Shown: positions 1-64,000, numbered from the stretch's first letter. The stretch: DNA of 64,000 nt from a virus (IMGVR_UViG_3300048834_001178:1-64000); one strand, 5' to 3'. Notes: a model not told the origin generated them from the sequence alone. Numbers and translations: made by a program.

Positions 1-55
1 GCGGGACTGGATAGTCTTTTGGCCTGTGCCGCCCGGCTGGGTGGCGACAACCCGA

Positions 56-127
56 TCCCCGATAGCTCAATGGTAGAGCGACCGGCTGTTAACCGGTAGG
101 TTCTAGGTTCGAGTCCTAGTCGGGGAG
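56..127 (+). tRNA. tRNA-Asn (GTT)
   Basis: Cloverleaf: acceptor TCCCCGA/TCGGGGA, D-arm GCTC..GAGC, anticodon arm CCGG-CTGTTAA-CCGG, T-loop GGTTCGAGTCC; CCA not encoded. Confidence 0.97.
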
Positions 128-135
128 CTTCCTTC

Positions 136-169
136 CGACCCCGCCTCACGGCGGGGTCGTTTGGTTTAC
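136..169 (+). terminator. Intrinsic terminator-like hairpin after tRNA
   Basis: CGACCCCGCC-TCAC-GGCGGGGTCG followed by TTTGGTTT. Confidence 0.7.
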
Positions 170-259
170 AGGCGGCCCGTTTCGCCCTTCGCGGCGGGTT
201 GGCCAGAAAGCCCGCAGAATCCCGGCGTTTTGGCGATTTCGGGGCTTGGCCCGCCGCGC

Positions 260-352
260 TCTCGGTTCGAGACCGATTCAGAGCCAACCGGTCAGGACAC
301 CGGGTGTCTCGTCATGGGTGCGTCGAAATCCTCTCGAACTCTCGGAGTCTCG
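260..352 (+). repeat. Element-end motif, copy 1 (TCTCGGTTCG ... CTCTCGAACTCTCGG)
   Basis: 10-mer at 260 and 15-mer at 331 recur exactly at 61946 and 62018 with near-identical spacing (71 vs 72 bp). Confidence 0.7.
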
Positions 353-411
353 GGTTGACGGGCGGAGGGGTTAACGGGGGCAGCACCGCATGTCAAAGGT
401 GGAAGGCCGAT

Positions 412-990
412 TCACTGGCGACGCCGCACCCCGTGGTGCTGGGCACCGTATCGCGGTAGCCGCGACGCCAGAACAGCCATCGCTTGCTCAACGGAGTCCG
501 CTCCGAACACCTGGTCGTCTGGCTCGTCCGCATACCGGATTCGGTCGTCGATCCGTTGACCGGCAACACGGCCACTCCACCCGTCAACCCTCATGGCGAT
601 GATGAGCCGTTTGTAGATCCAGGCGAGACAGATCTCCGACATCGTGCCCGCTCCCCCGCCGATCGCGATCATGGCGTCCGCGTGGGCCACCACCGAGTTG
701 CGGACGTGATCGAGACCGGAGGGGATGACGATGTCGACATGCGCATTGGCCTCGGCGGGATCATGCCCTGGCAGTACCCCGATGGTGTCGCCTTGAGCAT
801 ATCGGCTCGACGACTTCGCCCCACGGCACGCAGATTCCATGACGCCGCCCAGTCCACCGGTCATCACGCGGTAGCCCGCGTCAACGAGTGCGCGCCCGAT
901 CTCTTCGGCGAGCATGTCCTGCGGTGAACCGGCAGAAACCACGGCGTCGCCAACCACTGCGATCACCTTTCGACGGGATTGGGATCTCAT
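412..990 (-). CDS. LOG/SLOG family (TIGR00725-like) nucleotide-binding protein
   Basis: Motifs IAVVG, TGGLGGVMESACRGA, TIGVLPG, RN, IAIGGGAGTMSEI. Confidence 0.85.
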   Translation of the reverse strand: MRSQSRRKVIAVVGDAVVSAGSPQDMLAEEIGRALVDAGYRVMTGGLGGVMESACRGAKSSSRYAQGDTIGVLPGHDPAEANAHVDIVIPSGLDHVRNSVVAHADAMIAIGGGAGTMSEICLAWIYKRLIIAMRVDGWSGRVAGQRIDDRIRYADEPDDQVFGADSVEQAMAVLASRLPRYGAQHHGVRRRQ

Positions 991-1676
991 TGACGCGGCT
1001 CCTGTTGCAACGGTTTGGTGCCCGAGAGTCGGAGTGTGCCCTCTTCACGTTCCGCTCGGTCGATGGTCTGATCAAATGGTGCTGACGCGATGCCAGTGAA
1101 TCCTGCGCGGGAGAGAAGGCGTGACAGACTCTGGCAGTCATACGCGAACAGATGCTCGCCGAAACGATCCCGGAAGTGGTAGTTCAGGTGCTCGATCGGC
1201 AACTGGACCTCCGGTGGATGCCATCGTTCCCGAGCCATGCGAAAGTAGTGCGCGTGCTCGCCTTCGACATACGCCCGAATGGCTTTCTCTGTATCCGGCA
1301 CCCCGACTCGGACAGTGCCACCCGGGTTCAGCACGCGGTAGCACTCTGCGAGGACGTGCAGCGCCTCGTCCGGATAGGCGACGTGCTCCAAGACATGCTC
1401 AAGGCGGACGCTGACTAACTGCCCGTCGGAAATGGGCCAGCGGGCACGGATGTCGAACATCACGTCGGCCTGTCGATACAGGTCAGCGTTGATCCATCCA
1501 GGAATGAGGTACTTGCCGCACCCCAGATTCAGCCTCTTGCCTTGGAAGGCCACGCGACGCGCTCTCCAACGACCGAGGCAGTGACGAACCGAGTATCGGA
1601 CCTCGCGCAGGAGTCCACGGAGTGACCGATCAAGGGGCGATCGATGAGTGGGGATCGTGCTTGTGGCAGGCTTCAC
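987..1676 (-). CDS. Class I SAM-dependent methyltransferase
   Basis: LNLGCG, WINAD, HVLEH, CYRVLNPGG; GTG start at 1676 overlaps the upstream stop (GTGA). Confidence 0.85.
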   Translation of the reverse strand: MKPATSTIPTHRSPLDRSLRGLLREVRYSVRHCLGRWRARRVAFQGKRLNLGCGKYLIPGWINADLYRQADVMFDIRARWPISDGQLVSVRLEHVLEHVAYPDEALHVLAECYRVLNPGGTVRVGVPDTEKAIRAYVEGEHAHYFRMARERWHPPEVQLPIEHLNYHFRDRFGEHLFAYDCQSLSRLLSRAGFTGIASAPFDQTIDRAEREEGTLRLSGTKPLQQEPRQ

Positions 1677-4600
1677 GCTCGCACCTCCGCGCACGTCCAA
1701 TGGTCGACCTCGTCGCACGGCACAAACACGCCGCCAAGGTACGGCACCGCAGTGACACGGACACCTCTCAGGCAAGCCAGCGCTGCCATGATGAAGAAGT
1801 CGTGCGTCACGGCCACAGCGCGATGAGCGCCCGTCCGACGAGCAGCGGAGGACACATCACGGATGGCTCGCTGAACCAACTGGTCGCAGGGGACGAGGAC
1901 TCCAGGCATGAGCGAGCCGTCCATCCACGCCCCCATGAGTCCCGCCCACCCCAATCGGGCTTTGACGAGTTCATAGAGATCACGATCGGCAACGCGGAAG
2001 TCGACAAGCGAATCGAGAGCTATCAGCGACTGCTCATCGCTGCCTGCTCCGCGAGCAATCGCCCTGGCCGTCTGCATGGCCCGCAACACAGGACTCGACA
2101 TGAACGCGACACCACCACCCAGCCTGGAGCCGAGTGACTCGGCCTCTTTGTGGCCGTTCGCGGTGAGGTGCACCGCGTCCTTCTGCTCGGCGCTCAATCC
2201 GGCGAAAGACGGCCGTTCACCATGCCGCAGGAACAGGATTCCGCCGCCGTGCCCCCAGATCTCGCTCGTGATCCGCTCCGGTGGAAGGGCCACAAGAACA
2301 TCGCTGGAGAGACGGGGGCGACGGGGACTCTTGGCAACCAACGCCGCGATCTGAGACTCTCGTTTTGGCCGATCGGCCCCCTTGCCCATTCCGGACGGTT
2401 CGTAGAGGTACAGCGGCTCGCGGATCCAGACCCGTCGCTCGGCCATCTCGACGATCGGCAGCATGAAGCTCCAATCGACCGCGATGTCAGCGTAACGGTT
2501 GCCGACACGCAGATCGTGATCCGGGATCGCGTCGAACAGGTACTTGCGGAAGGTGCGCAAGTGCTGCCACACGTTGCCACCGCGAGCCTGGCGTGGCGAG
2601 TCAAAAGTGACCGGATACTCCACATGCTTGTCGGTGCGGAGCATCGAGCCGACCGTAACCTGTGCTCCATCGGCGTAGGCGTCGGCGACTCGATCGAGCA
2701 CCTTGGGACCGATGAGCGCATCATCCATGTCCAGAGTGACGATCACGCTGTTGGCATCGGTGCACACATGCCGGATCGCGAGCGTCATGTTCGCGAGCTG
2801 CCCTCGGCGCTCTCTCGGTTGGATCAACGTCACCCGATCACTCCAAGGCCCAACCGCCAGTTGCAGTGCCTCGCGAGACAGGCCATCGGAGCCGTCGTCA
2901 ATGACCACGGCACCCCAATGCGAGCTCTGCTGAGCTCCGATGGACTCAAGACACCGCGCCATGCGGCCGGGCGGCACATTGCGACCGGTGATCACGAAGA
3001 TGAACGGCTCCGAGCGATTGCGAGGCACCCAGTCCAAGGGGCCGCCCGCGAGATCCACTCTGCCGACCTGAGCCGCGGGCACCGGGAACTTCTCCATGAG
3101 ATCGAGCAGCAACATCCAGTCCTCACGGCTCCGTTTGAGCTCGTTTGGGGGATGCACGAATGCGGTCTGAGCCGAACCTCCGCGGAGCGAGGCAATACGA
3201 CCGGTCATCGCGGCTTGATCCATCGCCCTGTGCCAGGATGCCGACGGTTGCCCGTCAGCCAACGGGTTGAGGAAGGGCCGCGCCGCCAGGAGTCTCTCGC
3301 GGTGAAGCAGGCACGCGCGAACCTCCACACGCCAAGGCGCTCCGTCGTTGCACCCGGTGAATCTGGTGCCGGCTGCTTGAGGAACGCTGAGCGATGCGGT
3401 CACGGCCTTCGGATCGCCTTCTATCGCCTGGATCATCTCGGAGAGGTAGTCGTCGGTGTGGGAAGTCCGTTGAACGAGAATGTCTGAGTCCACCTGCAGT
3501 ATGTACTCGCCTACGCACTGCTCGAAGGCCAGAAGTGGAGCGACAAGCGGAGCTCCGTGAACGCTGTGGGTTCCTTGGTAGTCAACATCGAACCACTCCC
3601 GCATCACCACACTGGCGGACGCTCCCGGGCCTGGACTCACGATGACGCGGTCGACGACACCACGGGAACGCAGTCTTTCCGTCGCTTGCATGAGTTCGTC
3701 AAGGTTGGCTGATGAGTGCTGGCGCACGAAGCCGTCGCGAAGAGAGTCGACAACGAGAACGCGCTCGCAGAAGACGCGTGGTCCTTCGAGCTGGCGTACA
3801 AGGTGCGTCACCTGCCTCTCGATCGTGGCGGCCTCCATCGCGCAGGTCTTGATCACGAGGGACACTCGCGGGGCGGATCGCTCAACCTGCACAGGTCGAC
3901 ACACGAGCGTCAGGAAGTCGGAGGCGGGCTCGAAGCGTTCCGTATCGACGGTCTCACTCGCGATGCGGCGTTCCACCCGCAGTCCATGCCTCAAGAGATC
4001 TCGCTCGATCTTCGCCAGCGGACGGTGGAACTCCCTGCGTCCAGCCCCGGTCTCGGCGTTCTCGACGTACCAGAAGGAGTCGTCGTAGCACTTGCCCGCC
4101 GGGAGGTCTCGCCTGCGATGGAGATTGGTGGGCCCCCCGAATGTCGCAATCGGATTGCAGAGCGTGATCACGACCAGGCCATCAGGCTTCACTGCGGCGC
4201 GAAGGTCGGCGAGAACCTGCTCGTACGCCGCGTCGTCACCGAGTTCGCAGAGGACAAGCGACGAGAGGACAGCGTCATACGGGGCCGCGTTCAACGCGGC
4301 GAGTCGATCCGATGTCAGCGTCAGACACGGCGGCGTGACTCCGAGGGACTGCCACCGGCTTGGCATGTCTACACCGGGATCGAAGCCGACGGTTCGGAGC
4401 CCGGCTTCAGCGAGATGGCGAGCACTCCGGGCCTTCTTCCCACATCCGTAGTCCAAGACGCTCTGCGCGCCAGATTCCAGGATGATCGGGTCAACGATTG
4501 CCGACACGATGCGAGTCGCGGAAGGCCGCTCTTCATTTAGCGATTTCCAGAACCGCTCAAATCCATCGAGTTCCGGCATCGATTTGTCCACGAGAGCTCG

Positions 4601-7567
4601 TCGCATGAGTTCATCGAGATCGGCGCGGTGCGGCCAACGCCAAGTCAGCCACGCCCGCTCCGCCATCGCTCGATAGTCCGCATCGCTGAACGGGCGAATG
4701 TCCGACCCGTAGTCGATGAGCTTCAGCCCGCTTGGGGTCACGCGGAGGTTCTTTGGATGCATGTTCCTGAACGTGATCCCGTACGACTTGCACTCTCGGA
4801 GGAGTGCCAGCAGTTCCGCGCCGTGGCCACCCGAGTAAGGAGTTGAGGCCTCAAAGGGATACACCAAGAGCAGCGTCTCGTCTCGTACCTCGACTCGGGT
4901 GAGCGGGTACAGGTGCGTTGGAGTCTCGATGCGTGCAGCAAGGCCCTTCAGAGTTGCGAGCGTGTCGTGATTCGGTCGCCGCTTGAGCAGATCGAAGACC
5001 TTGAACACCCGCTGCTCGTCGGTGAAGACGATCCCCTCTCCGCCAGCACCAAGCAGACGCAGATCCCGAGTGCCATACACCCTTTTCAGCAACGCCCTGG
5101 CCCGTTGCTCGCGGGAAGCGGCAAGCGCCGTATCTGCAGGAGATGGTGTCTGCCTCGTCGCTCGGTACTCGCTGATTAGCCCGTCCATCGACGCGAATGC
5201 GTCTCGAACATTGCTCTCCGAGGCTGCTCTTCGCACCTTCTCGGCGAACTGGGTCACGGCGGTGGGCTTGAAAAGGCTGCAGATCAGATCCATCTCGCCA
5301 GCGATTCGACCGAGCGCATCGCGTGCAGGGCCTTCGGCCCACGGAGACCGGGTGGTCAGCAGGCGTCGTGCTCGGCTGCGAATGCTGTCAGCAAGGCCCA
5401 GCACGCGCCATGCGCTGAGCGTGAACGCGGCGAGGCGCTCCTCCGTGTACTTCCGAACGAGACGAGCACCACGCTTGAGCTCTTCAGATGACCAAGCCAG
5501 CAGAGGCTCGCGTCGGCGAGACTCGGTTCTGATCTGCATCAGATCGCTCGTCGCCCGATAGAGCGCGTATCCGAGAATGTCCGCCAGAAGAGTCGCATCG
5601 TCCAGCCGGCTGGGCGTGGTGAAGGAGCGGTCGTGACGCACCCCGGCAGATGCGTGCATCACGATGTTGAGTCCCATCTGTTCACGCTTGAGCATGGCGG
5701 TGAGCATGTCCGAGCGACGGACGTAGAGATCGCCGAGACGAGCGAGCGTTTGTGGATAAGCCAGCAGATGTTCCGGCGTGAAGAAGATCGTCGATCCCCC
5801 GCGCTGCACTGATGGCATGGCGGACTCGATCTTCAGCGAGTCGGCCTCTGTCGCAAGCGGGCGGAACACGGGCTCCCCTGCCAGCAGTCGCCCCACTCGG
5901 CCTGCGATCAGGGTCAGTGCATCCGCGTGGGTCGCGCTGCCGCTCGATGGCTTGAGTGAGAGCGGAGTCTCAAGGTGATCCGTGTGCCGCGACAGGTCGT
6001 AGTAGATGTCCTGAAGCGAGCGTCGTGTCGCGGCGTCGTCTGCAGCCGCGTCGATCCAAGGACTGTCCGGAGTCTGGCTCTCCCACACAGCCACATGGTG
6101 AGCCAGATCGAGCAGTTGCATGCGCAGCGTTGCCGTAAAGGGGAGGGGAGCCGCGCCTGTGTCGGGCCCAATCACAATGTCCACGCCTTGGTCGCGGAGC
6201 GCAAGGAGCGCACCGATGTCGGGGCTCGCTCTCACCGCTGTGAAGCCAGCGACCTCGACCGACACCGATAGCCGCTTATCGTCGTCGAGGATCCAAGCCG
6301 CCGCACCTGGGTGACGTGTCGCCAACCGACCGACGTACGTGTTGAGCACGGTGCGTGATACCGCGATCGGCATCCGCTGGCGTGACGGATCTGGCGTGTC
6401 AACGAGAGTTCCCTGGGCCCAGTCCTCACGCTGGCGTTCAGTCGAGATGAGCTCGATGGCAAGGCCCTCGGTCTGGAAGCGACAGAGGATGTCATGAAGC
6501 GGGCGCGTGCCATCCTTCGGGAGCGGGCCGTTCTCGACGACGACCACAGTCACGCCGGAGACATCGGGACGGGACTTCAAGCCGAGAATGTCTGACAGCA
6601 GGCCCTCGACGTGAGGCTTTGGATTGGCGTCCGTGACGAACCCGATGACAAGCTCGAGCGATCGTGTCGATGGCACGAGGGGCGGGATGTTCGCCTCTGG
6701 CAGCCCAACGGGCTCTGGCGGCCGCCAACCAAACAGTTCGAAAGCCCTCGCGGCTGCAGCGTCTCTCGCGGCAGCGTCGAAGCGGCGCGCGTACTTCCGC
6801 CAGAAACGAGTGAGCCCGTCGTGCTTTGCCGAGGAAGCCGCGGAGGTGAGGCGGTCTGGACGTGGGTCCGCGTAGTGATGCACGGTGTGTACGGACGTCG
6901 CACCGAATCGCAGGGACGGCAAGTCCGCCAGCCGGATGCACAGATCGCGATCTGTGCAGCTCGGGAGGTGCTCGTCGAAAGCGCCTGCCAAGAGCAGCAT
7001 GTCGAGCCGAACGAACAGGTTCGAGCCCTGCACGTGCTGGCCCCTAATGAACTGTTCGCGGGCGCAGAGCGCGTCGGGAATGGAGTGTGGATGTCCAGGG
7101 CTGTCAAGCGACTCGTGCCGGATGAGGCCCGACGCGACCATGCTCAGATCGCGAGAGATCGCGGCTTCGAGGCATGACTCGATGTGCGTGGGGGTCCAGG
7201 CATCATCATCGTCGAGGATGGCGACAAACCAGAGATCGGCGGAACGAGCGATGCCCGCATCGCGGTGCAGTTGGTCGATTCCGGTGTTCCATGCGCCGGC
7301 GGCTCGTGCCGGGGTGCGCCGGTTGCGCATCACGGTCACGCGAAGCCGATCACCACACTGTGTCTCAAGCTGTTGCCTCAGACGTGCGAGATCCTGATCA
7401 GGCATCTCTTCCTTGGTCCGATCCACCACGATCACGAGCCGGTCAGGCGTTCGCGTCTGGGTGAGAACCGAAGGGATTGCCCGCTCACGAAGCAGGTCGA
7501 ATCTGCCACGGGTGGCAATGAGCGCAACGACAGCGTGGCCGCTTACGGACTGTGGACGTGTGTCCAT
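1673..7567 (-). CDS. 1964-aa multidomain enzyme: GT2, GT-A-like, kinase-like, SAM methyltransferase, GT-A-like, GT2, histidine phosphatase
   Basis: AILDDDD, WILDDD, LLGAGGEG/FKVF/NMHPKN/IDYG, VLDYGCG, QVDSD, VIDDGSD/LDMDD, LRHGE/SSPVLRAMQTA/VTHD. Confidence 0.85.
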   Translation of the reverse strand: MDTRPQSVSGHAVVALIATRGRFDLLRERAIPSVLTQTRTPDRLVIVVDRTKEEMPDQDLARLRQQLETQCGDRLRVTVMRNRRTPARAAGAWNTGIDQLHRDAGIARSADLWFVAILDDDDAWTPTHIESCLEAAISRDLSMVASGLIRHESLDSPGHPHSIPDALCAREQFIRGQHVQGSNLFVRLDMLLLAGAFDEHLPSCTDRDLCIRLADLPSLRFGATSVHTVHHYADPRPDRLTSAASSAKHDGLTRFWRKYARRFDAAARDAAAARAFELFGWRPPEPVGLPEANIPPLVPSTRSLELVIGFVTDANPKPHVEGLLSDILGLKSRPDVSGVTVVVVENGPLPKDGTRPLHDILCRFQTEGLAIELISTERQREDWAQGTLVDTPDPSRQRMPIAVSRTVLNTYVGRLATRHPGAAAWILDDDKRLSVSVEVAGFTAVRASPDIGALLALRDQGVDIVIGPDTGAAPLPFTATLRMQLLDLAHHVAVWESQTPDSPWIDAAADDAATRRSLQDIYYDLSRHTDHLETPLSLKPSSGSATHADALTLIAGRVGRLLAGEPVFRPLATEADSLKIESAMPSVQRGGSTIFFTPEHLLAYPQTLARLGDLYVRRSDMLTAMLKREQMGLNIVMHASAGVRHDRSFTTPSRLDDATLLADILGYALYRATSDLMQIRTESRRREPLLAWSSEELKRGARLVRKYTEERLAAFTLSAWRVLGLADSIRSRARRLLTTRSPWAEGPARDALGRIAGEMDLICSLFKPTAVTQFAEKVRRAASESNVRDAFASMDGLISEYRATRQTPSPADTALAASREQRARALLKRVYGTRDLRLLGAGGEGIVFTDEQRVFKVFDLLKRRPNHDTLATLKGLAARIETPTHLYPLTRVEVRDETLLLVYPFEASTPYSGGHGAELLALLRECKSYGITFRNMHPKNLRVTPSGLKLIDYGSDIRPFSDADYRAMAERAWLTWRWPHRADLDELMRRALVDKSMPELDGFERFWKSLNEERPSATRIVSAIVDPIILESGAQSVLDYGCGKKARSARHLAEAGLRTVGFDPGVDMPSRWQSLGVTPPCLTLTSDRLAALNAAPYDAVLSSLVLCELGDDAAYEQVLADLRAAVKPDGLVVITLCNPIATFGGPTNLHRRRDLPAGKCYDDSFWYVENAETGAGRREFHRPLAKIERDLLRHGLRVERRIASETVDTERFEPASDFLTLVCRPVQVERSAPRVSLVIKTCAMEAATIERQVTHLVRQLEGPRVFCERVLVVDSLRDGFVRQHSSANLDELMQATERLRSRGVVDRVIVSPGPGASASVVMREWFDVDYQGTHSVHGAPLVAPLLAFEQCVGEYILQVDSDILVQRTSHTDDYLSEMIQAIEGDPKAVTASLSVPQAAGTRFTGCNDGAPWRVEVRACLLHRERLLAARPFLNPLADGQPSASWHRAMDQAAMTGRIASLRGGSAQTAFVHPPNELKRSREDWMLLLDLMEKFPVPAAQVGRVDLAGGPLDWVPRNRSEPFIFVITGRNVPPGRMARCLESIGAQQSSHWGAVVIDDGSDGLSREALQLAVGPWSDRVTLIQPRERRGQLANMTLAIRHVCTDANSVIVTLDMDDALIGPKVLDRVADAYADGAQVTVGSMLRTDKHVEYPVTFDSPRQARGGNVWQHLRTFRKYLFDAIPDHDLRVGNRYADIAVDWSFMLPIVEMAERRVWIREPLYLYEPSGMGKGADRPKRESQIAALVAKSPRRPRLSSDVLVALPPERITSEIWGHGGGILFLRHGERPSFAGLSAEQKDAVHLTANGHKEAESLGSRLGGGVAFMSSPVLRAMQTARAIARGAGSDEQSLIALDSLVDFRVADRDLYELVKARLGWAGLMGAWMDGSLMPGVLVPCDQLVQRAIRDVSSAARRTGAHRAVAVTHDFFIMAALACLRGVRVTAVPYLGGVFVPCDEVDHWTCAEVRA

Positions 7568-7833
7568 GACGAGACCTCCGATGAGCGAGGTGGGAATCCG
7601 CTGATGCCGCCATGCAGAAACGCGTGGCTATGCCTTTGGGGCACATCCCTCGATCGTCGGACTAGCCGCGTGCAGCTCGCTTGAGCTTGGCCGCAGGAGA
7701 GATCTCGTCGCTCATCGAGTCGAGATCCGAACCTCGCCTCACGCTGCCATCCGGCGAACAGGGAGTCACAGTCAGCGGGTGATACTAGGAAAGTGGTCAT
7801 GTGAACGTCAGAGGGTGGGGCGACAGGCGAACT

Positions 7834-8196
7834 TCACCATTCGCCACGCCAGTGTTTCAGGGGTCGCTTTGCTCGGTAGGCCGTCAAGACGACCCCGTCA
7901 TTGGAGATGACCACCGCCAGGTTCTCGGCCTCAACGACGCGCTGTCCGAGCAGTGCCTTGGCGGCCTTCAGCGCCCGTCGGCTGAGGTACGCGACTTCGC
8001 ATCCCTTCCCGGCGTAGAACCTCTCGCCAAACTCGATCGCGAGTTGGATCGCCCATTCGCCAATGCTGCGTTGCTCGAGCCGTTCGCTCGCGTGGGCGCT
8101 GACCACAAGCGTGGGTTTGCGTGCCCGACGCCTGCTTTCGCGCGAGGACACAAGCGCGACATCGCCGCACTCATCCGACCAGGTTGTCTTAAACAC
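7834..8196 (-). CDS. DUF4258-like small protein (start uncertain)
   Basis: SAHASERLEQRSI ... VVISNDGVVLTAY pattern. Confidence 0.6.
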   Translation of the reverse strand: MFKTTWSDECGDVALVSSRESRRRARKPTLVVSAHASERLEQRSIGEWAIQLAIEFGERFYAGKGCEVAYLSRRALKAAKALLGQRVVEAENLAVVISNDGVVLTAYRAKRPLKHWRGEW

Positions 8197-8572
8197 GGGT
8201 TGCCCTGCCGCGATGCCGAATCACCCTGTCGGGGCTCAATCAGGAAGCTCGGCTACACGCCGACTTCGTATGGTCATCGCAGCCCAGATTTGCGTGCGGG
8301 CTGCGAGGGGCGGAGACCACATCCCACTATCGAGACCGGACTGATAGCCGGCGGGCAAAAGCCCAAAGGAGGCGGGCGGGGATGAACCCCGGGGCCGGCG
8401 TATCAGGACGTTCATCGGATTCCTGATCTACCGGATTTCTCGCCAGCTTTCCCGACGAGGGACGAACTGAGCATCTCTGTATACGGCCGAGTGGGCGAAA
8501 AGTTTCACGCTACGCCATTCGGACTGCTGAAGCCGCTGTTCTTGAAGGACTTGCGCCTTGTTTGCAGCGGCT

Positions 8573-8610
8573 TCGGGATTCCGTCCTCCGACGGGTTAGT
8601 TGCTCTTTGG
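8573..8610 (+). promoter_or_regulatory. Bipartite motif, copy 1 (upstream of recombinase operon)
   Basis: TCGGGA-N12-ACGGGTTAGTTGCTCTTTGG. Confidence 0.7.
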
Positions 8611-8642
8611 CGGGTCGCTGTTGACCCGCGAAGGAGCCGTTC

Positions 8643-8921
8643 GTGTCCCAGCAGGACCCTCTGAACTCCGCCGCCCAGCGGCGTGAGGTCGTCATCGCCA
8701 CGCTCGCCGCCGCCGTGCACCGCTGGCACCGGGAGCGGATCCGGGCCGGCGTCCGCGCCAGTCGGGCCGCCAGCATCGCGCCGGCGGAGCATCGAAAACC
8801 CGAGAGTTCTCGACTTGACCCTGCGGAAGATGATCGCCCTGATCGTCCGCTCCCGCTCGAATCCGACACGGCCGCGGGCCATGTCGGAGCCGAGCGCGCA
8901 GGAGGACTTTCATGGCGCTGA
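8643..8921 (+). CDS. Small hypothetical protein preceding DUF2924
   Basis: Similar (LAAA.RW) to 63388-63630, which sits in the same gene context. Confidence 0.55.
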   Translation: MSQQDPLNSAAQRREVVIATLAAAVHRWHRERIRAGVRASRAASIAPAEHRKPESSRLDPAEDDRPDRPLPLESDTAAGHVGAERAGGLSWR

Positions 8922-9463
8922 ACATTCACGCGGAACTCAAACGGCTCGGAGCGCTCAAGACGCCGCAGCTCAAGGCCCGCTACGCCGAGCTCTTCGGCGA
9001 GCCTACGCGGTGCAACAACCGTCCGTACCTGATCAAGCGGATCGCGTGGCGGCTCCAGGCCGACGCGGAGGGCGACCTTTCCGAGCGAGCCCGCCAGCGG
9101 GCGGCGGAGTTGGCCGACGACGCAGACCTGCGGCTGCAGGCACCGAGCGGGATCGCGGAGCCCGCGAGGATCAGCGACGCGCCGTCCCCGAAGCACGCCA
9201 TCGCCTCGCTGCGTATCCAGCGGGCCAGCGACGTGCCGTTGGCCGGGTCGACACTGTGGCGCACGTACAAGGGCAAGGCGTACAGCGTGATCGTGCTGCC
9301 CAAGGGCTTTGAGTGCGAGGGCAAGGTCTACCGCTCGCTGTCGGCGGTGGCCAACGCGATCACCGGCAGCCACTGGAACGGCGCGAAGTTCTTCGAGGGC
9401 GCGATGAAGATCGCCTCGAAGGAGCGGGCGTCGGCCGAGGTTGGAGCGGAGGCTGCATCATGA
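8912..9463 (+). CDS. DUF2924 domain protein
   Basis: RIAWRLQA...GDLS, GSTLWRTYKG, YRSLSAVANAITGSHWNG; directly upstream of serine recombinase. Confidence 0.9.
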   Translation: MALNIHAELKRLGALKTPQLKARYAELFGEPTRCNNRPYLIKRIAWRLQADAEGDLSERARQRAAELADDADLRLQAPSGIAEPARISDAPSPKHAIASLRIQRASDVPLAGSTLWRTYKGKAYSVIVLPKGFECEGKVYRSLSAVANAITGSHWNGAKFFEGAMKIASKERASAEVGAEAAS

Positions 9464-10989
9464 ATGGAGCCGCGACCTCCAAAACGCCCGGGCTGATCCG
9501 CTGCGCGATCTACACCCGCAAGAGCAGCGAGGAGGGCCTCGAGCAGGAGTTCAACTCGCTCGACGCCCAGCGCGAGAGCGGCGAGCTCTACGTCAGCAGC
9601 CAGCGGTCCGAAGGGTGGGTGTGTCTGCCCGACCGCTACGACGACGGCGGGTACACCGGCGGCAACATGGAGCGGCCGGGCCTGAAGCAGCTCATGGCCG
9701 ACATCGACGCGGGCAAGGTCGACTGCGTGGTCGTCTACAAGGTCGACCGCCTGAGCCGCTCGCTGCTGGACTTCGCCCGGATCATGGAGGTCTTCGACCG
9801 CAAGAAGGTCTCGTTTGTCAGCGTCACCCAGCAGTTCAACACCACCCACTCGATGGGACGCCTGACGCTAAACATCCTGCTGTCGTTCGCGCAGTTCGAG
9901 CGTGAGATCATCTCGGAGCGCACGCGGGACAAGATCGCGGCCACTCGGCGCAAGGGCAAGTGGTTCGGCGGCAAGCCCATCCTCGGGTACGACGTGGTGG
10001 GCGGGAAGCTCATCGTCAACCGCGACGAGGCCTTCCGGGTGCGGGAGCTCTTCGCGATCTACATCGAGACGCGTTCGGTCCGCGCGACGACCGAGGAGGC
10101 GCTCAAGCGCGGGTGGACGACCAAGAGCTGGACCCAGAAGGACGGGACCAAAGTCGGCGGCCTGCCGCTGACCAACCCCTACGTCCACCGCATTCTGACC
10201 AACGTCTCCTACCTCGGCAAGGTGCAGCACCACGACCAGTTGTTCGAGGGCGAGCACGAGGGAATCATCGAGCCGGCGCTGTGGAAGCGGGCGGCGACGA
10301 TCCTGGAGGCCAACGGGCGCGACAAGGGAAGCGATGTCCGCAACGCCCACCACGGGCTGCTCAAGGGCCTCGTGCGGTGCCGCAATTGCGACAAGCCCAT
10401 GTCGCACACCTTCACGACCAAGGCTGGTAAGCGCACGTACCGCTACTACGCGTGCCACGCGGCCCAGAGCCGGGGCTACCACACCTGCCCGTCCAAGTCG
10501 ATTCCCGCCGAGCCGCTCGAGTCGTTCGTGGTCGAGCGGCTGCGGGCGCTCGGCCGCGACCGGGAACTGGTGGGCGTGATTCTCGAACGCGCCCGGGCCC
10601 ACTCGCGCGAGCTCACGGAGCAGCTCGAGGACAGGCGTGCCACGCTGCAGCGGGAGCTCCGATGGCTCGCGAGCGACGAGCGCCGCGCCGGGGCCTCCAG
10701 CGACACCGACCGACTCGCGGAGGTGGCGGAGCGCTCGCGTCAGATCGGCGAGCAGATCCGTGAGATAGACGAGGAACTGGCCGACGCCGCGAAGAACGAG
10801 CTGCGGCGTGACCAGGTCGACGCGGCGTTCGCGGAGTTCCAGCCGCTGTGGGACCAGCTCAGCACGCGCGAGCGCGCCGAACTGCTCCGCTCGCTGATCA
10901 AGGCCGTCGAGTACGACGGCAAGGCCGGCGAGGTGACGCTGGTCTTCCATCCCGAATCGTCCCGCCTCGCCGTGGAGTGCAAGCCATGA
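9460..10989 (+). CDS. Large serine recombinase (integrase)
   Basis: AIYTRKS, YKVDRLSRS, FAQFERE, recombinase domain, Zn ribbon (CRNC..YYAC..C), coiled coil; ATGA overlap at start. Confidence 0.95.
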   Translation: MNGAATSKTPGLIRCAIYTRKSSEEGLEQEFNSLDAQRESGELYVSSQRSEGWVCLPDRYDDGGYTGGNMERPGLKQLMADIDAGKVDCVVVYKVDRLSRSLLDFARIMEVFDRKKVSFVSVTQQFNTTHSMGRLTLNILLSFAQFEREIISERTRDKIAATRRKGKWFGGKPILGYDVVGGKLIVNRDEAFRVRELFAIYIETRSVRATTEEALKRGWTTKSWTQKDGTKVGGLPLTNPYVHRILTNVSYLGKVQHHDQLFEGEHEGIIEPALWKRAATILEANGRDKGSDVRNAHHGLLKGLVRCRNCDKPMSHTFTTKAGKRTYRYYACHAAQSRGYHTCPSKSIPAEPLESFVVERLRALGRDRELVGVILERARAHSRELTEQLEDRRATLQRELRWLASDERRAGASSDTDRLAEVAERSRQIGEQIREIDEELADAAKNELRRDQVDAAFAEFQPLWDQLSTRERAELLRSLIKAVEYDGKAGEVTLVFHPESSRLAVECKP

Positions 10990-11477
10990 GCCTTCCGGAT
11001 CGCGCCACGTTCAAGGTCCGCTTCGAGACCGGCGTCAACACGAGCCGCACGATGCGCGTCGGCAACCCACCGATCCCAGTTTCGAAGCCCGCCACGATCC
11101 GGTCGCCTCGGCGGGTGCCGCGCGTGGCCAAGCTCATGGCGCTGGCGCTCCGCTTTGACTGGCTCGTGCGGAGCGGGCAGGTGAAGGACTTCGCCGAGAT
11201 CGCGCGGCTCGGCCACGTCACCCGCGGGCGGCTCAGCCAGATCATGGACCTGGTCAATCTCGCGCCCGACATCCAGGAGCAACTGCTCTTCCTCGCGCCA
11301 CCCGAGATCGGCAAGGATCGGATCACCGAGAAGCAGCTGCGGCCAGTCACCCGGCAGCCGGACTGGGCTACCCAGCGGCGGCTCTGGCGGGCGCTCAATC
11401 GGACTGACGACATGGTGTCAGGCCCTGCGCCGGACGGCGTGGTGGCGATGCGGGCGAAGGCCGCGCAAGCCAAGTAA
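10986..11477 (+). CDS. Recombinase-associated HTH-like protein (possible accessory or directionality factor)
   Basis: EIARLGHVTRGRLSQIMDLVNLAPDIQE; coupled to the recombinase stop. Confidence 0.65.
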   Translation: MSLPDRATFKVRFETGVNTSRTMRVGNPPIPVSKPATIRSPRRVPRVAKLMALALRFDWLVRSGQVKDFAEIARLGHVTRGRLSQIMDLVNLAPDIQEQLLFLAPPEIGKDRITEKQLRPVTRQPDWATQRRLWRALNRTDDMVSGPAPDGVVAMRAKAAQAK

Positions 11478-11615
11478 CTGTCGGATGTTGTGGACGCGTT
11501 CAGGATTCTCTGTCGGACCCTGACAAATACCGGCCTTGCCACATCGTTTGGGATACACTCGGGTTAACTGCCCCGGGTGGAGACCGGGGCTTTCTCGTAG
11601 GCGGAGGCCCGGTAC

Positions 11616-12791
11616 ATGAGCAGCCTGTTGTTCCGAAGGTTCACAAGCGCGTACGCGCTGCGGGAGGTCGACCCCGCCGTCCTGATCGACTTCCTGCGGC
11701 CGCACGCCGCCTTCCTCGCCGCGAGCGGCGTGATGCTGCCGACCGACCCCGCGCACCTCGACGTCGAGCGTGTTGAGATCGCGCTGCTCAGCAACATCGG
11801 CGGACTGCCGGTGGAGTTGGTCGACGCCCTTTGGCATCTGCACGAGATGGCCACGCCCTTGGGCATGGAGTCGCTGCAGGCCGCCGCCGAGGTTGCGGGC
11901 ATCGCGCTTCCGGACGACCACGCGTCGCCGGCGGACATCGCGGCGCGCGTCTGGGTCGAGAACCCCGATCTGGTCCGACGTTGCCACACCGAGATCTCGG
12001 TTTCGCGCCGGCGCTCCTTCGAGACGTTTGTCCCCGCTGCCGGCGCATCGCTAGTATGGGCCACGCCGGGCGACGAGCGGCTCGCGGCGCTGGAGGCGGG
12101 CGTCGTCGCCTGGTACGCGGCCCGTCGTCGCGGGCCGGGGGCGCGGGTGCTCTTCTTCGACCACGGGGACGAGGTGCGCTTCCTCGTGCGGCACGGCGGC
12201 CCCTACCGCCGCGAAGGCAGCCTCGACGACGGCAAGCCGGGGTGCGTGCGCTACCGGCCTATGGCCCACGGGCTGATCGTCTTCGACCGCCGGACGTGGG
12301 AGCTGCGAATCAATGCGGCGACCAAAGGCGAGTGCGCCGCGTACCGCCAACTCGTCGGCCAGCACATCTTCGGCCGGGCCGACTTCTTCCCCGCCGACCA
12401 GGAGCGGTACGACCTCGAGCCGCTCCGAGCCCGCGGCCGGAATAGTCTCGCGTGCAAGCACATCACCGGGCTGGCGTCGGTGCGACTGATCGAGCTGGTC
12501 ATGTACGTGGGCGGCCCGTTCCACCGGCGGAAAGTCGAGAAGGCCGACGACGTTCTGCTGGCGCTGGAGCACGCCCGCGAGTCGATCCCCGATGACGCGA
12601 TGCTCAGCGCCGCCACGTTCGAAGTGCGATTCACCGACGGCCGCAAGCCCAGGCCGGTCACAATCCGGCACGGCAACCGCGCGACGTACACCCGGGACAC
12701 CGATGCCGATCTCATCGAGGCGTTCCTGCGTGGCGCGGGCTTCGTGTTGGGGGGGAAGGGAGGCGACCATGCGCGTGTGGCAGTCGCTTGA
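11616..12791 (+). CDS. Hypothetical protein
   Basis: 391-aa ORF with protein-like composition, coupled to the next gene. Confidence 0.75.
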   Translation: MSSLLFRRFTSAYALREVDPAVLIDFLRPHAAFLAASGVMLPTDPAHLDVERVEIALLSNIGGLPVELVDALWHLHEMATPLGMESLQAAAEVAGIALPDDHASPADIAARVWVENPDLVRRCHTEISVSRRRSFETFVPAAGASLVWATPGDERLAALEAGVVAWYAARRRGPGARVLFFDHGDEVRFLVRHGGPYRREGSLDDGKPGCVRYRPMAHGLIVFDRRTWELRINAATKGECAAYRQLVGQHIFGRADFFPADQERYDLEPLRARGRNSLACKHITGLASVRLIELVMYVGGPFHRRKVEKADDVLLALEHARESIPDDAMLSAATFEVRFTDGRKPRPVTIRHGNRATYTRDTDADLIEAFLRGAGFVLGGKGGDHARVAVA

Positions 12792-13794
12792 GCGGGTGCA
12801 GGGCTGGGCCGGCGTGCGCTCGGTCTGGCGCGAGCACATGGGAGACGAGCTCCAGTTCCTCCAGCCGCTGCTGCGGCCGATGGAGGAGCTGGCCATGTCC
12901 GTGCCGTGGCCGGGTACGATCGAAGGGCGGAAGATCGTGGTCCACGACGAGGACGACATCGTCGCGGTCGACCCCGAGACGTGCGAGTCCGCGCCGATCC
13001 GCCGCGAGGACATCGTGCTGTGGCAGCTCGACGCGGACACGCTTTTCCGGGGCGTAGCAACGGCGCTGGGGCTGACGGGAACGCCATCCTCAGTCGGCAT
13101 GGGCAACAGGCTGTGGTGGCTGGGCGACTACGTGCCAGTCGAGGGCGAGCGGTTCCCGGTGTACCTCGCGACAACCCGGGACGCGCAGTCGTTGCTCCGC
13201 AGCGCCGGACACATCTCAGCGCTCTCGCAGCGGCCGTTTGTTCTCGTCACGCCCACGCGGGCCGGCGCGAGCGAAGAACTCAACCGTGTTGTCGAGGGGC
13301 GGTCATCGGCGTGGATCACGCTCGTCGAATCGCTGACGTGGCAGGGCGAGGGCGTGTTCGAGCCCAAGCCATCGCTCGAGCAAGCGATGGCCACCTTCGC
13401 GGGTCGCCACATCAAGGTTGCTGCTGCGCGGTCCGACACACCGAGGTTCGCCACGCCCGCGGGGGCGCGATGGTCCGATGTGCGGATCCGATTCACTGAT
13501 GCGCACACGGTGTCCGTGAGCGTCAAGACTCAGACCGGGGTCTTTGATTTTGCCTCGATGGGTATGGGCGTGGCCAGAACCCGCAAGCCTGACGTCCAGT
13601 GGGCGTTGCTCTACGCGTTCGCCAAGGGCCGGGGAACCCTGGACTGGCGGAGCCCGGAGGCGTCTCCGAAGAACCAGAAACGCCGCGAACGGCTCGCCGA
13701 GAAGCTTCAGGCGTTCTTCGGCATCGCCGGCGACCCGATCCGGATCGAAGGCAACGGTTGGGCGACGCTGTTCCACACCGAGACCGACCACTGA
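12769..13794 (+). CDS. Hypothetical protein with possible C-terminal winged-helix domain
   Basis: RBS GGGAGG before ATG; C-terminal QWALL..F...RERLAEKLQAFFGI...GW. Confidence 0.65.
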   Translation: MRVWQSLERVQGWAGVRSVWREHMGDELQFLQPLLRPMEELAMSVPWPGTIEGRKIVVHDEDDIVAVDPETCESAPIRREDIVLWQLDADTLFRGVATALGLTGTPSSVGMGNRLWWLGDYVPVEGERFPVYLATTRDAQSLLRSAGHISALSQRPFVLVTPTRAGASEELNRVVEGRSSAWITLVESLTWQGEGVFEPKPSLEQAMATFAGRHIKVAAARSDTPRFATPAGARWSDVRIRFTDAHTVSVSVKTQTGVFDFASMGMGVARTRKPDVQWALLYAFAKGRGTLDWRSPEASPKNQKRRERLAEKLQAFFGIAGDPIRIEGNGWATLFHTETDH

Positions 13795-13940
13795 CGCCAT
13801 CGACATGTCGATGACGCCCTGGCGGTTTTCTCAAGATTCTTTCCGCTGCCCACGAACGCGCAACCCGCTGATTCTCAGCGGGTTGCTTCGCTTTGTAGGG
13901 GAGCCAGCGACCTGAATCTCCCGTCGCCATCGACAAGTCG
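13795..13940. promoter_or_regulatory. Operator-like repeats and hairpin upstream of sigma gene
   Basis: CGCCATCGACA(T/A)GTCG at 13795 and 13925; 12-bp stem GCAACCCGCTGA/TCAGCGGGTTGC at 13860-13886. Confidence 0.55.
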
Positions 13941-14046
13941 CCAGTCGGGGACGACAGGCCCGCATCCCACGAAACCGCCCCGGTGAGCTCAACGCCGGAC
14001 CTGTCGCTCCCCGGGGCCTTCTGGCCATGCCAGGAAGGTCCGGCCC

Positions 14047-14568
14047 ATGTCCACCCGCGCCATCGATCCATCCACCCTCAAGTTCGCCAAGACGCTCGTT
14101 CGCATCAAGGCCAAGCAACTCCTCCGCGTCATCCGCGACGCCGCGACCGGCAGCCAGCAGGACCTGGAGCAGGATCTCCTGCTGGAGGTGGTTGTCCGCT
14201 GGCCCGGCTTTGATCCCAATCGCGGCAACGCCGAAGCGTTTGTCGAGAGCGTCGTCCGCGCCAAGCTCTGCAAGATGCTCCGCGATGCCAAGCGGGCCAA
14301 GCGGGTTCCGGGCCCGACCGTCAGCGCCGACGGCAGCAACGCGATCGATCCCGCCGACGATCTCCGCGTTCTGTGCATCCGCATGGATGTCGAGACCGTC
14401 ATCGGCACGCTCGACGCCGTGAAGCGCAGCGTGTGCGATCAGCTGCTCCGCGAGTCGGTGACCGAGGCCGCGCGCCAGCTTCGCACGCCCCGATCCACGC
14501 TGGAGTACGCGGTGAACAGCGTCCGCGATCGCTTCGAGAAATCAGATGTTGATCAGTATTTCTCGTGA
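14047..14568 (+). CDS. ECF-like sigma-70 family factor
   Basis: Region 2-like DLEQDLLLEV..RWPGFDPNRG...FV; region 4 HTH SVTEAARQLRTPRSTL. Confidence 0.75.
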   Translation: MSTRAIDPSTLKFAKTLVRIKAKQLLRVIRDAATGSQQDLEQDLLLEVVVRWPGFDPNRGNAEAFVESVVRAKLCKMLRDAKRAKRVPGPTVSADGSNAIDPADDLRVLCIRMDVETVIGTLDAVKRSVCDQLLRESVTEAARQLRTPRSTLEYAVNSVRDRFEKSDVDQYFS

Positions 14569-14600
14569 ACACGCCCCGCGACGGGTTAGGTGCTCTATGG
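14563..14600 (+). promoter_or_regulatory. Bipartite motif, copy 2 (upstream of replication operon)
   Basis: TCGTGA-N12-ACGGGTTAGGTGCTCTATGG. Confidence 0.75.
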
Positions 14601-14639
14601 CAGCACCGCGTTCCTTGCCGCCCCACCTCGGAGATCACC

Positions 14640-14972
14640 GTGAACACCACGCCCCGCACTGTCTACCGATTCGAGTTCGTGCACCGCGTCGACATCGACG
14701 AGGTCGAGCAGACCCTCGCTCTGTCCATTCTGGCCGTCGGGTGCCTGCAGGGCGAGGCCGCCGTTCGCCTGGACGCGGGCTACGCCATCGACCGCGACCG
14801 CCGCGTGATCGTCGTTGACGGCGACACGGAGACCGGGCGGGCGGTGACCCGCGTCTTCACCGGCTTCTGCATCCACGAGTACGGCGACGACGCCTTCAGC
14901 GTGCGACGGCCCGGCGACAAGAGCCCGCGCGGCGGAGCGGCAGCCCAAGTGGCCGCGAGCGCCGTCGCGTGA
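14640..14972 (+). CDS. Hypothetical phage protein
   Basis: GGAG RBS and GTG start; protein-like ORF (EGEAAVRLDA-type motif QGEAAVRLDA). Confidence 0.65.
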   Translation: MNTTPRTVYRFEFVHRVDIDEVEQTLALSILAVGCLQGEAAVRLDAGYAIDRDRRVIVVDGDTETGRAVTRVFTGFCIHEYGDDAFSVRRPGDKSPRGGAAAQVAASAVA

Positions 14973-15070
14973 CTCGCTACCTCCCGCTCATCCGCCTTGG
15001 CCAGGGCGCGTTCACCCGCGAGATCTGGCCCCACGACCTCGATCCCTCACTCCCAAAACACGGAGAACCC

Positions 15071-15895
15071 ATGCCCGTAACCGCAACCGCCAATCCCCAC
15101 ACCCTCATGAACCAGATCAGCAAGGGCCGCAAGGCCCGCCCCCGCCGCGTCATGTTGTACGGAACACACGGCATTGGCAAGAGCACCTTCGGCGCGATGG
15201 CCGAGAAGCCCATCTTCGTTCCGACCGAGGACGGCCTGGCCGACATCGACTGCGAGTCGTTCCCGCTGGCCCGCAGCCTCGGCGAAGTCATGGCGGCTCT
15301 TGAGTCGCTGTACTCGGGTGACCACGACTACCGCACCGTCGTCATCGACAGTCTGGACTGGCTCGAGCGCCTGATCTGGACCGAGGTGTGCGCCGACGAG
15401 AACGTCGAGAACATCGAGAAGATCGGCTACGCCAAGGGCTTCTCGTTCGCCATCGACAAGTGGCGTTCGGTGCTCGGCGCGCTCGACGCGCTTCGCAGTG
15501 ATCGAGGCATGACCGTCGTGCTCATCGCCCACGCGAAGATCGAGAAGTTCGAGAACCCCGAGACCGTGCCGTACGACCGCTACTCGCCGCGACTGCACAA
15601 GCTCGCGTCCGCGCTTGTGCAGGAGTGGGCCGACGAGGTGCTCTTCGCCACATACAAGGTCCACACCGTCAAGGTCGACGAAGGTTTCAACAAGGCCAAG
15701 CACAACGGCGTCTCCACCGGCGAGCGGATCATCCGCACCGTCGAGCGGCCGGCGCACGTCGCCAAGAACCGGCTGGGTCTGCCCGAGGAGATCCCGCTCG
15801 ACTACCGCGTCTACGGCGCGTTTGCCCGGGGCGAGAACCCGTTCGCCGAGGCGTCTGCACCTGCCCCCACCTCCGACACCGCCGGCGCGGCCTGA
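15071..15895 (+). CDS. AAA_24/Sak4-like ATPase
   Basis: LYGTHGIGKST, VVIDSLDWLE, LIAH, AKNR; followed by an SSB-like gene. Confidence 0.85.
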   Translation: MPVTATANPHTLMNQISKGRKARPRRVMLYGTHGIGKSTFGAMAEKPIFVPTEDGLADIDCESFPLARSLGEVMAALESLYSGDHDYRTVVIDSLDWLERLIWTEVCADENVENIEKIGYAKGFSFAIDKWRSVLGALDALRSDRGMTVVLIAHAKIEKFENPETVPYDRYSPRLHKLASALVQEWADEVLFATYKVHTVKVDEGFNKAKHNGVSTGERIIRTVERPAHVAKNRLGLPEEIPLDYRVYGAFARGENPFAEASAPAPTSDTAGAA

Positions 15896-15954
15896 GCGCC
15901 GTTGCCGTTGTCCATCCCTCATCCGTCCATCACCACTCGCAAAGGAACTGACTC

Positions 15955-16425
15955 ATGGCCACGCTGAACAACTTCGACGCCAACCAGGTCGACCCGTCCG
16001 TCGCGCTCGATCCACTCCCCGCGGGCAAGTACCTCGCCGTCATCTCCGAGTCGGAGCTCAAGCCGACGAAGACCGGGGGCGGCAAGTACCTGCAGCTGAC
16101 CTTCCAGATCATCGACGGCGAGTTCAAGGGCCGCCTGGTCTGGGCCCGTCTGAACCTCGAGAACAAGAGCGAGATGACGGTCAAGATCGCGCGCGGCGAG
16201 CTCTCGGCCATCTGCCGCGCCATCGGCGTGATGCAGCCGAAGGACTCGGTCGAGCTGCACAACGTCCCGCTGGAGATCAACGTCGGGCTGAAGAAGCGCG
16301 ACGACAACGGCGAGTTCACCAACGTCATCAAGGGCTACGCCAAGAAGGGCGGGAGCGGGTCGCCGGTGAGCGGTCGCGCTCCTGTCGGCGTCGGGCCGGG
16401 AGGGACGCCCCCCTGGAAGCGCTAA
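15955..16425 (+). CDS. DUF669 single-stranded DNA-binding-like protein
   Basis: PLPAGKY, GKYLQLTFQI, N.IKGY, C-terminal PPWKR. Confidence 0.85.
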   Translation: MATLNNFDANQVDPSVALDPLPAGKYLAVISESELKPTKTGGGKYLQLTFQIIDGEFKGRLVWARLNLENKSEMTVKIARGELSAICRAIGVMQPKDSVELHNVPLEINVGLKKRDDNGEFTNVIKGYAKKGGSGSPVSGRAPVGVGPGGTPPWKR

Positions 16426-16829
16426 GCCACCCAAGCCCACATGGTCGTGTCCTCGAGCTCCCGTACCCGCCCAGCGTGAACCACATCTGGCGGCGGATGG
16501 GCTCCAGGACCGTGCTGAGCCGCGAAGGGCGGCGCTACCGCGTACGCGTGTGCGCCGCCCTCGCGGTGATGGCGGGTGGGCGGGTGGTGCGGATGAACGG
16601 GCGGCTGGAGGTGCGTGTCACCGTCTGCCCGCCCGACAACCGCCGACGCGACCTGGACAACGTGCAAAAGGCCCTACTGGACGCGCTGGCCAAGGGCGGG
16701 GCGTACCGCGACGACTCGCAGATCGATCGGCTGGTGGTGGAACGCGGCCCGGTGACGCCGGGCGGCAAGGTGCTGGTGGTGATCGGGCCCATCGCTCACC
16801 CGGGATTGGAGACCGAGCATGAGCATTGA
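16413..16829 (+). CDS. rusA: RusA-like Holliday junction resolvase (start codon unclear)
   Basis: LPYPPSVNHIWR, PPDNRRRDLDNVQKALLDAL, DDSQI. Confidence 0.85.
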   Translation: MEALSHPSPHGRVLELPYPPSVNHIWRRMGSRTVLSREGRRYRVRVCAALAVMAGGRVVRMNGRLEVRVTVCPPDNRRRDLDNVQKALLDALAKGGAYRDDSQIDRLVVERGPVTPGGKVLVVIGPIAHPGLETEHEH

Positions 16830-17574
16830 AGAACTGAGCCTTACGAGCCTCAAGATCAACGGCGGCACGCAGCTGCGGGAAGCGATCTCGGAGGAGACAG
16901 TGTCCGAGTACGCCGACGCACTGCGCGATGGCGCGGTCTTCCCGCCCGTGGTGGTGGTCCGTGACGGCGCGAGTCTGTGGCTGGTCGACGGCTTCCACCG
17001 GTTCCACGCCCACCGGCGCTGCGGGCGAGAGACGATCGCCGCGGACGTGCGCGAGGGCACGCTGCGCGACGCGGTGCTGCACTCGCTGTCGGCAAACGTC
17101 GAGCACGGGCTGCGACGGACCAACGCCGACAAGCGCAAGGCCGTGCTGACCATGCTGACCAACAAGCTGGTCGCGACGGACGACCGCGGGAACCCGTGGT
17201 CCAATCGAGAAGTCGCGCGGAGGTGCAGTGTCAGTCTTGATCTCGTGAACCGCGTTCGAGACTCACTGAACGAATCGTTCAGTGAGCCAATGCAGACCGA
17301 CCGCGCGTACACCACCAAGCACGGCACCACCGCCGTCATGAAGACCCGGAACATTGGTCGCCGTGACGCTGCTGTCCCCAAGCCGCGCGGCGGCCTCGCT
17401 CCGACCGCGATGACGCCCGTCCGCGGGCACTCCACCCCGACCAAGAAGACGGCCATCGAGCTGCCCCACGACCCGCGGTGGGCGGCCCGCAGCCTGCTGA
17501 GCACGTTGGGCGCGGCGTTCGTCCGCGCCCTGATCCCCGAACTCACCCAATGCCTTGAAGGAGACGCCGAATGA
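16819..17574 (+). CDS. ParB/Srx-like N-terminal domain protein with HTH
   Basis: PPVVV...LVDGFHR; NVEHGLRR; WSNREVARRCSVS. Confidence 0.75.
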   Translation: MSIEELSLTSLKINGGTQLREAISEETVSEYADALRDGAVFPPVVVVRDGASLWLVDGFHRFHAHRRCGRETIAADVREGTLRDAVLHSLSANVEHGLRRTNADKRKAVLTMLTNKLVATDDRGNPWSNREVARRCSVSLDLVNRVRDSLNESFSEPMQTDRAYTTKHGTTAVMKTRNIGRRDAAVPKPRGGLAPTAMTPVRGHSTPTKKTAIELPHDPRWAARSLLSTLGAAFVRALIPELTQCLEGDAE

Positions 17575-18470
17575 CCACGATGACCCCGCGATTCACCCTG
17601 AACGGTACCGCCGTCGCTGACACCGCTGTCGAGCGGGCCCGGCGCGCCTCACGCAACGCCACGCTTCCCCCTTCCGGCCCCGGGCCGACGGTCACCCGCG
17701 TGCTGGTGACCCCCGCGATGGCGATGGACTGGCTCGACAACGCCAACACCAGCAACCGCAAGGTCAGCGATGCGCACGTCCAGCGACTCGCCCGCGACAT
17801 GTCTAGCGGCGAGTGGAAGCTGACGCACGAGGGCATCGCCTTCGACCCCAGCGGCATCCTGCTCGACGGCCAGCACCGGCTCTGGGCGGTGGTGATGTCC
17901 GAGACGTCCGTCGAGATGCACGTGTGGCGCAACGTCACCCGCGAGGCGCTGATGGCGATCGACTGCGGGAAGCCCCGCACGCTCTGCGACGTCCTGCGCC
18001 TCAGCGGTGGTCACGGTGATGTGGGCACGACCGACATGGCGGTGCTCCGCGCCATGCTCGGCGGGCTCGCCGGGCCCGTCGCCCTCACGTCCTCCCAGGC
18101 GGCCGACGCGCTGGGCAAGCACGCCGCTGCGGTCAAGTTCGCGGTCGAGGCGCTGCCGCGCGTGCGCGCGATTGCGTGTGCCTCGACCCGGGCCGTCATC
18201 GGACGGGCGTACTACTCGTGCGATCACGACCGGCTCCGCGACTTTGCGCGGATGCTCGGCACGGGCGTGGTGCCCGAGGGCGGGTCTGTGGCCGTGGTGC
18301 TGCTCCGCCAGTTCCTGTGCGAGAAGGCGGGACACTCGCGGCAGGCCGGGCACGAGCGGTACACCAAGACGCAGCGGGCCCTCGTCGCGTTCCTCAAGGG
18401 TGAGCCGATCTCCCGTCTGTACGCGGCGACCCAAGAGCACTTCCCCCTGCCCGAGGAGGTGGCGCGCTGA
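17571..18470 (+). CDS. ParB-like (DGQHR motif) protein
   Basis: NRKVS..HV..LARDM..GEW, LLDGQHRLWAVV. Confidence 0.65.
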   Translation: MTTMTPRFTLNGTAVADTAVERARRASRNATLPPSGPGPTVTRVLVTPAMAMDWLDNANTSNRKVSDAHVQRLARDMSSGEWKLTHEGIAFDPSGILLDGQHRLWAVVMSETSVEMHVWRNVTREALMAIDCGKPRTLCDVLRLSGGHGDVGTTDMAVLRAMLGGLAGPVALTSSQAADALGKHAAAVKFAVEALPRVRAIACASTRAVIGRAYYSCDHDRLRDFARMLGTGVVPEGGSVAVVLLRQFLCEKAGHSRQAGHERYTKTQRALVAFLKGEPISRLYAATQEHFPLPEEVAR

Positions 18471-20197
18471 TGATCGCCCCGACGACCTCCGGGCCCCGCA
18501 TGGAGCTCCGCCCCTACCAGCGCGAAGCGGTGGACCGGGTCTACGCGCACCTCCGGGAGCGGGATGACAACCCCTGCGTTGTCATCCCGACCGGCGGGGG
18601 CAAGACGCCGATCATCGCCACGATCTGCCGCGACGCGGTCGGCCAATGGAACGGCCGCGTCGTCATCCTTGCCCACGTCAAGGAGCTGCTCGAGCAGACC
18701 GCCGAGAAGCTCCGGCTCATCGCCCCCGACCTGCCCGTGGGCATCTATTCGGCGGGCCTCAAGCGCAAGGACCTTGGCTACAGCGCCACCGTCGCTGGCA
18801 TCCAGAGCATCTGGAAGAAGGCGTGCGAACTGGGCTCCGTCGATCTGATCATCGTCGATGAGGCGCACATGGTCCCCGCCGAGGACGACGGGATCTACCG
18901 CCAGTTCATCGCCGACGCCAAGGTGGTCAACCCCAACGTCCGCGTCATCGGGCTGACCGCCACGCCCTACCGCCTCAAGTCCGGCGCGATCTGCGCCCCC
19001 GCCCCCCACAACATCCTCAACCACGTCTGCTACGAGGTCGGCGTCCGCGAGCTGATCGTGCAGGGTTTCCTCTCGCCCCTGAAGACCAAGGCGGGCCTGC
19101 AGAAGATCAGCACCGACGACCTGCACGTCCGCGCCGGCGAGTTCGTCGCCAGCGAGGTCGAGGACCTGATGGACGAGGAGGGGCTGGTCGAAGGCGCGTG
19201 CGCCGAGATCGCTGCGCACACCAAGGACCGCAGCGCCACCCTGATCTTCTCTTCGGGTATCCGCCACGGCCAGCACATCGTCGATGTGCTCAAGGCCAAG
19301 CACAGCATCGAGTGCGGGTTCGTGACCGGTGACACGCCGGACGGAGTGCGTGCGGCGATCCTCGGCAAATTCCGCTCGGGCGAGCTCAAGTACCTCTGCA
19401 ACGTCAACGTTCTCACCACCGGGTTCGACGCGCCGCACATCGACTGCGTGGCGCTGGTCCGGCCGACCATGTCGCCCGGCCTGTACTACCAGATGGTGGG
19501 CCGGGGCTTCCGGCTCCACCCCGGCAAGAACGACTGCCTGGTGCTCGACTTTGGCGGCAACGTGCTCCGGCACGGGCCGGTTGATGCGATCCGCATCGCC
19601 ACCGACGACCGGGGCGACGGCGAGGCTCCGGCGAAGGAGTGTCCCAACTGCCAGGCCCTGATCGCGGCGGGCTACCAGACCTGCCCGCAGTGCGGCCACC
19701 AGTTCCCCGAGCCGAATCGACAGCAGCACGAGGCGAAGGCCAGCACCGAGGGCATCCTCTCCGGCCAGACCACGCGCGAAGAGCACCGAGTCAGCGAGAC
19801 GACGTACCACGTGCACTCCAAGCGCAGCGACCCGTCCGCGCCGCTGACCATGCGCGTCGAGTACCGAGTCGGCTTCAACCGCTACTTCCGCGAGTGGGTC
19901 TGCTTCGACCACACCGGGTACGCGCGGACCAAGGCCGAAGCCTGGTGGCGGGCACGCTCGGTCGAGCCCGTGCCCGGTAGCACGGAAGAGGCGGTCGAGA
20001 TGGCCAAGGCCGGGGCGCTCGCCCCGACGCTCTCGATCACCGTCGAGAAGAAGGCCGGCGACCAGTTCGAGCGTGTCACACAGCACGTGCTCGGCGACAA
20101 GCCGCCGCGACTGGACGGCGAAGAAGGCCTGCCGGACCGGCCGCCGGAGCCCGCGGGCATGACGTACGGCATCCCCGAAGACGAGATCCCCTTCTGA
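18470..20197 (+). CDS. SF2 DEAH helicase (RadD/YejH-like) with Zn ribbon
   Basis: LRPYQ, PTGGGKT, DEAH, TATP, QMVGRGFR, CPNC..CPQC. Confidence 0.9.
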   Translation: MIAPTTSGPRMELRPYQREAVDRVYAHLRERDDNPCVVIPTGGGKTPIIATICRDAVGQWNGRVVILAHVKELLEQTAEKLRLIAPDLPVGIYSAGLKRKDLGYSATVAGIQSIWKKACELGSVDLIIVDEAHMVPAEDDGIYRQFIADAKVVNPNVRVIGLTATPYRLKSGAICAPAPHNILNHVCYEVGVRELIVQGFLSPLKTKAGLQKISTDDLHVRAGEFVASEVEDLMDEEGLVEGACAEIAAHTKDRSATLIFSSGIRHGQHIVDVLKAKHSIECGFVTGDTPDGVRAAILGKFRSGELKYLCNVNVLTTGFDAPHIDCVALVRPTMSPGLYYQMVGRGFRLHPGKNDCLVLDFGGNVLRHGPVDAIRIATDDRGDGEAPAKECPNCQALIAAGYQTCPQCGHQFPEPNRQQHEAKASTEGILSGQTTREEHRVSETTYHVHSKRSDPSAPLTMRVEYRVGFNRYFREWVCFDHTGYARTKAEAWWRARSVEPVPGSTEEAVEMAKAGALAPTLSITVEKKAGDQFERVTQHVLGDKPPRLDGEEGLPDRPPEPAGMTYGIPEDEIPF

Positions 20198-22434
20198 TGA
20201 GCGATGGATCCTCCATCCTGCTCGAGTCGGCGCGCACGTACCTCGCCCGCGGGTACGCGGTCATCCCTGTGCCGGCGCGGAAGAAGATCCCCGTGCTCAA
20301 GGGGTGGACGGACCTGCGCCTCGCCGCGAGCGATCTGCCGGCGCACTTCAACGGCACCGGCAACATTGGCGTGCTGCTGGGCGAACCGAGCGGCTGGCTC
20401 GTTGATGTGGACCTCGACTGCGAGGAGGCGGTGGCGCTCGCGCCCAAGTTCCTGCCGCCGACGGGCGCGATGTCCGGACGGCCGGGCAAGCCCGCGTCGC
20501 ACTGGTGGTACATCTGCGCGGGGATCAAGACCCGCAAGCACCAGGACCCGGTGTCCAAGAAGATGATCGTCGAACTCCGGAGCACCGGGGCTCAGACGGT
20601 CGTCGGCCCGAGCATCCATCCCAGCGGAGAGCCCTACGATCCGCTCGACGGAGAGCCCGCCGTGGTCGACGCTGGCGAACTGGCTGCCGCCGTCGCGGCG
20701 CTCGCCGACGCCGTGACCGAAGCCCGGCACGGGCGCAAGGAAGCGATCGCTTCACAGCCGCGATCACTAGGAAGCGATCGTTTCCTAGCGGGCGACGCCC
20801 TGCTCCGCCGCGCCGCGGCGTACCTCGACCGCATCCCGCCGGCGATCTCCGGCTCGGGCGGGCACAGTCAGACCTACACGGCCGCGACGGCGATGGTGCA
20901 CGGGTTCGGCCTCGATCCGGAGGCGGCGTTCTCGCTGCTGTGGGACCGGTACAACCCGCGGTGCGAGCCGCCGTGGTCGGAGAAGGAACTGCGGCACAAG
21001 GTCAGCGATGCCGCGAGCAAGCCGCACGATCGGCCGCACGGATGGCTGCGCGACGCCGATCGAACCGAGGACCTCGGCGGCGTTGATCTTTCGCGCTTGG
21101 TCGTGCGGGCTCGCCCTGCGGTGGTGGATACGCCGACGCCGCCGCCGCTGGACGACCCGGGCTTGCTCCCGCCAGAGGCACTCCGCGTGCCCGGGTTCGT
21201 CGGGGAGGTGATGGACTACTGCCTCGCCACCGCGCCCTACCCAAGCCAGACGCTGGCGTTCTGCGGAGCCCTAGCTCTCCAGGCGTTTCTCGCGGGCCGT
21301 AAGGTCCGTGACCCCGGCGACAACCGCACCAACATGTACCTGCTCGGGCTGGCGCACTCGTCCTCGGGCAAGGACTGGCCCCGCAAGATCAACGCCCGCG
21401 TGCTCCGGGAGGTCGGCCTCGGCACGGGGCTGGGCGACCGGCTCGCGTCCGGCGAAGGCGTGCAGGACGCGCTCCGCGGCACGCCGTCGATGCTCTTCCA
21501 GACCGACGAGATCGACGGGCTGCTGCAGTCGATCAACCGTGCCCGCGACGCGCGGTTCGAATCGATCATGGGCACGCTGCTGACGATGTACTCGGCCTCC
21601 AACTCGGTCTTCCCGATGCGCCGCAAGGCCGGGCAGAGCGAGCCGGGCGTGATCAACCAGCCGTGCCTGGTGCTCTTCGGAACGGCGATCCCGAACCACT
21701 ACTACGCGGCGCTGTCCGAGCGCATGCTCACCAACGGCCTGTTCGCACGCATGCTGATCCTGGAATCCGGCCCGCGCGGCCCCGGCCAGGAGCCGACGGT
21801 CAGCGACCTGCCCGAGCGCGTGCTCGCGACGGCCAAGTGGTGGTCGGACCTGCGGCCGGGCCCGGGCAACCTCGCCAACGACCATCCCACGCCGCGCGTC
21901 GTGCCGCACACCGACGAAGCCCGGGCGCTGCTCGTCGAGCTTCGCCGGGCAGCCGAGGACGCGTACGGCGAGGCCGAAGCCGGGCGCGACGCGGTCGCGA
22001 CCACGGTGTGGGGGCGGGCCAGCGAGCAGACCCGCAAGCTGGCGCTGCTTTACGCCGTCAGCGAGAACCACGCGGAGCCCGCGATTGGCGTCGAGGCGGT
22101 GCGGTGGGCATCGCGGCTCGTCATGCACCAGACCAGGCGGATGCTGTTCATGGCCGCCAACCACGCCGCCGAGACGCCGTTCGATGAGCTCGCCCTCCGC
22201 GCGATGCGGAAGATCCGCGAAGCGCCGGGCGGCGCGCTGCCGCACAGCGTGCTTCTCAAGCGGATGAAGATGGACTCCCGCTCGTTCCACGACCTTGTCG
22301 ACACGCTCGTCCAGCGCGGGGACTTGCTCGTGGATTCGGAGTCGACGGCGGGCCGGTCGGCGCTGATCTACCGCTTGGCGGAGAAAGAAGGTGAAGGAAG
22401 GGTGAAAGAAGAGGGGGCAAAATGCGGGCTGTAG
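20197..22434 (+). CDS. Bifunctional primase/polymerase with DUF3987-like C-terminal domain
   Basis: Prim-Pol motifs NIGVLLG..VDVDLD, H, VVGPSIHPSG; PPWSEKEL; SSGK and DEID motifs. Confidence 0.85.
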   Translation: MSDGSSILLESARTYLARGYAVIPVPARKKIPVLKGWTDLRLAASDLPAHFNGTGNIGVLLGEPSGWLVDVDLDCEEAVALAPKFLPPTGAMSGRPGKPASHWWYICAGIKTRKHQDPVSKKMIVELRSTGAQTVVGPSIHPSGEPYDPLDGEPAVVDAGELAAAVAALADAVTEARHGRKEAIASQPRSLGSDRFLAGDALLRRAAAYLDRIPPAISGSGGHSQTYTAATAMVHGFGLDPEAAFSLLWDRYNPRCEPPWSEKELRHKVSDAASKPHDRPHGWLRDADRTEDLGGVDLSRLVVRARPAVVDTPTPPPLDDPGLLPPEALRVPGFVGEVMDYCLATAPYPSQTLAFCGALALQAFLAGRKVRDPGDNRTNMYLLGLAHSSSGKDWPRKINARVLREVGLGTGLGDRLASGEGVQDALRGTPSMLFQTDEIDGLLQSINRARDARFESIMGTLLTMYSASNSVFPMRRKAGQSEPGVINQPCLVLFGTAIPNHYYAALSERMLTNGLFARMLILESGPRGPGQEPTVSDLPERVLATAKWWSDLRPGPGNLANDHPTPRVVPHTDEARALLVELRRAAEDAYGEAEAGRDAVATTVWGRASEQTRKLALLYAVSENHAEPAIGVEAVRWASRLVMHQTRRMLFMAANHAAETPFDELALRAMRKIREAPGGALPHSVLLKRMKMDSRSFHDLVDTLVQRGDLLVDSESTAGRSALIYRLAEKEGEGRVKEEGAKCGL

Positions 22435-22546
22435 ACACATACACACACTTCTTTCCCTCTTTCACCTTCTTTCCCCCACCCCCGCGTGCGCGTCTGTGTG
22501 TGTCTGCGCGAGGGGGGGGTGAAATGGTGAAAGAAGGTGAAAGAAG
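22383..22546. repeat. Iteron-like GGTGAAAGAA repeats in both orientations (candidate replication origin)
   Basis: Copies at 22383-22411 and 22518-22546, an inverted copy at 22459-22473, plus AGACACA/TGTGTCT inverted arms. Confidence 0.6.
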
Positions 22547-22986
22547 CCCCCCGACGAGTTCGCCCATGCAGGTCGTGTGCCAGGCCGCGCCTAGCGGGAG
22601 CCTTACAGCCGGAAGCCTACCAAGGGGGAAGCCTGGGGGGCATGGTTCCTTCCCGCCAGGAAGTGCGTGGCTTGGCCCGCGGGAACAGCCGCGCTTGGCG
22701 ACAGAGTTTGTTTGGGCCGTCCGAGCGCGGGGCGGCCCCGTGGCGGGGTTGGTACGCCGCCCCGCCAAGGACGCGACGTGGGCCAACGTGAGCGGACCCG
22801 TGGCCAACGGGCGGGGCCAGTAGCGGGCGGGAATCGGGGCGTTGAGCGCCCCCGGACGGGACCGTCAGCCCGAGCGAACCAGCCAACCAGCGATCCAGCC
22901 ATCCCCGGACCCGCCGCATGTGCGGCGGGCCACCACGACGCCCCACGCGCTTGCGCTTGCCGCCGCGCGTCCGAACGGAGATCGCT

Positions 22987-24363
22987 GTGAACATCGAGAC
23001 GCTTCCCATCGACGCGGTCAAGGAATACGACCGCAACCCCCGCACGATCAGCGACGCCGCCATCGACGCGGTCGCTAAGAGCATCGAGGCCTTTGGCTTC
23101 AAGATCCCGATCCTGATCGACGCCGACAACATCATCATCGCCGGGCACACGCGACTCCGCGCCGCGCGGAAGCTCGGGCTGAAGGACGTGCCGACGATCC
23201 GCGCCGACGACCTCACGCCCGACCAGGTCAAGGCGCTGCGCATCGCCGACAACAAGGTCGCGTCGCTGACCTCGTGGGACATGGAACTGCTGCCCATCGA
23301 ACTGGCCGACCTCAAGGGCGTGGACTTCGATCTCGCGCTGCTGGGCTTCAGCGCCGAGGACCTCGCGGCGATCATGGCTCCCGCCGGCAACGAGGGGCTT
23401 GTCGACCCCGACGACGTGCCCGCGCCGCCCGACGCCGCGACAACGGTCCCCGGCGACATCTGGGTGCTGGGCAACCACCGCTTGATGTGCGGCGACTCGT
23501 CCAAGCCCGAGGACCTGGACCGACTGCTCGACGGCCAGCCGATCCATCTGGTCAACACCGATCCGCCGTACAACGTGAAGGTCGAGCCGCGGAGCAACAA
23601 CGCGATCGCGGCCGGGCTGTCGTCGTTCACGGCCACGCAGCGCAAGGACGCGAGCGCCGGCGACCAGCAGTCAGCGGACCTGCACCGCTACCCCGAGAAG
23701 TCCAAGCCGACGCACAAGAAGCTCCGGGCCAAGGACCGCCCCCTAGCCAACGATTTCGTCTCCGACCAGGAGTTCGATCGCCTGCTCGCGGCGTGGTTCG
23801 GGAACATCGCCCGTCTGCTCATCCCCGGTGGCGGCTTCTACATCTGGGGCGGCTACGCCAACTGCGCCAACTACCCGCCGGTGCTCAAGGCGATGGAGTT
23901 GTACTTCAGCCAGGCGGTGATCTGGATCAAGGAGCACCCGGTCCTGACGCGCAAGGACTTCATGGGCAACCACGAATGGTGCTTCTACGGCTGGAAGGAG
24001 GGCGCTGCACACCGTTTCTTCGGCCCCAACAACGTGCCGGACACCTGGAGCATCAAGAAGGTGAACCCGCAGAGCATGGTTCACTTGACGGAGAAGCCCG
24101 TCGAGCTCGCGCGGCGGGCGATCGAGTTCTCGTCGCGGCCGGGCGAGAACGTGCTCGACCTCTTCGGCGGCAGCGGGAGCACGCTCATCGGCGCGGAGAT
24201 GACGGGGCGGCGGGCGTACCTGATGGAACTCGACCCGCTCTACTGCGACGTCATCGTGCAGCGCTGGGAAAAGTTCACGGGCCGCAAGGCGGAGCGACTG
24301 CCTGCGAAGGGTGTGGCCGAAGAGAAAGCCGCGACCCGTGTCGCGGCTGGGAGCAAGGCGTGA
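22987..24363 (+). CDS. ParB N-domain fused to beta-class N6/N4 DNA methyltransferase
   Basis: NPR, IIAGHTRL, DPPYN, H.TEKPV, DLFGGSGST. Confidence 0.92.
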   Translation: MNIETLPIDAVKEYDRNPRTISDAAIDAVAKSIEAFGFKIPILIDADNIIIAGHTRLRAARKLGLKDVPTIRADDLTPDQVKALRIADNKVASLTSWDMELLPIELADLKGVDFDLALLGFSAEDLAAIMAPAGNEGLVDPDDVPAPPDAATTVPGDIWVLGNHRLMCGDSSKPEDLDRLLDGQPIHLVNTDPPYNVKVEPRSNNAIAAGLSSFTATQRKDASAGDQQSADLHRYPEKSKPTHKKLRAKDRPLANDFVSDQEFDRLLAAWFGNIARLLIPGGGFYIWGGYANCANYPPVLKAMELYFSQAVIWIKEHPVLTRKDFMGNHEWCFYGWKEGAAHRFFGPNNVPDTWSIKKVNPQSMVHLTEKPVELARRAIEFSSRPGENVLDLFGGSGSTLIGAEMTGRRAYLMELDPLYCDVIVQRWEKFTGRKAERLPAKGVAEEKAATRVAAGSKA

Positions 24364-24371
24364 TGCTCGCC

Positions 24372-24629
24372 TCACTCGTCCAGGGTCGGCAGCGGGCCGT
24401 CGACCGCTTCGTCCCATTCGAGGGCGTAGCGCTCGGCGATGTCCTCGAGGTCATGCTCGGTCAGGTAGTCGGCGGTCTTCCGCTCCTGGCAGGCGGCGAC
24501 GGCCCTCGCGAGGTCCGTCCATTCCTCGATGGTGAGCATTTGGTCCTGGCGTGCGCCGACCAGGTGGAGCGCGGCCTGCAGGACGGCTTCGAGTTGCGCT
24601 TCGCGGTTTGGGGCGGGCGTCGCGGTCAT
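24372..24629 (-). CDS. Small acidic hypothetical protein
   Basis: Last gene of a counter-oriented four-gene cluster. Confidence 0.6.
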   Translation of the reverse strand: MTATPAPNREAQLEAVLQAALHLVGARQDQMLTIEEWTDLARAVAACQERKTADYLTEHDLEDIAERYALEWDEAVDGPLPTLDE

Positions 24630-24632
24630 GGC

Positions 24633-25178
24633 TCAGGCTCCCTTCCCGGCGACGAAGACGCCGCGCTCGTGCTTCTTGAACCTCGCGGCCGTTCCCTTGG
24701 CAGCGATCTCGCGGATGATGGCGGCGTAGAGCGTGGCCTCGGGCGTCTTACCGCCGGGGGAGCGCCACAGGTCCTTGGACTCCATCGCGGCGATCATCTC
24801 CTTGGCCCGCATGGGCACCTCGCTCGCGGCGAGCACCTGTGCGGCAGCGTCGAGGGCGCTGACCCGCTTGGGCTTTGGGGCCTTCGGCGTCTTCGGGGCC
24901 TTGGCCGTCTTGGGTGCCTTCTCGCTCTTGGCCTTCTTCCCCTTGGCAGCCGCATCCACGTTCGCGATGTTGGCCACCTCCTTTTCGCTGGGGACCTCGT
25001 GGTCCTGCTTGCCGCCCGCCAACCGGCCGTTGATCTCGGCCAGCGCCGCCTTGCGGAGGCGCTCCGTGCTGGAGGCTTTGGCGTCCGGGGCGGCCTTCGC
25101 CGCCGCGCGGGCCTTGCGGGCGTCGCCCATCTCGCGCTGGACCTTGCCCATGTTCTTGATCGTGCCTTTGCGTGCCAT
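24633..25178 (-). CDS. HARE-HTH (winged helix) protein with Lys/Ala/Pro-rich N-terminus
   Basis: LDAAAQVL...[16 protein letters not shown]...RFKK..RGVF; KAPK repeats. Confidence 0.8.
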
Positions 25179-25268
25179 GTCGAACTCCTTCTGTCTCGTG
25201 CGGAATCCCGCCGCACGCTGCGGCGGGGAAGCGTGGTCGTCGCGGTTCCCCGCGAGGCCGCGTGGTGG

Positions 25269-25529
25269 TCACTCGTCGTCCAGGAATCGCTCAACCTCCG
25301 GCCGCTCCATCCCGCTTGTGAAGGCGATGATGTCGATCAGGTCGCTGCGGACCTTGCCGAGGTTGCCCGCGAAGCCCCAGTCGGACGGGTGGGTCTTTGC
25401 AACCTGGTCGTGGCGGTTCAACTCCATGTCGAGGACGTCGAGCAGGCGAGCGATGTCGTTGCGGCGTGCTGCGTAGGTCTCCGCGGCGGTCGGCTCGGGC
25501 TTGGTGGTCTGAGGGGTGCGCTTCGTCAT
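25269..25529 (-). CDS. Small hypothetical protein
   Basis: AAGGAG RBS; DWGFAGNLGKV motif. Confidence 0.7.
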   Translation of the reverse strand: MTKRTPQTTKPEPTAAETYAARRNDIARLLDVLDMELNRHDQVAKTHPSDWGFAGNLGKVRSDLIDIIAFTSGMERPEVERFLDDE

Positions 25530-25589
25530 GGTCGTGCTCCTTTGGGTTGGTGGTCTCTCGTGAACAGCGAAGCCCGCGTGTCGCGGGCT

Positions 25590-25943
25590 TCAGGTCGTCG
25601 GGCGGTTGTCGCTGGGGCGGTCCCAACTCGTCGTGTCTTTGGGCTGGCCGACCGCCCGGAGGTAGTCGATCAGTTCGTCAGCGGTCCAGGTATCGCCGTC
25701 GATCGCGTCGTGCTCGTTGGGGGCGTCGTCGTTCTCGCGGTCGATCTCGAAGAGGCGGAAGCCACCGAGCGCTCCGGGGCGTGGTCCCCAGTGGCCGTCG
25801 AGGTGGCGTCCGCGACCGGCGGGGACCGTGGCGATGTTCCAGCAGCGTCCGTCGGGCGTGTGGAGTTCGATCGCGGGGATTCGAAACCCGGCCTTGGCAA
25901 GGGTCTTGGTGAGGTCGATCGTGGTCTTCGTGGTCGCGTCCAT
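25590..25943 (-). CDS. Small hypothetical protein
   Basis: GGAG RBS and ATG at 25943. Confidence 0.6.
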   Translation of the reverse strand: MDATTKTTIDLTKTLAKAGFRIPAIELHTPDGRCWNIATVPAGRGRHLDGHWGPRPGALGGFRLFEIDRENDDAPNEHDAIDGDTWTADELIDYLRAVGQPKDTTSWDRPSDNRPTT

Positions 25944-26062
25944 GTTCGTGGTCTCCGTCGCGTGCGGGGGGTTTGTTCTTCCCGCTCGCGTGTGACACAC
26001 ATTGGCCGGCTGATGGGGAACAGGCAAGGCGTTCGGCCTGCATTTCTCGATGATTCTGCGAC

Positions 26063-26096
26063 ATGTGGGCAACTGCGTCCGCGATGTGGGCAACTG
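26063..26096 (+). repeat. Direct repeat ATGTGGGCAACTG x2 (21-bp period) in divergent intergenic region
   Basis: Exact copies at 26063-26075 and 26084-26096. Confidence 0.7.
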
Positions 26097-26113
26097 TGCG
26101 CGGGAGGTCCGCG

Positions 26114-26374
26114 ATGACTCCCGAACACGCGCCTAGTTCCGGGCCCCACGGCGCATCGGGACAGGGAACCTCCCGGCTCAACCCCGCCGCGCTTGGCGTC
26201 GCGGACGCCGCGCGCGTGCTCTCGCGGATCGGGGGCAAGCCCGTCACCGAGGAAATGCTCCGTGCCGACATCGACGCGGGCGCGCCGACGAACGCGAACG
26301 GCACGATCAACCTCGTGCACTACGCCGCGTGGCTCGTGAAGGAGATGTCTGTGGGGGGTGCTGGTGGCGATTGA
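26114..26374 (+). CDS. Small HTH protein, candidate terminase small subunit
   Basis: Directly upstream of TerL; similar to the TerL N-terminus. Confidence 0.6.
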   Translation: MTPEHAPSSGPHGASGQGTSRLNPAALGVADAARVLSRIGGKPVTEEMLRADIDAGAPTNANGTINLVHYAAWLVKEMSVGGAGGD

Positions 26375-28649
26375 CCCGCGCCAACTCAAGCCCGGCGAAC
26401 TCGCGCGGCTGCTCAACAGCACGCCGCTGGGCGAGGTGATCAGCGAGCGGCAGCTCCATAGGCATCGCACGCGCGCGGGGTTCCGTGTCGCGGCCGACGG
26501 CGACGGGGGCAAGGTCGATCTCTTTCGTTACGTGGCGTGGCTGGTGACGACGCGGCACGAGGCCCTGGCCGAGGCGGCCCGCACGCCCGAGGGGCTCACG
26601 GGCTACGAGGCGATGAAGGAGCGGGCCCGGCTCCGCAACGCCATGCTCTCGCTGTCGGGCCGCGACATCGGCGACCTGCCTCCCGTCGGTGACCCCGCGC
26701 GGCGTGCCCGGGCCGCGAAGGACTTCCGGTACTTCTGCGAGACGTACTTCGGGCAGACCTTCCATCTCAAGTGGTCCGACGACCACCTCAAGGTCATCGC
26801 CAAGATCGAGCAGGCGGTGCTGGACGGCGGGCTGTTCGCGATGGCGATGCCGCGCGGGTCGGGCAAGACGAGCCTGTGCGAGGTGGCTTGCCTGTGGGCG
26901 CTGCTGTACGGGCACCGCGAGTTCGTCGCCCTCATCGGCTCGGACGAGGAGCACGCGGCGGGGATGCTCGAGTCGATCAAGGCGGAGCTGGAGAACAGCG
27001 AAATCCTTGGGGCCGACTTCCCGGAGGTCTGTCATCCCATCCGCTCCCTCGAAGGCATCCACCAGCGCGCCTCGGGCCAGCTCTACCAGGGCAAGCAAAC
27101 ACACATCGGGTGGACAGCCCGGGAGATCGTGCTGCCGACCATCCCGGGCTCGGCGGCGTCGGGCGCGATCATCCGCGTCGCCGGGATCACCGGCCGCATC
27201 CGGGGCATGAAGCACAAGCGCGTTGACGGCGTAAGCGTCCGTCCGTCGCTCGTGCTGATCGACGATCCGCAAACCGACGAGAGCGCCCGCTCGCCGTCGC
27301 AGTGCGCCACCCGCGAGCGGATCCTCGCCGGCGCGATCCTGGGCCTGGCCGGCCCGGGCCGGAAGATCGCCGGGCTCATGACGCTGACGGTTGTACGCCC
27401 CGACGACCTGGCCGATCGCATCCTCGACCGGGACAAGCACCCGCAGTGGCAGGGCGAGCGGACCAAGATGGTGTACTCGTTCCCCGCCGCAGACCGCTTG
27501 TGGGCCGAGTACGCCCGGCTGCGAGCCGAGGGACTCAAGGCCGACCGGGGCGGAGCGGAGGCGACCGCCTTCTACAAGGCGCATCGCGCTGAGATGGATG
27601 CCGGCGCGGTCATCGCCTGGCCCGAGCGGTTCAACCACGACGAACTCTCCGCTGTGCAGCACGCGATGAACCTGCGGCTGCAGAACGAGGCGGCGTTCTT
27701 CGCGGAGTACCAGAACGAGCCGCTCCCGGAGATCGAAGTCGCGGACGACCTGCTGAGCGCCGATCAGATCGCCGCCAAGGTGAACGGCCACGCCCGCGGG
27801 CTGGTCCCCCTGGCGTGCTCGCACCTGACGATGTTCGTGGACGTGCAGGGCAAGGCCCTGTTCTACCTCGTGGCCGCCTGGGAGGACGACTTCACGGGGC
27901 ACGTCATCGACTACGGCACTGAACCGGACCAGAAGCAGGCGTACTTCACGCTCCGCGACATCAAGCGGACGCTCGGGGCCGCTTCTCCCCGTGCCGGCGT
28001 CGAGGGTGCGATCTACGGCGGGCTTGAGCGTCTCATCGAACAAACCGTTGCCCGCGAGTGGCGGCGCGACGACGGCGCGATGGTGCGAATCGACCGTTGC
28101 TTGATCGACGCCAACTGGGGATCGTCCACGGATGTGGTCTACCAGTTCTGCCGCCAGAGCCCGCACGCCAGCGTTCTGACGCCCAGCCACGGCCGCTACG
28201 TCGGCGCGAGCAGCCTGCCTTTCAGCGACTACAAGCGCAAGCGGGGCGAGCGGGTCGGGCTGAACTGGCGCGTCCCGGTGGTCACCGGCAAACGCGCTGT
28301 GCGGCATGTGCTCTTCGACACGAACTTCTGGAAGTCGTTCGTGCATGCACGGCTGGCGGTGCCCATGGGTGACCCGGGAGGGCTGTCACTGTTCGGCCAC
28401 AAGCCGGAGCACCACCGCCTGTTGGCGGAACACCTGACCAGCGAGTACCGGGTGCGGACCGAGGGACGTGGCCGCACCGTCGACGAGTGGAAGCTCCGCA
28501 TCGAGGGCCTTGACAACCACTGGCTGGACTGCCTGGTCGGCTGCGCCGTGGCGGCGTCGATGGAGGGGGCGGTGCTATTCGGGACGGACGCGAAGGTGGT
28601 CGCGCGGCCACGGCTGAAGCTCTCGCAATTGAGGAGAGGCAAGTCGTGA
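26364..28649 (+). CDS. Terminase large subunit (GpA-like)
   Basis: MPRGSGKT, LIDDPQ, nuclease FVDVQ..IDANW..DNHWLDC; upstream of portal. Confidence 0.9.
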   Translation: MAIDPRQLKPGELARLLNSTPLGEVISERQLHRHRTRAGFRVAADGDGGKVDLFRYVAWLVTTRHEALAEAARTPEGLTGYEAMKERARLRNAMLSLSGRDIGDLPPVGDPARRARAAKDFRYFCETYFGQTFHLKWSDDHLKVIAKIEQAVLDGGLFAMAMPRGSGKTSLCEVACLWALLYGHREFVALIGSDEEHAAGMLESIKAELENSEILGADFPEVCHPIRSLEGIHQRASGQLYQGKQTHIGWTAREIVLPTIPGSAASGAIIRVAGITGRIRGMKHKRVDGVSVRPSLVLIDDPQTDESARSPSQCATRERILAGAILGLAGPGRKIAGLMTLTVVRPDDLADRILDRDKHPQWQGERTKMVYSFPAADRLWAEYARLRAEGLKADRGGAEATAFYKAHRAEMDAGAVIAWPERFNHDELSAVQHAMNLRLQNEAAFFAEYQNEPLPEIEVADDLLSADQIAAKVNGHARGLVPLACSHLTMFVDVQGKALFYLVAAWEDDFTGHVIDYGTEPDQKQAYFTLRDIKRTLGAASPRAGVEGAIYGGLERLIEQTVAREWRRDDGAMVRIDRCLIDANWGSSTDVVYQFCRQSPHASVLTPSHGRYVGASSLPFSDYKRKRGERVGLNWRVPVVTGKRAVRHVLFDTNFWKSFVHARLAVPMGDPGGLSLFGHKPEHHRLLAEHLTSEYRVRTEGRGRTVDEWKLRIEGLDNHWLDCLVGCAVAASMEGAVLFGTDAKVVARPRLKLSQLRRGKS

Positions 28650-28834
28650 ACGAGCCTAAGCCATCACCACGACCGAGCGGGGTCCAGGCCAAGGGGCTGG
28701 CGTGTCCGAAGTGCGGGTGTCGTCACTTCGAGGTGCTCTACACCCGTGCGGCGCTTGGAGGCGTGATCCGCCGCCGTCGCGCGTGCCGGAACTGCGGCCG
28801 GCGCGTGACGACCACCGAGCGGCTCGGAGCCTAA
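28646..28834 (+). CDS. Small Zn-ribbon protein (NrdR/Ogr-like)
   Basis: CPKCG...IRRRRACRNCGRRVTTTE. Confidence 0.7.
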   Translation: MNEPKPSPRPSGVQAKGLACPKCGCRHFEVLYTRAALGGVIRRRRACRNCGRRVTTTERLGA

Positions 28835-28888
28835 GCGAGCCAGCGGGTTCTACCGGTGGAACAACTTCGCGCATTCGGGACACGCAGT

Positions 28889-28926
28889 TCGGGATCAGAG
28901 TGTGCAACGGGTTAGGTGCTCTATGG
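28889..28926 (+). promoter_or_regulatory. Bipartite motif, copy 3 (upstream of head-tail operon)
   Basis: TCGGGA-N12-ACGGGTTAGGTGCTCTATGG; 20/20 identical to the core of copy 2. Confidence 0.75.
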
Positions 28927-29144
28927 AGAACTGCACCTTGCCGGAGCCCGCCCCCAACCTCGACCAGGCCATCCGCGACAACGCGTCGCAGCCCGCGAAG
29001 GCGTCGGTTGACGGGCAGTCGGTCGAGCAGCACCCGCTGAAGGACCAGATCGAGGCCGACCGCTACCTCGCGTCCAAGGACGCCGCGAGGAAGCCCGGCC
29101 TCGGCATCAAGTTCGCCAAGATCGTGCCCCCCGGTTCTGTCTGA
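28923..29144 (+). CDS. Head completion (gpW-like) protein
   Basis: Small ORF between TerL and portal; SVDGQSVEQH motif. Confidence 0.65.
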   Translation: MENCTLPEPAPNLDQAIRDNASQPAKASVDGQSVEQHPLKDQIEADRYLASKDAARKPGLGIKFAKIVPPGSV

Positions 29145-29151
29145 CCCATTC

Positions 29152-30720
29152 ATGCTCACAGCCATCGCCAACATCATGAGCCGGGTCGGCCGCGGTACTT
29201 CCGCCGCCTCTCCCTCCCCGGCGGCGTCGCGCCCCCCCGACTCGCACGGACGCGGGTCGCGCGGCGGCCGTCGGTTGGTCGTCGCCAAGTTCGACTCGGC
29301 ACAGACCACCGCGGACAGCCGCAAGCACTGGGCGAATGCCGACGGCCTGTCGCCCAACGCCGCGATCAATCCCGAGGTCCGTCGCGTCCTGCGCAACCGG
29401 GCCCGCTACGAGGTCGCCAACAACAGCTACGCCAAAGGCATCGTCCTCACGCTCGCCAATGACACCATTGGCACCGGTCCCCGGCTGCAGATGCTCACCG
29501 GCGACGCCGAGGCCAACGCCCGCATCGAGGACGCGTTCGAGCAGTGGTCGCGGGCGGTTGACCTGCCCGGCAAGCTCCGCACCATGCGGATGGCCCGCGC
29601 CGAGACCGGCGAAGCGTTCGCGCTGCTCGTGAACAACCCCGGAGTGCTGTCCCAGGTCTCGCTCGACGTGAAGCTCATCGAGGCGGACCAGGTCTGTTCT
29701 CCGCTCATGCGTCGTGGCCGGAGCGATGAGATCGACGGCATCCTGCTGGACCAGTGGGGCAACCCTTCCGCGTACCGCGTGCTCAAGCGGCACCCCGGCG
29801 ACAACAGCGCTCTGCGTGCCCCTGTTGACGACCTGCTGGCGTACGACACGCTCCCCGCCGCGTCGGTGGTGCACTACTACCGGGCCGATCGGCCGGGCCA
29901 GCTCCGAGGCATCCCCGATATCACGCCGGCGCTCCCGCTGTTCGCGCAGCTCCGCCGGTACACGCTTGCGACCATCGCGGCTGCCGAGACCGCCGCCAAC
30001 TTCGCCGCCGTGATCTACACCGACGCGCCGGCCAACGGCGAGGCCGATCCTCTGGAGCCGATGGACGAAGTCGAGCTCGAGCAGCGACTCGCGACCGTCC
30101 TCCCTGGCGGCTGGAAGCTCGGGCAGGTCCACGCCGAGCAGCCGACCACGACGTTTGGGGAGTTCAAGCGCGAGATCCTCAACGAGATCGCCCGCTGTCT
30201 GAACATGCCGTTCAACGTCGCGGCGGGCAACTCCTCGGGGTACAACTACGCCAGCGGCCGCCTGGACCACCAGGTGTACTTCAAGAGCATCCGCGTCGAG
30301 CAGCACCAGATGCAGCTCGCCGTGCTCGACCGCATCCTTAAGGCGTGGCTCAACGAGGCGGTGCTGGTCGAGGGGCTGCTCCCGCAGTCACTCCGCACGA
30401 TCGCACGCACGCTGCCGGAGCACGCGTGGTTCTGGGATGGCGTCGAGCACGTCGATCCCGCCAAGGAAGCGAGCGCCCAGGCGACGCGCCTGGCCAACCA
30501 CACCACCACGCTCGCCGTGGAGTTCGCCCGGCAGGGTCGCGACTGGGAGCAAGAGCTCCGCCAGCGGGCCAAGGAAATCTCGCTCATGAACGAGCTGGGG
30601 CTCTCGCCCGCCACCGCGTCACCAGCGACGAGCACGCCCGCGGAGCCGCCAGCCCCGGCCGACGACGCCGACCCCGCAGACACCGTTGACGAGGAGACCG
30701 CCAGTGCCAGTGCCAACTGA
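29152..30720 (+). CDS. Phage portal protein (lambda family)
   Basis: LRNRARYE..NN, RPGQLRGIP, YNYASGR, VDPAKE. Confidence 0.93.
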   Translation: MLTAIANIMSRVGRGTSAASPSPAASRPPDSHGRGSRGGRRLVVAKFDSAQTTADSRKHWANADGLSPNAAINPEVRRVLRNRARYEVANNSYAKGIVLTLANDTIGTGPRLQMLTGDAEANARIEDAFEQWSRAVDLPGKLRTMRMARAETGEAFALLVNNPGVLSQVSLDVKLIEADQVCSPLMRRGRSDEIDGILLDQWGNPSAYRVLKRHPGDNSALRAPVDDLLAYDTLPAASVVHYYRADRPGQLRGIPDITPALPLFAQLRRYTLATIAAAETAANFAAVIYTDAPANGEADPLEPMDEVELEQRLATVLPGGWKLGQVHAEQPTTTFGEFKREILNEIARCLNMPFNVAAGNSSGYNYASGRLDHQVYFKSIRVEQHQMQLAVLDRILKAWLNEAVLVEGLLPQSLRTIARTLPEHAWFWDGVEHVDPAKEASAQATRLANHTTTLAVEFARQGRDWEQELRQRAKEISLMNELGLSPATASPATSTPAEPPAPADDADPADTVDEETASASAN

Positions 30721-32653
30721 TTCCATGAAGATCCTCCCCGCGCTCACGTTCACCGCGACGGCGGACATCACTTTCTCCGCCGCGGCGGATGGTCAGAGCG
30801 CGCCGCTGCCCCGGTTCAAGATGGTCGCGTACACCGGCGGCGCGATGCGCGTCGCGGGGTGGCGAGCCCCGGTCGTGATCGATCTCGCGGGCCTGGCTGT
30901 CCCCTCGCAGGCACGTCCCATCCGCTTCGGGCACGACCCGCTCTCGGGCGTCGGCCATACGGACGCGATCCGCGTTGAGGCCGGGCAGCTGGTCGCGACT
31001 GGAGTCATCTCCCGCGACACGCCCGCCGCCAAGGAGGTCGTTGCCTCCAGCCGGAACGGATTCCCTTGGCAGGCCTCCGTCGGCGCGAGCGTCGAGGAGT
31101 TCGAGTTCATCAAGGACAACCAGAAGGCGACGGTCAACGGCCAGGAGATCTCCGGCCCGGTGAACGTCGTCCGCAAGGCCACACTCGGCGAGATCAGTTT
31201 CGTGGATCTCGGCGCAGACGGCCGCACCAGCGCGAGCATCGCCGCGCGTCTTCTCAAGGAGCCCAGCGTCATGGCCGACGATTCCAATCCCATCTCCTCA
31301 CCGTCCTCGACCCCTGCCGTCACCGGCACCGAGCAGACGCCCGAGCAGGTTCGTGCCGCGGCGCTCGCCGAGACGGCGCGCATCGAGTCGATCCGCAAGG
31401 TCTGCGGCAGCAAGCACACGAGCATCGAGGCCCAGGCCATCCGCGACAACTGGGATGCCACGCGCACCGAGCTCGAGGTCCTGCGTGCCAGCCGCCCCAA
31501 GGCCCCAAGTGGTCCACCCGCGGACTACGGCGTGACCAGCGAGGTGCTGGAAGCGGCCTGCTTCCAGAGCGCCAAGCTCGAAGGCATCGAGAAGGTTTGT
31601 TCGGAGCAGGCGATGGATATTGCCGCCAAGCGATTCAAGGGCGGCCTGGGTCTGCAGGAGCTGCTGTTCGAGGCCGCGATCGCCAACGGCTACACGGGCC
31701 GCACGTTCCGCGACAGCCGCCGCGTGCTCGAGGCCGCGTTCGGACGCGGCATCGAGGCGGGCATGACCACCATCGATGTGGGCGGCATCCTCTCCAACGT
31801 CGCCAACAAGTTCCTGCTCGAGGGCTTCTTCAGCGTCGAGCGCGTGTGGCGGAGCATCTGCGCCGTCCGCAACGTCAGCGACTTCAAGACCGTCACCAGC
31901 TACCGCCTGGTCGGCAAGGACCAGTACGAGCAGGTCGCCCCCGGCGGCGAGCTCAAGCAGGGCACGCTCGGCGAGGAGACCTACACCAACAAGGCCGACA
32001 CCTACGGCCTGATGCTCTCGATCGACCGCCGCGACATCATCAACGACGATCTCGGCGCGATCACCACGGTCCCCCGCAAGCTCGGCCGTGGCTCGGGCCT
32101 GAAGATCAACGACGTCTTCTGGACGGCGTTCATGAACAACGCCGCGTTCTTCAGCGCCGGCAACAAGAACTTCATCTCGGGCGCGGACACCGCCCTCGGC
32201 ATCGACGGCCTTACCAAGGGCGAGGTCGCCTTCATGGACCTCGTGGACTCCGACGGCAAGCCCACGGGCGTGATGCCAGCGATCCTGCTGGTGCCTACGG
32301 CGCTCTCGGCGATGGGCACGCAGCTCTACAAGAGCGTCGAGCTCCGGGACACGACCGCGAACACCAAGTTTCCCGTCGCCAACCCGCACCAGGGCAAGTT
32401 CCGCATCGAGGTCAGCCGCTACCTCTCCAACGCCCTCTACACGGGCAACTCGGCCAAGGCGTGGTACCTGCTCGCCGACCCCAGCGACCTGCCGGTCATC
32501 GAGATGGCGTTCCTCAACGGCCAGGAAGCCCCGACCGTCGAGACCTCGGACGCGGACTTCAACATGCTCGGCATCCGGATGCGTGGGTACCACGACTTCG
32601 GCGTCAACCTGCAGGACCCGCGCGGCGGCGTCAAGAGCAAGGGCGAGGTGTAA
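30704..32653 (+). CDS. Prohead protease-major capsid protein fusion
   Basis: N-terminal AYTGG..H..GFPWQASVG..EISFV.LGAD; C-terminal capsid domain (DFK, IINDDLGA, AFLNGQEAP, DFG). Confidence 0.9.
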   Translation: MPVPTDSMKILPALTFTATADITFSAAADGQSAPLPRFKMVAYTGGAMRVAGWRAPVVIDLAGLAVPSQARPIRFGHDPLSGVGHTDAIRVEAGQLVATGVISRDTPAAKEVVASSRNGFPWQASVGASVEEFEFIKDNQKATVNGQEISGPVNVVRKATLGEISFVDLGADGRTSASIAARLLKEPSVMADDSNPISSPSSTPAVTGTEQTPEQVRAAALAETARIESIRKVCGSKHTSIEAQAIRDNWDATRTELEVLRASRPKAPSGPPADYGVTSEVLEAACFQSAKLEGIEKVCSEQAMDIAAKRFKGGLGLQELLFEAAIANGYTGRTFRDSRRVLEAAFGRGIEAGMTTIDVGGILSNVANKFLLEGFFSVERVWRSICAVRNVSDFKTVTSYRLVGKDQYEQVAPGGELKQGTLGEETYTNKADTYGLMLSIDRRDIINDDLGAITTVPRKLGRGSGLKINDVFWTAFMNNAAFFSAGNKNFISGADTALGIDGLTKGEVAFMDLVDSDGKPTGVMPAILLVPTALSAMGTQLYKSVELRDTTANTKFPVANPHQGKFRIEVSRYLSNALYTGNSAKAWYLLADPSDLPVIEMAFLNGQEAPTVETSDADFNMLGIRMRGYHDFGVNLQDPRGGVKSKGEV

Positions 32654-32656
32654 GCC

Positions 32657-33130
32657 ATGCCCGGGCAGGTCAGCACAGGCGCTGGGGGGCTCGGCGAAGA
32701 GCTCCCCGGCGACCTTCAGAGCGGCATCGATCAGCAATCGGGCATCGACACCGATGGCCCACCAACAGATGGAGGTTCAGGCATGGCTTCAGGACCAGCG
32801 AAGTTCGTTCAGGAAGGCGGCTCGATCGACTACACCCCCGGCGCTGACGTGCTCGTCGGCGCGGTGGTGGTGCAGGCCGACCTCATCGGCGTCACTCAGG
32901 CACCGATCAAGGCGGGCCAGTTGGGATCGCTCGCCGTCACCGGCGTGTTCGATTTCAACAAAGCGGTCGGCGCTGGCAGCGCCATTCCCATCGGGACGTT
33001 GACGTACTGGGACGCCGGGGCACAGGTCGCCACCAAGAACGCGGCGGCCGGGGCCAACAAGCTGATCGGCAAGTGCATCAAGGCCACTGTGGACGCGGAC
33101 ACCATCGTTCGCGTGCGCCTGCAGCAATAA
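32657..33130 (+). CDS. DUF2190 capsid cement/decoration protein (alternative start 32783)
   Basis: FVQEG.SIDYTP, GVFDF, YWD, VRVRL. Confidence 0.85.
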   Translation: MPGQVSTGAGGLGEELPGDLQSGIDQQSGIDTDGPPTDGGSGMASGPAKFVQEGGSIDYTPGADVLVGAVVVQADLIGVTQAPIKAGQLGSLAVTGVFDFNKAVGAGSAIPIGTLTYWDAGAQVATKNAAAGANKLIGKCIKATVDADTIVRVRLQQ

Positions 33131-33139
33131 GGAGCACCT

Positions 33140-33520
33140 GTGGGCGACCTGCTCGATCGCGGCGCGGCGTTCCTCGACGCCCAGCGTCATCAGCACCTCT
33201 CACGCCCGGTCGTCTACCGGCGTGGCACGGACGAGAAGGAAGTCCAGGCCACCATCGGCACGACCCAGTTCGAGCAGGCGGACGAGGCTGGACTCATTCA
33301 CCGGGTGGAGTCGCGGGACTTCCTGGTGCGGGCCTCGGAACTGGATCTGGGCGCTGGCCCGATCCTCCCGCGGGCGGGCGACCAGGTGCGAGAGACGGTT
33401 GGCACGAGCGTGTTCGTGTACGAGGTCAATGCCCCCGGTGGACAACCGCCCTGGCGCTACAGCGACCCGTACCGCAGGGTTCTTCGGATTCACACCAAGC
33501 ACATCGGCACGGAGACGTGA
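33140..33520 (+). CDS. Head-tail joining/closure protein
   Basis: Position after the cement gene; RDFLV..LPRAGD, RIHTK. Confidence 0.65.
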   Translation: MGDLLDRGAAFLDAQRHQHLSRPVVYRRGTDEKEVQATIGTTQFEQADEAGLIHRVESRDFLVRASELDLGAGPILPRAGDQVRETVGTSVFVYEVNAPGGQPPWRYSDPYRRVLRIHTKHIGTET

Positions 33521-33825
33521 TGGCGGACTCAGGCAACAACTCCAACGGACAGAACGGCAGCGCCCGTTGGGCCGGCGTGGTCGTCACGGTCGTGCTCGCG
33601 GCGGGCGCGATGACCATCCAATGGGGCGTGGTGACCACCAAGCTCCAGCAGGTGGAGAAGCGGCTCGATGAGTTCATCGGCGAGGCCCGCAGCATCCGCG
33701 CGCAGTACGCCGAGATGGAGCGCAAAATCTGGTTCCTCGAGGGCAAGCTCTCCGGGCTGACGTCCAACTCGCCACGCCAGACTGTGCCAACGACCGGAAC
33801 GCCCATGATCGGCGGTGGCCCGTGA
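33520..33825 (+). CDS. Small membrane protein with coiled coil
   Basis: Hydrophobic WAGVVVTVVLAAGAMTI followed by heptad repeats. Confidence 0.6.
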   Translation: MADSGNNSNGQNGSARWAGVVVTVVLAAGAMTIQWGVVTTKLQQVEKRLDEFIGEARSIRAQYAEMERKIWFLEGKLSGLTSNSPRQTVPTTGTPMIGGGP

Positions 33826-34253
33826 GCACCATCGCCGCCCTCGCCGATGCCGTCGCGGCGCACGTGAGCGCCGGGTCCTACGGACAGCCCGTCACGGCCG
33901 TCCGGATGTACCAGCCCGCGTTCACGCTGGAGGACCTCAAGGACCTGCGGGTCTCGGTGGTGCCGCGTACGGTGCAGATGACCCCGGTGACGCGGGACAG
34001 CCTGGCCATCGAGTACGTCATCGACGTGGGCGTGCAGAAGAAGCTCCCCGCCGAAGGGGCGGACGCGGCGATCGATGAGTTGCTCGTGCTGGTCGAGGCG
34101 ATCGCGGACCACCTGCGGTTCCAAAGACTGCCGGGCTTCCCCGACGCGGCGTGGGTCGGGATCAACAACGAGCCGGTGGTGTCGAGCGAAGCGCTCGAGC
34201 AGCACCGGGTGTTCACCAGCGTGCTGAGCGTCACCTACCGGGAGCGGAGGTAG
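33822..34253 (+). CDS. Tail terminator-like protein
   Basis: Position before tail tube; IDVGVQKK, FTSVLSVTY. Confidence 0.6.
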   Translation: MSTIAALADAVAAHVSAGSYGQPVTAVRMYQPAFTLEDLKDLRVSVVPRTVQMTPVTRDSLAIEYVIDVGVQKKLPAEGADAAIDELLVLVEAIADHLRFQRLPGFPDAAWVGINNEPVVSSEALEQHRVFTSVLSVTYRERR

Positions 34254-34255
34254 CC

Positions 34256-34513
34256 ATGCGCAACACGATCATCTTCGGTGTGGCAATGACGGACGAGCTC
34301 AAGCCGCTGGCGACCCAGAAGACCATCGCCACCTTCACGCTCACCGCGTCGCACAAGAACACGCAGGACCTGCTGCTCTCGGACGGGAAGACGGACCCAA
34401 TCGAGGTCGCCCCGGGCACGCAGTACTACTTCGAACGGGTCAACCTGGCGGACATTCTGGTCAAGAGCAAGGCGGGCGAGATGGTCTTTGTGGTCGGCCA
34501 CAGCGCCGAGTGA
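34256..34513 (+). CDS. Hypothetical virion-region protein
   Basis: GGAGG RBS; inside the structural operon. Confidence 0.6.
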   Translation: MRNTIIFGVAMTDELKPLATQKTIATFTLTASHKNTQDLLLSDGKTDPIEVAPGTQYYFERVNLADILVKSKAGEMVFVVGHSAE

Positions 34514-34525
34514 AAGGAGTCAGCG

Positions 34526-34954
34526 ATGGCAATCAAGCTCGGCATGGAGGCCGCCCTCAAGTACAAGGTCGGCGGTCAGGGCGGCGCGGGTGCGTGGACG
34601 GCGCTCGGCAACACCCGCGACGTGACGCTCAACCTCGAGGCGGGCGAGGCGGACGTGACCACCCGCGCCAACAGCGGCTGGCGGGCGACGGTCGCCACGC
34701 TCAAGGAGGCGAGCGTCGAGTTCGAGATGGTCTGGGACACAGCGGACGCCGGGTTCACCGCCATCAAGAACGCGTTCTTCGGCAACGACCCGATCGGATT
34801 CCAGATCCTCGATGAGACGAGCGGCCAGGGCCTGCAGGCGGACTTCTCCATCACGAACTTCTCGCGGAACGAGGCGCTGGAAGAGGCGATCACGGTGTCC
34901 GTCACGGCGAAGGTGACGTACTCGGCGACGGCGCCCTCATGGATCGGCGGCTGA
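34526..34954 (+). CDS. Tail tube protein
   Basis: EADVTTR..GW, FSRNE.LEE..TVSVT; strong RBS. Confidence 0.8.
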   Translation: MAIKLGMEAALKYKVGGQGGAGAWTALGNTRDVTLNLEAGEADVTTRANSGWRATVATLKEASVEFEMVWDTADAGFTAIKNAFFGNDPIGFQILDETSGQGLQADFSITNFSRNEALEEAITVSVTAKVTYSATAPSWIGG

Positions 34955-34958
34955 GCCC

Positions 34959-34998
34959 GTCGGATTGCTGTCGGATCTGCGTCGGATTCCTGTCGGTT
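34959..34998 (+). repeat. Four GTCGG(A/T)T units at an 11-bp period
   Basis: Units start at 34959, 34970, 34981 and 34992. Confidence 0.7.
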
Positions 34999-35018
34999 CC
35001 TGATTGACGGAGGCACGG

Positions 35019-35534
35019 ATGCGATCGTTCAAGGACAACCAGGGGCGGCAGTGGTCGGTGGAGATCAACGTCACCGCCATCAAGCGTGTGCGCGGGCTTA
35101 CCGGCGAGGACCTGATGCAGGTCATCGAGGGGACGCTGATCGAGAAGCTGATCCGCGACCCCGTCCTGCTCTGCGATGTGGTGTACGCAATCTGCAAGCC
35201 CGAGGCGGACACCCGCAGCGTCTCCGACGAGGAGTTCGGCAAGGCGATGGCGGGCGACGCCATCGAGGCCGCGACGACGGCGGTGCTGGAGGAGCTCGTG
35301 GGTTTCTGCCCGAGCCCGAGGGACCGGGCCAACCTCGGGCGGGTGCTCCAGGCCACGAGCCGCGTGCTGGACAAGGCCCGCGACCTGACGGAGAAGCGGA
35401 TCCAGACGCTGACCAGCGAGAGCGAGCTGGACAAGCTCGTGAACCGGATGGTCCCACCGCTCCAAGAGCCGCAGACGCCTGGAAGTTCATCTACCAGTGT
35501 GCCGGAGCCCTTGGCGTCGATCCCGGGCCCCTGA
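35019..35534 (+). CDS. Tail assembly chaperone (gpG-like)
   Basis: Between tail tube and tape measure; overlapping -1 frame ORF downstream. Confidence 0.7.
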   Translation: MRSFKDNQGRQWSVEINVTAIKRVRGLTGEDLMQVIEGTLIEKLIRDPVLLCDVVYAICKPEADTRSVSDEEFGKAMAGDAIEAATTAVLEELVGFCPSPRDRANLGRVLQATSRVLDKARDLTEKRIQTLTSESELDKLVNRMVPPLQEPQTPGSSSTSVPEPLASIPGP

Positions 35535-35776
35535 AGCTGCGCGAGCTGGTCGCCATGCTCGACGGTCGACAACGCCACGACTGGTCGATCGCCGCCGCCG
35601 TCATGTCCGTGGTGGCCAACACCGCCCGCGATCCCAAGCGATCCCGCCTGCTCAAGCCCGCCGACTTCGACCCCTTCAACAAGCCCCAGCGACCCGTCAA
35701 GGTTGACGTGTCGGTCCTCAAAGACGTGTTCATCGACCGCCGCATGCCGGAGGTCCCCAAGGAGACTCGCGCATGA
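35470..35776 (+). CDS. gpT-like chaperone extension, probably made by -1 frameshift (5' limit approximate)
   Basis: Protein-like WKFIYQCAGALGVDPGPLKLRELVAM...DFDPF in the -1 frame with no nearby start codon. Confidence 0.55.
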
Positions 35777-36267
35777 AGAGCCTTTCGACCCGCCACTACG
35801 TCTACATCGGTGCTCTGATCCTGCTGGCGCTCGTGCTTGCGTCGTGCGCCGGCCTCGACCTCGGCGACATCGTCAAGGTCAAGACGCCCAACACGATCCA
35901 GCAGACCACCGGCCTGCCATCGACGCTCAGCCTCAATGAGGCCGAGGTTGAGTACCAGAACTGGTTCAACCTCACGCAGATGACCGGCGCGCAATGGAAA
36001 GGCAACATCGAGAAGGCGGGCGAGATCCGCGGGTTGCTCGGGCAGCTCACGCTCTCGGCCCTCGACACCGTTGGCCCGACCGTCGCGGGCCTGCCCGTGC
36101 TCGGACCGGCGCTGCCCGCGCTCACCGGCATCGTTGGTCTGTTCATCGGGTCCGGCCGTCTCCGCAAGGAGAAGGAGGCGTCGTTCAACAAGGGCCTGGA
36201 GAAGGGCAGCACCATCGCCGGCACCGGCGGTGGTCAGGTCGGGGGCGCTGGGAGCAGCGGCGCATGA
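35773..36267 (+). CDS. Lipoprotein-like membrane protein
   Basis: Signal peptide ending LAS-C (lipobox) and a second hydrophobic segment. Confidence 0.6.
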   Translation: MKSLSTRHYVYIGALILLALVLASCAGLDLGDIVKVKTPNTIQQTTGLPSTLSLNEAEVEYQNWFNLTQMTGAQWKGNIEKAGEIRGLLGQLTLSALDTVGPTVAGLPVLGPALPALTGIVGLFIGSGRLRKEKEASFNKGLEKGSTIAGTGGGQVGGAGSSGA

Positions 36268-36710
36268 TCACCATGCGGATCAAGGACATGTTCTTCGACC
36301 GCCACGTCGTCATGGCGGCGGTCGACAACGCCAAGCGGAAGGTGCTCAGCAAGGCCGGCGCGTTCATCCGCACGGCGGCCAAGACGAGCATCCGCAAACG
36401 CAAGGGGTCGGCTCCTCCCGGGGCCCCGCCCCATTCGCACGAGGGCAGCCTGCGTCGGCTGATCCTCTTCGGGTACGACAAGCCGAACGACTCGGTGGTC
36501 GTCGGGCCGGTGGGATTCAAGAAGAGCGAGGCACCGAACGTGCTCGAGCACGGCGGCGACACCGTCGTGTTCCGCAGGTTGGGGGGGCGGGGCGGCAAGC
36601 TCACCTCGCGGAAGGTCAAGATCGCGCCGCGGCCGTACATGGCTCCGGCGCTGGAGAAAGAGCGGCCGAAGCTGCCGCTGTTGTGGCGGAACTCCGTCAG
36701 GAAGGGCTAA
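36264..36710 (+). CDS. HK97 gp10-like tail completion/neck protein
   Basis: Basic protein; LEHGG, PRPYMAPALE. Confidence 0.7.
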   Translation: MITMRIKDMFFDRHVVMAAVDNAKRKVLSKAGAFIRTAAKTSIRKRKGSAPPGAPPHSHEGSLRRLILFGYDKPNDSVVVGPVGFKKSEAPNVLEHGGDTVVFRRLGGRGGKLTSRKVKIAPRPYMAPALEKERPKLPLLWRNSVRKG

Positions 36711-36716
36711 GTCACC

Positions 36717-38711
36717 GTGGCCGACACCCGTGGCATCCGAGCAGGCCGAGCCTTCGTTGAGCTGGGCGTCAGCGACAAGCTGTCGGCCGGGCTGAAGGCG
36801 GCCCAGAAGAAGCTCGAAGCCTTCGGCGCGGGGCTGCGGTCCATCGGCACCAAGATGGCAGGCATCGGCGTCGCGGCGATCACCGCGCTGCTTGGCACCG
36901 CGAAGGCCTTCTCCGACTCCGGCGATGCGCTCGACAAGATGAGCGCCCGCACGAGCGTGAGTGTCGAGGCCCTCAGCGAGCTCGGTTACGCGGCCGACCT
37001 CTCCGGCACGGACATGGAGACGCTGGAGAACGGCCTCCGCGTCATGCAGAAGACGCTTACGGAGGCGTCGCAAGGCTCCAAGGGGGCGAACGAGGCTCTC
37101 GCGCGGCTCGGGCTGACGGTGCAGGACCTGGCCAAGCTCTCCCCCGACGAGCAGTTCAAGCTCCTGGCCGATCGCATCTCCCGCATCCAGGACCCCGCAG
37201 CCCGCGCCGCGATGGCGATGGAACTCTTCGGCAAGGCGGGGACGAAGCTCCTGCCGCTCATGGCCGACGGAGCAGCGGGCATCAACGAGATGCAGGAGCA
37301 GGCCCGCAAACTCGGGCTGACGGTGAGCACGGAGACGGCCAGGGATGCCGCCGAGCTCAACGACGCGCTGGGCACGCTCTGGAAGGTCCTCAAGCAGGGT
37401 GTCTTCACGATTGGCGGGGCGCTCGCACCCACCATCAAGGACCTCACAGAGCGGATCACACGCATCGTTGTGAGCGCCACGGCGTGGGTGAAGGCGAACA
37501 AGGAAGCGGTGGTCTGGGCGCTCAAAGTCGCGGCGGCGGTCGCGGTCGCGGGGATTGCCATCGTCGGCCTGGGCTACATCATCTCCGGCATCGGCGCGGC
37601 GCTTAGCATCGTGGCCGCCGTCATCGGCGGGATCGGGACGGCATTCAGCCTGATCGGGGCCGCCATCGGCGCGATCCTCACGCCCGTCGGCCTGACCATC
37701 GCCGCGATCGTGGCGCTGGGCGGCACATTGCTGGTCGTCACCGGTGCGGGCGGCGAGGCCCTTTCGTGGCTGGCGGAGAAGTTCACCGAGCTGCGTGACT
37801 GGGTCGGCAAGGTGGTGGGCGGCATCTCCGATGCTCTTGCCGCCGGCGACATCGCACTCGCAGCCGAGATCCTGTGGCTGTCGCTCAAGGTCATCTGGCA
37901 GCAGGGTGTGGCGGCGCTCAACAATGCGTGGCTCGGCGCGAAGGAGTTCTTCGTCTCCACGGCCTACTCGATGTGGTACGGCGCTCTGGCTGCGGCCGAG
38001 ATCGTGTTCCACGCACTCGAGGTCGCGTGGATCGAGACGACCGCCTTCCTGTCAAAGACCTGGACCAACTTCGCCACCGGCTTCCAGATGATCTGGGAGG
38101 AGGCGTCGAGCTGGGTCGCCAAGCGGATGCTGGAGATCCAGGGGCTGTTCGATGACGGGCTGGATGTTGAAGCCGCCAAGAAGGCGGTGGACCAGCAGCT
38201 CGAGTCCCGCCTCATCGAACTGGAGAACGCTGCTCAGCAGTCGGTGACCGCACGCGAGGGGCAGCGCGAACAGCAGCGCCGCGATGCGGCGGCGATGCAC
38301 GAAGCGACGCTGTCCGCGATCGGCCAGGACTTCGAGAACGCACAGGAAGCCCTGCGCAAGGACACCGAGGCCGGGTTCGCCGAGTCACAGGCGGCGCTCG
38401 ACGCCGCGAAACAGAAACTCGCCGCCGCGATCGAGGAGGCCCGCAAGAAGCGCGAGGCCGCCGACGCGGAGAAGGGACCTGGTCGTCCCCAACGCGACCT
38501 CCTCGCGGACTTCGAGGAGCGGCTGTCCGGCCTCGGGGCGGCCATCGGCAAGGGCATCAGCGTCACCGGGACGTTCAGTGCGGTGGCCGTCTCCGGTCTG
38601 GGCACGGGTGGCGACGCCGCCGAGCGCACCGCCAGCGCCACCGAGCAGACCGCCCGCAACACCAAGCGTCTGCTGGATGCCAGCGTCGACAACGGGCTGC
38701 GGTTTGCCTGA
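36717..38711 (+). CDS. Tail tape measure protein
   Basis: Ala/Gly-rich helical protein; FGKAG..LLP, periodic Trp residues. Confidence 0.9.
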   Translation: MADTRGIRAGRAFVELGVSDKLSAGLKAAQKKLEAFGAGLRSIGTKMAGIGVAAITALLGTAKAFSDSGDALDKMSARTSVSVEALSELGYAADLSGTDMETLENGLRVMQKTLTEASQGSKGANEALARLGLTVQDLAKLSPDEQFKLLADRISRIQDPAARAAMAMELFGKAGTKLLPLMADGAAGINEMQEQARKLGLTVSTETARDAAELNDALGTLWKVLKQGVFTIGGALAPTIKDLTERITRIVVSATAWVKANKEAVVWALKVAAAVAVAGIAIVGLGYIISGIGAALSIVAAVIGGIGTAFSLIGAAIGAILTPVGLTIAAIVALGGTLLVVTGAGGEALSWLAEKFTELRDWVGKVVGGISDALAAGDIALAAEILWLSLKVIWQQGVAALNNAWLGAKEFFVSTAYSMWYGALAAAEIVFHALEVAWIETTAFLSKTWTNFATGFQMIWEEASSWVAKRMLEIQGLFDDGLDVEAAKKAVDQQLESRLIELENAAQQSVTAREGQREQQRRDAAAMHEATLSAIGQDFENAQEALRKDTEAGFAESQAALDAAKQKLAAAIEEARKKREAADAEKGPGRPQRDLLADFEERLSGLGAAIGKGISVTGTFSAVAVSGLGTGGDAAERTASATEQTARNTKRLLDASVDNGLRFA

Positions 38712-38740
38712 CCCCATCAGACAGAAGGAGTTCATCGCTC

Positions 38741-39559
38741 GTGCCGGTCGAGGTGTTTGAGAAGTTCGAGAGCCGCCGCTCCACCAAGGCGAACCAAGCC
38801 TCGCAGTCGTCTGCGGAGCTCGGCTACATCGTGCGCGGCACCGCCGACGACCTCGCGGCCCGCACCGCAGCGCAGGCGGCCTCCCCGGCAACCTACGACA
38901 CGCTCCCTCGCCAGACCATCCAGATCGAGCCCATCGGCCCGCAGCTGTGGGACGTCACTGTCCGCTACAGCCAGAACGCCTCCACCGGCACGAGCACCCC
39001 GAGCGAGTCCTCGTTCACCTTCGAGACCGGCGGCGGGACGCAGCACATCACCCAGAGCCTGCAGACCATGCAGCGCCGCCCCGCCCCCGGCACCACCGCG
39101 CCGGACTTCGGCGGAGCGATCGGCGTCACCGCCGACGGCGTTGAGGGCGTCGACATCACCATCCCGGTCTACCAGTTCTCCGAGACGCACTACTTCACCG
39201 ATGCCCAGGTCACCGCTTCGTACAAAGGCGCGATCTTCTCCTGCACGGGCAAGACCAACGCCGGCTCATTCCGCGGGTTCGCGGCCGGCGAGGTGCTCTT
39301 CCTCGGCGCGACGGGCTCCAAGCGCGGCGACGGCCCGGATGACGACTGGGAGATCACGTTCCGCTTCGCGGCGAGCCCCAACCAGACCAACCTGACCGTC
39401 GGTCCCGTCACCGGAATCAACAAGAAAGGCTGGGAGTACCTGTGGGTCCGCTACGCCGACGCGGAGGACTCGGGCTCGGGCGCGATCATCAAGAAACCCA
39501 TCGCCGCGTACGTCGAGCGCGTGTACGACCAGGCCAACTTCGGAGCACTCGGAATCTAA
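38741..39559 (+). CDS. Distal tail/baseplate-region protein
   Basis: Directly after the tape measure gene; beta-rich composition. Confidence 0.6.
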   Translation: MPVEVFEKFESRRSTKANQASQSSAELGYIVRGTADDLAARTAAQAASPATYDTLPRQTIQIEPIGPQLWDVTVRYSQNASTGTSTPSESSFTFETGGGTQHITQSLQTMQRRPAPGTTAPDFGGAIGVTADGVEGVDITIPVYQFSETHYFTDAQVTASYKGAIFSCTGKTNAGSFRGFAAGEVLFLGATGSKRGDGPDDDWEITFRFAASPNQTNLTVGPVTGINKKGWEYLWVRYADAEDSGSGAIIKKPIAAYVERVYDQANFGALGI

Positions 39560-39562
39560 AGC

Positions 39563-40603
39563 ATGCCCGACGACCTCCGCAAAGTCCGCTCCGGTCAGCC
39601 GCTCCGCATCCCCGCGGGCGCGTACAACGCGTTCGTCGATGCGGCGGTCGATCTGCGCGCGCGACAGGGGCGGGGCCAAGCCGTCGCCGGTCCTCTCGTC
39701 GAATCCGCCCAGCGTGGTATCGGCGTGGTGCTGGTCCGCAACGATTCGGACGAGCTGATCGAGCCGCACCACGCGCTGGCGATCACCGGCGTGCTGGTCG
39801 AGCCCGGTGAGGACGATCAGGAGCGAACCTTCCACAGCCGCACGCCTCTGACGGGCGATGTGGCGACCGAGGTGTCCGACATGCTCGCCTTCGCGGTGGC
39901 GCTCCAGCCGATCAAGCCCAATGCCCTCGGTCCCTGCGTGCTCACCGGCGTGACGACCGCCCGGGTCTACATCACCAATGAGACCGACACCACCTGCGAA
40001 CTCGCGGCCGACGAGACGGTCCTGGCGAGCACGCCCATGAGCGGCATTCCGATCCTGTGGAAGGAGGATGGCACCGGCGAGAAGTGGGCGGTGATCGAAC
40101 TCGGCCGCCCCTCGCCGGGACGCATTACCGCGATCCTCGGCGCGGCCCAGCCGATCCCCACCGAGCGCAACCGCTGGCGCTACCCGTGGGTCGAGGCTCA
40201 GATCGACGGCAACCCGGGCAGCCCGGACTACCTGCGCTACGTGCCGGTCGAGAACGGCCTGACCTCGCAGGCCCCCAGCGGCGGCGAGGACCCCACGCGC
40301 CTGGCGATCAACCGCCTCGAGGCCCACCACATGAACGACTCCGAGCCCGGCTCGGGGTTCGGCGGCCTGCTGGGGCTGGGCCCGGTGTGCGAGCTCCCGG
40401 GCGTGCTCCCCAAGTGCCCGCCCGCGCGATCGCTCAAGCCCAAGCTCGTGCCGATCCCCGAAGGCGTGTGCGTGCAGATGACTTGCGAGCGCAACAGCCG
40501 GGGCAAGCCGGTGTGGGTCTTCGTGGCGATGAGCTTGATCGAGATCGCCGACCCCGCCGACGAGGACCGCAAGTTCAACCTCTACATCGGAGGTGCTGAA
40601 TGA
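39563..40603 (+). CDS. Tail tip/hub-region hypothetical protein
   Basis: Position in the structural operon; Cys-containing C-terminus. Confidence 0.5.
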   Translation: MPDDLRKVRSGQPLRIPAGAYNAFVDAAVDLRARQGRGQAVAGPLVESAQRGIGVVLVRNDSDELIEPHHALAITGVLVEPGEDDQERTFHSRTPLTGDVATEVSDMLAFAVALQPIKPNALGPCVLTGVTTARVYITNETDTTCELAADETVLASTPMSGIPILWKEDGTGEKWAVIELGRPSPGRITAILGAAQPIPTERNRWRYPWVEAQIDGNPGSPDYLRYVPVENGLTSQAPSGGEDPTRLAINRLEAHHMNDSEPGSGFGGLLGLGPVCELPGVLPKCPPARSLKPKLVPIPEGVCVQMTCERNSRGKPVWVFVAMSLIEIADPADEDRKFNLYIGGAE

Positions 40604-41193
40604 CAACGACCACACCGGCACAGGCAACGCCGCTGGATGCCAAGCGTGCCAAGGAACGGGCCAAGTACCTGGCGCTGGCGAACAAGCCCGGCTCGAAGTA
40701 CGGCTCGTCCAACCACGGCCAGGCGGCGATCCCGCTCATCCAGGAGAGCAAGCCGAGGTTCGTGGTGGACTTCGGCTGCGGCCGCAACGACCTTGTCCGC
40801 GAGCTGCGGCGCCTCGGCATCGACGGGCTGGGCGTCGACTTTGCCTTCCCCGAGGCGGACCTCGTGCGCCCCATGCACGCGACCACCCTCCAGGCGGGCA
40901 TCGCCGACGTGGTGACGAGCTTCGACGCTCTCGAGCACCTCCTGCCCGAGGATGTTGACCTGACGCTCGCGGAGATGCGCCGCGTCGCGGTGCCGCGCGG
41001 ACGGTTCATCCTCTCGATCTGCACGCGGCCGAGCACGACCACCGTCGCCGGAGAAGGTCTGCACCCGACGGTGCGTCCGCGGGACTGGTGGCTCGACCGC
41101 ATCGCCCGCGTCGGCGTCGCGAGCAAGCCCAGGGCGGGGTCCCGCTACATCGTCGGGCGGTTCAAAAGTGATGGGGGGTGCTGCGGTGCGTGA
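40600..41193 (+). CDS. Class I SAM-dependent methyltransferase
   Basis: VVDFGCG, GVDF, FDALEHL. Confidence 0.88.
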   Translation: MTTTTPAQATPLDAKRAKERAKYLALANKPGSKYGSSNHGQAAIPLIQESKPRFVVDFGCGRNDLVRELRRLGIDGLGVDFAFPEADLVRPMHATTLQAGIADVVTSFDALEHLLPEDVDLTLAEMRRVAVPRGRFILSICTRPSTTTVAGEGLHPTVRPRDWWLDRIARVGVASKPRAGSRYIVGRFKSDGGCCGA

Positions 41194-42100
41194 GAACCAG
41201 TCCGACATCGCGGCGCTTCAGTCCGGGCTCAAGGCGCGCAAGCCCGCCCGTGATGGCCTGCGCCTCTACACCGCCCCGCCGACGTTCGAGTCGGTGTCGC
41301 TGAGCGGGTTCTACCGGGGCCGGTCCGCGTTCCTGATGCTCTCCGGTCCGTCGCTCAAGCAGATCGACCTGTCGCTGCTGGACGCCCGCGGCATCGTCAC
41401 GATGGCCGTCAACAACGCATGGTCCGTGCGGCGTCCGACGCTCTGGACCTGCGTTGATGACCCCGGGCGCTTCATCGATGTGGGCTGGAAGGACCCGGGC
41501 ATCCTGAAGTTCGTGCCCACGTGCATGTGGGAAAAGCGGCTGAAGGTGATGAACCCCGACGGCACGCTCCGCAACAGCGCCTTCAAGGTCCACCAGATGC
41601 CCGGCGTGCTGTTCTTCCGGCGCAGCGATCACTTCGACCACGAGCGATTCCTCACGGGAGACACGGTCTCATGGGGCAACGACGCGAAGAACCCCGACTC
41701 GCTGGGCATCACCGGCAAGCGCTCGGTCATGCTCGTCGCCCTCCGGCTGCTTTACTACCTCGGCTTCTCGACGGTGTACCTGCTCGGCTGCGACTTCAAG
41801 ATGGACGCGGAGCGCAAGTACGCCTTCGACGAGCACCGCGCGACCAACGCGATCCGGCACAACAACGTGCTGTATGACTCGCTGTCGCGCCGGTTCGAGG
41901 CGCTCAAGCCCCACTTCGAGAAGCACCGCTTCCGCGTGGTCAACTGCTCGCCCGGAAGCGCCCTGGAGGTCTTCGAGAAGATGGCCTTTGAGGACGCGGT
42001 GAAGGCAGCCGCTTCCGAGTGCGGCAAGCCGATCCGCACCGACGGGTGGTACGAGCCCAATCCCAAGGCGAGCGCCCCGCCACAGGAGGCCGCACGATGA
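41186..42100 (+). CDS. DUF115/Maf/MptE-like putative glycosyltransferase
   Basis: SGPSL, MAVNN, CVDD, YLGFSTVYLLGCDF, VVNCS. Confidence 0.72.
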   Translation: MRENQSDIAALQSGLKARKPARDGLRLYTAPPTFESVSLSGFYRGRSAFLMLSGPSLKQIDLSLLDARGIVTMAVNNAWSVRRPTLWTCVDDPGRFIDVGWKDPGILKFVPTCMWEKRLKVMNPDGTLRNSAFKVHQMPGVLFFRRSDHFDHERFLTGDTVSWGNDAKNPDSLGITGKRSVMLVALRLLYYLGFSTVYLLGCDFKMDAERKYAFDEHRATNAIRHNNVLYDSLSRRFEALKPHFEKHRFRVVNCSPGSALEVFEKMAFEDAVKAAASECGKPIRTDGWYEPNPKASAPPQEAAR

Positions 42101-43611
42101 GCGACGGCCCCACGCGGTACTACCTCTACATCCCCGTCTGGGCGACGGGACGCGCTCCCCAGGGCGGCGGGTCGAGCAACTACTCGACGCCGTCGGGCTC
42201 GACACCCGAGAGCACGTACTCGACCCCGACCAGCACGCCGAGCATGCCGCCGAGCTACTCGACGACGGGCGATGTGATCTACACGACCGGCCCGGGCGGC
42301 ACGCCCACGCTCACGTTCTACACCACCGGCGCGTTCACGAGCAACACGCCGGGGACGACGCACACGCCGTCGAGCAGCGGGCCGATGTCATCCAGCGGGA
42401 TGACCACCGACTCGTCGCAGACGCCGACGAGTTCGCAGACCCCGTCGAGCACGGGCTCGTCGGGCATGAGCAGTTCCGGTGGCGGGAGTTCCTCGGGGGC
42501 GTCGAGTGGCATGTCCTCGGGTGCGAGTTCGGGGGCGTCGTCGGGCATGTCCACCGGTGGCAGTTCCGGTATGTCCTCGGGCATGTCGTCGGGTGGGTCG
42601 TCCGGTGGTTCATCGGGCGGCGGTTCGTCCGGTGGCGGGTCGTCGGGCGGCGGCGGATCCAGCGGCGGCGGCAGCGGCCCCGGTGGGTCGGGTCCGGGCG
42701 GATCCGGGCCTGGCGGCTCGGGGCCGGGTGGTTCTGGCCCGGGCGGCAGCGGTCCCGGCGGCTCAGGTCCCGGCTCCAACTGCGTGCTCGCGGGCACACC
42801 CGTGATGCTGGCCGACGGATCGACTAAGCCCGTCGAGGCGCTCCAACCGGGCGACCGTGTCGCGGCGCTCGACGTGGCGGGCCTGGACCGCGACGTGCCG
42901 TGGCGAGCCCAGTACCAGTGGCTCCGTCCGTGGGCGGAGGCGGCGCTCACGCCCGTCACGGGCACCGTCGGCAGCGTGAAGATCGGATCGCACGACGGGT
43001 TCGTCACCATCAACGGCCGCCTACGCCTGACGCCCGAGCACCCGGTGCTGCTGAAGCGCAACGAGGAGATCGGCTTCGCGTCGGCGGAGTTCGTGCAGGT
43101 CGGCGATGCGCTCGTGCGCCAGGGCCTGAGCGAGGAACTCGTCGCGTCAGTTGATCGGTCGGGCGAGCGCGTGACGACAGTGGCCGTGCATGTGCCCGGA
43201 CTCAACGTGTTCCTGGCGGGCGGCGTGTGGATTCACAACGACATGCCCGCCACCCAGCAGAGCGGGTCCGGATCGTCGTCGGGTTCGGGGTCGAGTTCAG
43301 GCTCCGGGTCCGGGTCGTCGAGCGGGAGCGGCTCCGGCAGCGGAAAGTCCAGCGGCTCGTCCATGTCGAGCTCGGGGTCCAGTTCTGGGTCGAGTTCCGG
43401 CAGTTCGTCAGGCTCATCGAGCGGCAGCGACAGCGGCTCCGGCCCGCCCGGCTCCGGATCGGGCTCCGGCAGCGTCCAGCAGTCAGTGGCGCTGGGCGAG
43501 GGCGCATCGTCCTTCATCGAGGGTGGCATGGAGGGTGTGCCTCCGGCGAAGTGGCAGCAGAGCGGTTTGGGCAGTCTCAGCAGCGGCATCGAAGAGGAGG
43601 CAAAGGCGTGA
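42097..43611 (+). CDS. Ser/Gly/Thr-rich protein with central Hint (intein-like) domain
   Basis: Hint 42781-43239: CVLAGTPV, TPEHP, WIHN; flanked by low-complexity S/G/T tracts and (GGSGP)x7. Confidence 0.88.
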   Translation: MSDGPTRYYLYIPVWATGRAPQGGGSSNYSTPSGSTPESTYSTPTSTPSMPPSYSTTGDVIYTTGPGGTPTLTFYTTGAFTSNTPGTTHTPSSSGPMSSSGMTTDSSQTPTSSQTPSSTGSSGMSSSGGGSSSGASSGMSSGASSGASSGMSTGGSSGMSSGMSSGGSSGGSSGGGSSGGGSSGGGGSSGGGSGPGGSGPGGSGPGGSGPGGSGPGGSGPGGSGPGSNCVLAGTPVMLADGSTKPVEALQPGDRVAALDVAGLDRDVPWRAQYQWLRPWAEAALTPVTGTVGSVKIGSHDGFVTINGRLRLTPEHPVLLKRNEEIGFASAEFVQVGDALVRQGLSEELVASVDRSGERVTTVAVHVPGLNVFLAGGVWIHNDMPATQQSGSGSSSGSGSSSGSGSGSSSGSGSGSGKSSGSSMSSSGSSSGSSSGSSSGSSSGSDSGSGPPGSGSGSGSVQQSVALGEGASSFIEGGMEGVPPAKWQQSGLGSLSSGIEEEAKA

Positions 43612-44231
43612 TTCCGAAGGTCATCTACACGGCGGACCTCATTGAGACTCCCGACAAGCAGCGGCTCACGGCGTGGCGGCACGCGTGGCAAACCATGCAC
43701 CCCGAGTGGGATGTGGTGACGCTCACGCTAGACACCAAGCCGCCGATCCTGAACTACGACCAGTGGCAGCAGACCTTCGGGCTCGCCGAGCCCGCGGCGT
43801 CCGCCGCACGGCTGAACCTGCTCCGCTACGAAGTGCTGGCCCGCGAGGGCGGCGTCTTCGTCGATCCGGACCGACTGCCGCTGCGCCCGCTCGACGAACT
43901 CGTCGCCGGGGTTGGCGCGTTCTGTTCCACGATCGCCAGCCACGGCGCGAGCAGGCCGCACATGCTCTCGCCGTCGGTGCTCGGCGCGACGCGGAATCAT
44001 CCGATGCTCTGGCACGCGATCCGCGATCTGCCGCACTCAGTGCTGGTCTATCGCGGTGTGTGGGACCAGAGCGGGCCGGGCTTCCTCACCCGCGTGGTCC
44101 GCGACCACGGGCACTTCCGCGACGTGGTGCCGTTCCACTGGGCGATCTTCGAGCAGGGCGAGGACGCCGCCAAGGCCCACGGCGGCGCGTTCGCCTTCGT
44201 GCAGGCGAAGGCTGCGGAGGTGGTGGCGTGA
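43608..44231 (+). CDS. GT32-like glycosyltransferase (DxD)
   Basis: IPKVIY, HPEW, LRYEVLAREGGVFVDPD, GPGFLT. Confidence 0.82.
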   Translation: MIPKVIYTADLIETPDKQRLTAWRHAWQTMHPEWDVVTLTLDTKPPILNYDQWQQTFGLAEPAASAARLNLLRYEVLAREGGVFVDPDRLPLRPLDELVAGVGAFCSTIASHGASRPHMLSPSVLGATRNHPMLWHAIRDLPHSVLVYRGVWDQSGPGFLTRVVRDHGHFRDVVPFHWAIFEQGEDAAKAHGGAFAFVQAKAAEVVA

Positions 44232-44932
44232 GCACGGCCGCACGCACCACCTCAATCCCGCGGGTCCTGCACCAGATCTGGCTGGGCAAGGGCGAAATGC
44301 CGCTCAATCAGCGGCGCTGGCGGCGGCGCTTTGCCGAGATGAACCCGCACTGGGAGATGCGGCTGTGGACCGACGGCAACCTGCCGCCGATCCTCAACCG
44401 CAACGCCTGGGACGCCTGCGGCAACGTCGGCGGCACGCCCGGCTGCGTGATGCGGTCGGACATCCTGCGGCTGGAGGTACTGGCCCGGTTCGGAGGGGTC
44501 TATCTCGACACCGACGTGAAGCCGATCCGCCCGCTCGACGAGATGTGTCCGCCCGAAGTACGAGCGTGGGCTGCCTGCGAGCAACTCGACATCGTGTCCA
44601 ACGCGGCGATGGGGTTCCCGCCCACCCACCCGGCGATGTGGCACGCGGTGGCGATGATCGAAGAGTCGTTCTTCGAGCGCCGGTACGTCGGTGATCAGGC
44701 GGGGCCGGGCCTGATCGCGCGGGTGGTCACCCAGTACGACGACGTGGTGCTCTATCCGCCGACGTACTTCCACCCGACGGTCGGAGAGTCGAAGTCCAAT
44801 CCCGACGCAGCGAGGTTCCTTCTGGGCGCGCACCTGTTTGCCGGGACTTGGGTTGAGGCCAATCGATGGCGGTACGCGAGCGCGTGGGACGCCAACGCAC
44901 TCTCTGAGAATCCGCAAAGTCTCAGCGAATAG
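44228..44932 (+). CDS. GT32-like glycosyltransferase (DxD)
   Basis: IPRVLHQIWLG, RSDILRLEVLARFGGVYLDTD, GPG, H.FAGTW. Confidence 0.9.
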   Translation: MSTAARTTSIPRVLHQIWLGKGEMPLNQRRWRRRFAEMNPHWEMRLWTDGNLPPILNRNAWDACGNVGGTPGCVMRSDILRLEVLARFGGVYLDTDVKPIRPLDEMCPPEVRAWAACEQLDIVSNAAMGFPPTHPAMWHAVAMIEESFFERRYVGDQAGPGLIARVVTQYDDVVLYPPTYFHPTVGESKSNPDAARFLLGAHLFAGTWVEANRWRYASAWDANALSENPQSLSE

Positions 44933-45132
44933 CACCCCCTGGTGATCGCTGCTGATGCGCCTGTGGCTGGCACAGATCCAAGTCTAGTGAAAAGCAGGCT
45001 CGTGGTGCGGAGGGCAAACGACTCCCACGGGCCTCGCTCAAGCGCTCTACCCTTCAATCCTATCCACTCGGCGGCAGGCATGTTCGCATGCTGATCGGGT
45101 TGGTAGTACAATGGCCAGCGAGCATCTCCCGC

Positions 45133-46146
45133 ATGACACCCCCGGCAACCAAGAAACCGCGAGCAAAGACACCCAAGTCATCCCAGACTGGCACTGTTGG
45201 CCCCCGATGGCCGACCGTGGCACTGAACCCAGTTGCCACGCCAGACTCGGCATTCATGAACCGCGAGTTGCGCCGGCACGCATTCTACAGCGACGACCGG
45301 ACTCTCATCTTCTGTGCGGATGCAGCGAAAGCGATTGGCTGGCTGGTCTCCGCAGGTGTGACCGTGGATACCACCGTCACTTCACCGCCCTTCTACGGCC
45401 AGCGGGACTACGGCGTCGATGGGCAAATCGGTTTGGAGTTGCACCCGTCAGAGTACCTGTCCCGTCTGGTGTCAGTCTTCCGAAAGTGCCGCGAGGTCTT
45501 CAAGGAGACCAGTAGCCTGTGGGTCAATCTTGGCGATACGTACTGGAGTGGTCGAGGCGAGCACCGCAGTGGAGAGGCCAAACAGGCAGCGAGGCGATTC
45601 GGACTTCGACCCCAGGACCGCAAGGGCGATGGGATTTGGTGCAGGCCGAAGCAACTCCTACTCATCCCACATCGTTTCGCAATCGCCATGCAGGAAGCTG
45701 ACTGGATCCTCCGCAACGACAATGTGTGGGTCAAACCCAATCCGGTCCCAGACCAAGTAAGAGATCGCTGCTCGATGGGGCACGAGTATGTTTTTCACTT
45801 CGTGACCCAACGGTTCTATTACTACCGTCGCGATAGAGTCGGTCGGCCAAACCCAGGCAAATCGCCCTTGCCACCGTTGGACGTTTGGGTGGTTCCGCCG
45901 TCCAAAGGTAGTAACGGACATCCTGCTGCGTTCTCTGCCGACTTGGTTGACCTACCGATCCGTGCGACAACTCCGCCGAATGGCGTGGTATTGGACCCGT
46001 TCGCTGGAAGCGGTACAACGGTCTTGCATGCCCGCAGGCTCGGCTTCCGCGCGATCGGCATCGACATAAAGCCGGAATACTGTAAGGCGATGGCCGCAGC
46101 CTGCCAAAAGGACCCACCGATTCTGCTGCCGCTCTCTGAGAAGTGA
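45133..46146 (+). CDS. Beta-class N4-cytosine/N6-adenine DNA methyltransferase (start uncertain)
   Basis: TSPPF, WVKPNP, HPAAF, DPFAGSGTT. Confidence 0.9.
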   Translation: MTPPATKKPRAKTPKSSQTGTVGPRWPTVALNPVATPDSAFMNRELRRHAFYSDDRTLIFCADAAKAIGWLVSAGVTVDTTVTSPPFYGQRDYGVDGQIGLELHPSEYLSRLVSVFRKCREVFKETSSLWVNLGDTYWSGRGEHRSGEAKQAARRFGLRPQDRKGDGIWCRPKQLLLIPHRFAIAMQEADWILRNDNVWVKPNPVPDQVRDRCSMGHEYVFHFVTQRFYYYRRDRVGRPNPGKSPLPPLDVWVVPPSKGSNGHPAAFSADLVDLPIRATTPPNGVVLDPFAGSGTTVLHARRLGFRAIGIDIKPEYCKAMAAACQKDPPILLPLSEK

Positions 46147-46167
46147 TGCGACTGGAGACAATTGACC

Positions 46168-48186
46168 ATGGGCACGTTTCTCAATGCGGACACTATCAGA
46201 ATCGCGGTTCGTCGGCTCGGCGACTCGCTCGCGCAGACGGGAATGCATGATTTCCTCGTGCTCAAGCGCGCTTCGGTGCTCAGCAAGTCACCGAAGGTGG
46301 TTCTCTCGGAACGAAACCAGCCATTCATGCAGGCGATTGAGCAATTGACTTCGTGCAATGAACCATTGGGCGCCGCTCTCGACGCCTCATGGAATCTGCC
46401 ACCATTCATAAATGTGTTCGGTACGGCTAAGCACAGCAAAGGACCGTTCCGTTCCGCCAAGTTCACTTCGAACGGACCGGCTGACACCGTGAGCAAGTCG
46501 CGTCCGTGGCAAGCCCTGGTGGAAGTGCACGACGAGCGCCCGAGATCCGTTACGTTTCGTCGCGACTATCTACAGCACGCTAAGTCCGTCCTGCTCAAGG
46601 CACAGTCACCGAGTGATGAACTCCCGCGACTCTCCGATGCGGCGATCTGGTTCTTCCGTGCATCCGACATCTCTGCGCTCGCAGCATCGAAGGATCGGAA
46701 CAGCATTCTCGGTGGCATGGTACGCGCATTCGTGGATGCCCTGCACCTCACCAAAGAAGAAGTAGCACTCCTCTTTGTTGATGCTAACGCTCTGGACGCG
46801 TCGGTCTATCCCGAAGTGCTTACCTCCGACTCCGTCGCGTCGCCGATCTCGTACCTTACCCTAGGTAGCGTCGAAGCAACTCCCGTGACCGAGACTGCTG
46901 GCAAGGTGTCATGGGATCTCGCCGTCTCCCTTGCCGCCAAAGAGTTCATAATTCTGACGGGCCTCTCGGGCACTGGAAAAACCCGCGGAGCAATCCGGCT
47001 CAGCGCGGCAGTTACCGCTGGAGCCGCCCAACCGGTCGAGTTGATCCCAGTTGCCGCGGACTGGAACGACTCCCGTCCTCTCCTTGGGTATCGCCATCCA
47101 TTCGGTCGTACGATAAATGAGGCTGGCCAAAGCGCCCTGGCAGACACCTACGAGATCACGCCCGCGCTGCGCCTTGTTTTGCGAGCGAGTCACCCGGACA
47201 GTGAGCGGATTCCACACTTTCTGATTCTGGACGAGATGAACCTCTCGCACGTCGAGCGCTACTTCAGTCCAGTACTTTCCCTTCTCGAAGCGGCGCGAAG
47301 CACGTCGAGGGCGAGCACTATCCCGCTGATTCCAGCAGCCGATACCCAGTTAATCGCTTCGGTGTTGCAGCGTGAGAATCCGAACTCTCTTGAAGCAAAG
47401 GCCGCCTCAATCCAAGCCGCACAGGGGGCCGGGATTGGCATTCCGGGCAATCTGTTCATCGTTGGCACAGTGAATGTGGACGAAACTACCTACATGTTTT
47501 CGCCCAAGGTGCTGGACCGTGCCCATGTAATCGAGGTGGCTTCGATATCGCCGCTCGAGTTTGTGACAGGAACAGGATCCGCCGAGGAGTTGGTTTCGGC
47601 ATCCGCCGCGCTGGAACTGCTCCAGTGGTCAATCGAGCGGCGAGACGAGTCGGAGCGGACAGACGGCGCGGTGGATCTGCTGGAGTCAGTTCATACGGAT
47701 TCTGGACTAGATCCAGCGGTACTCGATGCCATCAAGAATGCTTTGAAGTGCGCGCTCGAAGGATCGCATGTTCTGCTTGGTCCGATCGGCTTCGGCTTGG
47801 GATATAGAGTGGTTCGCGAGTGCTTTGACTACGTCGCAACGTGCCTTCGACTGGCGGTGATCGCAGAGTGGACTCCAGAGCAGATTCAAGCCGCCTGGCA
47901 CCATTGGATAGACCGGGCGATTCTGCAGAAAGTGTTGCCAAAGCTCCACGGCAACCGGCTTCAGTTGACCGGGCCCCTCACTGCCACAATAGCCTTCTTT
48001 TCTGGCGGAACGGCCATCACGGAACCTCGCGCGGCATATCAGATGGCTGGTGGCAATGAGGTGGGCGTAGACGAATCGCTCAAGCTCACCTTCGGTTCGC
48101 CTACCGCTCTTCCTCTCTGTATCAAGAAGCTGTCTCGCATGCTGTGGCGTGTTGAAACCACCGGATACGCGGGGTTTATAGAGTGA
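46168..48186 (+). CDS. McrB-like AAA+ GTPase
   Basis: GLSGTGKT, LDEMNL, GTVNVDET, DRA, QKVLPKLHG. Confidence 0.88.
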   Translation: MGTFLNADTIRIAVRRLGDSLAQTGMHDFLVLKRASVLSKSPKVVLSERNQPFMQAIEQLTSCNEPLGAALDASWNLPPFINVFGTAKHSKGPFRSAKFTSNGPADTVSKSRPWQALVEVHDERPRSVTFRRDYLQHAKSVLLKAQSPSDELPRLSDAAIWFFRASDISALAASKDRNSILGGMVRAFVDALHLTKEEVALLFVDANALDASVYPEVLTSDSVASPISYLTLGSVEATPVTETAGKVSWDLAVSLAAKEFIILTGLSGTGKTRGAIRLSAAVTAGAAQPVELIPVAADWNDSRPLLGYRHPFGRTINEAGQSALADTYEITPALRLVLRASHPDSERIPHFLILDEMNLSHVERYFSPVLSLLEAARSTSRASTIPLIPAADTQLIASVLQRENPNSLEAKAASIQAAQGAGIGIPGNLFIVGTVNVDETTYMFSPKVLDRAHVIEVASISPLEFVTGTGSAEELVSASAALELLQWSIERRDESERTDGAVDLLESVHTDSGLDPAVLDAIKNALKCALEGSHVLLGPIGFGLGYRVVRECFDYVATCLRLAVIAEWTPEQIQAAWHHWIDRAILQKVLPKLHGNRLQLTGPLTATIAFFSGGTAITEPRAAYQMAGGNEVGVDESLKLTFGSPTALPLCIKKLSRMLWRVETTGYAGFIE

Positions 48187-50126
48187 CCGCAGTCACGTGC
48201 CTTCATCGTGTGCGATTTGGCTGGCCCAACGGCACGTCTCTTGACATCGAGTGGGCCTCGGGTGATGAGGGCCCGGCTCATCCGCTGTCGGCACTATCTC
48301 ATTCGATCACGGGTTGGATCGAACGCCTGCCCGATCAGCTCAGTATTGCGGGTATTCCGGCACTGTCTGTCGATCAGGGGCAGCCATCGAGCCTCTTCGA
48401 GCCAGTGCGGCTTCGCGAACAGACCGACTACACGTTAGACTTTCGTATTCGCGCGAGTCTTCCAGAGGCCACGACTGCGTGGCAGGCCAATCCGTCGTGG
48501 CCGTTGCCTGCTCGGTTCAATGGCGTTTATCGAACGCAGGCACCTCGTCGGTGGATGGTTGACGGCGAGTTTCTTCGAGTCGGTGGCGCCTTAAACTTCG
48601 GGTCATTCGTAGGCGTGGCGCACTTGGAGCTGCCAGACGGAGCGTGCGTTCCGGTCGAAGTCATCTGTACTAAGATCGGATATGTAGACGACTTTCGAGC
48701 ATTGCTTGAGCAGGTGGGGCACGAGGTTGTCGAGCTGCTCTTGACTGTGGGAACTCCCACGGGAATACCGCTTGCGACGTCCGGCGAGCTGAGCGCATCG
48801 CCACTCGCATTTTTGTTTCACTTGCGTTCTCTCCTCGCTTCCCGAGAACTGCCTGATGCGATCGAGTCGATTCTCAGGCGGCCGCATGAGCGCATAGTTG
48901 AAGACCGCAAGGAAGCGTTTGTGTGGGAATTCCGACATCCCGATGTGGCGGCGATGTCCCGTGCGGCTGAGTATCTTCCAGATGTCAGTTTCAGTGCGAG
49001 TAGGCCGGTCTGTCTCCCAGTGCCGCTCAGGTATCACGGTCGCAGCCGCTCGGTGTCGAGGGACACGCAAGAGAATCGATACGTTAAGGCACTTCTGCAG
49101 GATATTGTGAGGCGAGCGGACATCTGTGTTGGCCAGCTTCGCGAGGCAGGCAGCCTAACAGCCATGCGCGAGCTTGTTAGTCATGTGGATCGCATGCGAG
49201 AATGGTTGTCGCGCCCCCTGTGGAGGGAGGTGGGCCCTTTTAGGCAGATGCCGACAAACTCGCAAGTACTGCAACGTCGATCCGACTATCGACGTGTCTT
49301 TGACGCAGACATGCGCTTACACCTTGGACTTAGATTGCCGTGGCTTCCAACCACAAATGACGCGGATAGCATCTTGGGCGACATGCGGCCGATTGACGTT
49401 CTGTATGAATATTGGTGCTTCCTGGTGATTCGGAGACTTGTGGCGTCGATCTGCGGAGCGACGATCGAGCCCCTGGACAGTCTCCTTGTACGCTCAATGA
49501 ATGGCCTTAGCCTTCAACTGGTGCGCGGCAAGCAAAGCAAGACTGTGTTTCGGTTGGCAATCGCAGGGAAGGCTCCATTCCAAGTGGAGCTGTACTTCAA
49601 TCGGCACTTTGCAGGTGTCGCCGGCGCAGTTGAGGGAAGGTCTTACTCCGTTGGCTTGCGGCCCGACATCAGCCTTTGTGTGGAACGCATTCAGGCGGGT
49701 ACGATTGGTGCACGGCACTGGCTTCACTTCGACGCAAAGTACCGGCGAGAGATCGATGTGGCGGCATTAGTAAGCGCGACGCAGGAGTCCTCGGGTGGGC
49801 CCGAGTCGTGCATAAAGATCGAAGAGACCTACAAGCGGGCCGACTTGTACAAGATGCACGCGTACCGTGATGCGATTCTCTCGACTCGAGGCGCGTATGC
49901 GCTGTTCCCTTCGCTAGGTGGAGGCGAGGCTCTGTTTGTCCGAGGTGCATCCATCGCAGGCGCAAAGTTGCCGAGCGTAGGGATGTTCCCATTGAGTCCT
50001 GCGCGGGCAGTGGACCAAGAGCAACCCTTGCGGAGATTTCTATCGGCGGTGTTGTCTCAGATCTCCGATGCGTCGCGAGTGGTTGATGAATACCTTGGCC
50101 CATGCCCGCCAATGACCTCAACGTAG
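48183..50126 (+). CDS. McrC-like DUF2357/PD-(D/E)XK nuclease
   Basis: DTQENRYVK, LYEYWCF, RPDI, FDAKYR, DLYKMHAYRDAI. Confidence 0.88.
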   Translation: MTAVTCLHRVRFGWPNGTSLDIEWASGDEGPAHPLSALSHSITGWIERLPDQLSIAGIPALSVDQGQPSSLFEPVRLREQTDYTLDFRIRASLPEATTAWQANPSWPLPARFNGVYRTQAPRRWMVDGEFLRVGGALNFGSFVGVAHLELPDGACVPVEVICTKIGYVDDFRALLEQVGHEVVELLLTVGTPTGIPLATSGELSASPLAFLFHLRSLLASRELPDAIESILRRPHERIVEDRKEAFVWEFRHPDVAAMSRAAEYLPDVSFSASRPVCLPVPLRYHGRSRSVSRDTQENRYVKALLQDIVRRADICVGQLREAGSLTAMRELVSHVDRMREWLSRPLWREVGPFRQMPTNSQVLQRRSDYRRVFDADMRLHLGLRLPWLPTTNDADSILGDMRPIDVLYEYWCFLVIRRLVASICGATIEPLDSLLVRSMNGLSLQLVRGKQSKTVFRLAIAGKAPFQVELYFNRHFAGVAGAVEGRSYSVGLRPDISLCVERIQAGTIGARHWLHFDAKYRREIDVAALVSATQESSGGPESCIKIEETYKRADLYKMHAYRDAILSTRGAYALFPSLGGGEALFVRGASIAGAKLPSVGMFPLSPARAVDQEQPLRRFLSAVLSQISDASRVVDEYLGPCPPMTST

Positions 50127-52060
50127 TCTCGGCCCTTCGCGATGGCCGTGAGCACACCAGCGGCGTTGCTATGCGGAGACACTTGAAGCACCAGGGTGTC
50201 AATCGCGCGAGTCATCGGAATCATGCCCCATCGCGCGGAAAACCGGTCGGCAACCTCCTGCTGAGTCTCGAACAAATCCTTCGGTCGCCGCAGCCCCTCC
50301 TCAAGCTGTCGCTGCAGCAGACGGTCAAAGTCAAGGCAGACAACAGTCCACCCCTCCAGCCCGCGGCACGATTCGTACTTAACGATTCGAAACTGTTGCA
50401 CATTCTCAGGAAACGTGTCCCTGTTGGCGGCGATCGAGCCGTCCCACACCTGCTCGCCCCATTGCTGAAGGGTTGCTCCGATGCCTGTACTTGTGGAGCC
50501 AGAGCTTCCCGTCACACAGAACAGTGCATCGACCTGCCGATTGCCGGCAGCCTGATGCTCGCCCATGATCCTGCTGTGCACTTGTTGGGTGTACGGTCCC
50601 ACCACCACAATCACGCGGCCACCGAGTACCTCATCGTTTATCGCCATATCCCACTCAAGGTGGGAAGCAGCAACGAACGCCTCAACAAACGCGCAGATAT
50701 TTGCCTTGAGACGTAGCGACTTGCGTAGCGGAACAATCTGCCGGGATTCGGTCGGGGCGAGCAACGTCCAATCACACCGCCCGTCGCGTCGCACGAGCTG
50801 GTCAACTCCATCCGCGACAATGATCCGGTTGGGTCCGAACAGTGCACCCAGAATGTCCCGCTCTTCTGTCGGCCAATCCTGTGCCTCGTCAATGAGCACG
50901 AAGTCCCAGTTGAACAACGACGGATGAGCCTTCCAAGCCTCCTCCTGCTGAAGCGTCTCTCTGGATTCGCCCGCAAATAGCTCTCGAAGTACCAGCTTCT
51001 TCGCTTGAAACTCCTCTGCGGGGAACGGCTCACCCTCTTGGATGGGCGGAGCTTCGCCCCAGGCGGACATCAACTCCCAAAAGAATCTCTCGCTGGTACG
51101 AATGCTGACCGTAGGGTCGTCGAGATTCTCGCGAATTCCCATGAGGTGCATTAGACGGCGCAAGTCCGATGCGAGAGCGCGGTTGTACGTGAGGAACAGG
51201 ACTCGCGCGCCGCGGTCTTCTCTCAGACGGTTGGCGAGCTGCAGAAGTCGCACGGTCTTCCCCGATCCACCTCGCCCGCGGAAGATCAAGAGCTGGCTTC
51301 CCAGCTTCTTCATGTATTCTGGAAGCTCGGGTTCGACGGTGCGCTTGGTAATGCGCTCGATCTTCTGACGGTCTAGAGGCGACGCCTCGATACGTCGTGT
51401 GAAGATGTCAATCGCGTTCTTCACCTCGGTCGCGGCATCATCGCGACCACAGCGAACAAATGAGTTTTGCCAGGGCTTGTGCAGGTCCCGTTTGATGTCC
51501 TCGTGCCGCTGGTTGACGATTGCCCGCAGGAAGTCCTTGGCGGTCACGTCAGCGCCCAGGATATTGCTTTGAACCTTGGGCAATGCTCGAGCTGGGACGT
51601 TCCTCAACCACAGGGCCGAAAGCCAGAAGGGCGACCGAAAGCCCTGGCGCTCGACATACGTCTTGAGAGAGTGCACCTGCTTGAGAGTCTGGTCTGTGGC
51701 ACCGTGCCACTCCACCTGCCCGTTCGCTCGATTGATGTAACGGACAAGTACTTGATTGCCCTCAAACCGGATGGCCTCTGGAGGGTGGCCTTTGACCTCG
51801 ATCGCGATGGCGAAGTTGGACAACCGCGCCGGCCGACTGCGCAGTTCCTCGGCGAGCAGTTCTTCTGGAATGGGGACCACGCCCGTGCAGACCCCGAGGA
51901 CCAGCAAGTCGGTGTCCTGGACCTGGCAGCCGGGCGTAAATGCGCCCACCACAATGCGGACGTCTCCGCGTTCTCCGATCAACTCTTCAAGCGCCGGACG
52001 AAGAGCGAGCGCGGCCTTGTAGTTGTCGCTGGAGGTGTCGCCAAAGATCGAGACGCCCAT
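50057..52060 (-). CDS. NERD-like nuclease fused to SF1-like helicase
   Basis: DLLV..IEVK..Q; GRGGSGKT, DEAQD, RGLE, MTRA. Confidence 0.78.
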   Translation of the reverse strand: MGVSIFGDTSSDNYKAALALRPALEELIGERGDVRIVVGAFTPGCQVQDTDLLVLGVCTGVVPIPEELLAEELRSRPARLSNFAIAIEVKGHPPEAIRFEGNQVLVRYINRANGQVEWHGATDQTLKQVHSLKTYVERQGFRSPFWLSALWLRNVPARALPKVQSNILGADVTAKDFLRAIVNQRHEDIKRDLHKPWQNSFVRCGRDDAATEVKNAIDIFTRRIEASPLDRQKIERITKRTVEPELPEYMKKLGSQLLIFRGRGGSGKTVRLLQLANRLREDRGARVLFLTYNRALASDLRRLMHLMGIRENLDDPTVSIRTSERFFWELMSAWGEAPPIQEGEPFPAEEFQAKKLVLRELFAGESRETLQQEEAWKAHPSLFNWDFVLIDEAQDWPTEERDILGALFGPNRIIVADGVDQLVRRDGRCDWTLLAPTESRQIVPLRKSLRLKANICAFVEAFVAASHLEWDMAINDEVLGGRVIVVVGPYTQQVHSRIMGEHQAAGNRQVDALFCVTGSSGSTSTGIGATLQQWGEQVWDGSIAANRDTFPENVQQFRIVKYESCRGLEGWTVVCLDFDRLLQRQLEEGLRRPKDLFETQQEVADRFSARWGMIPMTRAIDTLVLQVSPHSNAAGVLTAIAKGRDYVEVIGGHGPRYSSTTRDASEI

Positions 52061-52079
52061 GGATGCTCGCCTGTTCCTT

Positions 52080-55000
52080 TCACTGCGCCGCGATGTCTCC
52101 GGGACGCCGGCCGACCCGGTACGGATTTACCGAGCGAACGCCCGGCCCGTACGAAGATCTAGCTGCTTGCAGCACCGGGTGCGACTCGATCCAGAGTGGG
52201 TGCGACTCAATGAGGATCACTCCATCCTTCACAAACCGCCTTCCGCTGCCCTCGTCCGAAGGAGTGAACCCGAAAGCCCGTGCGGGGCCGGCCAACACGT
52301 CACCACCTCCCTCGACCAGGCGCAACCAAGGGTTTTCGAGTCCTTCACGGATGGGCGTCCTCAGATCAACCGTTGTGGCAGCGCCGTCGCGCAAAATGCG
52401 GAGCATGTCGAAGCCCATCCGCCAGTCCAACAGTCCGTGGTACGGAAGATTGCCATACTCCCGAAGGCATCGGGGGCACGATGCACCGCACCCGCCAGCG
52501 TGCTCAGAGGAGACCCACGCCGGCCCGCCGGCCGGAGAGCCCATTGCCATCTCGAACGCGCACTGCAAGAGGGCCTGAAACTGCTGCGGCTCGCCGAGGC
52601 GGGAGCAGTAGCCGGCACCGTTCTCGAGGCAGTCGCACAAAAAGGCCTGCGCGCGGACGGCGCCCGGCTGGCCATATGTCCGGATACCCACGTCGATCTC
52701 ACTCGAGCGAATGTCCAGCAGGATGGCGGCCGCCTTGCGTAACAGGAAGGCGAGGGAGTACCAAGCCGCGCGCCCCTCGGGCCTTCGCGGATCTGCGAGC
52801 ACACCCTCCGGCCAAGCCCCTATGTCGACGAGAAGCACGTCAGTGCGCCGACGGTCGAGCAGGGCCAGCCTGTGGCCGGGGCCGATCTGTTGCCCGAAGT
52901 TGTGGAACCCCGAGTCGTTGCTGGTTGTGTCATCGAACACCGCCCAAGCAGCTCTGCCGTCCTGCTGTACGGGGTTCTGCCAGCGCAGAAGTGTGGAGGG
53001 CTGAAAATCAAAGCCACCCGCGCCACCATTGTCGTTGAGCGTGACAATGCGGTCGCTCACTACGGCCACGTCAGCGTGGGTGCCCGGGATCCTCGTCGTT
53101 TGTGGGACAACACTCAACGAGAGCGACGGCTTGGTCGCTCGGGGAAAGAACTCGAAAAGACCGTCGTAGTCGCGCGGTGAGAAGTTCGAGAAGAAGCCGG
53201 TGGGCTCACGGGCATCAATGAACTGGAACTCCTGCTCACCACAAACGGGGCAGTTCGACTTCGCGGGCGGCGAGCCGGAAGCGGGAGGATCCACTCTTGT
53301 GGGTCCGTAGCCCAAGTGTTGGCAGGCCGCACAGCGACCGATCGTGACGTTTGGCTCGCCGATAGCCGGCACAAAGCCGGGCTTGGCCATTAGCTGATCT
53401 CCGACCGGCACGAGTCGAACAACGCCAGCGGCAGTGTGTACCCGCTTGTCTTTGACGGTTTCGCTTCCGGGTGCAAACTGCCCAATCGCGATGTCCAGTG
53501 CCCGATCGACAGTTCCGTGCTCCGGTGGCCACGGCATCGCGCGAGTGGGCAGTTGGGTATGTAGCAGCCGAATCCTGGTTGGAAATCCGAACATGGGTAG
53601 CACGCCTGCGTGCGCCAACCGCTCACTCAAGGCTTCCTGAGTCAAGGTCGGATCCGCGACAAACCCGTCAATGGCAGGCGGCAATTGGCTTTGAACCCAG
53701 CTGACTTCGGAATCAAGGAATGAAGACAACTCGGTCGGCAGGGTGAGCCGCATCCTCGCAGCAAGCACCTCGGCAGCCGACCGCAGTGCGGCTCCGTGTC
53801 CAGCCATCCAGGCGATGAGGTCTGCTCTCTCGCCGGTCCAGTCCGCCGCGTCACCAAACTCACCGTGAACACTCTCGCCAGCGACAGGAGGTTGGCCGGC
53901 GCGCGCTGCCCGGAAAGCCTGTCGAAGGCACTCTTCCGTCAGAACGCGACGGAAAATGGCGCGATTGGTGGGATCGATGAAGGGAGGCGGCGGCCTGTCG
54001 CCCGTTATCTTCTCCGCGTGCTCAAAGTAGTATGCGTCGTGCGAGCGGCCTCGGCAGAGCGTAACCGCGAGCGAGACTCCAGCACCACGCCTGCCTGCTC
54101 TGCCCACACGCTGCTGGTAGTTGAACCGCTCAGGCGGCATGTTTGCGAGCATGACCGACAAGAGTGCGCCGATGTCAACTCCCGCCTCCATCGTGGTGGT
54201 CACGCTAAGTAGGTCGATTCCGTCAACCTGAGGCAGTTCACCCGGAACAAACACGTCCTGAAACCGGCGTTGGCGGTCGGGCTTGTCTTCCTGGTCTGTT
54301 TGGCCACTGAGCTCCTCAGCGTGGAGTCGAAATGCTTGGCGACGGTCGTCCGCAAGATATGCGAAATAGTCGCTGGCTGATGGACCGTTGCGAGCTGGCT
54401 CCGCCTGCAGCCGGCCTCCGCACTCCACACAGCGACCATTCCCGCGAGCGAAATAGCCAGACCTGCATTGGCTGCACCGGTTGACGATACCGTCCGTCGG
54501 CGGCGTCAGATCAAGCATCAGCTTTTCCGGGTCGAGACCGGGCTTCTTCTCTGTTGGAAGCGCATCGCCGGGGACTAGCACCTGCGATTGCAGCAGAAGA
54601 GCCTCGACGGCAGCGCATTGCGCAGCGTCATTCATGTACGCGGTGGCCCAGGACTTTGGTCCGCTGGGCAGCCCGGGTGCGGCGTTGCCCTGCTCAAAGT
54701 ACGCAGCGCCAACGTAGTTGCGGCGGAGAGCGAGACGCCGGATCACCGATTCGGCACAACCCAGATGCTCGGCACTCTGCCCTGCGATCGACGCGATAGT
54801 CACACGGCCGAGCCCCAACCCCTCAAACGTGCGGGCGCGGTGGGGAAAGAGCACGTACATGATCTCGGCCATGAGACCCCGTCGCATTCTCGTCAGATGC
54901 GCATCGAACAGGCCACTATTCTGGCCCCAACGCTCCCTTGCACGCGGGCCCGACCAATCGAAACACTCGGGCCACGAATAGTCCCGTCTGGACTGTGCGT

Positions 55001-57872
55001 CGCGCCATGACAGAACGTCGCTGCCGCAACCGCCGGGACAGATTCCCATTGCCAACAGACGCTGCCACAGGATCTCGCAGAGCATGTTGATCGGGAACCG
55101 AGTCGGATAATTGCGCAACAGAACGCCACCTTCAGTGCCTGGATCTGAGGCGTCACCGTCGAGCCAATCCCTTAGCTGGTTTGCCGCAACCTGGAACCGT
55201 TCGCGAAACAGGTCTCGAAACGGACGGTCAGCATCCGATCGCGGCAGATCCAGGGCAGTTGCAAAGGCTGGATTCGCTGCCTTTACAAGTGATCGCCGAG
55301 GCTCTTCCTCGCGACACTCAAACCGGACGAAGGACTCGAGTACGGTCCGGAGCTGCCGCGTGCCGCGCACGAGTTCCCCTCGCACAACATCGCGGAAGTG
55401 GTCTTGCTCGATGCCCGCCGAGAGTTTCGCTGCATCGCCGCGGCTGTCAGAGAACACAACCAGCTTCCGAGCACTCTTGCTGGCGATCTGAGCTGGCAGT
55501 TCACGGAGCAATGCCCCTGCAATCACCTGCGCTGCCTTGCTGAAGCCCGTTCGATGGTTGCGTAGCGGACTCTTCAGCCCGTGCTGGCGTTTGCGGAAGT
55601 CCGCATCGCAACGAGGACACTTGTGCGGGAGGGCTTGTGCCGCGAGAGCGACCTGTCCGCCCCGGGTCGCCTGCCAGAGCCAGGCATTGGCCCCACGGGT
55701 GCCGGCTGTGTGGTGCACGTAGCCGCTCCGTTGATCGAAATTCACCTGTCGCCAACTGCACGCAACACCCTGATTTGTCCAGCCGGTATCGAGCGGGGTC
55801 TGATCGCTTGGCCACAGCAACCAATATCGGGCGTGAGTTTGCTGCTGTGCCGCACGGTCAGGAAGTCCTTCCAAGTCGGGTTCGTCCGCAGTAAGGAAGT
55901 CCCGGTCGGCACCATTGACTTGCGTCTTGCGTCGGTGGCCGCCGAGGAGCACATCACCGCACACTTCACAGACAACGACCTCCAACACGCGGCTCCCGCA
56001 GTCCGGACAGGCCAGTGACGGCGCACCGAGCAGCTTTCCGACCCGGGGACGCTCGGGTCCCCGGAACTCTTGAGGTACGCCTGGGCACGCCGCATTGGTA
56101 CACGCCCAAAGGTTGCTGAGGTTGTCGAAGAAGATGTGACCACGGACCGGCTGCAATGATCGACCGGGGTTGGAGGGATCTTCCGCGACCGCAAGCGCAA
56201 GCAGTAGTCCACGAAGCGATCGACTTGGCTCATCGCGATCGGCTCCATCTCGACGGAGCCGCTGCGCGTCTGTGCCAAAGATCCTGTCGTCCACGCGGAG
56301 CACGTCGGTGGCGCGAACATTTGAAAGCGTGCCGGGAGTCTCGAAGTGTTCGTCGCAGGCCGCACGGAGTGCTTCGTGGGCGCCGATGCTACAGAGCGAG
56401 CGACCTAGACGGAGCTTGGCACTTCCAGGTTCCGGTGATGCGCCGGTTAACTCCACCGCGAGCTGCTCTGCGGCGCGAGTGAGTTCATCGGATTGAACCT
56501 CAGGCGGCTCAAGGGTCGCCAATGGATCCGCCTGTACCCGGTCAGCAAAAGTGGCGAGAGCTTCTGCGGCATGACGCACTCTCGATAGTCCTTCGCGCCG
56601 CGGCGAAGTTTGATCAGCAGATATTGGAGCGGCGAATCGATCCGGATCGCGACCGAAGAAGTGCTCCAGGAATCTGTGGGACTCATCTTCCGTTCCAAGG
56701 CTTGCCGAGGTGGCCACGATCCGAAGCTGGTCCGGCCGCCGCGTAAGCCCGAGCCGCTCAAGGAGCAGACGAATCACATACGCCACTTCTGTTCCCGCCG
56801 AACCGCGATATGCATGAAGCTCGTCCACTACGAGAAAGAACGTATGGTCTGGCGATCGCTCAATCCACATCCGCGTCGCATCCCACATATCGTTCTCTGC
56901 TGATCGCATGAGAGCAATATTCAGCATCGAGTAGTTTGTGATAAGCACGTCCGGCGGCGTCGCCTGCATGTCCCAGCGAGACCAAAGCTCCGCTCCTGCG
57001 GCGTCCTGCATGAAGTACCTTAGCTCGGGATCGAGCTTGCGCGCCTCTCCACGCCGAGCGCGATCGTCATCCTGGGATAGCAGCTGGTCGAGTTGATCGC
57101 TCGCGGCAGCCATGCTTCGCAGCCGCGGCCTGAGCTTGTCAGAGAGTTTTCTGGCCTGACTTGCATCGCCGACGCGGTCGGGGCGTGGACCAGCAACTGG
57201 TGTGAGGCCGGTGTAGCGACCGAATGTCACCCGGTTGCCGCCCCGCGCCGTGTCGAGCCAGCGTCGAGTAGTCGGTGCTTCGAGACACTGGCGGAGCCGA
57301 CGCAACTGGTCTTCGACCAGAGCATTTAGTGGATAGAGGATCATCCCACGGACTGCATGTTGGTCGGCAGCAGCCCGTCCCGTCCGTCCCCACTGTTGCT
57401 CCCAGACACCGGCTGAATCAAACCATCGCCGCGGCGCTGCCTCAGGAGTGCTCGCCCGCCACTGGCGGCTCTCCGCGGCGATGGTCGCCAGCAGTGGCAG
57501 AAGGAAGCACTCCGTCTTGCCCGAGCCCGTGCCGGTCGTGACGACGATGTCCTTGCGCTGGAGGATTACGGCTTCGAGCGATTGCCACTGGTGACGATAA
57601 AGCGTCCGACCCTCCCCAAAGATCGGGCTGGCCAAACCCGCAAGGTCCTGCATGCCCGCACCCAAACGTGCACTTGCCTGGGCAAGCGTAAGGCCCGACG
57701 ACTCGTAGACCGGCGTCGGTTCCAGCAGCAGCGGCCGCGATACTGATAGGCGTCCCTGGAGCAAGCGTGCTCGCTCAGCAGCAAGCAGTGGGCTTGAAAG
57801 TGGGAAGGCGGACTGAAGATAGAGTTCATAGACGCGCTTGAGGCGAAGCGCCGAGCCAACGGCGTCGATCAT
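52080..57872 (-). CDS. Large SF2 helicase with DUF1998 (Druantia DruE-like)
   Basis: [68 protein letters not shown]; ATGA-coupled start at 57872. Confidence 0.88.
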
Positions 57873-59230
57873 GACGAGGCCCCCTCTGCAGAGATGTTCT
57901 CGAGTGCGACTTCCAGTTTGGGGGCCAACGAGCGTGCGATGTCGCTCGCAGCAGCGAACAACCTGCCCTTGCCCGGAACCCAGGATGGGAGCTTGCCGGT
58001 CGCGAGCACCAACGGACGCTCGTAAACCCTTGGCCACGGCTGGTCGACCGGAATGATGAAATCGCTGTCGCAACAAAAAGCTCGGAGGCCAGACGATCGC
58101 TGTGCCAAGTAGCTCATGCCATACCAGTCACAACGCGTCCAAGCACCGGCCCCGTCGCAGTAGGCCCGAACGACGGTGGTGTAGCCATGACGGAAGGTCA
58201 GGCGGTAAAGCCCTTCGCCCACCGTCAGTTTGCCGTTGGACATTTCTGGCCGGACAGTCGCTGCTTGACCTTCAACGGCCAATCTCTCGACGGCCTCAGT
58301 CGCGGCAAGATCCGGGTGGTAGCTGTTGCGCACGTTTGCGTACCACAGGTCCCAGGTGGGGAAATGGGCAGCGAGTTGCCTGCATGCATCCCCAATCAGT
58401 GGAATCTGCACGGCACCGATCGTCACTGACCGAGTCGCCAACTGCTCAGTGCTCGGTGAGAGCGTCACAATCGTTGGGCCGCCGCGTTGTGGCAGGCGTT
58501 CCATGGGCAATACTGCAGCGAGCTGCTCGAGCAGACGGTTGCAGCGTTGGCCACACAAGAACCAACCACCGCGAACGTCGCCGACGATCACAGGGGGAGT
58601 CACCGCCCACCGGTTGCCGTCCGCCGATACCTCGATGTGCCCGAGGAGTTGAAGGCGTCCAAGCACATCTCCAGTCTTCGTTGAAGCGTCCAGTCCAAGC
58701 GAGCGGCAGGCATCAGCGAACTGGGTCCAGGTGCCTGACACCTGAACCGAGAGCCATGCCAAGAGGCGATCGAACCTGATCGTGACTGCTTGGTTTTCCA
58801 CCGCTTCGGTCGCCCGAGCCTCTGCATCTCTGGCAGACTCAACGTCCGCGGGATCGGGTGGCGGCGCTCGCTCGATGTGCAGAATTGGATCCCCGCTGAC
58901 GAGCGATTCCTGCGTCCAGTTCACGGCCTGCGCTTCAGGTAAGACCGAGCGGGATACGTCTCCGGGCGAGATGAGCCGAAACCCGAGTCGCTCGACGAAC
59001 GGCTCTGCATCAAATGGGGGTTCCGGCACGGTCGCTCCCCCGTGCGGACGTGGATCCGCAAAGCCGATCGCGCAGTAGACGCCATTGCCAGTCCTAACCC
59101 GTCCCCAGGATTTCTCCAGACGTATTGAGTCAATCTCCTGCAGACATCCGAGGCGGCGCGCAGTCTCTCGAATTCGGGATGGCAGGTCACCACGTTTGGT
59201 CAGTTGCCCCACGAGGTACCAGGTACTCAT
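57869..59230 (-). CDS. Helicase-associated hypothetical protein (Druantia accessory-like)
   Basis: Coupled to neighbours on both sides; [20 protein letters not shown]. Confidence 0.65.
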
Positions 59231-61056
59231 TGGCCGACCTCCGCTTCAGTGCATGCGGGGGCCGCCTCGCATCTGGGGCCACACAGTCTGAGTGCCTCCG
59301 CTCCGCCGGCAATGGATGTCCAGAGTCCGGGGGACGGTGCTTCGATCGCAAGATCCTTCCATGCGCGCACTACGAGGCGACGCTGACAAAGCTCTCGCTC
59401 GTCGCCAGGCTCTCCGGAGAGCCCTTGGAGCACATAGAGTCCGGGACGCAGCTCCGTAGGCAGGCGGAACAAATGACCTCGCCTACCCTGCAGCTCTCGA
59501 GTGTCTTGGGAAGCAGAACTGTCCAGCGGCGCAATTCGAAGAATGAGCGGGTCGGCTTCCGTGACGATCGAAATATCGGGTAGACAACCTTCCATGAACG
59601 CGCCCCTCTCGTCAGGGGCACGTAGACCCAACTCGAATCGGATGGTGTCGCTGGCTTCAGGGGAGAGCCGGAGGTAGAGCTCTGGGTCCACGCCGGCCGG
59701 GGCTTCTGAGGGCCATGGGCTAAGGAGTATGCGGCAACGCCTGTATTCTCGCCAACCAGGCATCGCTTCCGCAATTCCTTGCCAGTCGAAGAATCCAAGA
59801 TCCTTCAATCGCTGCAGCGACGCAATGACCGCGTCGGACCGTTGGCTATCCAGTCGGACCACGACCATCACACGTTCATCCGGGTCAGGCTTGCGATCGC
59901 TCACGAGGAGCTGGTCGGTTGGTGCGGTGGGATCTGGTGCCAAGACCCAGAACTGACGGTCCGGCAAGTCGAGGCTCACAACTCCTGGATAGTTCTCCAC
60001 TACGTAGCTTGCCGGCGCGAGACTTGGAAGCGGCTCGCCGATCGGTTGAAACCACTGCGGATCCTCGGAAGCCAACAAATCCCACGAGCGATCATGGATC
60101 ACTACTCTGCCGCCAGAGTAGTCCCTTCCGCGCCTCGGACGCGCAGGCCGCAGGCGGTACTCGACGGTGCCGTCGAGCGCGGCCTCTCGAACAAGTCCTG
60201 CGGCGACAGTTGGTCGAACTGAGCGCGTATCGATACCGGTAGCAATGGCGGATGCGTCTGAGCCGGTCACCGCCAGCGTGTAGACCTCGAAGCACTCCGC
60301 AAGGAACGCCTCCCGGAACGCTGCTGGGAATCGATGGCCTCCAACTCGGTCCCGGCCGAGCACGCGATCGGTGATCCCCTGCCAAAGGTGCGGAGCTCTC
60401 TTCACCCGCTGCCTAAGCCAGAAGTCAAACGCATCCTGATCGAGAAACGCGGACAACTGCCTAGCTTCGAGCGCGGGTCCCAGCACATGCTCAATCAAGT
60501 ACACTTTCTCTGATCTGCTAAGCGTTGCCTGACTGATGGGGTACATTCGGAACTTCTCGCGTGGACCCTGTCCACGGCGCGCGGTGGGCGCATACCCCTG
60601 GGTCAACAACCAAGAATTCCACACTTTCCAGAGCGGTTCTTCACACTTCTCGCCCGGGGGCATCTTCAGGTCCTGACGATTCTGCGCCGGCTGCGGTCTC
60701 AGCGGCCATAACAGCTTCGAGAGCGAGAGGTAGAACCTGTCATCGCCGGCTGCCCCTCGTTCGCCCGCTGCAAGCACCAGGAAGGCGAGGAACCCGACGC
60801 CTAGCGGCCGACCAGACACGTCTACGCCTTCGATGGTGCGGACACTGATTCTGCCGTCCACAACGCACCGGTCTCGTACCGCAGCGACGAACTGATCCCG
60901 CGCCGATGGACCATCGCAGAGGCCACAGGAGACCGCGATCTCAGACAGACGCTCGGCGTCGATGGCGAGAAAGACCGGCTCATCGATCATGCAGCCATCG
61001 ATCACCGCGGAGATGATCGCGTCGTTCCATCTGAGGTATTCGTCAGGAGTAGTCAA
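59227..61056 (-). CDS. Helicase-associated hypothetical protein (Druantia accessory-like)
   Basis: TTG start after AGGA; EYLRWNDAI, YPISQATL; first gene of the operon. Confidence 0.65.
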   Translation of the reverse strand: MTTPDEYLRWNDAIISAVIDGCMIDEPVFLAIDAERLSEIAVSCGLCDGPSARDQFVAAVRDRCVVDGRISVRTIEGVDVSGRPLGVGFLAFLVLAAGERGAAGDDRFYLSLSKLLWPLRPQPAQNRQDLKMPPGEKCEEPLWKVWNSWLLTQGYAPTARRGQGPREKFRMYPISQATLSRSEKVYLIEHVLGPALEARQLSAFLDQDAFDFWLRQRVKRAPHLWQGITDRVLGRDRVGGHRFPAAFREAFLAECFEVYTLAVTGSDASAIATGIDTRSVRPTVAAGLVREAALDGTVEYRLRPARPRRGRDYSGGRVVIHDRSWDLLASEDPQWFQPIGEPLPSLAPASYVVENYPGVVSLDLPDRQFWVLAPDPTAPTDQLLVSDRKPDPDERVMVVVRLDSQRSDAVIASLQRLKDLGFFDWQGIAEAMPGWREYRRCRILLSPWPSEAPAGVDPELYLRLSPEASDTIRFELGLRAPDERGAFMEGCLPDISIVTEADPLILRIAPLDSSASQDTRELQGRRGHLFRLPTELRPGLYVLQGLSGEPGDERELCQRRLVVRAWKDLAIEAPSPGLWTSIAGGAEALRLCGPRCEAAPACTEAEVGQ

Positions 61057-61788
61057 AGTCCTAGTCCTTCCAGACGAACCCGGGTCTGCCGTGGTGCACA
61101 AAGGAAGTGGCCATCGGCGATGTGGGAGTTTATGGCCTGTTGGGGGGGAGGTGACGCACAGACGATTTCCATTCGCACATCCGAACATCTCCCTTCCGCG
61201 ACTCCCACGTAATCGTCGCCCACTCTTGTGCCGCGTCTCGTACTGTGGACAAAGCGGGGGGACCGGCATTGTGCACTCAACATGGCGGTCGACTCCCTCA
61301 CTTCGCAAAATGGCGCTTCGGGCGGTCGCGAGCACAGCCTCTTCACGCACAGCTTTCGTGAGAGTCTGCAGGGGAAGCTCGAGGGACTTCTGACACGCCC
61401 AACCGTCGCGAAGAGCCGCAGCGTGCGGTGCTCGTGGTCACGCTGTTTAACCCCGTGCGACAGAAGCCCGTACACGACGAGGTTGTGAGAGCGATGCGGA
61501 CGTCTCGGTGGTCCACCTTTGATCTTCAGGTCAGTCCGCGGATTCAGGCTCGGGCACGCGGTTAGTGGTCGATCTTGACGCCCGTGGCCAAGCAGAGCCA
61601 AATCTGGCTCGAGAATGCGGTTGCCGAACTGATCATCCATCACCAGGCCAGATTTCGATGGCTCCGTTTACCCGGAGATCCTCCGGACCGCTTCCCAAAG
61701 CCGCCTCGGACTCTCTCTGGGCAGTCGGAGGCACTAACGACTCCCGAAAGCATGCCGAGTTCGAGACACCCATCCGATCGGAGTTTGC

Positions 61789-61823
61789 AGGGCCCTGCCT
61801 TTCCGGCGGGGCCCTCTTTGTTG
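61789..61823 (+). terminator. Hairpin with T-rich tail at the putative element junction
   Basis: AGGGCCCTGCC-TTTCC-GGCGGGGCCCT followed by CTTTGTTG. Confidence 0.6.
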
Positions 61824-61945
61824 TCTGGATCGGCTCGGAACGGCGTGCCCAAGCCGGAGGCGTTGCTCAGACCGAAGTGGCGGTTTCTCGGGGAATTGGG
61901 GGGCGTTCGGGCGTCCCAAGAATTGGCCGACGCAGCGGGATCGAT

Positions 61946-62039
61946 TCTCGGTTCGTGGCGATTGCCGAACCCGTCGGTCGAGACCGCCGACCGTTGGTCT
62001 CGCACCGTCCGCCCGGACTCTCGAACTCTCGGTTTCTCG
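61946..62039 (+). repeat. Element-end motif, copy 2
   Basis: TCTCGGTTCG and CTCTCGAACTCTCGG, matching 260-345. Confidence 0.7.
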
Positions 62040-62115
62040 TGTTGGCGCGGATTCTGGTGAACAGCCCTGTTCCGAGCGCACCCTCGGACCGGCGCGAACT
62101 CGGTAGCATGGCCCC

Positions 62116-63243
62116 ATGCCGCTCTATCGAATGACCCGCGACGAGATCGCTCAGCTTCCCCCCACGACGTTTGAGGAGCGCCAGCTCCGGGAAACCTCGG
62201 ATCTACAGCGGCTCATCAGAAGCCATATCGAGGTCGTTGCGAGCGATCTACTGGTGATCGCCGAGGAGTTCGCCGAGTGGACCGATTCCCGACGGCGCAT
62301 CGACCTTCTCGCGGTCGATCGCGAGGGTTACCTGGTGGTCATTGAGCTCAAGCGCGGCGAGGAGGGAGGTCACATGGACCTCCAAGCGATCCGCTACGCG
62401 GCCATGGTGTCGAGCATGACCTTTGACAGGGCGAAGGCTGCGTTCCAGTCGTTTCTGGATCGGCACGATCCGGGTCAGGACGCGGAGGCAAGGCTGCTTG
62501 AGTTCCTCCGATGGGATGAGCCGCGGGAAGAGGAGTTCGGGCGAGATGTACGCATCGTGCTCGTCGCGGCGGATTTCTCGAAGGAAGTCTTGACCTCCGT
62601 GCTGTGGCTCAACGAGCGCGACCTTGATATCCGCTGCGTGCGGCTGAAGCCATACTTGCTCGGCTCCGAGATCGTTCTGGATGTGCAACAGATGGTCCCT
62701 CTTCCAGAGGCCGAGGAGTATCAGGTCCGCCTGCGTGAGAAGGCCATCGTTCAGAGGGAGTCGGCCCGACAAGCCGGGCCCACCGGCTTCTGGTTCATGA
62801 ACACGGGAGACGGGTCCGGCGAGGGAAGGGCTTGGGAGGACTGCCAGAGGTACGGATTCATGATGGCAGGCGGCGGTGCACACTGGATCAGCGCGATCAG
62901 GAAGTTGAGGGCTGGTGACAAGCTCTTTGCGTACCTGAGTGGCCACGGGTATGTCGGCTACGGGGTGGTGACACATGAGGCGGTGCCGCAGGCAGAGTTC
63001 GTGCCCACCGGCTTCGAGCAGAAGCTTGTTGACCTTCCGGTCGTTGCGCAGACTCAATTGGATCGGCTGCACGATCCGGATCACTGCGACTGGTGTGTCG
63101 CCATCAGGTGGATCAAGACGTTGGATCGCGACCAAGCGATACTCAAGAGCCGTGCCCGGCGGAGCACGCTCGAGCAGATCCGCAGGCCAGAGTTTGTGAG
63201 CGAGCTGCTCCGTGAGTTCGACCCTGAAGGAGCGACGAGCTAA
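62116..63243 (+). CDS. NucS-like PD-(D/E)XK endonuclease with EVE/PUA-like C-terminal domain
   Basis: RIDLLAVD...VIELKR...QAIRY; C-terminal WEDC..YGF..LRAGDKLFAY..GYVGYG. Confidence 0.75.
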   Translation: MPLYRMTRDEIAQLPPTTFEERQLRETSDLQRLIRSHIEVVASDLLVIAEEFAEWTDSRRRIDLLAVDREGYLVVIELKRGEEGGHMDLQAIRYAAMVSSMTFDRAKAAFQSFLDRHDPGQDAEARLLEFLRWDEPREEEFGRDVRIVLVAADFSKEVLTSVLWLNERDLDIRCVRLKPYLLGSEIVLDVQQMVPLPEAEEYQVRLREKAIVQRESARQAGPTGFWFMNTGDGSGEGRAWEDCQRYGFMMAGGGAHWISAIRKLRAGDKLFAYLSGHGYVGYGVVTHEAVPQAEFVPTGFEQKLVDLPVVAQTQLDRLHDPDHCDWCVAIRWIKTLDRDQAILKSRARRSTLEQIRRPEFVSELLREFDPEGATS

Positions 63244-63315
63244 CAGCTCATCGATGGCTCATGATGTTCCACCCGGATCGGCAGGGCGTGCCGCGGACAT
63301 GCGAGACGCTGAAGT

Positions 63316-63345
63316 TCGTTAACCAGCCAGTATTCCGGTTAGTTG
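63316..63345 (+). promoter_or_regulatory. Bipartite motif, copy 4 (diverged)
   Basis: TCGTTA-N12-TCCGGTTAGTTG at the position equivalent to copy 1. Confidence 0.55.
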
Positions 63346-63387
63346 TCCCCTGAAGGCCCCTTGGGTTTGGCCTTCCGAGGACACCAG

Positions 63388-63630
63388 ATGCCATCCCAAG
63401 ACCTAGCACAGCGCGAGGGCGAAGCGTCCGAGTCTTCGGCCCGTCGCATGGAACTTGCTTCGCTCTTGGCTGCGGCTCTCCGGCGCTGGCTGGATGGCCC
63501 AGGACGAAGCAACCCGCCTTCAACCGAAGCGTCGCTACACCCTCTTTCTCCGCTTGACGGCGGCGGATGCTCCCCCATCAGTCCGATCGCGAGCCGCTGC
63601 GATGGCGGAGCGGAAGGAGGCAACTCGTGA
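63388..63630 (+). CDS. Small hypothetical protein, similar to 8643-8921
   Basis: GAGG RBS; LAAALRRW; GTGA overlap with DUF2924 gene. Confidence 0.55.
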   Translation: MPSQDLAQREGEASESSARRMELASLLAAALRRWLDGPGRSNPPSTEASLHPLSPLDGGGCSPISPIASRCDGGAEGGNS

Positions 63631-64000
63631 AGGTTGATGTCCAAGCGGAGATGCACCGGCTTAACGGCATGAACGGGCCAGCGCTCAAGGCGAAATACCT
63701 TGAGGTGTTTGGAGAGGAGAGCCACTCGAACAACGCCCAGTATCTGCGGAAGCGGATCATCTGGCAGATTCAGGCCAATGCGATGGGTGGGCTTTCAGAG
63801 CGGGCGAGGCTTCGGGCGATGGAACTGGCCGACGAGACGTGGCTCAGAACGCGAGCGCACAGGAAGTCCAAGGCCGACCCGGGCCCGGATGCCAACGCTC
63901 CGCACGTGGTCATCACCGGTCTCCGCGCCAATCCAAGGCCCTCGTCGCCATCCCCCGGCACCGTGCTGGTGCGCGACTATCAGGGACGCCGCATCGTGGT
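63627..64000 (+). CDS. DUF2924 protein (partial; absent from the ORF track)
   Basis: Hand translation MKVDVQAEMHRL...YLRKRIIWQIQANAMGGLSERAR...PGTVLVRDYQGR aligns with 8912-9463. Confidence 0.88.
   Translation, partial: MKVDVQAEMHRLNGMNGPALKAKYLEVFGEESHSNNAQYLRKRIIWQIQANAMGGLSERARLRAMELADETWLRTRAHRKSKADPGPDANAPHVVITGLRANPRPSSPSPGTVLVRDYQGRRIV

Follow-up and report, generated by a model that had tools for sequence, protein, structure and literature searches.

A late-operon module in a Phycisphaerales prophage that may produce a glycosylated, self-processing virion thread

The late operon of a ~36-kb prophage ends in a module built around a Ser/Gly-rich protein with a predicted self-processing Hint domain of the bacterial intein-like (BIL) type and neighboring glycan enzymes. 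We give roughly even chances to the reading that this module produces a glycosylated, self-processing thread on the virion. The Hint protein would be the glycan acceptor, would be cleaved and would be part of the particle, where the thread could act in adhesion or as a shielding brush. The enzymes may fill initiating, elongating and methyl-capping roles. The arrangement, shared by a family of Phycisphaerales prophages, suggests that these phages make a type of glycoprotein thread so far undescribed; we found no account of it in the literature.

Gene layout at the prophage end

Coordinates refer to the window, which is the whole stretch of DNA that was analyzed (64,000 nucleotides).

36717..38711, + strand: tape measure protein, 664 aa (phrog_8462, 1.4e-49)
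38741..39559, + strand: p272, conserved tail-operon protein in the slot usual for the distal tail protein
39563..40603, + strand: p346, conserved tail-operon protein; N-domain, residues 1-184 (nt 39563-40114)
40600..41193, + strand: class I SAM-dependent methyltransferase, 197 aa (Pfam, PHROG, motif I)
41186..42100, + strand: Maf-like (MptE-like/GT42-like fold) glycosyltransferase, 304 aa, catalytic core only
42097-43611, + strand: Hint protein, 504 aa, Ser/Gly-rich, with a BIL Hint domain between two arms
42097..42780, + strand: N-extein, 228 aa; RYYLYIPVWAT, a Ser/Thr/Gly/Pro-rich arm, (GPGGS)x7, then Asn
42781..43239, + strand: A-type BIL Hint domain, 153 aa; Cys1, TPEH, His-Asn then Asp
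43240..43611, + strand: C-extein, 123 aa, Ser/Gly-rich; KSSGSS[F/M] motif, C-terminal tail ALGEG..IEGGMEGVPPAKWQ
43608..44231, + strand: GT32-type glycosyltransferase a, 207 aa (Gly_transf_sug 25.9 vs 23; DPD)
44228..44932, + strand: GT32-type glycosyltransferase b, 234 aa (Gly_transf_sug 36.0 vs 23; DTD)

The initial annotation had proposed a cassette of five genes, from the methyltransferase to the second GT32 gene. All five are present on the + strand, and in the genes measured the third codon position has the highest GC content (GC3, 0.85-0.91). They form the 3' end of the prophage, are co-oriented, and are joined by overlaps of 4 or 8 bases. The overlap is ATGA between p346 and the methyltransferase gene (40600-40603), GTGCGTGA between the methyltransferase and Maf-like genes (41186-41193), ATGA between the Maf-like and Hint genes (42097-42100), and GTGA both between the Hint gene and GT32 a (43608-43611) and between GT32 a and GT32 b (44228-44231). 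GGAGG-type ribosome sites lie upstream of the cassette gene starts. The most likely start of the Maf-like gene, going by the consensus among homologs, is GTG at 41186.

Upstream of the cassette, the tail module is recognizable by the tape measure gene, whose product also matches 19 other PHROG families, most of them tape measure. This gene is followed by p272, which had no family match in Pfam, PHROG or NCBIfam, matches only viral hypothetical clusters in the Atlas, and is 46-99% identical across ~100 loci. As first proposed, the cassette closes the tail operon. It abuts the prophage end, GT32 b is the last prophage gene, and DNA homology with ~25 related prophages breaks off at 44,857-44,900. 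The actinophage framing has to be abandoned, as the host belongs to the Phycisphaerales (Planctomycetota) and is not an actinobacterium.

Glycan enzymes, the Hint protein and p346

The enzyme families assigned at the outset held up, with the methyltransferase and the GT32 pair above Pfam cut-offs, the Hint domain recognized through the structure 2LWY, and the Maf-like enzyme recognized through its fold. The methyltransferase exceeds the cut-offs of Methyltransf_23 (36.9 vs 27) and Methyltransf_11 (35.3 vs 21.2), matches phrog_24759, which is annotated as a methyltransferase, and carries motif I as VVDFGCGRN. Membership in GT32 was defined by the PF04488 (Gly_transf_sug) gathering score of 23 plus a DXD motif, and both genes pass. 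The DXD region of GT32 b also matches TcdA_TcdB, and the best PDB match of the GT32 enzymes is the Och1 alpha-1,6-mannosyltransferase (1.4e-7, for GT32 b).

The Maf-like protein falls below the Pfam cut-offs for MptE-like (PF01973; 17.4 vs 34.6) and CST-I (17.5 vs 25, E = 3e-3), and a few of its homologs carry a precomputed PF01973 match. It matches phrog_4603 at 5e-12, and its profile matches the CMP-Neu5Ac sialyltransferase 9C08 at an E value of 0.015. The predicted model (pLDDT 81) aligned with residues 255-517 of Maf (5MU5) with a Z score of 14.5 and an rmsd of 3.3 over 201 residues; the runner-up folds in VIA-align were MptE HPPK (Z = 10.5) and sialyltransferases (Z of ~9). Foldseek likewise returned 5MU5 as the top match, with a probability of 1.00. 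The alignment covers only residues 34-285 of the phage protein, which match the central domain of Maf (632 aa), and the N- and C-terminal flanking domains of flagellar Maf are absent from the phage protein in the structure alignment. NeuB, a nonulosonic acid synthase, is encoded in all five host genomes checked that carry related prophages. Since it is also common elsewhere (9 of 14 control genomes), its presence in the hosts says little.

The catalytic set attributed to the Hint domain is intact: Cys1, TPEH and His-Asn are all present. The nucleophile is Cys229 in N|CVLAGT, and NC[FLV]LxGT occurs in nearly all of ~130 homologs. Block B reads TPEH here and T[PF]EHP throughout the family. At the C-terminal junction (VWIHN|D), most of the ~130 homologs have Asp at +1 and a few have Ala or Thr. 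C1, TxEHP and HN are each conserved in nearly all of these proteins. As a single sequence, the protein scored below the Pfam cut-offs for Hint_2 (21.3 vs 28.4) and Hint (17.2 vs 29.7), and the family profile found the solved BIL domain 2LWY, an entry titled 'bacterial intein-like domain', as its best solved relative (E = 3.9e-8). The BIL protein is probably self-cleaving.

The arms on either side of this domain are of low complexity. The N-extein is dominated by Ser (0.29), Gly (0.29), Thr (0.13) and Pro (0.10); its DNA repeats are degenerate, with matches of 66-90%, and its N-terminal motif RYYLYIPVWAT is present in most loci. The C-extein is richer in Ser (0.41), with Gly at 0.25, and contains the near-invariant KSSGSS[F/M], in which K417, S418, S421 and S422 vary little or not at all. 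When we scanned the late-operon proteins from the terminase to the GT32 pair, none but the Hint protein was Ser/Thr-rich: its S+T fraction per 30 aa peaks at 0.70, and that of the other proteins is at most 0.47.

In several related phages (loci L116, L119, L120, L137, L138 and P0028), the p346 N-domain is directly fused to the Ser-rich-BIL module, and L071 has tandem split versions of the module. BLASTP aligned p346 with the L138 fusion ORF across residues 1-184 (E = 9e-21). These fusions argue that the Ser-rich-BIL product is attached to the virion. No confident fold emerged for p346. Its predicted model is poor (pLDDT 57) and gave weak matches to cement proteins (best Z = 7.9) and to spike OB-folds (4.5-5.2). 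The Atlas returned a similarly weak cement-like/OB-fold resemblance (0.84-0.85), and comparison with the cement protein of this prophage by hhalign gave a probability of 11%.

Linkage across related loci and possible functions

The order tape measure, p272, p346, Hint protein is kept in ~110 of 147 related loci. Among the 88 loci with full context, on which our linkage counts rest, the methyltransferase and Maf-like genes lie immediately upstream of the Hint gene in 82, and a gene for a GT25-sulfotransferase fusion lies immediately downstream instead in 5. The one locus with neither enzyme set is probably a truncated contig. The initial annotation had named a lack of conserved linkage in relatives as grounds for giving up its proposal, and the relatives do keep glycan enzymes linked to the Ser-rich Hint protein. 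The five genes, which had been taken as one block, are not a conserved unit: the core consists of the methyltransferase, Maf-like and Hint genes, or of the Hint gene with the GT25-sulfotransferase gene. The GT32 pair is accessory and occurs in roughly one locus in four.

The presence of the GT32 pair coincides with a feature of the Hint protein itself. The C-terminal tail was found in all 25 loci with the pair and in none of 100 loci without it, and this association spans two separate clades. It could also reflect simple co-transfer of adjacent DNA. Because the enzyme sets are clade-specific, the linkage amounts to about four independent evolutionary events.

From these features, we propose the following route. 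The 504-aa precursor would begin with a short anchor peptide, followed by a ~200-aa disordered arm of Ser, Thr, Gly and Pro, the A-type BIL domain and the Ser/Gly-rich C-extein. While the late genes are expressed, soluble enzymes made from the same message would O-glycosylate the Ser/Thr arms in the cytoplasm. The Maf-like enzyme would probably attach an acidic sugar, either a nonulosonic acid or another that is CMP-activated; the methyltransferase would probably modify the glycan; and in this clade hexoses would be added or extended by the GT32 enzymes. The BIL domain would then excise itself, with an N-terminal cut through the Cys1 thioester and a C-terminal cut through Asn cyclization; alternatively, both arms may be ligated by aminolysis. 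The mature thread would be held on the particle by its N-terminal module or, in sister phages, by the p346 N-domain.

It is also conceivable, although we consider it unlikely, that the Hint protein simply lies next to the enzymes without being their partner. The glycosyltransferases would then act on capsid or tail-tube proteins, or on host envelope glycans with lysogenic conversion or superinfection exclusion as the outcome, and the Hint protein would be an unglycosylated flexible fiber or linker. The known targets in mycobacteriophages are capsid and tail-tube proteins (Freeman 2023, as cited in PMC11600133). In keeping with this reading, p272 of our prophage has a short S/T-rich loop (S+T fraction, 0.47). 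The position of the GT32 genes at the prophage end is typical of conversion genes. The position behind the Hint gene is a hot-spot for varied cargo, with examples such as genes for a recombinase, an HTH protein and an SNF2 helicase, so that the GT25-sulfotransferase genes and the GT32 pair could be morons. That explanation does not fit the methyltransferase and Maf-like genes, because they are embedded between two structural-operon genes, p346 and the Hint gene, and their start and stop codons overlap those of their neighbors. Further points against mere proximity are that the same Ser-rich protein is flanked by three different enzyme sets, while farther downstream the DNA carries cargo or host genes that are otherwise unrelated, that its tail tracks the GT32 pair, that neither a membrane segment nor a signal sequence is predicted in the cassette enzymes, and that the capsid protein showed no S/T-rich extension in the composition scan.

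A more improbable variant keeps the glycosylated thread and makes the BIL domain a built-in ligase and not a disposable protease. A specific nucleophile would resolve the thioester and join the Ser-rich arm covalently, and we see only a slim chance that the phage particle ends up with a glycoprotein brush that is cross-linked or covalently tethered. The candidate nucleophiles are the near-invariant Lys of KSSGSSF in the C-extein of a neighboring copy, a virion protein or the p346 anchor, or a glycan, for instance one made by the neighboring enzymes. Hedgehog Hint domains pass their N-terminal part to cholesterol, but BIL domains, which have no +1 nucleophile, mainly cleave and give mostly cleavage products (PMC7664689). 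The conservation of this Lys within an otherwise low-complexity C-extein favors ligation, but the motif is equally explicable as an enzyme recognition site, and no acceptor is identifiable from the sequence. If true, this reading would place a Hedgehog-like transfer reaction in a bacteriophage.

Least probable of all, in our view, is that the Hint protein acts off the particle, serving as a chaperone in assembly or as an accessory in lysis or ejection and being discarded after processing: we recognized no endolysin or classical tail fiber in the prophage, and self-cleaving C-terminal chaperone domains exist in tail spikes, but the Hint protein lacks membrane segments, its only enzymatic domain is the BIL domain, its module is joined to the p346 N-domain in the phages named above, and its conserved N-terminal anchor peptide suggests attachment.

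Comparison with known systems

The proposed glycosylated thread can be compared with mycobacteriophage virion glycosylation. Phages of clusters F and O carry tandem glycosyltransferases beside an O-methyltransferase (Freeman et al. 2023, as cited in PMC11600133 and PMC10877033). Both systems have their own cluster of glycosyltransferase and methyltransferase genes in or beside the structural genes, with enzymes that presumably modify structural proteins while these are still in the cytoplasm and not yet released. The likely acceptor here, in contrast, is a dedicated Ser-rich protein with a BIL domain, the enzymes belong to the Maf-like, GT32 and GT25-sulfotransferase families, and the host phylum is Planctomycetota.

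Maf enzymes O-glycosylate flagellin Ser/Thr in the cytoplasm using CMP-nonulosonic acids (PMC7874193). The phage enzyme shares the fold of their catalytic core, as the alignment with 5MU5 indicates. It differs in length (304 aa vs 632 aa) and in lying in a tail operon and not in a flagellar island.

The phage domain resembles A-type BIL domains (Amitai 2003; 2LWY structure, Aranko 2013) in having Cys1, TxxH and a C-terminal His-Asn without a +1 Cys/Ser/Thr, and in spanning ~150 aa without a homing endonuclease. Known examples occur in secreted, variable or toxin-related bacterial proteins, whereas the phage domain lies between two Ser/Gly-rich arms and in some relatives is fused to a tail-operon domain. 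The Hog proteins of eukaryotes, such as the choanoflagellate Hoglet, combine a Ser/Thr-rich N-terminal part with a C-terminal Hint domain; they have a sterol-recognition region and lack His-Asn and a C-extein (see also PMC2362128). The likeness lies in the working principle only, namely a mucin-like low-complexity segment that is released or processed by an adjoining Hint-fold domain.

GspB and Fap1 are serine-rich repeat glycoproteins of Gram-positive bacteria with dedicated glycosyltransferases. Like the Hint protein, they are long Ser-rich proteins encoded beside their own cytoplasmic glycosyltransferases, and they form a glycosylated surface fibril. The phage locus differs in having a BIL domain and in lacking accessory Sec, an LPXTG anchor and GtfA/B homologs. 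Lastly, Peptidase_S74 is a self-cleaving intramolecular chaperone domain of phage tail spikes and fibers. Both it and, by prediction, the BIL domain are autoproteolytic modules of a protein in the tail-fiber position that are removed during maturation. Peptidase_S74 is C-terminal and uses a Ser-Lys dyad, whereas the module described here is internal and would use a Hint thioester and Asn cyclization.

Prophage context of the Hint gene and its neighbors

The gene at 42097-43611 encodes a Ser/Gly-rich protein interrupted by a bacterial intein-like (BIL) Hint domain and stands among genes for putative glycan enzymes. Our favored reading, to which we give an even chance, is that this group of genes specifies a glycosylated, self-processing thread on the virion. 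The genes belong to a prophage of about 36 kb within a 77-kb IMG/VR contig; its GC content is 0.66-0.71, compared with 0.58-0.64 in the flanking DNA.

Main features of the prophage and the adjoining island, in order
9313-10989: serine recombinase, first gene listed of the prophage
After the serine recombinase: sigma factor and replication genes (AAA_24, RusA, ParB-like, helicase, primase)
After the replication genes: terminase, portal, protease-capsid fusion
32657-33130: Phage_cement_2 decoration protein, after the protease-capsid fusion
After the decoration protein: head-tail joining protein
36717-38711: tape measure
38741-39559: p272, a conserved tail-operon protein without a family match
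39563-40603: p346, a second such protein
40600-41193: class I SAM methyltransferase; above Pfam cut-offs, motif I present
41186-42100: Maf-like enzyme, 304 aa; weak in Pfam (MptE-like, CST-I), with a fold match
42097-43611: Hint protein, 504 aa, three parts
43608-44231: GT32-type enzyme a; above Pfam cut-off, DXD motif
44228-44932: GT32-type enzyme b; above Pfam cut-off, DXD motif
45088-50126: N6_N4 DNA methylase, 674-aa protein without a Pfam match, and DUF2357 + PD-(D/E)XK (McrC-like) protein

From p346 onward, each junction is a 4- or 8-base stop/start overlap, and a GGAGG-type site precedes each start. At the DNA level, homology with some 25 related prophages stops at 44,857-44,900, within the final 75 bases of the final gene; the cassette therefore closes the prophage. 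The unrelated low-GC island that follows from 45088 (GC 0.58 across 45088-50126) lies outside the prophage, is missing from all related prophage loci and is probably a restriction or defense island. No endolysin, holin or classical tail-fiber family was recognized among the ORFs scanned in 9313-44900, of which 22.4-26.3 kb was not resolved. A 947-aa ORF at 23274-26117 (+), considered as a second low-complexity protein, was rejected as an Arg-rich shadow frame. Terminator-like sites occurred at or below the chance rate in a promoter/terminator scan, which was of no help in defining operon structure. RNA-library contigs from at least three studies span 36.7-44.9 kb and end at the prophage end, and one of them joins p346, the methyltransferase and the Maf-like gene. 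Contigs are not proof of transcription, and DNA carry-over is possible in such libraries; these were therefore not counted as expression evidence.

Homology assigns the host to Phycisphaerales, in the phylum Planctomycetota, contrary to the actinobacterial setting first suggested. Sludge and fresh water are habitats in which the prophage family is common. In several host genomes (e.g., JAHBXL01, JADLBU01, BQMO01 and CP054186.1) it is present in two to six copies, and each copy has its own Hint variant. Family contigs (related loci L011, L019, L020, L055, L073, L076, L022, L026 and L077) are filed under MAGs labeled Cyanobacteria, Nocardioides, Leptolyngbya, Rhizobiaceae, Roseicyclus, Acidobacteriota, Dehalococcoidia or Gemmatimonadaceae. 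Because these contigs have 53-96% identity to Phycisphaerales copies, they are probably mis-binned rather than signs of a broad host range.

Glycan enzymes and their linkage to the Hint gene

The AlphaFold model of the Maf-like enzyme (pLDDT 81) aligned best with 5MU5, a Maf flagellin glycosyltransferase, over its catalytic core (Z 14.5, rmsd 3.3, 201 residues), clearly ahead of MptE kinase (Z 10.5) and of sialyltransferases from GT42 and GT29 (Z ~9). The two proteins have this core in common, but the Maf-like enzyme lacks the flanking domains of Maf. The closest solved relative of the GT32 enzymes is the Och1 mannosyltransferase. From p272 through the last gene of the cassette, none of the seven encoded proteins has a predicted membrane segment. 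NeuB was present in all five examined host genomes with related prophages and was also common among control genomes, too common for us to accept it as support for a nonulosonic acid donor. In one of these hosts (genome G005, which holds locus L072), a NeuB-family gene is present as three adjacent fragments (contig 1, 146075-146749), while NeuB is intact in the other four; G005 is the sole examined host whose prophage lacks the Maf-like gene. This is a single case in which assembly error is possible, and we draw no conclusion from it.

A scan of genomes and viral contigs yielded 147 loci, nearly all of them on IMG/VR contigs or in MAGs assigned to Phycisphaerales. In about 110 of the 147, tblastn with the window's proteins showed the tape measure followed by p272, p346 and then the Hint protein. 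A prophage of the type with methyltransferase, Maf-like and Hint genes (L047) is carried by the complete genome of 'Phycisphaerales bacterium ac7' (CP159477.1). Enzyme sets were counted in the 88 loci that include p346 on the upstream side and 2 kb or more of downstream sequence. Most carried the methyltransferase and Maf-like genes only (64/88), and 18/88 carried these together with the GT32 pair. A GT25-sulfotransferase fusion, identified with Pfam directly 3' of the Hint gene, was the only enzyme gene in 3/88 and accompanied the GT32 pair in 2/88. The one locus with no enzyme genes beside the Hint gene (L112) has just 2 kb of downstream sequence; in its nearest relative, the GT25-sulfotransferase gene begins 1.5 kb downstream. 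The DNA past the enzymes is unrelated cargo or host sequence (SNF2/NOV_C helicase, recombinase, HTH_17 protein, P-type ATPase, AcrB). The Ser-rich Hint protein is thus always beside glycan-tailoring enzymes, but the set varies: of the five-gene linkage postulated initially, the association with glycan enzymes holds, and the full five genes are a minority arrangement. On the Hint-domain tree the enzyme sets are clade-specific and only about four changes are needed, so the association, although perfect, represents few independent events. The clade of L033, L071, L072 and L112 is without the methyltransferase and Maf-like genes. In these four loci, a 188-aa protein with weak matches to the DNA polymerase beta thumb and palm (nucleotidyltransferase fold) is encoded between the Hint and GT25-sulfotransferase genes (e.g., L071:11600-12163).

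Two separate clades carry the GT32 pair, that of the window and that of L116 with L138. A C-terminal tail of about 35 aa on the Hint protein (ALG..IEGG[LM]EGVP..WQ) is confined to those two clades and was present in 25/25 loci with the GT32 pair versus 0/100 without it; in the window the tail contains IEGGMEGVPP. The tail is either a docking or acceptor element for the GT32 enzymes, or tail and enzymes move together as neighbors; under both readings, tail and GT32 pair form one module. This match bears on whether the enzymes instead target other virion proteins or the host envelope, an explanation we regard as unlikely: the tail matches the GT32 pair, the methyltransferase and Maf-like genes are embedded in the operon, and S/T-rich tracts are absent from the other late-operon proteins scanned.

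Processing domain and anchoring arms of the Hint protein

If the Hint protein is itself the acceptor, its sequence offers two candidate arms. The N-extein (228 aa; S 0.29, G 0.29, T 0.13, P 0.10) opens with a conserved RYYLYIPVWAT and closes with (GPGGS)x7 followed by Asn. The Hint domain (153 aa) contains Cys1, which is Cys229 of the precursor, TPEH, and a His-Asn ending at Asn381 and followed by Asp, and the C-extein (123 aa) is richer still in Ser (S 0.41, G 0.25). The DNA repeats behind the Ser/Gly tracts are degenerate, and the N-terminal motif and Hint domain stay in a single reading frame across about 100 loci; the gene is therefore real and, judging from these patterns, selected at the protein level. 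The polymorphic-toxin reading was rejected, since no toxin domain follows the Hint domain in the window protein; outgroup Hint proteins match the Pretoxin-HINT model weakly.

The Hint-family profile matches the solved bacterial intein-like domain 2LWY (E 3.9e-8). BIL domains have no nucleophile at +1 and their products arise mainly by cleavage (PMC7664689), and 2LWY has been shown to ligate without a nucleophilic side chain (PMC7664689 and references therein). Within the otherwise free-drifting Ser/Gly tract of the C-extein, KSSGSS[F/M] (43345-43365, residues 417-423) is near-invariant across the aligned Hint homologues (alignment A1), its Lys being invariant or nearly so. The motif may be recognized by an enzyme, mark a cleavage site or supply a nucleophile. 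We consider it improbable that the BIL domain serves as a ligase using the near-invariant Lys of KSSGSSF or another nucleophile.

On attachment of the putative thread to the particle, fusions with p346 are informative. In L116, L119, L120, L137, L138 and database protein P0028, residues 1-184 of p346 are fused in one ORF with a Ser/Gly-rich arm, the BIL domain and a Ser-rich C-extein (p346 versus the L138 ORF, BLASTP E 9e-21). The C-terminal half of p346 and the methyltransferase and Maf-like genes are missing from these phages. L071 (9425-11657), like L033, L072 and L112, has two tandem BIL genes. The first encodes p346 residues 1-143, about 95 aa of poly-Gly/Ser, BIL and a Ser-rich tail; the second encodes the final hairpin (residues 147-182) of that N-domain, a Ser-rich arm, BIL and a Ser-rich tail. 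This arrangement looks like the result of a BIL cassette inserting into a domain and dividing it. The fusions and the tandem genes indicate that the flexible arm of the N-extein is always preceded by an anchor, which is either related to a tail-operon protein or takes the place of one. This pattern is the best evidence here that the product would be attached to the particle. A role for the Hint protein as a non-structural accessory is the least probable explanation.

Neither p272 nor p346 matched a Pfam, PHROG or NCBIfam family or a PDB sequence. The p346 model was poor (pLDDT 57), and its weak fold matches (cement/decoration, Z 6.9-7.9; spike OB-folds, Z 4.5-5.2; Atlas, 0.84-0.85) are therefore leads only. 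The idea of the p346 N-domain as a copy of the Phage_cement_2 protein of this prophage was not established (BLASTP E 0.025; hhalign probability 11%).

A blastn comparison of the 8-kb region with 50,697 phage records gave no match, and tblastn with the Hint protein gave three distant Hint-domain matches and no others. Hint domains, C-terminal or internal, are also present in structural-region proteins of other phages, namely an Alcaligenes phage Afa-NA1 protein annotated 'putative tail protein' and Ig-domain proteins on IMG/VR contigs. Self-processing Hint modules may thus be more general in phage appendages. The other-phage loci noted for a C-terminal Hint domain in tail-region or Ig-domain proteins, and for a separate 'large intein domain protein' among the tail-fiber genes, are L154 (Afa-NA1, PV550095.1, 46961-50774), L142 and L144.

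Proposed mechanism and comparison with known systems

We propose that the precursor and soluble enzymes would be co-produced late in infection and that the Ser/Thr arms would be O-glycosylated. The Maf-like enzyme would probably attach an acidic CMP-activated sugar, the methyltransferase would modify that sugar, and the GT32 enzymes would attach hexoses. In other clades, we infer, the GT25-sulfotransferase would produce a sulfated glycan, an alternative route to a similar anionic coat. The BIL domain would then excise itself or ligate both arms. The conserved genetic module is well supported by gene order, protein families, catalytic residues, linkage and fusions; the mechanism is unproven, and the acceptor role, cleavage, virion location and function of the protein are proposals drawn from these observations.

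If true, virion glycosylation would extend to Planctomycetota phages in a new design, a dedicated mucin-like acceptor self-processed via an intein-like domain. It would give a concrete, testable function to bacterial intein-like domains, about whose roles in nature little is understood. The alternative enzyme sets would point to two exchangeable ways of making an acidic glycan coat, one through the Maf-like enzyme and methyltransferase and the other through GT25 and sulfotransferase. Such a coat may bear on adsorption, particle stability and adhesion to the polysaccharide-rich particles of sludge and freshwater habitats.

To our knowledge, phage-encoded virion glycosylation has so far been demonstrated only in mycobacteriophages, on capsid and tail-tube proteins. 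Its occurrence in mycobacteriophages is described in PMC11600133 (citing Freeman 2023). In the paper library searched, we found no such system described in work on Hint/BIL domains in phage tails, phage Maf proteins and serine-rich glycosylated tail fibers. The parts come from known families (BIL, the Maf-like fold, GT32 and class I methyltransferases). What is new is the combination, a putative dedicated mucin-like acceptor interrupted by a BIL domain with complete catalytic residues, together with its conservation over a large Planctomycetota prophage family, its interchangeable enzyme sets and, in some members, its fusion to a tail-operon protein.
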